Source: Alphaproteobacteria bacterium (GTDB taxonomy: Bacteria > Myxococcota_A > UBA796 > UBA2385). Taken from it: a stretch of 38,013 nucleotides of DNA. The notes beneath the pieces are model-generated. The model searched no databases, was not told the origin of the DNA, and worked only from the letters and a program-made list of their open reading frames with translations. The position numbers and the translations under genes were made by a program. This document shows, piece by piece, positions 1 through 38,013 of the stretch. Positions within the stretch are counted from its first letter, which is position 1, and each line of letters begins with the position of its first letter. The DNA lies in contig JBEIQK010000002.1 of NCBI GenBank assembly GCA_040376505.1, positions 1 to 38,013 of the forward strand. The letters run 5' to 3'.

Positions 1-972
1 GACGCCGACTGCGACGACGCCGACATCGCCTACAACCCGGCCGCGCCGGAGGCCTGTGACGACCCCAATGACTACAACTGTGACGGCCTCGTGGAGTACG
101 CCGACGCCGACGGCGACGGCTACGCCGCCTGCACCGAGTGTGACGACAGCGACGCCAGCGTGAGCCCGGCGGGCGTGGAGATGTGTGACGGTGTCGACAA
201 CAACTGTGACGGCCTGATCGACGAACCCACCGCGGTGGACGCCTCGACCTGGTATGTCGACAGCGACTTCGACAACTACGGCAACCCCGCCATCAGCGAG
301 GTCTCCTGCGAGGCGCCGCTCGGCTACGTCGCCGACAACACCGACTGCAACGACGCCGACTCCGCCTTCTTCCCCGGCGCCGCCGAGGAGTGCGCCGAAG
401 AGATCGACTACAACTGCGACGGCTCCACCGGCTACGCCGACGCCGACGGCGACGGCTGGGCCGCCTGCCTGGAGTGCGACGACACCAACGCCGCCGTCAA
501 CCCCGACAAGACCGAGGTCTGCGACGAGATCGACAATGACTGCGACGGCACCGTCGATCAGGACGCCACCGACGCCGTGACCTGGTACATCGACCAGGAC
601 GACGACGGCCACGGCGTTGACAGCGAGACCACCACCGCCTGCACGCAGCCCGAGGGCTACGCCGGCGAGGCCGATGACTGCGACGACACGCGCGCCACCG
701 TCTCGCCCGAGGCCGAGGAGGTCTGCGACGACAGCCTCGACAACAACTGCGACGACCTCGTCGACGCCGAAGACGAAGCGGCCTGCCCCACCGAAGACAC
801 CGACGACACCAGCGTTGCCACCGATGACACCGCCGATGAAGACGTGAAGAACGACAAGGGCGGTGGCGGCAAGGGCGGCTGCGCCAGCCTCGGCGACACC
901 GGCGGTGAGGCCGGCCTGCTGCTGGGGGCCCTGGCCCTCGTCGCGGTCGGCCGTCGCCGCCGCCAGGGCTGA
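1..972 (+). CDS. Cell-surface protein with Cys/Asp-rich putative metal-binding (MopE-like) repeats and MYXO-CTERM-like sorting signal; 5' partial
   Basis: Frame 1 is open from base 1. Repeated DCDD...(N/F)PxAxExCDxxDNxCDG and WYxDxDxDG units. C-terminus GGGGKGGCAS...LLLGALALVAVGRRRR (Gly-Cys, hydrophobic helix, Arg cluster). Confidence 0.85.
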   Translation, partial: DADCDDADIAYNPAAPEACDDPNDYNCDGLVEYADADGDGYAACTECDDSDASVSPAGVEMCDGVDNNCDGLIDEPTAVDASTWYVDSDFDNYGNPAISEVSCEAPLGYVADNTDCNDADSAFFPGAAEECAEEIDYNCDGSTGYADADGDGWAACLECDDTNAAVNPDKTEVCDEIDNDCDGTVDQDATDAVTWYIDQDDDGHGVDSETTTACTQPEGYAGEADDCDDTRATVSPEAEEVCDDSLDNNCDDLVDAEDEAACPTEDTDDTSVATDDTADEDVKNDKGGGGKGGCASLGDTGGEAGLLLGALALVAVGRRRRQG

Positions 973-973
973 G

Positions 974-2065
974 CTAGGCCGCAGCGCCGCCGGGGGCGAA
1001 GGGCGCCCGGCGGGTCACCGTGAAGCCCAGCGCCCGGGCCGAGTCGAGCAGGGCCTCGAAGTCATGGGAGATGGTCGCCCCCGCCTTGGTGGTGACCTCA
1101 TCCTCGGTGGGCAGGTCGAAGTCATTGGCCCCGTAGGCGAGCCCGAGCAGCGCGTCGGCGTTTCGGGTGAGCACGCTGGTGCGCAGGTGGCGGATGTTGT
1201 CCAGGTAGATGCGGCAGACCGCCAGCCAGCGCAGGTACTCGGCGGTGCTGACCTCCTGGCCGCCGGCGGCGGTGTGGTAGGGCTTGTAGGTCCAGCACAA
1301 GAAGCTCGACAGCCGCCCGTTCACCTCGTCCTGGAAGCGCCGCAGGCGCTCGATGTGGGAGAGGCGCTCGGCGAGGCTCTCGTCGAAGCCGATGACCATG
1401 GTGGCCGTGGAGCCCAGGCCGGCGTCGAGGATGGCCCGCTGGGCGCTCAGGTAGTCCTCGACCTTGTACTTGGCCGGGCTGTGGCGCAGGCGGAAGCTGT
1501 CGGCCAGGATCTCGGCCCCGCCGCCGGTGATCCAGCGCGTGCCGGCCGCGGCGAAGCGGCGGGCGCCCTCGGCATAGGGCAGGCCGGTGCGCTTGGTCAC
1601 GAACATGAACTCGGCCACCGTCATCTCGTAGAACTCGATGGCGTCGGCGGCGTAGCGGGCCCGCAGCTTGGCGAAGAGCTCGGCGTAGTCCTCGATGCGG
1701 ATGTCGGGGTGAAAGCCGCCGTTAAAGCCCACCAGGGTGCCCCCGAGGCTGCGCAGGGCGTCGATGCGCTCACAGAGCTGCTCGTAGGAGAGCAGGTAGC
1801 TGCCCTGCTGGCCGGGGAGCTTGTAGAAGGCGCAGTAGTCGCAGCGGGCCACGCAGACGTTGGTGGTGTTGATGATGGCCATCACGAGGTAGGTCGCGAC
1901 GCCAGGCGCGTGGTAGCGGCCGCGCACCAGGGCGGCGAGCGCCTGGAGTTGGTCGTCGCTGGCCTCGGTGAAGAGGCGGCCGGCCTCGGCGATGTCGGCG
2001 CGACCGCCAGCCAGCAGCCGGGCGCGCAGGGTTTCGATCCATTCGGGGTCGGCAGACACGGGCAC
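974..2065 (-). CDS. mqnC: Radical SAM protein, CofH/MqnC family (probable cyclic dehypoxanthine futalosine synthase)
   Basis: INTTNVCVARCDYCAFY (CxxxCxxC), GGFHPD, GGGAEIL, STATMVIG, YLRWLAVCRIYLDNI and YGANDF, all typical of the CofH/MqnC/MqnE family. MqnC versus paralogs is not certain. Confidence 0.65.
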   Translation of the reverse strand: MPVSADPEWIETLRARLLAGGRADIAEAGRLFTEASDDQLQALAALVRGRYHAPGVATYLVMAIINTTNVCVARCDYCAFYKLPGQQGSYLLSYEQLCERIDALRSLGGTLVGFNGGFHPDIRIEDYAELFAKLRARYAADAIEFYEMTVAEFMFVTKRTGLPYAEGARRFAAAGTRWITGGGAEILADSFRLRHSPAKYKVEDYLSAQRAILDAGLGSTATMVIGFDESLAERLSHIERLRRFQDEVNGRLSSFLCWTYKPYHTAAGGQEVSTAEYLRWLAVCRIYLDNIRHLRTSVLTRNADALLGLAYGANDFDLPTEDEVTTKAGATISHDFEALLDSARALGFTVTRRAPFAPGGAAA

Positions 2066-2111
2066 CTCGCAGGGTGCGGGGGCCTAACCTGCCGAATAGG
2101 GGGGCCCCCCG

Positions 2112-3032
2112 ATGGCCAACGCCCCCCTCGTTCCCGCCGCTGACCCCCGTGGGGGCGTGCTGCGGATGCTGGCGGCCTCGATGGGCTTTGCGGCGATGGC
2201 GCTCTGCATCAGCCTCGCCCACCGGCGTGAACCCGGGCTCTCCACCCACATGAGCAGCTTCGTGCGGGCGGTGGTCAACACCCTGGCCCTGCTGCCCCTC
2301 GCTGGCTTCGATCGGCGGCGGCTCCTCGGCGATGGGCGCATGGCGCTGTGGGTGCGCGGGCTCTCCGGCGGTGCGGCCCTGGGCACCTACTTCGCCGCCC
2401 TGCCGCGCATCGGCATGGGCGAGGCGGCCTTCTTGAACCAGACGAGCGCCGTTTGGGTGGCGGCCCTGGCCCCCTCGGTGCTGGGCGAGCCGAGCCGGGC
2501 GGTGGTGTGGATCGCCATCGCCGCTTCGCTGGTGGGCATGGGCCTGCTCGGCCACCCCCGCGAGGGGGGCAGCGACGCCGTCGGCCGCCTGTTGGGCGCG
2601 GTGAGCGGCCTCGCGGCAGCCAGCGCCTACCTCTCGGTGCGGCGGGCCTCGCAGAGCAACGGCCCGGTCGCGATCGTCTTCTACTTCACCTTTACGGCGA
2701 GCCTGATCTCGGGGGGGCTGGCCTGGCTCAGCGGCGCGTCTCTGCCCGCCGATGCGGTCACCGCCGCCCTCCTCGTGGCGGCTGGCTTGCTGGCCACGGT
2801 GGCCCAACTGTGGATGACCGAGGCCTACCGGCGGGCCCCGGCGGCCCTGGCCTCGGCGACGGCGGCGGCGGGCCCCTTTCTGTCCACGCTGCTGGGCATC
2901 GGCTTTCTCGGACAGGTGCCCGACGCCCTGGGCTGGGTGGGGATGGGGGTGCTGGGGGTGGCCGCCATCGCCATTCCCCTGCTCACCGGTGCGGCTCAGG
3001 CGCCGAAGAGCGCGAGCCCGCCGCCATCGTAG
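2112..3032 (+). CDS. DMT/EamA family transporter
   Basis: 306 aa, about 10 hydrophobic helices in two repeats, with LGE and GFLGQVP-type helix ends. Confidence 0.85.
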   Translation: MANAPLVPAADPRGGVLRMLAASMGFAAMALCISLAHRREPGLSTHMSSFVRAVVNTLALLPLAGFDRRRLLGDGRMALWVRGLSGGAALGTYFAALPRIGMGEAAFLNQTSAVWVAALAPSVLGEPSRAVVWIAIAASLVGMGLLGHPREGGSDAVGRLLGAVSGLAAASAYLSVRRASQSNGPVAIVFYFTFTASLISGGLAWLSGASLPADAVTAALLVAAGLLATVAQLWMTEAYRRAPAALASATAAAGPFLSTLLGIGFLGQVPDALGWVGMGVLGVAAIAIPLLTGAAQAPKSASPPPS

Positions 3033-3502
3033 CCGGCGACCTTCACCGAGAAGTCGGTGCGCTTGGTACACTTCTTCAGGAAGTCGGCGATGGCCGGGTC
3101 CATCGGGGTGGCCGGGCTGCGCTTGACCTGGTCGAGGGCGATCATGCGGGTGAAGCCGGGATCGTGGAAGAAGCGGCAGCTCACGTTGAGCACCTCGTAG
3201 AGGTTCTCCCACAGGCCCTCGTCGAGCTTGTTGGAGCGCTTGGCCTGCTGCACGACGAAGGGCGGGAAGAGGGCGAGGCAGGCGCCGAAGGCGACCGACA
3301 GGCCGAAGTCGGCGACGGCGACGCCGACGAGCTGGCCGTCTTCGGCCTTGTAGGAGGCGTAGACGAGGTCGTCTTTGGGGCCCGTGGCCACGCGGCCGGT
3401 CTTCAGCACCGTCACCGGCCGGCCCAGCAGCGCGTTGTAGAAGTCCTGCACGGGGCGAACTTCGGGGGCCTTGTAGTGGTAGATCGAGGTCTCTGCAGCC
3501 AT
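2996..3502 (-). CDS. Conserved hypothetical protein, putative CheX/CheC-like phosphatase
   Basis: 168 aa with ENLYEVLNV (ExxN motif), directly downstream of a CheY-like gene; AAGGAG RBS upstream. Confidence 0.55.
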   Translation of the reverse strand: MAAETSIYHYKAPEVRPVQDFYNALLGRPVTVLKTGRVATGPKDDLVYASYKAEDGQLVGVAVADFGLSVAFGACLALFPPFVVQQAKRSNKLDEGLWENLYEVLNVSCRFFHDPGFTRMIALDQVKRSPATPMDPAIADFLKKCTKRTDFSVKVAGYDGGGLALFGA

Positions 3503-3544
3503 GGGGTGCTCCTTGTGCGGCGGTCGTGGCGGGGGGGGTCACCC

Positions 3545-3583
3545 AAAACGAAGCCGGGTGGAGGCCAGGGATGGCTCCACCCG
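3545..3583 (-). terminator. Probable intrinsic terminator hairpin between the cheY-like and cheX-like genes
   Basis: Minus strand reads CGGGTGGAGCCA-TCCC-TGGCCTCCACCCG followed by GCTTCGTTTT. Confidence 0.5.
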
Positions 3584-3615
3584 CGATGCTCTGTTTTTGT
3601 CTCAATCCCCGGGAA

Positions 3616-3978
3616 TCAGCGCAGGAGAGGGCGCAGGACCTCCTGGAAGGTCTCGGGGGTGAAGGGCTTGGCGATCAGGAAGAGGGCGCCGGACTGACGG
3701 GCCCGCTCGTGCATCTCGGGCGTGGACTGCGAGGTGATGAAGCCAAAGCGCGTGGCGTTCTTGGCGCCGCGCAGGGCCACCAGGAGGTCGAGGCCGGACA
3801 TGCCGGGCATGTTCCAGTCGGAGAGGATGAGGTCAACCTTCTCCTTGGAGAGCAGGGTGAGGGCCTCGTTTCCGGACTCCGCTTCGGCCACGTCGACCGC
3901 CTCAAAGCCGGCCTGGCGAAGGGTGCGCCGAACAATCATCCGCATCGTCTTGCTGTCATCCACAATCAACACCTTCAT
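3616..3978 (-). CDS. Single-domain response regulator, CheY-like
   Basis: True start MKVLIVDDS at 3978 with AGGAGGT RBS; LILSDWNMPGMSG (phosphoacceptor Asp), FITS, AKPF; 120 aa. Confidence 0.92.
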   Translation of the reverse strand: MKVLIVDDSKTMRMIVRRTLRQAGFEAVDVAEAESGNEALTLLSKEKVDLILSDWNMPGMSGLDLLVALRGAKNATRFGFITSQSTPEMHERARQSGALFLIAKPFTPETFQEVLRPLLR

Positions 3979-4204
3979 GACGACCTCCTGAACTCCCGGC
4001 GAGGTGCGCGGCGACCGCGGGGCCACCGACTGGCCCTTCGCGCTCGCTTCGCTGCCGCGCCGCTGCTGAGTAAGAGGTGGATCGGAATTGGCTGGCCGGA
4101 CAATAGGGGCGACGCCACAAAGCTGGAACCTCGGCCGGAGATCGGCGGCGCGGCGGGCGCGGCCATCGGTTAGGGGCGGCCGCCGTCTCGCTGGAGCTGT
4201 CGTC

Positions 4205-4972
4205 ATGGCCCATCCCCGCGCTGTTGTTGCCCTCCTCCCTGCCCTGCTGGCCGCGCTTGGCGGCTGCAAGAGCCCGGTGGGCATCTGGATGGTCAAGTTT
4301 GAGGCCGGCGAGTCCGCCTGCGTCGACGCCTTCGATCACAATTTCCTGGTGGGCTACACGCCGGAGGGCGAGGTGGTCGATCCCTCCTGGGTCAGCACCG
4401 ATGTGACCGATGGAAGCCCGGCCCTGGCCTTTGTCCAGATCGAGACCACCACCGAGGGCGAAGGCCTGATGCTCTTCGGCGACGAGGCCTGGCCCGGCAA
4501 GGGCGCCGAAGACAAGTGGACCTTCGCCTGGACCCGCCAGGGCGCCACCACCCACACCGACGAGCACCGTACCGGCTACTACTACCAGGTGGTAGAGGAG
4601 ACCGAAGAGGTCGAGGAGCTGGTGCTCTCCTTCGACGGCGACACCGCGGTGGGCGAGCTCGGCGGGCAGACCACGGCCCTGCAGCGCTGGGCCGAGTCCG
4701 ACACCTGGAACGCCGAGGTCGAGGCCACGGTCACCGCCACCGGCCAGATCCCCTCGGCCACCTACCTGCTCACCGATGATCCCGTGCTGGGCACGCCCGT
4801 GGCCCTCAACAACGCTAGCGCCATCGACGACTGCGACGGCGAGGTTTGCCAGATGGGTCTGTCTACGGTCTGCAAGGGCACCCAGCGGGTCACCGCCACC
4901 CGCACCGACTACGACAGCGAAGAGGCCTACCGCCAGCTCTCCGCCGCTGGGCAGGCCGCTGGCGCCCCCTGA
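4205..4972 (+). CDS. Hypothetical acidic lipoprotein
   Basis: ATG at 4205, signal peptide ending LLAALGGC (lipobox), GC3-rich codon usage, acidic beta-rich mature part. Confidence 0.7.
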   Translation: MAHPRAVVALLPALLAALGGCKSPVGIWMVKFEAGESACVDAFDHNFLVGYTPEGEVVDPSWVSTDVTDGSPALAFVQIETTTEGEGLMLFGDEAWPGKGAEDKWTFAWTRQGATTHTDEHRTGYYYQVVEETEEVEELVLSFDGDTAVGELGGQTTALQRWAESDTWNAEVEATVTATGQIPSATYLLTDDPVLGTPVALNNASAIDDCDGEVCQMGLSTVCKGTQRVTATRTDYDSEEAYRQLSAAGQAAGAP

Positions 4973-4980
4973 TCGGGGCT

Positions 4981-5940
4981 TCAGTCGACGATGAAGCGTA
5001 CCCGCGGCCCGGCTTCGACGGTGAGGAGCTGGCCGCAGCGCAGAAAGTCGCCGTCGAGCATGTAGGACTGCGGCTCATCGGCCTCGATGGTGAAGCGGCG
5101 CGTGACCGACTCGATCACGTCGGGGCGGTTCCAGGTAAGGCCCATGCGCATGCGTGGCAGGGCGGCCACCACGGTGGAGGGCGGGCCGCAGATGCCGATC
5201 ATGTGCATGTGATCGGGGTGCTCCAGGGCGCGCATGAAGGGCCGAAAGCCGAGCCCGATGTCGGCCATGGTGCCGGCCGCCACCGCGGCGTAGGCCTCGG
5301 GGCCCCAGGGCTGGCCGTCGACCTTGACCCGGCAGGGCAGGGGCTTGAACATGTTTTTGGCGAATTCGCTGCCGGTGATCACGCTCCAGATGGCGCGGGC
5401 GATGGTCTTCACGGCCTTCCAGGGCCCCTCGCCGCCGCCCTCGTAGTAGGCCTCCAAGAAGCGCGACAGCACGCCATTGCCGAAGAGGCAGCCCGCCTCC
5501 TCGCCGTTCACCACGATCAGGTTGCGCTCGACCGTCTTGAAGGGGGCCTCGCTGTAATACTGGTTGACGATGCGCCCCAGCAGCACATCGCCGCCCTGCT
5601 TGAGCCCGATGTTGCGGGCCATCGTGTTCATCGTGCCCCCCTTCAAGATGCCGATCAGCGGCAGGCGCACGGCGCGCAGGTCGCGGCCGGTCTTGCCGTC
5701 GGCGTAGACCCGCACCAGCGAGGAGAGCAGCTTGTGAACGGTGCCGTCGCCGCCGTTGACGCAGATGATGTCGACGTCGCGGGCCCGCAGGTCGCGCACC
5801 ACATCTTCGAGGCGGTCGAGGCCGTCGGGCTGGGCCAGCTCGCCCTTCTCGCCCAGCACAAAGGCGAGGCGGCGCACCAGCTCGGGGTTCTTCTTGTTGC
5901 GTCCGCTGCGCGGGTTGCTGACGACGGCGATGCCAGGCAT
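4981..5940 (-). CDS. Diacylglycerol/lipid kinase family protein (DAGK-like)
   Basis: VVSNPRSG, NGGDGT, ILKGGTMNTMAR, YMLDGD motifs. Confidence 0.88.
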   Translation of the reverse strand: MPGIAVVSNPRSGRNKKNPELVRRLAFVLGEKGELAQPDGLDRLEDVVRDLRARDVDIICVNGGDGTVHKLLSSLVRVYADGKTGRDLRAVRLPLIGILKGGTMNTMARNIGLKQGGDVLLGRIVNQYYSEAPFKTVERNLIVVNGEEAGCLFGNGVLSRFLEAYYEGGGEGPWKAVKTIARAIWSVITGSEFAKNMFKPLPCRVKVDGQPWGPEAYAAVAAGTMADIGLGFRPFMRALEHPDHMHMIGICGPPSTVVAALPRMRMGLTWNRPDVIESVTRRFTIEADEPQSYMLDGDFLRCGQLLTVEAGPRVRFIVD

Positions 5941-6023
5941 GGGCGGCCTCCGGGGCGGCATCCTACACCGGTCGACCGCGGCCCGGCGATGGGCCGGGGC
6001 CCGGCGGTGGAGTAGGCTGGTCC

Positions 6024-6824
6024 ATGCTTCGCCGACTCCTGCGCGCCCTGACGCGCCCTCCTGCGCCGCCGCCTGCGCCCGCGGCCCCGCCGCCGGCTGC
6101 GCCCAAGGCCGTGGTCTCCGGCTGGCGCCTCGCCGATGAGGGCCTCGCCACCGTGGTCGACACCGACTTCGACGTGGACTTCGCCGCCGGCGGCGGGCTT
6201 GTGAGCCCAGCGCCCGGACTCTGGACCGGGCGGGTGCTGGGCGAGGTCTGGTGCCGCCGCCTGCGCCGAGAGGTCGAGCGCTGGGAGGCGGCGCGCCGCC
6301 GGGGCGAGGTGCGGCTGGAGCCGCCCAATTCCATGCACCAGTACGGCATCCCCTTGGAGGCCTTGGGCCTTGGCGAGCTCGGCTACGCCCTCTTCGCCGG
6401 CGAGCTGTGGGCCCGCGCCCTGCGGCTGCCTGGCGTGAGCGGCCCGCTCCACTCCGTCACCGGCTTTGTGGTGCGCTACGGCCACGAGGGAGACGACGCC
6501 CTGGCCCAGCATGTCGACGACGCCGACGCCACGCTCTCGCTCTGCCTCGACGATGCGTGCCAGGGCAGCGAGCTCGTGATGGAGGGGCTGCGCTGCGGCC
6601 TGCACCTCGACCACCCCCTCGGGCCGGGAGAGGGCTTCACCTACACCCACCGCGCCGGCTACGCCCTGCTGCACCCCGGCAAGCACCGGCACCGGGTGCT
6701 GCCGATCCGCCAGGGGAGCCGCTTGTCGCTGATCCTTTGGGCCCGGGGCCCCGACTCGCGGGCCCGCTTTGAGGCCGAGGCGGAGGCGGGGCGCTGCCCG
6801 CCCTGGTGCGGCGCCCGCCGATGA
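6024..6824 (+). CDS. 2OG-Fe(II) oxygenase, OGFOD2/ICU11-like
   Basis: PNSMHQYG, GFVVRY, HVDD (HxD), TLSLCL, GLRC, LHPGKHRH (distal His), GSRLSLILWAR (2OG-binding Arg). Confidence 0.8.
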   Translation: MLRRLLRALTRPPAPPPAPAAPPPAAPKAVVSGWRLADEGLATVVDTDFDVDFAAGGGLVSPAPGLWTGRVLGEVWCRRLRREVERWEAARRRGEVRLEPPNSMHQYGIPLEALGLGELGYALFAGELWARALRLPGVSGPLHSVTGFVVRYGHEGDDALAQHVDDADATLSLCLDDACQGSELVMEGLRCGLHLDHPLGPGEGFTYTHRAGYALLHPGKHRHRVLPIRQGSRLSLILWARGPDSRARFEAEAEAGRCPPWCGARR

Positions 6825-7708
6825 TCGCCAGTGCCCTGCGCCTCGCCCGGCCGACGATGGTGCCCTGGCTTTGGGGCATCGTGGCGGTGGGCTTTGGCTG
6901 GGCCCACTGGACAGAGTCCCGCGATCTGCTGCGCGGGCTCGACTTCCTCGGCCTGCTGATCGCCTGGGTGGCGGTGCACGCGGGCACCATGTGGTGGAAC
7001 GCCCTGCTCGATCAGGACGAAGGCGAGGTGCTCTTTGGCGAGCGGGCCGCGGTTCCGCCGGGGCTGCAGCGCCTCGCGGGCGGGGCGCTGGGCCTGGGCG
7101 CGGGGCTCGGCCTGCTGATCGATCGGGGGTCCGGGGCCTGCCTCGTCGGGGCGGCGGCCCTGGCCGTGCTCTACAGCCACCCCCGGGTGGCGGCCAAGGG
7201 GCACCCCATCGGCGGGCCGCTGGTCAACCTGCTCGGCTACGGCCTGCTGGCGCCGGCCTCGGGCTACCTGCTGATCCCCCAGGCCTGGGAGGCGCGCACC
7301 GGCGGCATGGCGGCCCTGCTGGCGCTGGGCATGTTGGGTCTGTACTTCCTCGCCCAGTCCTTTCAGCGCGAGGAGGACGCCGCCCGGGGCTACCGCACCC
7401 TCGTGGTGACCCATGGGCCGGCCGCCTGCGTATTGGCCGCCCGCGCCTGTATTCTGGGGGCGGGCCTCGTCTATGGGCTGCTGGCCCTGGGTGGAGAGGT
7501 GCCGGCCCTCACGGCGCTGCCGCTGCTCGCGGTGCCGCTGATCGCCGCGCGGATGGCCCCCACCGCCCGCGCCACCCGCGACACCCTCTTCTGGATGGGG
7601 GCCTGCCTGGGCCTGACCCTGGTGCTGGCCTCGATCGACCACCTCGCCTGCCTGCTCCGCGGGCTGCCCGGGGCCGGGCTTTGTGTGCGGGTGCGCCTCC
7701 CGCCCTAG
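6821..7708 (+). CDS. UbiA prenyltransferase family membrane protein
   Basis: ATG overlaps the upstream TGA (ATGA). LARP, WWNALLDQDEG (NxxxD), LYSHPRVAAKG, QREEDAARGYRTL motifs; multiple TM helices. Confidence 0.75.
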   Translation: MIASALRLARPTMVPWLWGIVAVGFGWAHWTESRDLLRGLDFLGLLIAWVAVHAGTMWWNALLDQDEGEVLFGERAAVPPGLQRLAGGALGLGAGLGLLIDRGSGACLVGAAALAVLYSHPRVAAKGHPIGGPLVNLLGYGLLAPASGYLLIPQAWEARTGGMAALLALGMLGLYFLAQSFQREEDAARGYRTLVVTHGPAACVLAARACILGAGLVYGLLALGGEVPALTALPLLAVPLIAARMAPTARATRDTLFWMGACLGLTLVLASIDHLACLLRGLPGAGLCVRVRLPP

Positions 7709-7744
7709 CGCGGCCGGATAGGGGAGGACATTCTGGAGGCCTCT

Positions 7745-9988
7745 GTGAAGCGCTATCTATGTGTTTTGTTGTTGATCTCTTGTATACAGAAGTCTGGAGA
7801 CGCCGATGGCGACGGCATCCTGGACCATGCGGACTGCAAAAGTGAAGACCCGGACATCGCTCCAGGGGTGCCTGAGCTCTGCGACGGCATCGATCAGGAC
7901 TGCGACGGCCTGATCGACGAGGACGCCACCGACGCCACGCTGTGGTTCCTGGACGCCGACGGCGATGGCGAGGGCGATCCCGCGGCGCGCGAGTGGGGCT
8001 GCGAGAGCCCCGGCGGGCTCTTTGTCGACAATGAGCGCGACTGCAACGATCAAGACGCCTCGCTGACCAGCGCCACCCTCTGGTTCTACGACGGCGACGG
8101 CGACGGCGTGGGCGACGCCGAAGACGCCGGCACGGCCGGCTGCCTGCAGCCCTCGGCAGACCATGTGCGGCTGAGCGGGGACTGCGACGACCGCCTGCCC
8201 GAGATCAGCCCCTTGGAGACGGAGACCTGCAATCACCTCGACGATGACTGCGACGGGGAGGCCGACAACGGCGTGTCCTCCACCTGGTATGTCGACGTGG
8301 ACGGCGACGGCGCGGCCGGCGCGTCGGTGACGGGCTGCGCCGACGAGCGGCCAAGCGGCTACCAGTTGGAGAGCGCCGACTGCGACGAGACCGATGAGGA
8401 CGTCTTTTGGGGCGCCCCTGGCGAGTGCAACAACGGCCTGGATGAGGCCTGCGGCGCTGAGGTTTCGCAGTGCTGGACCACCACCCTCGACGGCGACCTG
8501 CACCTCGTCGGCGGGCAGGACGATCTGGTGCTCGGCGCCTCGATGACCACCCTGCCAGACCTCGACGGCGACGGCCAGCGCGAGCTGCTCATCGGCGCCA
8601 CCGGTCTCAATTCCGACGCCGCACGAAACGCGGTGGGCGAGGGCGGGGCCTTCCTGGTCTTGGGCGGCCGGCGCGGCGAGGTCGATGTCTGGAGCGACCC
8701 GGCGGTGCGGCGCATCTACGGCGCCGCCTTTGAAGACGGGGCCGGCGATGAGGTGGTGGTGGGCGACTTCGACCACGACGGCCTCGACGACATCGTGATC
8801 ACCGCCGACTTCCATGATCCGCTCAACCTCACAACCATCACCAACACCACCGACACCATCTCCAACGCCGGCGGCGCCTGGCTGATCAGCGGCGAGACCC
8901 TGGCCAGCACCACCGGTGACCTCCGGGTGAGCGAGGTGGCCAGCCTCTCGATCCTCGGCGCCTACCAGGGCGACTGGCTCGGGGAAGGCGCAGCCAACGG
9001 CGGCGACCTCAATGGCGACGGCATCGCCGACCTGCTGATCGGCGCCAACGGCGACTTTCTCGACTCGGGCAGCAGCGATGTGCCCGATGATGCCAACGCT
9101 GGCGCAGTCTTTGTGGTCTTCGGTCGAGAGGGCGGCTGGGATGCTTCGGTGTACTCCACCGACCTCGCCAGCGGTGGCTGGGCCTTGGAGGTCAACGGCC
9201 CCCTCGGCGACGGCCTGCGCATCGGCGACAAGCTGCTGGGGCAGGTCGATCTCTCCAACGATGGCATCGACGACCTGGTGGTGAGCGCCTGGCACGATGA
9301 AGGCGAGCGCGGCGGCGCCTATGTCCTGAGCGAGTTCCCGTCGGGCGGGCCCTCCGCCATGCCCTGCGCGCTGGAGGTGGGGGTCTGCGCCAACGGGCCC
9401 GAGGTGACCTTCATCGACGGGGTCTCCACCGACAGCATGAGCGCCTACTCCATGGCCGGCGCGCCCAACCTGCTCGGCGATGGGTACGACGGCGTGGTCT
9501 TCACGGCGCCGGGCGACGCGTCGCAGGGGGTGCGACGGGGCGGGGCGGTCTTTTTGATGAGCGGCGACACCTTCGAGGCTGGCGTGGCGCTCTCCCTGCG
9601 CGAGAGCGGGCTGCTCACCATCTACGGCGATGAGGCCGAGCAGTGGTTCGGCAACGCCGTGGCGGCCGGCGCCGATGTCGACGGAGACGGCGAGGGCGAC
9701 CTGGTCATCTCGGCGCGGGCCAGCGCCCTCGACTATGAGGGCACCACCTGGTTCTTCCGCGGTCCCTTTGTGGCCGGCGGCACCCTGCGCTCGAGCGAGG
9801 CCGACGCCATCATCCGGGGCACCGACATCTCCAGCGGGGCCGGCGAGCAGCTCGAGCTGATCCCCCACCCCGACGGGGCGCTGGTGGCGGTGGGGGCGCC
9901 GGGCTACGACGTTCCCACCGGCGATGACACCAGCGTCTATGTCGATGGCGGCGGCGTCTTCGTCTTTTACTCGGGCTTCGGGCTGTAG
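7745..9988 (+). CDS. Lipoprotein with N-terminal MopE-like Cys/Asp repeats and C-terminal FG-GAP (integrin-alpha-like) beta-propeller
   Basis: GTG start after GGAGG, lipobox LISC, DCDD...CDGxDxDCDG repeats, then [61 protein letters not shown]. Confidence 0.85.
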
Positions 9989-11136
9989 GTCATCTGGATG
10001 CCGGCCGCGGCGGCGACGATGCCGAAGCCGCCGATCACGCCGCCGGCCACAGCCCCTGCCACCAACGGGCCATGGATGGACTGGCGGTAGTCGCGCTGGT
10101 CGATGGTCTGCTCCCAGTCGGGCTCGTAGCGAACCCGGCCGGCCTGGGTGACGCAAAAGGCCATGCTGGTGAGGCCGAGACCGGCGGCCACGAGCCCCCC
10201 GGCGGTCAGGGCGGTTCCCCGCTGCGTGCGCAGGGCGGCCGGGTCGACCGGGGCCGGCGGCAGGCGGGTCCAGGCGCCGTCGTAGCGCCAGGTGGCGTCG
10301 GCGGTGCGCAGCCAGGCGGTCTGCTTGGGGTGGCCGAGGTCGAGCAGGGTGGAGACCAGCGGATCGTTGGGGAAGGCCTGGATCGGCAGGGCGGCCAGCG
10401 AGCGCGGATCGACGAGGTGGGCCGGCAGGGCGGCGTCGACGCGCACCGTCCAGGTGAGGGTGGGGGTGCCTGGCACCTGAACGAGGTGGGTGCCGGCCGA
10501 GAGGCGGATCACGCCGGCCTCGGGGCTGCGGGCCTGGCCGTCGATCCACAGGGTCTGCACGGCGCCGAGCACGCGCAGCTCGGCCACCTCGCGGAGGGTC
10601 TCGCGGGAGGCCTCGAAGAGGGGCTGGCCCTCGGGGGGGTAGTTGGTGTCCCAGACGAGGCCGGGCTTGTACTGCACCGCCTGGGCGAAGGACTGGCGCG
10701 CGGCCTCGGTGCCCTCGACCTTCACGGAGATGATGCCGCGGAGGTAGTGGAGTTGGGCGATGGTGCTGGCCTCGGCCGGCTCTCCCAGGCAGGGCACCGA
10801 GCTGAGGGCGCGCTCCAGCGTCTGGATGGCCAGGGGCCAGCGCTGGCCCTTCACCGCGGCCTCGCCGTCGGAGAGGGCCTTGAGCAGCTCGGAGTTGGAG
10901 GTGGGCCGGCTGCAGGAGGGGTCGATGCGCCCATCGCCGAAGAGGATGGCCTGGCCGTCGCTGGCCCGTTGCAGGAAGGCGGCGATCGGGGTGGGGTCGA
11001 GGCTCCACGGGGGGACGGCCGCATCGGCGGCGACGGCCTTGACCGCGGCGCTGGGGTCTCCTTCGTGCAGGAGCAGCTCATCGGCGTGGGCGAAAGCGGG
11101 AAACAGCAAGACAAACAGGGTCGAGTACAGGCTCAC
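9967..11136 (-). CDS. Secreted/membrane protein with TPR-like helices, PEGA-like domain and C-terminal hydrophobic segments
   Basis: Likely GTG start at 11136 with GGAGA RBS, signal peptide ending AFAHA, LHYLRG...ARQSFAQA helices, LWIDG...[10 protein letters not shown], two Gly-rich hydrophobic stretches. The 5' extension in the ORF track is antisense to the kinase. Confidence 0.65.
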
Positions 11137-11196
11137 AGTGTCTCCAACCAAAGTCGATGCTGCGCGGAGCGGAGGCCCCACGATAGGGGTGTAGGG

Positions 11197-12615
11197 ATGC
11201 TGGCGACCGGAACGATCATTGCGGGCAAATACGAGGTGGAATCCACCCTCGGCAGCGGGGGTATGGCCACCGTCTATCTCGTTCGCCACCTCACGCTGGA
11301 GGCGCGCTTCGCGCTTAAGGTGTCGCATGCGCACTCGCCGGGCCTGCTGCAGCGCTTTGTGCTCGAAGGGCAGCTGCAGGCGCGGCTGCACCACCCCGGC
11401 GTGGTCAAGGTGCAAGACATCATCGATGTCCACGGCGCCCCCGGTCTGATCATGGAGTATGTAGCGGGCGGAAACCTCGACACCTGGTGTCAGGTGCGGC
11501 CGCTGCACGAGCTCGACGAGGTCCGGCGGCTGTACCGGGCCCTGGTGGAGGCCGTGGGGGCCGCTCACTCCGCCGAGATCGTCCACCGCGATCTCAAGCC
11601 GGCCAACGTGCTCCTCACCGGTGATCCGGCGGCGCCGATGCCGCGGGTCACCGACTTTGGCATCGCCAAGGTGCTCGACAGCGCCAGCAGCCCCACCCGC
11701 AGCAACATGGGCTTTGGCACGGTGGCCTACATGGCCCCCGAGCAGGCCTATGACGCGCGCTCGGTCGACAAGCGGGCCGACATCTTCGCGCTGGGCTGCA
11801 TCCTCTACGAGATGATCACCGGCGAGCGGGCCTACCCCGAGTACAACCCGGCGATGGATGAGGAGACGCGCCGGCGCGACATGGACCCGCGTAAGGTGCG
11901 GCCCGAGACCCCCGAGGCCTTGGCCCAGGCGGTGGTTCGCTGCCTGCGCTTTCGGCGCGAAGAGCGGCCCCAGTCCTGCAAGGAGCTCCTCGTTCTGCTC
12001 GATGGGGGCAGCACCCCCGGCGGGGTGGGCGCTACACCGGTTCCCATCACCCGGCCCGACGCTGGGCATACGCTGCCCATCGATCTCCTCGGGGAGCCCC
12101 TGCCGCCGGTCGATGCGGGCAACCCCTGGCTGCTGCCGGGGATCCTGGTGGGCATCACGGCCCTGCTCGCGGTGGGCCTGGGCTTTCGCCTTCAGGAGCC
12201 CGAGCCGCCGCCCGAGTCCCATCCCTTGGGGGCTCCGGTGGTGGTGAATAACGATCCGCCGAACGAGGGGTCGACGGGGGCGGGCGAGGCCAATGGGTCA
12301 ACGCCTGCGGAGCCGCTGATTGACTCTCCCCCGCCGCCTGTCGGCCCAAGGCCAAAGAAGGCGGAGAACCCCAAGCCGCCCCCGCCGGAAGAACCGCCTG
12401 GAGAGGTGCTGATCAGCAGCAAGCCGATGAGCCCCTTCACCTTCCGTGGCAAGAGCTACAAGGCGGACTTTCACCGCCTCTCGGCGCCGCCGGGCGACCA
12501 CCTCATCACCTATGTGGGCCCCGACGGCGTGAGCAAGTCGATCTCAGTTGAGGTGAAGTCCGGCAAAGAGGTGGGCGCCTGCTGGGGCTTCAACATCAAC
12601 GACCGATGCCTATGA
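11197..12615 (+). CDS. Membrane-anchored Ser/Thr protein kinase (Hanks type)
   Basis: Start MLATGTII at 11197; LGSGGMATVY, ALK, HRDLKPAN, DFG, YMAPE, DIFALG; TM WLLPGILVGITALLAVGLGF; Pro-rich linker; small C-terminal domain ending CWGFNINDRCL. Confidence 0.93.
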   Translation: MLATGTIIAGKYEVESTLGSGGMATVYLVRHLTLEARFALKVSHAHSPGLLQRFVLEGQLQARLHHPGVVKVQDIIDVHGAPGLIMEYVAGGNLDTWCQVRPLHELDEVRRLYRALVEAVGAAHSAEIVHRDLKPANVLLTGDPAAPMPRVTDFGIAKVLDSASSPTRSNMGFGTVAYMAPEQAYDARSVDKRADIFALGCILYEMITGERAYPEYNPAMDEETRRRDMDPRKVRPETPEALAQAVVRCLRFRREERPQSCKELLVLLDGGSTPGGVGATPVPITRPDAGHTLPIDLLGEPLPPVDAGNPWLLPGILVGITALLAVGLGFRLQEPEPPPESHPLGAPVVVNNDPPNEGSTGAGEANGSTPAEPLIDSPPPPVGPRPKKAENPKPPPPEEPPGEVLISSKPMSPFTFRGKSYKADFHRLSAPPGDHLITYVGPDGVSKSISVEVKSGKEVGACWGFNINDRCL

Positions 12616-14121
12616 GCCCGGCCGCCGCAGGTCGAACTCACGAATCAGGTTGTAGAGGTGGCTGCGGGTGAGGTCGAGGCGGCGGGCCGCCACCGACACA
12701 TTCCAGTCGACGGCGGCCAGGGTCTCGCCGACGAGGCGGGCCTGAAACTGGCGGGTGGCGGCCTGAAACGACAGCTCCGGCGGCGGGCTGGTGGGGCTCT
12801 GGCCCCGCTGGGGGGCCTCGGGAAAGACGTGGCGGGTCTCCAGCAGGCCGCCGCCGTCGAGTTGGGCGCGCACCACGGCGGCCTCGATGGCGTGGCCCAG
12901 TTCGCGCACATTGCCCGGCCAGGAGGCGGCCTGCAGGGCGGCGGCGCAGGCGGCGGAGAGGCGCAGGGGCTGGAGCTGGTGCTGCTTGCAGGTCTCCTCG
13001 ACAAACCAGGTGGCCAGCACCGGCACGTCCTCGGCCCGCTCGGCCAGGGCGGGCATCTTCAGGGGCACCACATGCAGGCGGTAGTAGAGGTCCTCGCGAA
13101 AGCGCTTCTCGGCCACGGCCTTCTTGAGGTCGACGCTGGTGGCGGCGATGATGCGCACATCGGCGGTGGCCTGCCGGGTGGAGCCCAGCGCGTAGTAGGT
13201 CTTCGACTGCAAGAGCTGCAGCAGCTTGGCCTGGGCGGAGAGGGGCAACTCGGCGATCTCATCGAGGAAGAGCACGCCGCCGTCGGCGGCCTCGACCTTG
13301 CCGGTCATCTTGCGGCTGGCGGCCGAGTGTGCGCCCTGGGCGGCGCCGAAGAGCTCGCTCTCAACGAGGTTCTCGGGCAGGGTGGCGCAGTTGAGCTCGA
13401 TGAAGGGCCGGGGGTGGCGGCGGCTGTTGAGCCAGATCAGGCGGGCCACGGCGGTCTTGCCGGTGCCGGAGGGGCCGGTGATCAGCACCGTCATGTCGAG
13501 GGGGGAGACCAGGGCGACCTGGCGCAGCACGTCGGCCATCGCCCGGCTGCGGCCGATGAAGTTGGGGGTCTTGATCTGGGTGCGCACCGCGACGGTGTGG
13601 TCGAGGGCGGCCTCGGCCCGTGCCTGGAGCTGCAGACGCTCGGCCAGGGCGACGAGGTGCCGAGCGAAGAGCTCGACCAGGGCTTGATCTTCATCGGCGA
13701 AGGGGCCGTTTGGCTGGCGGCCTTGCAGGTAGACCACCCCCAGCTTGCCGATCGGCGCGCAGAGCACGGCCTCGATGCGCAGGGCCTGCACGCTCTGGTG
13801 GCTGGCGAAGCGGGGGTCGTTCAAGGCGGAGACGCTGCGCAGGGTGCGCCCGCCGCTGATGGCGTCGGCGACGATGCCGCGGGAGATGCCGGCCCGCACA
13901 TTGACCAGCTCGGCCTCGTCAAAGCCCTGGGCGAGGCCGCAGGGCTCGGCGGCGCCCTCGCGCTCCAGCTCGACATAGGCCTTGCGGGCGCGGGTGGCGG
14001 CCACCACCAGCGAGAGGGCCTCGCGCAGCAGGGCGGGGGGATCGGCCACCTCGGCGAGCTGGATCAAGCGGAGGTAGAAGTCCCGCTCGGCGCGGAGGCG
14101 GTCGGGCTCGGCGGTGTGCAT
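12610..14121 (-). CDS. GAF-AAA+-HTH (NtrC/Fis-family) enhancer-binding-type regulator with degenerate GAFTGA loop
   Basis: GAF (VLCAPI...VVYLQ), Walker A GPSGTGKT, ESELFG, Walker B LFLDEI, FREDLYYRL, WPGNVREL, C-terminal HTH (WNVSVAARRLDLTRSHLY). Confidence 0.9.
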   Translation of the reverse strand: MHTAEPDRLRAERDFYLRLIQLAEVADPPALLREALSLVVAATRARKAYVELEREGAAEPCGLAQGFDEAELVNVRAGISRGIVADAISGGRTLRSVSALNDPRFASHQSVQALRIEAVLCAPIGKLGVVYLQGRQPNGPFADEDQALVELFARHLVALAERLQLQARAEAALDHTVAVRTQIKTPNFIGRSRAMADVLRQVALVSPLDMTVLITGPSGTGKTAVARLIWLNSRRHPRPFIELNCATLPENLVESELFGAAQGAHSAASRKMTGKVEAADGGVLFLDEIAELPLSAQAKLLQLLQSKTYYALGSTRQATADVRIIAATSVDLKKAVAEKRFREDLYYRLHVVPLKMPALAERAEDVPVLATWFVEETCKQHQLQPLRLSAACAAALQAASWPGNVRELGHAIEAAVVRAQLDGGGLLETRHVFPEAPQRGQSPTSPPPELSFQAATRQFQARLVGETLAAVDWNVSVAARRLDLTRSHLYNLIREFDLRRPGS

Positions 14122-14256
14122 GCAGGCTCCCAGGGCCGGTCGGTCGTAACCGGTTGGGGCTGCCTGCTGACGTCGGCTGGAGCGACGGAGGCCTCGCTTT
14201 GTTTGGGCCTCACACCCTGCGATGACGGCGGCCCGATGGGCATCAGCGGCGAGGGG

Positions 14257-14356
14257 TGGCGGAAGGTGATGGGAGTCGAACCCACCGAGCGGCGCCTCTC
14301 AGCGCGCCCCACCGGCTTTGAAGGCCGGGGCCGGCACCAGCCTGGCAACACCCTCC
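14257..14356 (-). tRNA. selC: tRNA-Sec (anticodon UCA)
   Basis: Reverse complement folds as: 8-bp acceptor GGAGGGTG/CACCTTCC, D arm with TGGT loop, anticodon arm CCGGC-CTTCAAA-GCCGG, long variable arm, T arm GTGGG-TTCGACT-CCCAT, discriminator G and encoded CCA; 100 nt. Confidence 0.95.
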
Positions 14357-14464
14357 ACGCTGCCGGTAACACTGCGCTTCCGGGTCGTCGCGGTGCAGCG
14401 CGGCCCCGCCTCCGTTAGGGCAGAGGCCTTGCGGGGGCCGGCGGCTCCGGCCAGCGGGGAGCCC

Positions 14465-15274
14465 ATGGCGCAGCCCTTTCACGCGATCGTGGCGATCGAC
14501 ACGCCCAGCGGCACGGCCTACGGAAACGTTCGCCGCCTGAGCATGGAGACCGTGGTCTTCGAGCTGGAGCGCGCGCTCGTCACCAGCGCCGAGATGCCAT
14601 GGCGCATGGAGGTGCCCGGCCTGCCCGCCGTCGCCGGTGGGCGCCTCGTCCTGCGCGATGTGCGCCCGGTGCCCAATCTCGGGGTCTACTCCCACAAGGC
14701 CCGCCTCATCGAGCTCGCCGAGGGTGCCGGGGCCCTGCTCGAAGGATGGCTCAGCGCCACCGCCGAAGGGGGCGAGCTGCCCGAGGTCGACGCCAGCACC
14801 TCGGTCTGGACCGGCGTGCTGGCCGAGGCCAACCCCCTGACCTCGGCCACGGTGCTGAGCCGCTACGCCGCGCGCCTCGCGGGCGGGCACTCCTCCTCCA
14901 CCCACCAGTCGGCGGGCGGCGAGGGGCGTGACTCCGGGCGCCGGGTCGTCCGAAACGCGATGCGCGCCGGCATTCAGCGGGCCCGACCCCCCGAGGTGGC
15001 CGATCCCCGCTGCCAGCGCGCCCCCGGTCGGGTGGAGGTGCGCTTCCTCAGCGCCGCCACCCTGCGCGAGGCCTGGCAAGCCCACCTCTGTCGGGCTGGC
15101 CTCTTTGTGCCCCTCCACGAGCTCGACGCTGAGCTGATCCTCGACCTCGTGCTGCCCGATGGGCTGGTCCTCTCCTGCCCCGCCCGGGTGGTGGCGCCGA
15201 TGTCCAACGGCACCGGCCTCGCCGTGTCGATGACCGAGGAGCAGCGCCGCGCCCTGGAGGCCGAGGTCGGCTGA
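14465..15274 (+). CDS. Hypothetical protein with one or two degenerate PilZ-like domains
   Basis: ATG at 14465 after GGGGAG. C-terminal VRFLSAATLREAWQAHLCRAGLFVP...LVLPDG...CPARVV...GTGL resembles type IV pilus PilZ-like domains. Confidence 0.5.
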   Translation: MAQPFHAIVAIDTPSGTAYGNVRRLSMETVVFELERALVTSAEMPWRMEVPGLPAVAGGRLVLRDVRPVPNLGVYSHKARLIELAEGAGALLEGWLSATAEGGELPEVDASTSVWTGVLAEANPLTSATVLSRYAARLAGGHSSSTHQSAGGEGRDSGRRVVRNAMRAGIQRARPPEVADPRCQRAPGRVEVRFLSAATLREAWQAHLCRAGLFVPLHELDAELILDLVLPDGLVLSCPARVVAPMSNGTGLAVSMTEEQRRALEAEVG

Positions 15275-15465
15275 GCTGGAGGGGAATGCAGGCCTGGCGG
15301 TGGCGTCTGGAAGCCTGCCTTGGTTGCGGGGGATCTCTCGTTTCGAGATTTTCTGGCCTGAATCGTCGCTGGATGAGGAATCGAGGTCTGGCGGGTGGCG
15401 CGGCTTCGGGAGTATTCAGGCACATCGCGCCTCGCTGATGGGGCCTCCTCGATGGGACCCCTGCC

Positions 15466-15987
15466 ATGAACGACGCCTCCTCGCTCTCCCCCCGCGCACT
15501 GGGGCGCCGATCGGAGGCCCCGGCGGCGGCTCCCGAGGCCCCCCAGGGCGCGCCCAGCACCCTCCTCCTGCTGACCCGGCAGATCGAGGATGAGCACCAC
15601 GCCGCGCTGCGCGACGAGCCGGCCCGCATCATCGAGCGCCTCGCGGGCGCGCACCCGACCCTGTGGCGGCCGCTCCAGCAGCTCTTTGGCCTCCTGCACC
15701 ACCACCTGTGGAAGGAGGCGAACATGCTGTACCCGGCCATCCGCCTCTTCGCGGCGGGAGAAGACGCCGGCGGGGGCCTCGTGGGGCTGGTGCGCCAGGC
15801 CCGCTTTGAGCATGGGCGGATGCTGGGCCTGATCGACGATCTGCGGCCGCAGATGGGCCTCACCGGGGAGGTGGCCCCCGCGCTGTGGGCCACCCTGGAG
15901 CGCATCGAGGCGCAGATCGCCCTCGAAGAAGATCAGCTCTTCACCAGCCTCCTCGCCCTGCTGGGCGTCGACGAAGAAGACCTGTAG
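15466..15987 (+). CDS. Hemerythrin/HHE-like four-helix-bundle protein
   Basis: EHHAAL, HLWKEANMLYP, FEH, QIALEEDQLF pattern as in RIC/YtfE-type HHE domains. Confidence 0.7.
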   Translation: MNDASSLSPRALGRRSEAPAAAPEAPQGAPSTLLLLTRQIEDEHHAALRDEPARIIERLAGAHPTLWRPLQQLFGLLHHHLWKEANMLYPAIRLFAAGEDAGGGLVGLVRQARFEHGRMLGLIDDLRPQMGLTGEVAPALWATLERIEAQIALEEDQLFTSLLALLGVDEEDL

Positions 15988-15990
15988 GCC

Positions 15991-16884
15991 CTACTCGGGG
16001 CGGGCTTCGCGGCGCATCAGGTTGTCGAGGGCGAGGTGGGCCTTGAGCTTGCCGCTGGCGATGTGCTGCAGCGCCTCGGTGATCGGCAGGTCGACCCCCT
16101 TGCGCGCCGCGAGCTGGTTGAGCGCGAGGCAGTCGCGGTGGACCCCCTCGTCGGTGGCGCCTTGGCGCGCCATGCGCAGGCCGGCCTGCCGACCGGGGTG
16201 ATCGGGGTGGTGGGCGCAGGCCACGAGGTCGCCCACCCCCGCGAGGCCGAGGAAGGTGCGCGGATCGGCGCCCAGGGCCGCGCCCAGCCGGCTGGCCTCG
16301 GCGAGGCCGCGGGTGAGCATCACCGCCTGGCCGCCGACGCCGAGGGACAGCGCGTCGGCGATGCCCACCGCCACGGCCAGCACGTTGACCATGGCGCTCG
16401 CGACCTCGACCCCGCGCAGATCGCGGCTGGTGTAGACCCGGCAGATCGGCGAGTGCAGGGCCGCCTGACACAGCGCCGAGACCTCGTCGTAGGTGCTGGC
16501 CGCCACCAGCGCGCCGGGGCGCCGGGCGGTCACCTCGCTGGCCAAGGTGGGGCCGGCCAGCACGCCCACGCGCAAGGCCGCGCTCTCCTGGGTGATGACC
16601 TCGGTGAGAAAGGCGCCGCCATCGGGCTCGATGCCGCGGGCGGCCACCACCACCTTGTGGGCCGGCCCGGGCTTTGCCTGGCGCACCACCTCGCGCACGT
16701 TGGCCGGCGGCACGGCGAGGATCAGCAACTCGACCTCGCGGGCCAGGGCGCCCAGGTTGGGGGTGCCGGGAAAGCCGCCGGGCGGGCGGCCGCGGTAGCC
16801 GATGCGCGGCAGGTTGCCGGCCTCTGCGACGAGCATGGCCAGGGCGCGACCCCAGGCGCCATTGCCGATGATGCCGACGTTCAT
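15991..16884 (-). CDS. GpsA (NAD(P)H-dependent glycerol-3-phosphate dehydrogenase) homolog with degenerate active site
   Basis: Start MNVGIIGNGAWG at 16884; LAVP, LAGPTLASEV, RVYTSRDLRGVE, LTRGLAE, FLGLAGVGDL, DLPITE; catalytic motifs altered (see findings). Confidence 0.85.
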   Translation of the reverse strand: MNVGIIGNGAWGRALAMLVAEAGNLPRIGYRGRPPGGFPGTPNLGALAREVELLILAVPPANVREVVRQAKPGPAHKVVVAARGIEPDGGAFLTEVITQESAALRVGVLAGPTLASEVTARRPGALVAASTYDEVSALCQAALHSPICRVYTSRDLRGVEVASAMVNVLAVAVGIADALSLGVGGQAVMLTRGLAEASRLGAALGADPRTFLGLAGVGDLVACAHHPDHPGRQAGLRMARQGATDEGVHRDCLALNQLAARKGVDLPITEALQHIASGKLKAHLALDNLMRREARPE

Positions 16885-18485
16885 GGAGAGCCTCCCGGGG
16901 CGAGCACAGACTCGAGCCCGTATCCTGTGAGCCGGTTGCCATAGTAGAGCGCCAGCCGCGGATCGACGTGCAGGGTGCCGGGCAGCCCGTGGCTCAGCGC
17001 CTGGCGGCGGTGGAAGCTGGCGAAGGTGCCGATGGCCCGGTCGCAGAGCGCCTCGGCGTCGCCGGGCCCGAGCGCGTGGTGCAAGGTGCCCGCCGCCACC
17101 CGGTCGAGCACCCCCTGGCGCACCCGCTCCATCGCGCTCAGCAGGTCTCCCCGCGGCAGGGCCGTCTCCCGGGGCTGCAGCAGGCAGAGCTTCCACATGT
17201 CCAGGCGCGGGAAGCGGCGCTTGAGCAAACCCCAGGCCGCAAAGGCGGCGACGTGCGTGTCGAGCACGGTGTTGTCGCGGTGCCAGGCGCCCACCAGCTT
17301 CTCGGCGAGGCGGGCGGTGTAAGCCTGGTCGCGCTGGGCGTCGCTCACCACCTGGCCCGCCGCGTTGGTGATGTAGCGGCGCCGATCCACGACCGCACCG
17401 CTGGGATCGAGGGTCTGGCCCTCGTCGTCGACCGGGTTTCCCAGCACATCGAGGGGCCGGCCAAAGCGCACATGCACGCTGGCGTCGAGGTTGAGCACGC
17501 GGCGGGCGAAGGTGGCGATGGTGCGCGGCTCGCTGAACTCGTCGTCGGTGATGATGTACCGGCTCTTTCCCTCCTCCGCGAGGGCGTCTTCGATCAAGGT
17601 CTCGGCTTCCAGCACCAGGGCGATGGACAAGGTGCAGGGCACCACCAGGATCTCCGAATCGGGGCGCCCGGCGGCGAGGCCTTCTTGCCAGGCGGCGAGC
17701 CCGGTGCCGAGCAGGCCCTTCTTGACGCGCTTCTCGACCATCCCGTTGCGGGCGCGGGTGCCGCCCGGAAAGAAGAGGGAGTGGCAGCGCCGGGTCAGGG
17801 CCTCGATCGAGTAGTCCTTGAGCGTCTCTTTGTAGATCTCATGCTTCTTGCGCCGGTCGACCGTATAGGCGCCGAGCCGGCTCATAAAGGCGGCCATCAC
17901 GGGGTTGTCGAAGAGGTTGAGCCCCGCGCCATAGAGAAAAGGCGGCAGCCCGCCAGCGAAGAGGGCGTAGCCCAGCAGGGGGCTGTCGAGGTTGCTCACA
18001 TGGGTGGGGGTGAGCAGCAGGGTGTGGGTGCGGGCCAGCTTGTTGATCAGGGCCACGGGGCCGCCGATCTGGATGCGGCTGGTGGGATCGAAGTCGGCGC
18101 CAAAGAGCTCCCGGGGCTCGGCGGCGGTGAGCAGGCGGGTGAGGGCGCCCGGCAGCACCTTGGTGGCGAAGCGGTAGGTGCGGTCGGAGAAGCGGTTGTG
18201 GATCTCCTGCGTGTAGCGGTCGACCAACGTGTGGATCGCCGCCTCCTGGGCGCTGCGCCCCTGGCCCGTCGCGGGCGCCACCTCATCGATCAGCGCGGCC
18301 TCGGCGCGGTCCTGCTCGGTCCAGCGCCCCCGGTTGGCCGCCATGCGGCGGCGCTCCTGGTAGATGGCGTCGGCGAGGAGCGCGGCCACGGCGTCATCGT
18401 CCAGGTGGACGAGGCGGGCGTGGACCCGGCTCTGCAGGCGCTGGGAGAGGATGGCCGGGCTGGGGGGATCAAAAATTCCGCTCAT
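16881..18485 (-). CDS. PlsB/GNPAT-like glycerol-3-phosphate acyltransferase
   Basis: PTHVSNLD (HX4D), GAGLNL, LGAYTVDR, FFPGGTRARNG, VRFGRPL. Start at 18485 or 18497. Confidence 0.82.
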   Translation of the reverse strand: MSGIFDPPSPAILSQRLQSRVHARLVHLDDDAVAALLADAIYQERRRMAANRGRWTEQDRAEAALIDEVAPATGQGRSAQEAAIHTLVDRYTQEIHNRFSDRTYRFATKVLPGALTRLLTAAEPRELFGADFDPTSRIQIGGPVALINKLARTHTLLLTPTHVSNLDSPLLGYALFAGGLPPFLYGAGLNLFDNPVMAAFMSRLGAYTVDRRKKHEIYKETLKDYSIEALTRRCHSLFFPGGTRARNGMVEKRVKKGLLGTGLAAWQEGLAAGRPDSEILVVPCTLSIALVLEAETLIEDALAEEGKSRYIITDDEFSEPRTIATFARRVLNLDASVHVRFGRPLDVLGNPVDDEGQTLDPSGAVVDRRRYITNAAGQVVSDAQRDQAYTARLAEKLVGAWHRDNTVLDTHVAAFAAWGLLKRRFPRLDMWKLCLLQPRETALPRGDLLSAMERVRQGVLDRVAAGTLHHALGPGDAEALCDRAIGTFASFHRRQALSHGLPGTLHVDPRLALYYGNRLTGYGLESVLAPGGSP

Positions 18486-18618
18486 GGCCGGGAGCATACA
18501 CCGGCGCGCGCGCTCCCCCCTTTGCCCGTCGCCCGGTTGGTGCCTATACAGTGCGCGGGTAGAGCCAAGGGGGCAGCCGCCGAAGAGGTGGCGCGCCGCC
18601 CTTTGCCCTGGAGGATGT

Positions 18619-20085
18619 GTGCGCTCCCTTTGTCTGTCGCCGGAAACCCTCGCTGCGCTGGGTCAGGGTCACCTCGCTGCGGCGCCCCCGGGCGTCCGTC
18701 GCCTCCTGCCGATCGCCCCCCTGGGCGCCGAGCCCACCCCGTCCTGGAGCGCCCTCCCGGCCCCCCTCGGCGATCTCGCGGCGGCGGCGGCGGCCCAGGG
18801 GCAGAGCGTTCGCCTCGCCGCCCTCACCCTCACCGAGTCCGGCCAGGCCCGCCCCCTGCGCAGCGGCAGCCGCCTGATGCGCCACGGCGAGCTGCAGGCC
18901 TACGAGGTCATCGAGGTGCAAGACCGCGTCTTCGAGCTCGATCAGTGGGTTGCCCCTCCGGGCGGCCTCGCCGCGCTGGGCCCCCTGCCGGTGCGCGAAG
19001 ACGAGCTGCTGGGCGCGGTCAACCTCACCGAGGGCAAGCCCGACGAAGATCAGCTCCACGACGAGTCCTTTGAGCGGAGCTTTCGCTGGCTGTGCCTCGT
19101 CTTCTGGGCCGAAGCCGATGAGCTGGAGCTCCTCGCCGCGGCTGGCCTGGGCACCTCGCTGCCGGCCCTGCGCGGGCGCATCGAGGCCGGCGGGCTGGAG
19201 GTGGAGGCCGAGGGGCTGGCGATGCACATCCTGGCCCAGGCGGGCCCGGCGCCCAGCCGGTCGGAGCGGGCGGCCCTCCTGCGGGCCTTCTGCGGCCTGT
19301 GGTCGCTCGATCCGCTGCTCACGCTGCTGCGTCGTCCCCAGCCCGCCTTTGAGGGCGAGGAGCTGCCGGCCCTGATCGAGGCCCTGGTGACGCTGCCCCT
19401 CGCCGATGGCAGCGAGGTGGCCGCAGAGATCGTGGCCCGGCAGGCCGCGATGGCGCTGATTCCCACCCTGGAGCTGCTCCAGCGTCTGGGTCAGACCCCG
19501 GGGGCCCCCGATCGGGAGCCCTCCCTGATCGCCCTGGAGGCGGCCTTCGTTTCGGTGCCGGCCCCCGCCGGGCGCGCCGGGGCCGAAGATCGGGTCAACG
19601 CCCTGCTGGCCCTGTGGCCCACCCTGCCGCCGACCTGGGGCGATCGTCTCTTCCTGGCCTTTCCGATGGCCCCGACGGGCTTTCCGATCGATCCGGTGAT
19701 GCTGCCCCTGGCGCTGCGCCTGCGGGAGGCCAAGCTCAGCCTGCCCGAGGTCATTCGCCGGGTCCTCATCGAGGTGGTGCACACCCGCTACGCCGCCCAC
19801 ACCCCCTCGGTGAACGCGCCGGCCCTGCGCTGCACCTGCGCGGACTGCACGGAGCTGCGCGCCTTCTTGCTCGATCCGAGCCAGCGCATCTGGTCGCTCA
19901 AGTCCACCAAGGTGCGCCGCACCCATGTCGAGGCGATGGTGCGCCGGGCTGGGCTGGCCCTCACCGTCACCACCGACACGCGCACCCAACCCCATGTGCT
20001 GCTCTGCACCAAGCGGCAGGTGAGCGAGGCCCAGCGAGAGCAGGAGCGAAGCGCCTTGCGCCTGTTGTCGGGCCCCGTCCCCTGA
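18619..20085 (+). CDS. Hypothetical protein with C-terminal CxCxxC motif
   Basis: Probable GTG start at 18619 after GGAGGA; coding-like GC3; CTCADCTELRAFLLDP...RRTHVE...PHVLLCTK. Confidence 0.6.
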   Translation: MRSLCLSPETLAALGQGHLAAAPPGVRRLLPIAPLGAEPTPSWSALPAPLGDLAAAAAAQGQSVRLAALTLTESGQARPLRSGSRLMRHGELQAYEVIEVQDRVFELDQWVAPPGGLAALGPLPVREDELLGAVNLTEGKPDEDQLHDESFERSFRWLCLVFWAEADELELLAAAGLGTSLPALRGRIEAGGLEVEAEGLAMHILAQAGPAPSRSERAALLRAFCGLWSLDPLLTLLRRPQPAFEGEELPALIEALVTLPLADGSEVAAEIVARQAAMALIPTLELLQRLGQTPGAPDREPSLIALEAAFVSVPAPAGRAGAEDRVNALLALWPTLPPTWGDRLFLAFPMAPTGFPIDPVMLPLALRLREAKLSLPEVIRRVLIEVVHTRYAAHTPSVNAPALRCTCADCTELRAFLLDPSQRIWSLKSTKVRRTHVEAMVRRAGLALTVTTDTRTQPHVLLCTKRQVSEAQREQERSALRLLSGPVP

Positions 20086-20107
20086 CGCGCCGGCGGAGCC
20101 TTGGTGT

Positions 20108-21424
20108 ATGGTGCCGGCCGCCCCGCAACCCGGAATCGCCATGCCTGCCCCTGCCTCCGCCTCGTCGCCCTCGGGGCCCTGGCGTGTCGACCCCCAGGAG
20201 CCGGTGCGCCCGCCCTTGCCGCGACAAGGCTTTGGCTGGCTGGCGTACCTGAACTACCTTTTTGGCATCAGCCTCTGCATCACGCTCGACAAGCTCTGGC
20301 TGCGCTTGAAGGTGACGGGCCTGGAGAACATCCCGGCCCGCGGGCCCTTCCTGCTCTTGCCGAATCATACGACCTTTTTAGATCCGTTCATTATCTGCTA
20401 TCCGATCCTGCGGCCGATGCGCTACATGGCCGCCGCCGGCCTGCTGCGCATCCCCATTCTGGGGTCGTGGCTGCGGGCGCTGGGGTCGTTTCCGAAGATG
20501 AAGTATGTCAAGGATCCCGCCTCGATGGCCACCACCCAGGCCCTGTGGGATCAAGACCAGCTCATCACCATCTTCCCCGAGGGTCGGCGCACCTGGGATG
20601 GCGATCCCACCGAGGTGAGCGACGGCATCGGCCGCCTGATCCAGCGCCTCGACGCCCGGGTGGTCTTTGCCACCCTGGAGAACGCCTACCTGATGCACCC
20701 CCGCTGGGCGCGCTACCCGCGGCGGGTTCCTCTGCGACTGCGCTACGAAGGGCCTTTTCGTTATCCGGCCGACTGGACCCCCGAGCAGGTGGCCGAGGAT
20801 GTGCGCCAGCGGGTGCGGGCGCCCCAGCGCATCGAACCTGGACAGTCGGTCTGGACCTTTCGGATGGCCCACGGGCTGCCCAACCTCCTCTGGAGCTGCC
20901 TGCGTTGTCATGCGGTGGAGGGCCTGCAGGTCGATCCCACCGACGACGACGCGGTGCGCTGCCGGTCCTGCGGGGCCGCCTGGCGCCTCGACGTGGAGAC
21001 CCGCCTGCAGCCCAAAGACGGCGTCGGGCCCACGCTCACCGTGCGGGAGGCCTACCGCGAGGCCCTGGCCCACTTTGCCTACCCGCCCCGCCTCGGCGAG
21101 GCCCTGCCGGCAAGCGGCGATCTGGTGATGGAGGGCGCCCGCGCCACCCTTCGGCGCGTGGGGGCCCGCTCCCGCGAGGTCGTCGCCCGCGGCGCCCTGC
21201 GCCTCTTCACCGATCGCCTCGACGTGGTGGAGGCCGATGGCCGGGTGGCGCTCTCCTTGCCCCTCGACAGCCTGCGGGCCCTGTCGGTGGAGGTGGGCAA
21301 TCAGGTGCAGGTGCGCCAGGGCGATCTGCTCTACGACATCCAGATCGCCGAGGAGAGCGTGCTGCGCTGGGGGCACTTCATCAAGGGCTGGATGAACCCG
21401 GGCGAGGTGGTGGACATCGGGTAG
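20108..21424 (+). CDS. Lysophospholipid acyltransferase (PlsC-like) with C-terminal Zn-ribbon extension
   Basis: PNHTTFLD (HX4D), IFPEGRR; then CLRC...CRSC and a beta-rich tail. Start at 20108 or 20141. Confidence 0.85.
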   Translation: MVPAAPQPGIAMPAPASASSPSGPWRVDPQEPVRPPLPRQGFGWLAYLNYLFGISLCITLDKLWLRLKVTGLENIPARGPFLLLPNHTTFLDPFIICYPILRPMRYMAAAGLLRIPILGSWLRALGSFPKMKYVKDPASMATTQALWDQDQLITIFPEGRRTWDGDPTEVSDGIGRLIQRLDARVVFATLENAYLMHPRWARYPRRVPLRLRYEGPFRYPADWTPEQVAEDVRQRVRAPQRIEPGQSVWTFRMAHGLPNLLWSCLRCHAVEGLQVDPTDDDAVRCRSCGAAWRLDVETRLQPKDGVGPTLTVREAYREALAHFAYPPRLGEALPASGDLVMEGARATLRRVGARSREVVARGALRLFTDRLDVVEADGRVALSLPLDSLRALSVEVGNQVQVRQGDLLYDIQIAEESVLRWGHFIKGWMNPGEVVDIG

Positions 21425-21436
21425 GGCACCGTATAG

Positions 21437-21449
21437 CCCCCCCCCCCCC
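21437..21449. repeat. Poly-C homopolymer (C13)
   Basis: Seen directly: TATAG-CCCCCCCCCCCCC-TCTGGAGGG. Confidence 0.9.
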
Positions 21450-21461
21450 TCTGGAGGGATC

Positions 21462-21644
21462 GTGACCCACCTGGAGATCTACCGGTACCTGCTGGCCCCC
21501 GAGCGGCGGTGGTCCCTGCTGCCCGAGCTGGAGGCCCAGGGCTACCAAGAGGTGCTCGGCTACATGCCGGTCTGTCCTGCCAGCGGTGTCCGCCGAGGTC
21601 CAGCGTTCAGCTCGCCGCCTCCAGCTCTTCGTGCGTTAGCGTGA
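21462..21644 (+). pseudogene. Possible truncated gene remnant
   Basis: GGAGGG RBS and GTG start; about 35 codons with host-like GC3, then codon quality falls as it runs into the convergent gene. Confidence 0.3.
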
Positions 21645-21858
21645 TGATCGACACGATACGCCGGCGATCTTCGATGGGCAGCTTGGAGTCCAACCAGGCC
21701 CAGAGCATCTCCTGGCGGGCCATCTGCTCCATGCCGGCGAAGGATCCGCTCAGAAAGTAGCCGCCCACACGCCCCGAGGCGGTTGTGTCGAGCTCAACGG
21801 CGGGCCGGTCAAAGGGGCTCTGAAGCAGGGTCTCGGTCAGCTTTGCTTTGAGTTCCAT
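21607..21858 (-). CDS. Small BolA-like protein
   Basis: 83 aa; GGAGAG RBS; SGSFAGMEQMARQEMLWAWL...IITLTHEE fits the BolA pattern S-x2-F-x-G-x5-R...TPxE. Confidence 0.55.
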   Translation of the reverse strand: MELKAKLTETLLQSPFDRPAVELDTTASGRVGGYFLSGSFAGMEQMARQEMLWAWLDSKLPIEDRRRIVSIITLTHEELEAAS

Positions 21859-22021
21859 CGCCTCTCTCCGCGGGTAACGACATCGGTTGCTGATTCGTAC
21901 ACAAGAGTCGACACCCTGACCGCAGTCATCGGAGCGCGCCCTTTTGGGTTTATCCAGCTCTCGAATCGAGAGGCCACTGCCGTCAAGGCGGGGTACCCCC
22001 AGACCCAGACTGAGCCCAGCC

Positions 22022-23416
22022 TCAAGGTGCTGAGATCAGCGGCGCCGCCAGCTCGGTTGCCGCCCGCTCCAGCAGGTGCAGCAGGGGCCCTGGAGACAGA
22101 CCCAGCGCCACGATCAGCAGGATCAGTCCCCCCGCCGCCACCCGCTCGCGCGGAACCAGCTCGTGGGGGCTCATCTGCGGCGACGCCGGGCCGCCGAAGA
22201 GGGTGAACCAGGCTCGCAGCACCGCCACGGCGTTCATCGCGCTGGCCGCCACCAGCGCCAGATTGGGACCCACCGCCCGGCCCAGGGCCGCCGAGATCAG
22301 CAGATCATCGGCCACAAAGGAGAGGGTGCCCGGAAATCCCACGCTGGCGAGGCCAAAGAAGAGAAAACAGACCGCCAGGGCCGGCGCCGTGCGGTAGTGC
22401 CCCCCCGGCTGGCGCAGAGAAAGGGTGCCGGCCCGCGCTTCGAGCATCCAGACGCTCAGCCCCAGCCCCGTGAGCGCCAGCCCCGAGCTGATCCACATGA
22501 GCAGCCCGCCCACCAGCAGATCCGGCGTGGAGCCGGTGAGCCCGGCCAGAGAGAGCGCCGACTGGCTCATCGCGAGGTAGCCCAGGGCCGGCCGCACCTC
22601 GCGCTGCACGAGGCCCACCGCGGCGCCGTAGACGGCGGTGAGCAGGCTGATGCCCGAGAGCACGTACAGCTCGATCGGCAGCGCATCGGCGAGGAGCGGC
22701 ACCACAAAGCGCACCACCGCGTAGGCCCCCACCTGGGGCAGGGTGAGGAGCAGCACCCCGCCGAGCGAGCCGCGGGCGAAGACCTCGGGGAACCATGCGT
22801 GAAAGGGTGCCACACCCTTGCGCACCATCACCGCCAGCAGCAGGCTGGTGACCGCCGCCCGGGCGATCCAGGTGGCGCCCGGCGGCCCCAGGTCGGCCAG
22901 CGCCAACAGGGCAAATCCGACACAAAGCGAGAGCGCCGACAGCCCCATGTACAAAGCAAAGACCCGGGCCGTGCGGCGGGCCACCGGCCGGCTCTTCAGC
23001 TCCAGGTAGGGCGGCGCCACCGCGCCCACCCAAAGCAGGCTCAGCAGCAGGGGGTTGGCCGTCAGGAAGATCGACTGGGCCGCCGCCAAGGCCAGGGCCA
23101 TCCGCCCCATCGCCTGCGGGGTCACCAAAAAGCGCGGGTAGGCCAGCACCACCAGCAGGGCCAGCAGGGCTGCGAAGGGCACCACCACGGCGCTGAGCGC
23201 GTCGGTGTGCAGCAAGGCGGTGGGGCCCAGCAAAAAGCCATGGTCGGCCGGCCCCTCGGCCAGCACCCGCGCCGAGAGGCCGATGCTGACGAGCAGATCG
23301 AGGCCCACCACCGCGGCGGCGATGCGCCGGGCCCCCACCACCACGCTGCGGCGCAGCAGCAAGGCGGCGCCCAGTCCGGGCAGGCCGATCACCAGCAGGA
23401 GGAGGGCCAGCGTCAT
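22022..23416 (-). CDS. Proton-conducting membrane transporter (NuoM/MrpD-like), third gene of the DAB operon
   Basis: 464 aa, about 14 TM helices; DALS, RKGVAPFHAWFPE, YLAMSQ, LASVGFPGTLSFVADD; ATGA overlap with dabB. Confidence 0.85.
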   Translation of the reverse strand: MTLALLLLVIGLPGLGAALLLRRSVVVGARRIAAAVVGLDLLVSIGLSARVLAEGPADHGFLLGPTALLHTDALSAVVVPFAALLALLVVLAYPRFLVTPQAMGRMALALAAAQSIFLTANPLLLSLLWVGAVAPPYLELKSRPVARRTARVFALYMGLSALSLCVGFALLALADLGPPGATWIARAAVTSLLLAVMVRKGVAPFHAWFPEVFARGSLGGVLLLTLPQVGAYAVVRFVVPLLADALPIELYVLSGISLLTAVYGAAVGLVQREVRPALGYLAMSQSALSLAGLTGSTPDLLVGGLLMWISSGLALTGLGLSVWMLEARAGTLSLRQPGGHYRTAPALAVCFLFFGLASVGFPGTLSFVADDLLISAALGRAVGPNLALVAASAMNAVAVLRAWFTLFGGPASPQMSPHELVPRERVAAGGLILLIVALGLSPGPLLHLLERAATELAAPLISAP

Positions 23417-24756
23417 GGCTCGGCCTCGTCGCCGCGTCCCTCGCCCGGCCCCCGTCCCAGTCGACTGATCCAGCGCCGCTCGGCCCGGTCGGCGGCCTCC
23501 AACCCGCGGACGACCGGCCCCAGGAGGAAGCGCTCCAGGGCATCGTCGAGGTAGCTGCGCTCCATCGCGAAGCGGTAGAGCCAGCGCCGGGCTCCGGCCG
23601 GGAGGAGGGCCTCGTAGTGGCGCCCCGTCTCGGCGAGCAGGCCGCCCGCCCCGGTCTCCTGCTGGTGGTGGTCAGCCAGGGCCGAGGGGGCCCGCAGCAA
23701 TTGCAGCGAGCGCAAGGTGGCGTGGCCCACCACATGAAGCAGGGCGAGGAAGCGCAGCCCGAGCCCGATCTCGGCCAGGATCAGCCCCACCTGCGCCATG
23801 CTGGCGTAGGCGAGCTGGCTCTTCACATCGGTCTGGGCCCGGCCGGCCAGGGTGGCGTGCAGGGCCGTGGACAGTCCCACCCCCACCAGCAGCACCTGGG
23901 CCGCCGGCGCCGCGTCGAGCACCGGCGCGTTGCGCAGCAGCAGGTAGGCGCCGGCGTGAATCGACAGGGCTCCGTAGAAGATGGCCGAAGAGGGCGTGGG
24001 CCCCTCCATCGCCCGCGGCAGCCAGCCCGAAAACGGGAGCTGCCCCGACTTGCCCAGGGCCGCCACCACCAGCAGCAGGCCGATCAGCCCCGCCGCCCCG
24101 GGCGACAGGGTGGAGGTCTGGTGGGGCCACAGGCCCAGGTAGGCCTCGTCAAAGGCGCCGCTCCCGCTGGCCTGGTGCAGGAAGATCGCCGCGGTGAGCA
24201 GGGCCACATCGCAGATCCGGTAGGTGATGAAGGCCCGAAGCGCGCTCTTCACCGGGGCCGCCCGCTCGTGAAAGAAGCCGATGAGCAGGGCCGAAGACAG
24301 ACCGAGCAGCTCCCAGCCGGCGTAGAGCAGGCCCAGGTTGCCGCCCAGCACCACCGCCAACATCCCCAGCGAAAAGAGCAGGAGCAGGATGAAGAAGCGC
24401 GTGTAGCCCGGCTCCCGGTGGAGGTAGCGGTAGCCGAAGCTGCCGATCACCCCGCAGAGCGCCGTCACGAGGAGCGCAAAGGGCAGACTGAGCCGATCGA
24501 CCAGCAGGGTGAGGGCCAGATCATGGTGGTGCACCGAAAACAGATGCCCCAGCGGCACCACCACCGCGTCGACCCCGGTGAGCAGCATCTCCACCAGGGC
24601 CGCCGCCGCCGCGAGGAAGCTGCTCAGGAAGGCCCAGCGCACCACCCGCGCGGTGTAGACCTCACTGGCGCTCCGCCCGACCCCCCAGGGCAGCACCAGC
24701 AGCACAAAGGCCACCGCCGGGGCGGCGACCGTCCAGGTGATAAGGGCTGGGATCAC
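23413..24756 (-). CDS. dabB: DAB inorganic carbon transporter membrane subunit (NuoL/ND5-like, C-terminally short)
   Basis: GTG start at 24756 overlaps the dabA stop (GTGA). DRLS, YRYLHREPGYTRFF, GWELLG, KSGQLPFSGWLPRAMEGPTPSSA, DVKSQLAYASMAQVG, HVVGHATLR; 447 aa. Confidence 0.85.
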   Translation of the reverse strand: MIPALITWTVAAPAVAFVLLVLPWGVGRSASEVYTARVVRWAFLSSFLAAAAALVEMLLTGVDAVVVPLGHLFSVHHHDLALTLLVDRLSLPFALLVTALCGVIGSFGYRYLHREPGYTRFFILLLLFSLGMLAVVLGGNLGLLYAGWELLGLSSALLIGFFHERAAPVKSALRAFITYRICDVALLTAAIFLHQASGSGAFDEAYLGLWPHQTSTLSPGAAGLIGLLLVVAALGKSGQLPFSGWLPRAMEGPTPSSAIFYGALSIHAGAYLLLRNAPVLDAAPAAQVLLVGVGLSTALHATLAGRAQTDVKSQLAYASMAQVGLILAEIGLGLRFLALLHVVGHATLRSLQLLRAPSALADHHQQETGAGGLLAETGRHYEALLPAGARRWLYRFAMERSYLDDALERFLLGPVVRGLEAADRAERRWISRLGRGPGEGRGDEAEP

Positions 24757-27700
24757 GAACCCGCCTCGAGGGCCGCGCGAACCCGCGCCGGGGGCAGGTG
24801 GTCGCGGCGGCCGGCGTACCAGTCGATGGAGCGCTCCACCTCGGGGAGTGTGACGGCGACGGGCTCGTAGGGCACAAAGCCCGCGTCGGTGTAGCGCCAC
24901 ATCCTGGCGCTCTGGGGGTCCCAGGCCACGAGCTGCACCCAATGGTGCGTGACCAGTCGGCCGATGCTCGGGTTTTTGGCCGCCAGGGCCAGCAGCCGCT
25001 CCGGCCGGGCCTCGACGATGGTGAGCAGGCGCAGCGGCTCGTGGATCTCCACCATCTGCCAGGGCAGGCCGGTGCGCAGGTCGCTTTGATGACCGTCCAT
25101 CACGCCCAGGTAGGCGGTGATGTTGTGCGGCAGCTTGGTGCCGCAGCCATAGACCGCCGGGTCGACATGGCTGAACCAGTACTCCAGGTTGATGCCGGCC
25201 CCCACCGGCACCACGCTGGCCATCACGCGCTCCAGGATGGCGCCGTCGTCGTCCTGTTCGGGATCGTAGGAGACGAGAAAGCTGCGCCGGTCGAGAAAGA
25301 GCCCCCGGGTGCGCCAGCGGCGCCCGACGATGGCGATGGCGTTGGTGGCGTGCCCACACTCGGGTCGGGCCTGGGCGAGGTCCTCGGCGCGGGCCTCGAC
25401 GTGGCGCAGGGCCGCCGCCGGGCTCAGGTGGAGCGGGGCCGAGAGGAAGCGTCGGCAGCGTTCATGGGCGTCGAGCGTGCGGGCCTTGTGCAGCAGCTCC
25501 ATCAACTCGGCGAGCGGGGCGGCGTGGGAGGGCGGCACCACCTCTATGTCGTACAGATCGATGCGATCATCGCCGGTGTTGTGAAAGCCGCCGACAAACC
25601 AGGTGGCCTCGGGGATGTCGAGGCCGCGGGCGGCGAGGAGGGCTCGCACCGCGGGGTCATTGGCCATGTCGGCGAAGGCCCGGGCATTGGGCCCGCCCGG
25701 CGCCCCGCCGCAGGCGCCGCAGTCATAGGCCGAGCGGTGGGGATTGTTCACGCTGCCCGAGCCATGCCCCAACACGGCGACGAGGGGCGCGAATCCACGC
25801 ACCAGACTGATGTCTTCGAGGAGGCGGCCCACGATGTCGGCCATCTCTTCGACAGAGAACCCCACCCAGCGCCCGGCCTCGTCCTGGGCCTCGCCCGCGC
25901 GGCGCAGGTGCAGGCGGGTGGTCAGTCCCAGGCGGCCGATCTGGGCGGCTTTGTGTCGGGTGGCGGCGGTGAGCCCGGGAAAGAGCACCCGCATCACCAT
26001 CGGCGCCCCGGCCAGCACGCCCAGCAGGGCCGTGAGCGTGCCGCGAACCAGGGTGCGGCTGCCCACCGCCACGCTGCGATCGAGCAGGCCGATGCCCCGG
26101 CGCGCGAGGTCTTGGGTGGCGGCGAGGCGGGCGTAGGCCGGATCGACCTCCTCCACTACAAGATGTTGGGGCCGCAAGGCGATCGGGCAGAGGGGCGGCA
26201 CATGGGGGTCGCCCAGCGCCTTGTAGTACATCGCCACGCCAAAGAAGCCCGGCGTGCCAAAGGTCTCGTAGGCGGCGCCTTGCTCTTCGATCTGTCTGCG
26301 CAGGCTCTCGCTGCGTTCGTCGATGCAGGCGATCACCTGCAGGCGGGCCGGGGGGCGCTGGCGCCGGGGGGCGTGGGCCGCCAGCGCGTTCAAGATCTGG
26401 TTGCGGTAGCGCCGCTCAAAGGCCTTTTGAAAGATCCGCCGCCGATCGGTGTCGGTGAAGGCCTCGATCTGGGCTTGCAGCGCGGCAAGTTGAGGGGGCG
26501 CGGTTGCGAGGAGGTCGGGGGCGGAGACCCCGGCGTAGAGCAGCACCTGGAGCAGCACCCAGGCGCGCGCCAGGGTCGAGGGCGGCGGGGGGCTCACCCG
26601 GGCCTGAAGCTGACGGCGGATCCGGTCGATCGGGCCCGCCTCGCCCAGGTGCGTGCGCGCGAGGTGTTGGGCGGCGAAGCGGTCGAGGATCAGCCGCAGG
26701 GCGAGCAGATCCATCAGCGAGGCCGGCACGGCGCGCACGGGCGCGCGGTCGGGGCGGGCCTCCATCTGGGCGATCATGCCGGCGAAGCCGCGCACGGCGA
26801 CGAGGCTGGCCTCTACGCAGGGCTCCCACTCCTCTTCGGAGAGGCCCAGCGCGTCGAGCTCGGCGAGGGCGGCGCTGGTGCTGTCGCCCTCCCGCTCGGC
26901 CAGCGCGCCCAGCGCCGCGGGGAGGCCCTCCATCCAGGCCGCCGGCGGGCCGCCGGGTTGACTGTACAGGGCCAGGAAGACGCGAAACAGGCCCTCCTCG
27001 CGGTGGGGCATCGGCCAGTAGGCGAGGCCCTGATCGAGGAAGCCGGCGCAGAGCCGGTACACCAGCGGGTGGACGAGCTCGTCGGCGTCTTCGCCGGTGG
27101 CGCGCAGCAGCAGGTCGCGCAGGCGGGGTGTGGAAGGCTCGGGCTGCGGCGGCGGGGGCAGGTGGGCGACGCGCTGGACGGCGAGGGTCCACAGTGCGCG
27201 CAGCACGGCCCGCTCGGGCTCGCGGGCCAGCATCTGTTTGAGATCCACCGTTCGGGTGGAGCGCAGGGTGTGCTGCCAGGTGCGGTTGTCCTCGGCCGAC
27301 AGGCGCGGGCTGACCCCGGCGCCCAGGGCCCGGCCGGCGTCGAGCTCGGCGCCCAGCCAGCGGGTGGTGGCCGCCACGAGGTTGCCGCGGTGCTCGTCGG
27401 GGATGTCGTCGGGCAGCGCGTCGAGGGCCCGACCCTCGGTGAGCAGCCAGCGCAGAGAGGGGCCCTCCTCGCGGCGCAGGGCGTGGCGCATCAGCAGGCG
27501 GCGCAGGCTGCTCGGGCGCAGGCGGCCATCCAGCAGCGGCGGATCGGCGTCATCGGGGGCCTGCTCTTCGGCGAGCACGGCGCTGACGTCGTCTTCGCCG
27601 ATGCGGCCGCTGGCCAGGTGCTGGCGGTACACCGGCTCGGGCAGGTAGGGCCGGGCGCCAAAGGTGCGGGCGGCGTCGAGCACGGCTGCGTCGAAGGGCT

Positions 27701-27821
27701 GGTCTTCAAAGGCGTGGAGCGTGTTGTGGTGCACAAAGACCCCGATGGGGCCTTGGGCCGGCAGGTGGTGCGCGGCGTGGGCGACGATCTGAACCAGGGT
27801 CTGGCGGCGGTCCGGGCGCAT
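24753..27821 (-). CDS. dabA: DAB inorganic carbon transporter subunit DabA (DUF2309/UPF0753)
   Basis: LPAQGPIGVFVHHNTLHAFE, beta-CA-like Zn ligands CIDERSE, GHGS, NNPH and DCGACGG; RPECGHA, LDRRSFLVSYD, INLEYW, GTKLPHN, DLRTGLPWQMV, HEPLRL; 1022 aa. Confidence 0.95.
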   Translation of the reverse strand: MRPDRRQTLVQIVAHAAHHLPAQGPIGVFVHHNTLHAFEDQPFDAAVLDAARTFGARPYLPEPVYRQHLASGRIGEDDVSAVLAEEQAPDDADPPLLDGRLRPSSLRRLLMRHALRREEGPSLRWLLTEGRALDALPDDIPDEHRGNLVAATTRWLGAELDAGRALGAGVSPRLSAEDNRTWQHTLRSTRTVDLKQMLAREPERAVLRALWTLAVQRVAHLPPPPQPEPSTPRLRDLLLRATGEDADELVHPLVYRLCAGFLDQGLAYWPMPHREEGLFRVFLALYSQPGGPPAAWMEGLPAALGALAEREGDSTSAALAELDALGLSEEEWEPCVEASLVAVRGFAGMIAQMEARPDRAPVRAVPASLMDLLALRLILDRFAAQHLARTHLGEAGPIDRIRRQLQARVSPPPPSTLARAWVLLQVLLYAGVSAPDLLATAPPQLAALQAQIEAFTDTDRRRIFQKAFERRYRNQILNALAAHAPRRQRPPARLQVIACIDERSESLRRQIEEQGAAYETFGTPGFFGVAMYYKALGDPHVPPLCPIALRPQHLVVEEVDPAYARLAATQDLARRGIGLLDRSVAVGSRTLVRGTLTALLGVLAGAPMVMRVLFPGLTAATRHKAAQIGRLGLTTRLHLRRAGEAQDEAGRWVGFSVEEMADIVGRLLEDISLVRGFAPLVAVLGHGSGSVNNPHRSAYDCGACGGAPGGPNARAFADMANDPAVRALLAARGLDIPEATWFVGGFHNTGDDRIDLYDIEVVPPSHAAPLAELMELLHKARTLDAHERCRRFLSAPLHLSPAAALRHVEARAEDLAQARPECGHATNAIAIVGRRWRTRGLFLDRRSFLVSYDPEQDDDGAILERVMASVVPVGAGINLEYWFSHVDPAVYGCGTKLPHNITAYLGVMDGHQSDLRTGLPWQMVEIHEPLRLLTIVEARPERLLALAAKNPSIGRLVTHHWVQLVAWDPQSARMWRYTDAGFVPYEPVAVTLPEVERSIDWYAGRRDHLPPARVRAALEAGS

Positions 27822-27909
27822 CGGCGGGGGGTCTGGCTATTCTCTGCCCGACCCGGTCGCCATGATCCCGGCCGGTGAATAGGCGGCGGGCGCAAGGAAG
27901 GGAGCGTGT

Positions 27910-28704
27910 ATGGAGTGGTGGCAGGCGGTGATCCTGGGGCTGATCGAGGGCCTCACCGAGTACCTGCCGGTGAGCTCCACCGGCCATCTGCTGCTGGGCC
28001 AGCGCCTCCTGGGGCTGCCGAGCGGCCCGGCGGCCGACGCCTACGCCATCTGCATTCAGGCCGGCGCCATCCTCGCGGTGCTGGGCCTCTACCGGCAGCG
28101 GGTGGCCCAGGGCTTCGCCGGCCTGCTGGGCAAGGATGTGGCCGGGCGCCGCCTCGTCATCAACCTCGGTGTGGCCTTCATTCCCGCCGCGGTGATCGGC
28201 TTTCTCCTTGATGATCTGATCGAGGCCTACCTCTTCGGCCTCGCGCCGATCACGGTGGCCTGGCTGGCCGGCAGCGCCGCCATCCTGCTCATCAAGCCGC
28301 CGACCCAGGGCCTCGCCCTGGAAGGCCTGCAGCCGCGTCAGGCGGCCCTCATCGGCCTCGCCCAGTGCCTCGCGATGTGGCCGGGCACCAGCCGCAGCCT
28401 CGCCACCATCCTGGCCGGCTCCCTGTGCGGGCTGTCGATGGCCGCGACGGTGGAGTTCAGCTTCCTGCTGGGGCTCATCACCCTCTCGGCGGCGACGGCC
28501 TACTCCGGGATGAAGCATGGGGCCGAGGTCATCGAGGCCTATGGGCTGGTGACGCCGCTCATCGGCATGGTCGTGGCCTGGGCCTCGGCGGTGGCGGCGG
28601 TGCGCTGGATGGTGGGCTGGCTGCAGTCGCATGGCATGGGCGTCTTCGCGGTCTGGCGGCTGATCTCGGCGCTCATCGCCATCGCCCTGCTCGCCGCCGC
28701 CTGA
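27910..28704 (+). CDS. uppP: Undecaprenyl-diphosphate phosphatase (BacA family)
   Basis: ILGLIEGLTEYLPVSSTGH, IQAGAILAV, PGTSRS, EFSFLL. Confidence 0.95.
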   Translation: MEWWQAVILGLIEGLTEYLPVSSTGHLLLGQRLLGLPSGPAADAYAICIQAGAILAVLGLYRQRVAQGFAGLLGKDVAGRRLVINLGVAFIPAAVIGFLLDDLIEAYLFGLAPITVAWLAGSAAILLIKPPTQGLALEGLQPRQAALIGLAQCLAMWPGTSRSLATILAGSLCGLSMAATVEFSFLLGLITLSAATAYSGMKHGAEVIEAYGLVTPLIGMVVAWASAVAAVRWMVGWLQSHGMGVFAVWRLISALIAIALLAAA

Positions 28705-28725
28705 TCTCCGCATCTGGTAGGCTCA

Positions 28726-28744
28726 GGGCTCCTCTGAGGAGCCC
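28726..28744 (+). promoter_or_regulatory. Perfect inverted repeat covering the dihydropyrimidinase RBS
   Basis: GGGCTCCTC-T-GAGGAGCCC; the 3' arm holds GAGGAG, 6 nt before ATG 28748. Confidence 0.5.
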
Positions 28745-28747
28745 CGC

Positions 28748-30151
28748 ATGTCTGTGCTGATTCGGGGTGGCCGCGTGGTCACCGCTGTCGACGATTACAT
28801 CGCTGATGTCTGGATTGAAGGCGAGAAGGTGGCCGAGATCGGCATGGACCTCTCCCACCGCATCCCCCAGGCCAGCCGGGTCTTCGAGGCGGCCGGCAAG
28901 CTCCTCTTCCCCGGCGGCATCGACGCGCACACGCACATGGACATGCCCTTCGGCGGCACCACCTCGGCCGATGACTTCGACTCGGGCACCGTGGCGGCGG
29001 CCCATGGCGGCACCACCACCATCATCGACTTCGCCATTCAGCAGAAGGGTCGCTCCACCCTCGAAGGCCTGGACATCTGGCACGAGAAGGCCCATGCGAA
29101 GGCCACCATCGACTATGCCTTCCACATGATCATCACCGACATGCCCCACGAGCGGCTGCCGGAGATGGAGCGCCTCGCCGGGATGGGGGTCACCTCCTAC
29201 AAGCTGTTCATGGCCTACCCGGGCGTACTCTACGTCGATGACGGCACGCTCTACCGCACCTTCCGGCAGGCGGGGCTCAACGGCACCCGCATCAACATGC
29301 ACGCCGAGAACGGCATCGTCATCGACGAGATCATCCGCGAGGCCGTGGCCGATGGCAAGATCGAGCCCAAGTACCACGCGCTCACCCGGCCCACCCGCAT
29401 GGAGGCCGAGGGCGTGCACCGGGCCATCGCCATCGCCGAGGTGGCCAATGTGCCGCTGTACATTGTTCATCTGTCCAGCGCCGACGCCCTCGAAGAGGTT
29501 AAGCGCGGCCGGGCCCGCGGGGTCGACGTGCAGGCCGAGACCTGCCCGCAGTACCTCTTCCTCGACCAGAGCTGGTACGACCGCCCCGACTTCGAGGGGG
29601 CCAAGTGGGTCATGACGCCGGCCCTGCGCGAGAAGTGGAACCAGGAGGTGCTCTGGCAGGGCCTCAAGCTCGGCCACCTCGCCAATGTGGCCACCGATCA
29701 CTGCCCTTTCTGCTTCGGCGGTCAGAAGGAGCTCGGCCGCGAGAGCTTCACCAAGATCCCCAATGGGGCGCCGGGCGTCGAGAACCGTCTGTCGCTCATG
29801 TACCATGGGGCCGTGGTGCAGGGCCGCATGTCGATCAACCGCTTCGTCGAGCTCACCAGCACCTCGGCGGCCAAGACCTTTGGCCTCTTTCCGAAGAAGG
29901 GCACCATCGCGGTGGGCTCCGACGCCGATATCGTCATCTTCGACCCCAACAAGGTGCAGACGATCTCGGTGCACAATCCGGCTACCCACCACATGCGGGT
30001 GGACTACTCGGCCTACGAGGGCCATGAGGTGCAGGGCTGGACCGAGACGGTGCTCTCGCGCGGCCGCGTGGTGGTCCACCGCGGCTCGCTGGAGACCCAC
30101 AAGGGTGGCCAGTTCATCGCCCGCGCCCGCGTGGGCGAGCTGCTGCGCTGA
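28748..30151 (+). CDS. hydA: Dihydropyrimidinase (D-hydantoinase)
   Basis: PGGIDAHTH, GGTTTIIDF, SYKLFMAY (carboxylated Lys), MHAENG, VHLS, ETCPQYL, TDHCPF, IPNG, GSDADIVIFDP. Confidence 0.95.
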   Translation: MSVLIRGGRVVTAVDDYIADVWIEGEKVAEIGMDLSHRIPQASRVFEAAGKLLFPGGIDAHTHMDMPFGGTTSADDFDSGTVAAAHGGTTTIIDFAIQQKGRSTLEGLDIWHEKAHAKATIDYAFHMIITDMPHERLPEMERLAGMGVTSYKLFMAYPGVLYVDDGTLYRTFRQAGLNGTRINMHAENGIVIDEIIREAVADGKIEPKYHALTRPTRMEAEGVHRAIAIAEVANVPLYIVHLSSADALEEVKRGRARGVDVQAETCPQYLFLDQSWYDRPDFEGAKWVMTPALREKWNQEVLWQGLKLGHLANVATDHCPFCFGGQKELGRESFTKIPNGAPGVENRLSLMYHGAVVQGRMSINRFVELTSTSAAKTFGLFPKKGTIAVGSDADIVIFDPNKVQTISVHNPATHHMRVDYSAYEGHEVQGWTETVLSRGRVVVHRGSLETHKGGQFIARARVGELLR

Positions 30152-30723
30152 TGGCCCGGTCCGCCCCCGCCGCGAAGAAGTCCACCGACGAGCGGCGTCT
30201 GGTCGAGCTGATCGACCGGATGACCGATCGGCGCAGCGCCATCACCAAGCTCGAAGCCGGCGGCTATGTCGACGACGAGGATCTCGATGGCGGCGAGGGG
30301 CTGGACGGGCCCAATCCGAAGATCGACCCCACCGCGGCGATTGAGTCCCGGTGGGGCGCCCCCTTGCCGCCGGCCTACGCCACCCTGCTGCGGGCGCGGG
30401 GCCGACGCCACGCGCTGATCGGGGGGATGACCCTCTTCAGCGGCGAGGAGCTGCTGCGGGGCGAGCGCCCGGTCCTGGCCCGCGGTGGCGGCCAGGAGGC
30501 CCTCTTCGATCCGTTCACAGGCGCCGTCTCCGTGGGGGCCCAGTCCTACGCCAGCGTTGAGGACTGGCTCATCGAGGAGAACGCCGCCCAACGCAGCCAC
30601 CTGCTGCGCCTCAGCGTGGAGGCCGACCCCACCTTCTCCGAGCGCACCGACGTGCGGCGGGCCGACGCGACCGTGCGGGCGGCCCTGCTCGACGCCGAGC
30701 TGAAGCTGCGCGGCCTCGGCTGA
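30151..30723 (+). CDS. Hypothetical protein with SMI1/KNR4-like segment
   Basis: TGATG overlap with hydA; AAIESRWGAPLPPAYATLL resembles the SMI1/KNR4 signature. Confidence 0.5.
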   Translation: MARSAPAAKKSTDERRLVELIDRMTDRRSAITKLEAGGYVDDEDLDGGEGLDGPNPKIDPTAAIESRWGAPLPPAYATLLRARGRRHALIGGMTLFSGEELLRGERPVLARGGGQEALFDPFTGAVSVGAQSYASVEDWLIEENAAQRSHLLRLSVEADPTFSERTDVRRADATVRAALLDAELKLRGLG

Positions 30724-30747
30724 GGGCGCGCCCACCCCGAGGTCACC

Positions 30748-31395
30748 ATGGTGCTCATCGCCCTCTTTTGTCTGTCGGCCTTCGCCCTCAAGGTGCCGGC
30801 CACCGTCAACATCGGCATTGGCCCCACCGTCGGCACGATGGGCAATCCCCAGGCCGGCCAGTGGTCGCCCTCCTGGGGCGTGGCGCTGATGGCCGAAGGC
30901 TATGTCGACCGAAAGACCCTGCACTCCAAAAAGGTGATGCGCCGCGTACCAAAACAGTATCGCGGCATGGTGCGAAACATGGACGATGCCCATGTCGTAC
31001 CGCTGCCAGTCCTGCTGCTGCCCGACAGCCTGATGCTGGCGCCGATCGGCAGCCAGAATGTGTCGATCCTGCCGGTGAGTTGGGCCCCCATCGAGCTGTC
31101 GGTGATGCACAAAACGAAGGGGTGGCACCGCACGGCGGGGCTGCAGCTCCGCGGCGCCTACCTGCGCACCGAGCGGGCCAACGGCTACGAAGGCAAGGGC
31201 GCCTGGCTCGGCGCCACCCTGGCCACCGACATCCAGTCGCCCTACAAAGAGCGGGTGGGCATCGCCCTGGGGGGACACGCCGGCCCCGGCGCCCCCCTCC
31301 TCGACACCAAGCCGCTCGGCATCGAGGCGCCCTGGCTCAACCTCGGCGCCTACGCCCGTCTGCAGCTCCGCTTTCCGATTGAGGTGGAGCGTTAG
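30748..31395 (+). CDS. Hypothetical exported protein, possibly outer-membrane beta-strand protein
   Basis: GAGG RBS, signal peptide ending SAFA, amphipathic strands such as LGAYARLQLRF. Confidence 0.6.
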   Translation: MVLIALFCLSAFALKVPATVNIGIGPTVGTMGNPQAGQWSPSWGVALMAEGYVDRKTLHSKKVMRRVPKQYRGMVRNMDDAHVVPLPVLLLPDSLMLAPIGSQNVSILPVSWAPIELSVMHKTKGWHRTAGLQLRGAYLRTERANGYEGKGAWLGATLATDIQSPYKERVGIALGGHAGPGAPLLDTKPLGIEAPWLNLGAYARLQLRFPIEVER

Positions 31396-32222
31396 GCGCT
31401 GTCGCCGAGGCCGAGGAGCGCGGCGGTGAGCGCGGCGGTGAGCGTGTGACCGGGGCGCTCCACCTCGACATGGGCGTGGAGCGGCCGGCCGAGCAGGGCG
31501 AGGTCGCCCACCAGGTCGAGCAGCTTGTGACGCACCGGCTCGTCGGCGGCGCGCAGGCCCTCGGGGTTGAGGGAGCCATCGGGGCCGAAGACCAGCGCGT
31601 TGTCGAGGCTGCCGCCGGCGATGAGGCCGCTCGCCCGCAGGGCCTCAACCTCGGCGGCGAAACCGAAGGTGCGGGCCCAACTCAGCTCGGTGGCGAAGGC
31701 GCCGGGGCGCCCCAGGTCGATCGACCGCGACTGACGGCCGATCGCCGGGTGGGCGAAGTCAATCGCCACCGACAGCGACAGGCTCGGCGCCGGCGAGACG
31801 GTGGCCCGTCGGCCCTCGGGCAGCGACACGGTGAGGGGGGCGACCACCACCAGCGGATCGCGGGCCTCGCCCTGGCCGCGCAGGCCCACCGAGAGCACCC
31901 CCATCACCCAGGGCAGGGCGCTGCCATCGAGCACCGGCACCTCGCCGCCCTCCACCGCGATGGCGGCGTCGTCGACCCCCAGCGCGTACAGCGCGGCGAG
32001 CAGGTGCTCGACCATCCGCACCGTGGCCCCTCCGGCCGCCAGGGTGGTGGCGAGGCGGGTCTCCACGACGGCGCCCACCCGGGCGGGGATCTCGACGCCA
32101 TCGACCACAAAGAAGAGGCCGGCCCCCGACGGCGCCGGGTGAACGGTGGCGCGGCAGGCCCGGCCATTGTGCAGGCCCACCCCGTCGAGGGAGAAGGAGG
32201 ACTGGAGGGTCTGTCGCTCCAC
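31392..32222 (-). CDS. lpxC: UDP-3-O-acyl-N-acetylglucosamine deacetylase
   Basis: RQTL...GVGLHNG, VEHLLAAL, EVPVLDGSA, ARTFGF, GGSLDNA, DEPVRHKLLDLVGDL, GH. Confidence 0.95.
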   Translation of the reverse strand: MERQTLQSSFSLDGVGLHNGRACRATVHPAPSGAGLFFVVDGVEIPARVGAVVETRLATTLAAGGATVRMVEHLLAALYALGVDDAAIAVEGGEVPVLDGSALPWVMGVLSVGLRGQGEARDPLVVVAPLTVSLPEGRRATVSPAPSLSLSVAIDFAHPAIGRQSRSIDLGRPGAFATELSWARTFGFAAEVEALRASGLIAGGSLDNALVFGPDGSLNPEGLRAADEPVRHKLLDLVGDLALLGRPLHAHVEVERPGHTLTAALTAALLGLGDSA

Positions 32223-32227
32223 CGGCG

Positions 32228-32661
32228 CTACCGGGCGGCCGGGGCGGGCAGGCCGCTCACCGTCATGCCCTCTTTGACTCCATGCGACACAAACCAGCCC
32301 TGCTCCATCTCCAGGGCGTACATCGCCGGCCGCGACGAGGGGATCGGCGTCTCGTCTTTGGGCTTCATGTCGGCGATGCGCACGATCAGGCCGTCTTTGT
32401 TGAGGTAGGCGATCGACAAGGGGATGAGGGTGTTCTTCATCCAGAAGGAGCGCGGACCCTCGGTGGGGTAGACAAAGAGCATGCCCTGGTCGCGGCCCAG
32501 CGCGGTTCGGTACATCAACCCGGCGGCGCGCTCGGCGTCGTCATCGGCCACTTCGGCCACCACCGGGCGCACCCCCACGGTGAGGGTGAGGGTGGGCAGA
32601 GGGGGCTGGGCGGCGCCGGGCTCGCCGGCCAGCGCGCAGGAGAGGAACAGGACGAGGGCGG

Positions 32662-32665
<4 letters not shown>
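32228..32665 (-). CDS. DUF192 family protein
   Basis: AEVAD...RAAGLMYR...GMLFV...[15 protein letters not shown]...YALE...G. Confidence 0.92.
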
Positions 32666-33677
<1,012 letters not shown>

Positions 33678-33681
<4 letters not shown>

Positions 33682-34268
33682 ATCGGCCTCGCGAGCAGGC
33701 GCAGGGCGGCGCGCACCCGCGCTTCCAGCGGCGCCTCGCCGAGCTTGGGCACGTCGGCGCTGGCCAGCACGGCGTCGATCTCCGACTTTCGGTAGTCCAG
33801 CCGCGCGAGGGCCAAGGGCAGCGGATCGGCGGCCTGGGCGGGGGCCACGGTGGGCACGAAGGCGCCCTCGGCCAGCTTGCCCTTCAGCTCCAAACAGATG
33901 CGCGCCGCCGTCTTGGCGCCGACGCCGGGCACCTTGGCCAGGGTCTTGGTGTCGTCGGTGGCGATGGCCCGGCCGAGCTGCTCGACGCTGATGCCAGAGA
34001 GCACGGCCAGGGCGAGCTTGGGGCCGATGCCCGAGACCGAGCGCAGCAGCTCGAAGACCTCGCGCTGGGCCGGGCTGCGAAAGCCGAAGAGCGCGATGTC
34101 GTCTTCTTTGACGACGGTGGTGATGTGCAGGGTGATCTCGCCCGGCTCCTTTTCGAGGGCAACCAGATCGGGGGCGGCGAGGCCGACCTTGTAGCCGACG
34201 CCGTTCACGTCGAGGATCAGCGCCTCGCCCACCTTTCCGGCGCTGGTGCCGCGGAGCAGGGCGATCAT
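33678..34268 (-). CDS. ruvA: Holliday junction branch migration protein RuvA
   Basis: [45 protein letters not shown]. Confidence 0.97.
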
Positions 34269-34768
34269 GAGGCCCCCCGCAGGCCGGCGACCTTGTCGGC
34301 GAAGACGGCGTGGCCGAGGTGGGTGATGGCGATGGCCACGGCGTCGGCGGCGTCGGCCGGCAGGTCTTCGGCGAGGCCGAGCAGGCGGGTGACGATGCGC
34401 ACCATCTCGGGCTTGCCGGCCCGCCCGTGGCCGCCGACGGTCTTTTTTACGGTCATGGCGTTGTACTCGGCGAGCGAGAGCCCCACCTGGGCGGTGGCCA
34501 GCAGGGCCACCCCGCGGGCCTGCCCCAGCTTGAGCGCGCTGTCGGCCGAGCGGTGGCTGAAGATGGTCTCGATAGCGGCCGCCTCGGGGCGCTGGGCGGT
34601 GATGACGGCGCCCAGGCCCTCGTAGATGCGGAGGAGGCGATCGGGGATCGGGTCTTCGGCCCGGGTGCGGATCACGCCGGCCCCGAGCAGTACGTAGCGG
34701 CCGCGCTCGCGCTGGACGACGGCCCAGCCGGTGGCGTTGCTGCCTGGATCGATGCCCAACACGCGCAC
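34265..34768 (-). CDS. ruvC: Crossover junction endodeoxyribonuclease RuvC
   Basis: [41 protein letters not shown]. Confidence 0.97.
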
Positions 34769-34796
34769 GGCGCTCTCCCTTGAACGGGGGTTCAGG

Positions 34797-35741
34797 CTAA
34801 CCAGCCCCGCCGCCCAGCGCCCGCGGATCGATGGCCAGCACCTCGCCCTCGCCGAAGATCACGCAGTCCTCGTAGTCGCCGGGGGGGACGGTGAGGCCAT
34901 CCCAAACCACGGCCCGGCGCAGGCGCGCCCCCGCCTCAACGATCGTGCCGGCGCCGACGATGCTCTCCTCCAGCTCCCCGTACACGCGCGCCCCCGCCCC
35001 CACGAAAGAGCCGCCGGGGCCGCGGGCGCCGCGGGTCCAGGGGTCGAGGGGGGTGGGCAGGCGGCCGGCCAGCACATCGAGGTTGGCGGCCCAGTAGGCG
35101 CCGGGCGTGCCGATGTCGACCCAGGCGCCGCGGTGCAGGCGGCCGGCGACCTTGCGCTGGGGCACGAGGGCCTTGTAGGCGGTGCGCACGATGCACTGCT
35201 CGCCCTCGGGCACGAGCTCCAGAGTGTCGCGGTCCATGGCGTGAACGCCGGTGAAGTGGGTGCCGGCGATGCCCTGGCCGGGCACCACGCTGGTGATGCG
35301 CACCACCACGCGAGCTTCGTCCATCTCGACGGGGCCAATCTGGGCGGCCTCGGGGGCCGGCCGCAGGGCCATGGCGGCACCGCCGGGGGGCACGGCGTCG
35401 AGGAGTGCTGCGAGATCGACGTCGGAGAGCACGTCGCCGTTGACGATCACGAAGCGAGGGGCGAGCCGGGGGGCGGCGGCCTTGAGCCCGCCGCCGGTGC
35501 CGAGGATCGTGGGCAGCTCGACCTGCAGCTCGGCGCCGTTGGCGGCCGCCCAGGCGGCGACCTGCTCCCAGAGGTGGTGGGCGTTTACGAGCACGCGCTC
35601 ATGCCCAAAGGCGCGGAGCTGGGCGAGGGCGTGATCGAGGAGGGGCGCGCCGCAGAGGGGGAGGAGGGGCTTGGGGCGGCGGTTGGTGAGGGGCCGCAGG
35701 CGGGTGCCGAGGCCGGCGGCGAGGAGGAAGGCGGTGTTCAT
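34797..35741 (-). CDS. NDP-sugar synthase / sugar-phosphate nucleotidyltransferase
   Basis: LAAGLGTRLRPLT...PKPL, LGTGGG, NGD, WVDIGTP, short C-terminal left-handed beta-helix-like tail. Confidence 0.88.
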   Translation of the reverse strand: MNTAFLLAAGLGTRLRPLTNRRPKPLLPLCGAPLLDHALAQLRAFGHERVLVNAHHLWEQVAAWAAANGAELQVELPTILGTGGGLKAAAPRLAPRFVIVNGDVLSDVDLAALLDAVPPGGAAMALRPAPEAAQIGPVEMDEARVVVRITSVVPGQGIAGTHFTGVHAMDRDTLELVPEGEQCIVRTAYKALVPQRKVAGRLHRGAWVDIGTPGAYWAANLDVLAGRLPTPLDPWTRGARGPGGSFVGAGARVYGELEESIVGAGTIVEAGARLRRAVVWDGLTVPPGDYEDCVIFGEGEVLAIDPRALGGGAG

Positions 35742-35827
35742 CGGGGGGCTCGGGGCGAAGGCGGGGGGCTTATCCTGGCGATGGCGCTGCGCGGTCGCGC
35801 CGCCGGTGGCGCGGTTAACGAGCGCCG

Positions 35828-37556
35828 ATGACGCTCCCCCTCTTCGCGCCGCGGCTCAGCTCGCAACTCACCGAGGCCGTCGGCCAGCTCGCCGCCGCCG
35901 AGGACACCGAGCGGGGTGCTGTCTACACCCGGCCCGCGGTGGTCGACGCCCTGCTCGATCTCTGTGGCTACACCGCCGATCAGCCGCTCTGGGCGCGCCG
36001 GCTGCTCGAGCCCTCCTTTGGGGGTGGAGACTTCCTCCTGCCGGCCCTGGAGCGGCTTTGGGGGTCCTTTGTGGCCAGCGGCCGGGGCCCCCAGGAGGCG
36101 GCGCTGCTGACGCCGGCGCTCTGCGCGGTGGAGCTGCAGCCCAGCGCCTTCGCGCAGACCCAGGCGCGGGTGCGGGATCGTTTGCTCGGCTGGGGGGTGC
36201 TGCCGGCCGGCGCCGACGCGCTCTGCGCGGCCTGGCTGCGCTGTGAGGACTTTCTGCTGGCGCCGATCGAGGGCCCCTTTGATGTGGTGGTGGGCAATCC
36301 ACCCTATGTGCGCCAGGAGCGCATCCCCGGCCCCTTGCTGGAGGAGTACCGGCGGCGCTACCGAACCATCTACGATCGGGCTGATCTGTATGTGCCCTTC
36401 TATGAGCGCGGCCTCGCCTTGCTCGCCGAGGGGGGTCGGCTCGGCTTCATCTGCGCCAACCGCTGGCTCAAAAACAAATATGGGGGGCCGCTGCGCAAGG
36501 TGGCGGCGGCCTTCCACCTGGAGTGCTTTGTCGATCTCGAGGGGGCCGACGCCTTTCAGTCCGAGGTGATCGCCTACCCGGCGATCACGGTCTTCGCGCG
36601 GCGCCCGCCGGGCCTCACCCGCGTCGCCCGCAAGCCCGAGCTCAGCGCGGCCTCGCTGGGGCCCTTGGTGCGGGGCTTGCTGGGCCGCGGAGACGGCGAT
36701 CCGCGGGTGGAGACGGTGGAGCGGGCCCTGGACGGTGATGATCCCGTGCTGCTCGACGCCCCCGACCGGCTGCGGGTGCTGCGTCGGCTGGAGTCGGCCT
36801 TCCCCACCCTCGAGGCGGCGGGTGCCAAGGTGGGGATTGGCGTGGCCACCGGCGCCGACAAGGTCTTCATCGGCGCATTCGACGGGCTGCCGGTCGAAGC
36901 ATCCCGCAAGCTGCCCCTGGTGATGGCGGGTGATCTGGACGGTCTCACCCTGCGCTGGAGCGGAAAGGGGGTGATCAATCCCTTCCTCGAAGACGGTCGA
37001 CTGGCCGATCTCGACGAAATTCCCGCGCTTCGGCGCCTACCTGCGTGCCCATGAGGAGGCCGTCGCCGGCCGGCACTGCGCCCAGAAGAGCGCGGCAGGC
37101 TGGTACCGCACGATCGACCGCATCTGGCCGGCCTTGGTGGCGCGGCCGAAGCTGCTGATCCCCGACATCAAGGGCGAGCCCACCGTTGTGCTGGACGAGG
37201 GCCGCTTCTACCCGCACCACAACCTCTACTTCGTGGTCTCCGACCTCTGGAGCCTGCCGGCCCTGGCGACGGTGCTGCGCTCCTCGCTGGCCCTCTTCTT
37301 TGTGTCGTCCTATTCGGTGCGGATGGCGGGCGGTTTCCTGCGCTTTCAGGCGCAGTACCTGCGCAGGATCCGCCTGCCGGCGTGGTCCTCGTTGTCCACG
37401 GGGGCGCAGGGAGCCCTGCAGGCCGCCAGCGGTACGCTGGATCTCGAACAGATTGACGCCGCCGTGGCGCGGGCCTATGCTCTGTCCACCGAGGAGGCCG
37501 CCCTCGTCGCGGCCGCCGCCGCCGAGGCGCGGGTCTCCCGGAAGACGCCTCGATGA
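35828..37556 (+). CDS. Type II N6-adenine DNA methyltransferase (PaeR7I/TaqI-like gamma class), frameshifted at 37017-37019 in this sequence
   Basis: GAVYT, LLEPSFGGGDF (motif I), VVGNPPY (motif IV), ADLY, FICANRW, IGVATGAD; continues in the +1 frame with WYRTIDRI, KLLIPDIKG, YPHHNLY, LRFQAQYLRRIRLP. Confidence 0.9.
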
Positions 37557-38013
37557 CCGTCCAGCTCCTGCCGCCCGATTTCGATGAGATCCTCCACCAG
37601 GCCATCGCCACTTTCTGGTCTGGCCGCGGGGGCCCCGCCACCGGGGGCCAGGCGGGCGGGCGCGGCCGGGTGATCGCGGGACAGAACCTCGATGGCTTCT
37701 TCGTCCTCGTCGATGCGGTGGCTCGCCACGTCGGGGTCTCGCCCAGCGCGGTGTACACACGAAAGTCACAGGTGACCCTGCCCGGGTACTTCCGCGCCAC
37801 AAAGAATTGGGATGTTCTGGTGGTCCAGGACGGCCAGTTGCTGGCGGCCTTGGAGCTCAAGTCCCAGGTTGGCTCGCTGGGGAACAACTTCAACAATCGA
37901 GCCGAAGAGGCGCTGGGCTCGGCGACCGACTTCGCGGTGGCGCAGTCGGAGGGCGCCTTTCGCCGCACAGAGGGCAGCGCCGGGCCGCTGCTCCTCGCCG
38001 AGCCGGTGCCCGC
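37553..38013 (+). CDS. Type II restriction endonuclease, PaeR7I/XhoI family; 3' partial (absent from the ORF track)
   Basis: ATGA overlap with the MTase stop. My translation: MTVQLLPPDFDEILHQAIATFWSGR...GQNLDGF...TLPGYFRATKNWDVLVV...ALELKSQVGSLGNNFNNRAEEALGSATD; open to the window end. Confidence 0.92.
   Translation, partial: MTVQLLPPDFDEILHQAIATFWSGRGGPATGGQAGGRGRVIAGQNLDGFFVLVDAVARHVGVSPSAVYTRKSQVTLPGYFRATKNWDVLVVQDGQLLAALELKSQVGSLGNNFNNRAEEALGSATDFAVAQSEGAFRRTEGSAGPLLLAEPVP

Follow-up and report, generated by a model that had tools for sequence, protein, structure and literature searches.

Results

Gene organization of the operon

Three genes lie on the minus strand of the window (the whole stretch of DNA analysed, 38,013 nucleotides) and are chained by 4-nt start/stop overlaps. 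Both overlaps, GTGA and ATGA, were read directly on the coding strand, and the order and the coordinates of the genes are those that the earlier note had given.

24753..27821, minus strand: dabA, 1022 aa, cytoplasmic beta-carbonic-anhydrase-like subunit (PF10070)
24753..24756, minus strand: GTGA overlap of dabA and dabB, 4 nt, start/stop
23413..24756, minus strand: dabB, 447 aa, GTG start at 24756, NuoL-like (PF00361 and PF00662)
23413..23416, minus strand: ATGA overlap of dabB and the third gene, 4 nt, start/stop
22022..23416, minus strand: third gene, 464 aa, NuoM-like with a partly eroded relay (PF00361 and TIGR01972)

The 29 other window ORFs that were scanned include no nuo or mrp gene, as the earlier note had observed, and with no companion subunit gene among them a respiratory complex I or Mrp antiporter cluster is ruled out. 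The ordinary PF00361 genes of the genome, three in number, are found on two other contigs, and one of them exceeds the NuoM cut-off of TIGR01972. No SulP gene (COG0659) was found in the window. The Nitrobacter DAB1 locus has P-II and carboxysome genes nearby, whereas none was found near this operon among the same 29 ORFs.

Conservation and distribution of the triad

Searching through the third gene recovered 80 loci, 68 of which have the order dabA-dabB-third gene. Of the remaining 12, 11 are interrupted at the edge of a contig, and a single one (L014) carries dabB and the third gene with dabA truly missing upstream, so that 68 of the 69 assessable loci have dabA-dabB upstream of the third gene. 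In a sample of 301 genomes of the phylum, 58 encode DabA and 41 of these carry the triad, which makes it the commonest DAB form there. These counts bear out the claims that the three genes form one conserved unit and that the third gene is kept beside dabAB. The triad is also present in Planctomycetota, whose triad hosts appear to be heterotrophs. The same order recurs in dozens of species, far more than chance could account for. Two loci of the same DabA clade, L121 and L133, lack the third gene, the former with a short DabB (422 aa).

The DabA of the operon falls in the clade with the order A, B, NuoM-like of the DabA tree (SH-aLRT 100), distinct from the DabA of both solved DAB types. DabA of DAB1 forms a separate clade, with an SH-aLRT of 100 as well, in a part of the tree that holds only 6 closely related rows. 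The operon in the window is one ordinary member of its clade.

DabA retains an intact zinc site

DabA matched PF10070 over the whole model with an E-value of 2e-236 and 787 bits (cut-off 25), and the solved DabA2 chain 9rd0_A with an E-value of 2e-69.

26313..26327, minus strand: first half of the zinc site, codons C499-I-D501-E-R503, with C499 and D501 invariant (63/63)
25719..25766, minus strand: second half of the zinc site, codons H686 to C701 (GHGS ... DCGAC), both residues invariant (63/63)
25968..26066, minus strand: hydrophobic stretch, about residues 586-618, candidate membrane-inserted "elbow/finger" hairpin

The four ligands C499, D501, H686 and C701 are invariant in all 63 aligned DabA sequences; the zinc ligands are thus intact, as had been claimed. 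The zinc site reported for Thermocrinis albus DabA consists of C449, D451, R453, H694 and C709 (PMC13684180); the C-x-D-x-R spacing, with R503 here, is the same as that of C449/D451/R453, and the gap of 15 residues between H686 and C701 equals that between H694 and C709. By analogy with the elbow motif of the T. albus protein (residues 534-565; PMC13684180), the hydrophobic stretch could be a membrane-inserted hairpin.

A shortened DabB with a conserved relay

The best NCBIfam model of DabB is NuoL, matched only at positions 4-366 of 615. The protein has 11 TM helices and ends after TM11, followed by C-terminal helices, and the alignment of its structure model (pLDDT 83) with E. coli NuoL spans only about 366 columns. 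All 28 sequences share the residues of the N-side relay (E149, D183, K236, H267, H341 and H345), and the position of NuoL K342 is occupied by R349. No DabB residue aligned to NuoL K399, the segment with the TM12 lysine being absent. The shortening is shared by the family: the median DabB length is 443 aa with a third gene (83 loci), against 560 aa in DAB1 (11 loci) and 515 aa in two-gene loci (13 loci).

23461..23616, minus strand: helical C-terminal tail of DabB, residues 381-432, conserved and outside the membrane

In the structure model, the tail forms, with moderate confidence, helices at residues 381-384, 387-398 and 401-432, and Y394, R400 and P414 are invariant.

The third subunit keeps the NuoM fold and an eroded relay

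The third protein matched PF00361 (E 1e-23), and its best NCBIfam model is NuoM TIGR01972 (positions 74-483 of 486); its family comprises 151 clusters. The model (pLDDT 93) has the complete 14-helix NuoM fold with both broken helices and a TM-score of 0.89 to mycobacterial NuoM.

22820..22822, minus strand: R199 codon, TM7 lysine position of NuoL/M/N, Arg in 28/28
22304..22309, minus strand: D370-D371 codons on TM12, position of NuoM E407 and NuoL K399, in the predicted interface

The fold of NuoM is retained but its relay is not. Among 28 family members the TM5 glutamate is found in none, the TM7 lysine is replaced by arginine in all (R199, aligned to E. coli NuoM K234, NuoN K217 and NuoL K229) and the TM8 lysine is found in none, with glutamine in 20. 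In the centre, Gln or Ser takes the place of Lys or His (Q228, Q285, S311), and the TM11 histidine positions likewise carry Gln or Ser. Only the TM12 acidic residue of a NuoM-type relay remains, position 371 being D or E in 28/28 and position 370 D in 13/28. A functional NuoM-type relay was therefore rejected for this subunit, and the second working proton module read from the earlier note is not supported. The invariant polar residues R199, H206, Q271, R275, E326, R328 and E424, together with D/E371, would nevertheless fit some ion-handling role. Conservation, measured as the mean majority-residue fraction per column, is 0.63 in the C-terminal half against 0.46 in the N-terminal half.

Predicted docking of DabB and the third subunit

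Co-folding of DabB with the third subunit gave an ipSAE of 0.82 in three runs, compared with 0.00 for the best of 3 controls; in calibration, that mark is met by 116 of 157 solved complexes and by 2 of 215 mismatched pairs. At least 92% of the contacts are common to the runs, with a partner pLDDT of at least 82. The predicted interface places TM12-14 of the third subunit on the TM5/TM6 face of DabB; of the 60 residues that the third subunit contributes to it, 51 fall within 202-441, the part aligned to DabC. Residues 371-372 belong to this interface, beside DabB 146 and 149, and DabB residues 416-436 also contact the third subunit. In complex I, NuoM sits on NuoL side by side in what appears to be the same manner, TM12 against TM5. 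The co-fold thus supports a docking like that of adjacent NuoL and NuoM, in agreement with what had been proposed. The test may, though, pass trivially, because NuoL-NuoM pairs have been solved many times over, and what the score captures may be the resemblance to complex I and not a binding of these two proteins.

Comparison with known systems

By its sequence, the operon is of the DAB/DAC type, with a PF10070 protein, a Cys-Asp-His-Cys zinc site and an adjacent NuoL-like subunit with relay residues. The earlier note had assumed that characterised DABs have a single antiporter-like subunit, a premise now outdated, as DAB1 is reported to be a DabA-DabB-DabC heterotrimer in which DabC can be aligned to those helices of NuoM that adjoin NuoL (PMC13684180; 10.64898/2026.05.01.722082; PNAS 2026). 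DabC is described there as a half-size NuoM-like protein, reported essential, that has no water chain and for which a structural or allosteric role is proposed (PMC13684180).

Like DAB1 (T. albus; Halothiobacillus neapolitanus hneap_0907-0909), the operon encodes three subunits, among them a NuoL-like DabB whose relay is conserved and a third membrane subunit related to NuoM, and DabA is long in both (1022 aa in the operon, against 1046 aa in H. neapolitanus DabA1). The third subunit, however, has 464 aa and PF00361, whereas DabC has about 250 aa and no Pfam domain (family members have 241-270 aa, and 1 of 25 touches PF00361). D/E371 and R199 are kept here at positions that are hydrophobic in DabC, and DabB is about 115 aa shorter than in DAB1, lacking TM12 onward. 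The gene order is A-B-M instead of B-C-A, and the DabA clades are separate. DAB1 membership was consequently rejected, the small DabC being absent, DabA lying outside the DabA1 clade and the order not being B-C-A.

The C-terminal half of the third subunit aligned with DabC in hhalign with a probability of 91-92% (E about 1e-6, 230 columns). The DabC profile matched true NuoM (87.8%, E 3e-6, 182 columns) almost as well as the third-subunit family (91.8%, E 7e-7, 230 columns), and at the level of these profiles the homology is therefore generic NuoM-likeness and does not imply orthology. As the DabA clades are separate and the gene orders differ, the third subunits of this clade and of DAB1 may be independent recruitments.

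The two-subunit DAB2, DAC or MpsAB systems (H. neapolitanus DabA2-DabB2, PDB 9rd0; PMC13144422) share the core families and the zinc site, but they have two genes, dabB-dabA, and no third membrane subunit, and the DAB2 DabB is described as full length with 15 TM helices (Nat Commun 2026, PMC13144422). The 4 two-gene loci that are annotated, all on plasmids, have a divergent LysR gene upstream, a count that leaves aside the 9 unannotated genome loci. With three genes, dabA first and a DabB of 447 aa, membership of DAB2/MpsAB was ruled out.

The folds are also those of NuoL-NuoM in complex I (E. coli 7z7s, 3rko) and of MrpA-MrpD, yet no redox or other nuo/mrp subunit is encoded near the operon. 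Compared with NuoL, DabB lacks TM12-16 and the long lateral helix and has a tail of only about 50 residues; compared with NuoM, the third subunit has its relay eroded.

The layout itself, which the earlier note had taken as undescribed, was already listed by Klimchuk et al. in 2017 (COGNAT) as "clade C", with ybcC (COG3002) upstream of a nuoL homologue and a COG1008 (NuoM) gene (PMC5700660). It matches the present one in gene order and profile matches; the account of clade C in that survey is a neighbourhood listing that predates the function of DabA and leaves the NuoM-like protein and the short DabB unanalysed. No characterised example of the exact A-B-NuoM-like architecture was found in the literature searched. 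The layout is widespread and listed in a genome survey, and is not known to have been studied at the bench.

Discussion

We consider it probable that the three genes specify a vectorial carbonic anhydrase of DAB type with three subunits, the third being a DabC-like partner and not an independent pump. DabA would hydrate CO2 at its buried zinc site, and the NuoL-like DabB, cut after TM11, would carry the working proton relay. The third subunit would be a dedicated partner of DabB, docked through TM12-14 on the TM5/TM6 face and held also by the DabB C-terminal helix; by analogy, it would play the part of DabC in DAB1 and be needed for function. D/E371 and the TM7 arginine probably tune, or help to complete, the DabB proton path beside E149 and K236. 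We infer the assembly and the direction of its proton flow. Some observations sit less easily with a DabC-like partner, namely the separate DabA clades and different gene orders, the DabC profile that matches genuine NuoM almost equally, a co-fold that may show complex I likeness alone, the invariant polar residues that fit some ion-handling role, and the exceptional loci (L014 without dabA, L121 and L133 without the third gene).

A proton path split over two proteins is a less probable alternative. TM9-13 of the third subunit, with D/E371, would then supply the TM12-14 half that DabB has lost, including the half-channel of the TM12 lysine, and the TM4-8 half of DabB (E149/K236/H267) would form one module with it across the interface. 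This would account for a DabB that ends after TM11 with no match to NuoL K399, for the co-occurrence of the short DabB with a full-size partner, for the acidic residue 371 (28/28) beside DabB E149 in the predicted interface and for the better conserved C-terminal half of the third subunit (0.63 vs 0.46). On the other hand, the central residues of that subunit are Gln/Ser (Q228, Q285, S311) and not Lys/His, the geometry comes from a prediction that possibly copies complex I, and L121 has a short DabB (422 aa) with no third gene. The gap could also be filled by DabA, which is reported to insert helices into DabB in both solved DABs. If the path is split, the clade would represent a "two-piece" antiporter module found in nature, and it could be the ancestral state that gave rise to DabC, keeping the DabB-touching half only, and then to the two-subunit DABs.

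In a further reading, which we regard as unlikely, the third subunit would itself translocate ions as a second active module and so raise or alter the number of ions moved per CO2, as with NuoL and NuoM in complex I. Judged from its residues, with the first half of the relay eroded, it is more likely to be a DabC-like coupling partner than another independent proton pump. The complete 14-helix fold with both broken helices and the invariant charges R199, E326, R328, E424 and D/E371 speak for such a module, but the TM5 Glu (0/28), the TM7 Lys (Arg in 28/28), the TM8 Lys (0/28) and the TM11 His (Gln/Ser) are gone, and arginine is a poor proton carrier. The same idea, that extra subunits translocate extra ions, was raised for multi-subunit ybcC operons (PMC5700660), but the related DabC is reported to have no water chain (PMC13684180).

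Quite improbable, in our view, is a third subunit that serves as a scaffold only and has neither an electrostatic nor an ion role. This reading would agree with the structural or allosteric part proposed for DabC (PMC13684180), with the erosion of most relay residues and with the faster evolution of the N-terminal half; D/E371 and R199 are, however, strictly kept where DabC is hydrophobic, and scaffolding alone would hardly account for buried charges that are so strictly conserved. Finally, an incidental neighbourhood or a reaction other than CO2 hydration, such as the exergonic reaction with ion export that YbcC was first proposed to catalyse, before the function of DabA was known (PMC5700660), is hardly credible given the 4-nt overlaps, the order kept in 68 of 69 assessable loci, the zinc-site residues invariant in 63/63 and the inorganic carbon accumulation shown for other DabA clades.

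For the DAB-type complex with a DabC-like partner, the most likely physiological role is the supply of bicarbonate for carboxylations in a heterotroph, because RuBisCO (PF00016) was not found in the host genome, which is 88% complete and has three beta-CA genes. The triad in apparent heterotrophs thereby bears on the bicarbonate supply of non-autotrophs. Neither solved DAB structure explains the coupling between proton flow and CO2 hydration, or the part played by the essential DabC. The present clade is a natural experiment on these questions, with a DabB that stops after TM11 and a full-size partner in which only two buried charges remain, one at the interface, and its comparison with DAB1 and DAB2 could reveal which elements of a complex-I-type relay are truly needed.

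The dab operon in the window

The operon under study consists of three open reading frames, arranged in tandem on the minus strand as follows:

24753-27821, minus strand: dabA, 1022 aa, PF10070 over the whole length (E 2e-236)
23413-24756, minus strand: dabB, GTG start, 447 aa, PF00361 and PF00662, best NCBIfam model NuoL (positions 4-366 of 615)
22022-23416, minus strand: third gene, 464 aa, PF00361 (E 1e-23), best model NuoM TIGR01972 (positions 74-483 of 486)

The gene junctions are GTGA between dabA and dabB and ATGA between dabB and the third gene. The zinc site of DabA, formed by C499, D501, H686 and C701, was identical in 63/63 aligned DabA sequences, with the same residue spacing as reported for the T. 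albus ligands. Of 29 further window ORFs that were scanned, none was a nuo or mrp gene. The three-gene observation of the earlier note, i.e. the ORFs, their families, the overlaps, the zinc residues and the absence of nuo/mrp neighbours, is thus borne out. Its interpretation, an undescribed DAB pump with a second antiporter-like subunit, was supported in part, the conservation of the third gene standing and the novelty not.

The host genome, which is 88% complete, contains three further PF00361 genes spread over two other contigs, one of them exceeding the TIGR01972 (NuoM) cut-off, and three beta-CA genes; no RuBisCO large subunit was found in it. The promoter scan gave no sigma-70-like site, and terminator-like hairpins were intragenic only. 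About 600 bases (21425-22021) separate the third gene from a convergent acyltransferase gene; they contain no convincing ORF, and a consensus scan found no terminator-like hairpin in them.

Other genes noted in the window include:

1-972 and 7709-9988, plus strand: two proteins carrying repeats of putative MopE-type copper-binding motifs, joined in the second by FG-GAP repeats
977-2083, minus strand: radical-SAM protein with a CofH/MqnC C-terminal region
6773-7705, plus strand: UbiA-family prenyltransferase
9928-12612: Ser/Thr kinase, near the MopE-type motif genes
12613-14298, minus strand: sigma-54 activator with a GAF domain, near the MopE-type motif genes
35819-38011, plus strand: restriction-modification cluster with an Eco57I-type methylase domain, a TaqI-like specificity domain and an XhoI-family endonuclease

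The XhoI-family endonuclease gene is interrupted by the window end. The radical-SAM and UbiA-family genes are possibly menaquinone genes of the futalosine route.

Conservation of the three-gene operon

A distinct family of 151 clusters (E 1e-5 or better) contains the third protein, with 34-80% identity among the aligned members. A third-gene profile run on one genome per species gave 416 confirmed loci, and the best 80 were kept. Of these, 68 present dabA followed by dabB and then the third gene (the triad, A-B-M), and 11 are interrupted by a contig edge that falls within dabB or the third gene or shortly ahead of them. The sole assessable exception among the 80 is L014 (6957-10144), with dabB and the third gene preceded by 7.3 kb of upstream DNA without dabA. 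These loci are mostly labelled Planctomycetota, with a few proteobacterial, 'delta proteobacterium' or Nannocystaceae MAGs. Around a Pirellulales genome, 9/151 sampled genomes had a member of the third-gene family (E 1e-60 or better). This sample had no genome in common with the one taken from the window's own phylum, which suggests a host outside Planctomycetota; gene content and the labels of the closest loci hint at Myxococcota.

From the DabA side, 301 genomes were sampled from the window's own phylum, and DabA was present in 58. Comparing the positions of DabA matches with those of third-gene profile matches, 34 of the 58 had a third-gene match (E 1e-40 or better) on the contig and strand of dabA, 1.2-1.9 kb downstream of it. 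In a further seven, with weaker third-gene scores (60-135 bits), locus inspection revealed the triad, giving 41/58 DabA-bearing genomes. In G187, dabA lies at a contig edge and the triad is not judgeable. The other 16 are without triad, and the nine of these loci that were inspected comprise six dabB-dabA two-gene loci, one dabA-dabB only (G250) and two broken dabA. Four genomes gave third-gene profile matches near E 1e-41 but no DabA, presumably ordinary NuoM. In both surveys the third gene is conserved beside dabAB.

In another genome of the phylum sample (G050:C4:90925-100148), dabA (95754-98648) is flanked by extra strong NuoM-model matches, upstream at 98721-100148 and downstream at 90925-92364, in addition to the dabB and third-gene positions. 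Its genus-mate G187 is a further case, and the arrangement suggests a multi-antiporter cluster of larger size.

DabA phylogeny and operon types

The DabA tree contained 53 rows, from 32 triad, two dabA-dabB-only, six DAB1 (DabA-DabB-DabC pump) and 13 two-gene loci; it is unrooted, and was built by an IQ-TREE quick search with SH-aLRT support only. The triad DabAs, together with the two dabA-dabB-only rows, are split off by a branch 0.93 long (support 100). The DAB1 group has support 100 and the two-gene group 91, the DAB1 rows being all near Nitrobacter. The DAB1 sample is narrow, since a metagenome scan with a 10-row DabC alignment gave 10 loci, every one close to that of Nitrobacter. In the plasmid collection one DAB1 locus was found (Nitrobacter), and four other inspected loci were two-gene DABs. 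The types differ also in gene order, which is A-B-M in the triad, B-C-A in DAB1 and B-A in the two-gene DAB.

Two loci with a DabA of the triad clade, L121 (G159:C100) and L133 (G250:C21), present dabA-dabB with the third gene absent; DabB is long in L133 (about 588 aa, counted from where the profile begins) and short in L121 (422 aa), and both proteins are on long branches. The DAB1 module dabB-dabC-dabA-P-II of L082 (Nitrobacter hamburgensis plasmid 1) is apparently duplicated in tandem; immediately upstream, beside the carboxysome operon, come another dabA and an identical copy of the P-II gene.

The window DabA pairs with the surveyed locus L002 in a subclade otherwise composed of Planctomycetota-labelled loci (support 95-96), while L114, L117, L119 and L120, from the window's own family and order, fall in a different DabA subclade and have third genes scoring only 60-135 bits. 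This grouping suggests that the operon was horizontally transferred, or that the contig was mis-binned (MAG contamination 4.4%).

DabB and the third subunit

Of the three types, only the triad has a short DabB, with a median length of 443 aa (83 loci); the median is 560 aa for DAB1 (11 loci) and 515 aa for the two-gene type (13 loci). The DabB model (pLDDT 83) presents 11 TM helices followed by helices 381-432, and superposes on just about 366 columns of NuoL. In the alignment to E. coli NuoL, E149 (TM5), D183, K236 (TM7), H267, H341 and H345 are kept in 28/28 sequences and R349 replaces NuoL K342, and DabB ends ahead of the NuoL TM12 lysine. A rival reading, in which the short DabB and the third subunit share one proton path, is held unlikely.

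The third-subunit model (pLDDT 93, pTM 0.92) presents the NuoM fold in full, beta-hairpin and the two broken helices included, and its top Foldseek match is a mycobacterial NuoM (TM-score 0.89). The key positions of E. coli NuoL/M/N were verified in their sequences and mapped onto the family by hmmalign. Glu is present at the TM5 position in 0/28 members; the TM8 Lys position is Gln in 20/28 and Lys in none, and the two His positions are Gln or Ser. With these substitutions set beside the complete fold, a true second pumping module is improbable. The TM7 Lys position is Arg in 28/28, the TM12 position (370) is Asp in 13/28 and the neighbouring 371 is Asp or Glu in 28/28; conservation is 0.46 in the N-terminal half and 0.63 in the C-terminal half. 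That a protein with these charged positions, albeit lacking the TM5 Glu, is a pure scaffold seems very improbable.

Co-folding of DabB with the third subunit gave an ipSAE of 0.82 in three runs, and none of three controls scored above 0.00; the ipSAE mark was attained by 116/157 solved complexes and 2/215 mismatched pairs. The runs share at least 92% of contacts, with a partner pLDDT of at least 82. The predicted contacts on DabB are residues 72-80, 142-195 (TM5/TM6, with E149) and 416-436 in the tail; those on the third subunit are residues 263-271, 337-411 and 425-450. The predicted arrangement appears to be that of NuoM and NuoL in complex I structures. As the NuoM-NuoL pair has been solved many times, the co-fold pass may be a mere reflection of likeness to it.

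Relation to DabC

The earlier note had assumed a single antiporter-like subunit in known DABs. This premise fails, as DAB1 is described as a heterotrimer of DabA, DabB and the small DabC (Phillips et al., 10.64898/2026.05.01.722082 = PMC13684180). In the same paper, DabC is reported to align with the NuoM helices adjoining NuoL, to be hydrophobic at relay positions and to have no water chain, and is nonetheless needed in carbonic-anhydrase-free E. coli. According to the DAB2 paper (PMC13144422), hneap_0907, hneap_0908 and hneap_0909 are a three-subunit DAC.

Taking the DabC of the Nitrobacter hamburgensis plasmid DAB1 locus as query, we collected 60 relatives, of which 25 were aligned. The full-length DabC profile aligns to third-subunit residues 202-441 (91-92% probability, E ~1e-6, 230 columns), and 51/60 third-subunit residues of the predicted interface lie within this half. 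The signal appears only with the 25-sequence profile, the single Nitrobacter DabC giving nothing against the third-subunit profile (probability 0.2%), and the DabC profile has no similarity to DabB (0.3%). As a specificity control, a 25-sequence alignment of genuine NuoM matched the DabC profile almost as well (87.8%, E 3e-6, 182 columns), and orthology between DabC and the third subunit is for this reason not claimed. By profile comparison, DabC and the third-subunit family are both NuoM-like in the same half, which need not imply a specific common origin. In the alignment, DabC is hydrophobic where the third-subunit family has D370/D371. A sequence search of the PDB found DabA2 (9rd0) and no DAB1 chain.

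Role of the third subunit

We favour, with moderate confidence, a DAB of three subunits, with the NuoM-like protein serving as a dedicated partner of DabB and not as a second pump. The third subunit would be DabC-like in role, yet would keep the buried TM12 acidic residue and the TM7 arginine, which probably act on the E149/K236 pair of DabB.

A full-text literature search found no characterisation of the A-B-M architecture. The earlier note had proposed an undescribed system; the layout had already been listed in 2017, when Klimchuk et al. distinguished three ybcC (dabA) operon types, the third with a nuoL homologue downstream of ybcC and COG1008 (NuoM) or COG0659 neighbours, and speculated that more membrane subunits would move more ions (PMC5700660). 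The A-B-M operon is a variant, listed before but uncharacterised, of a system already known, and the operon of the window is an ordinary member of that variant.
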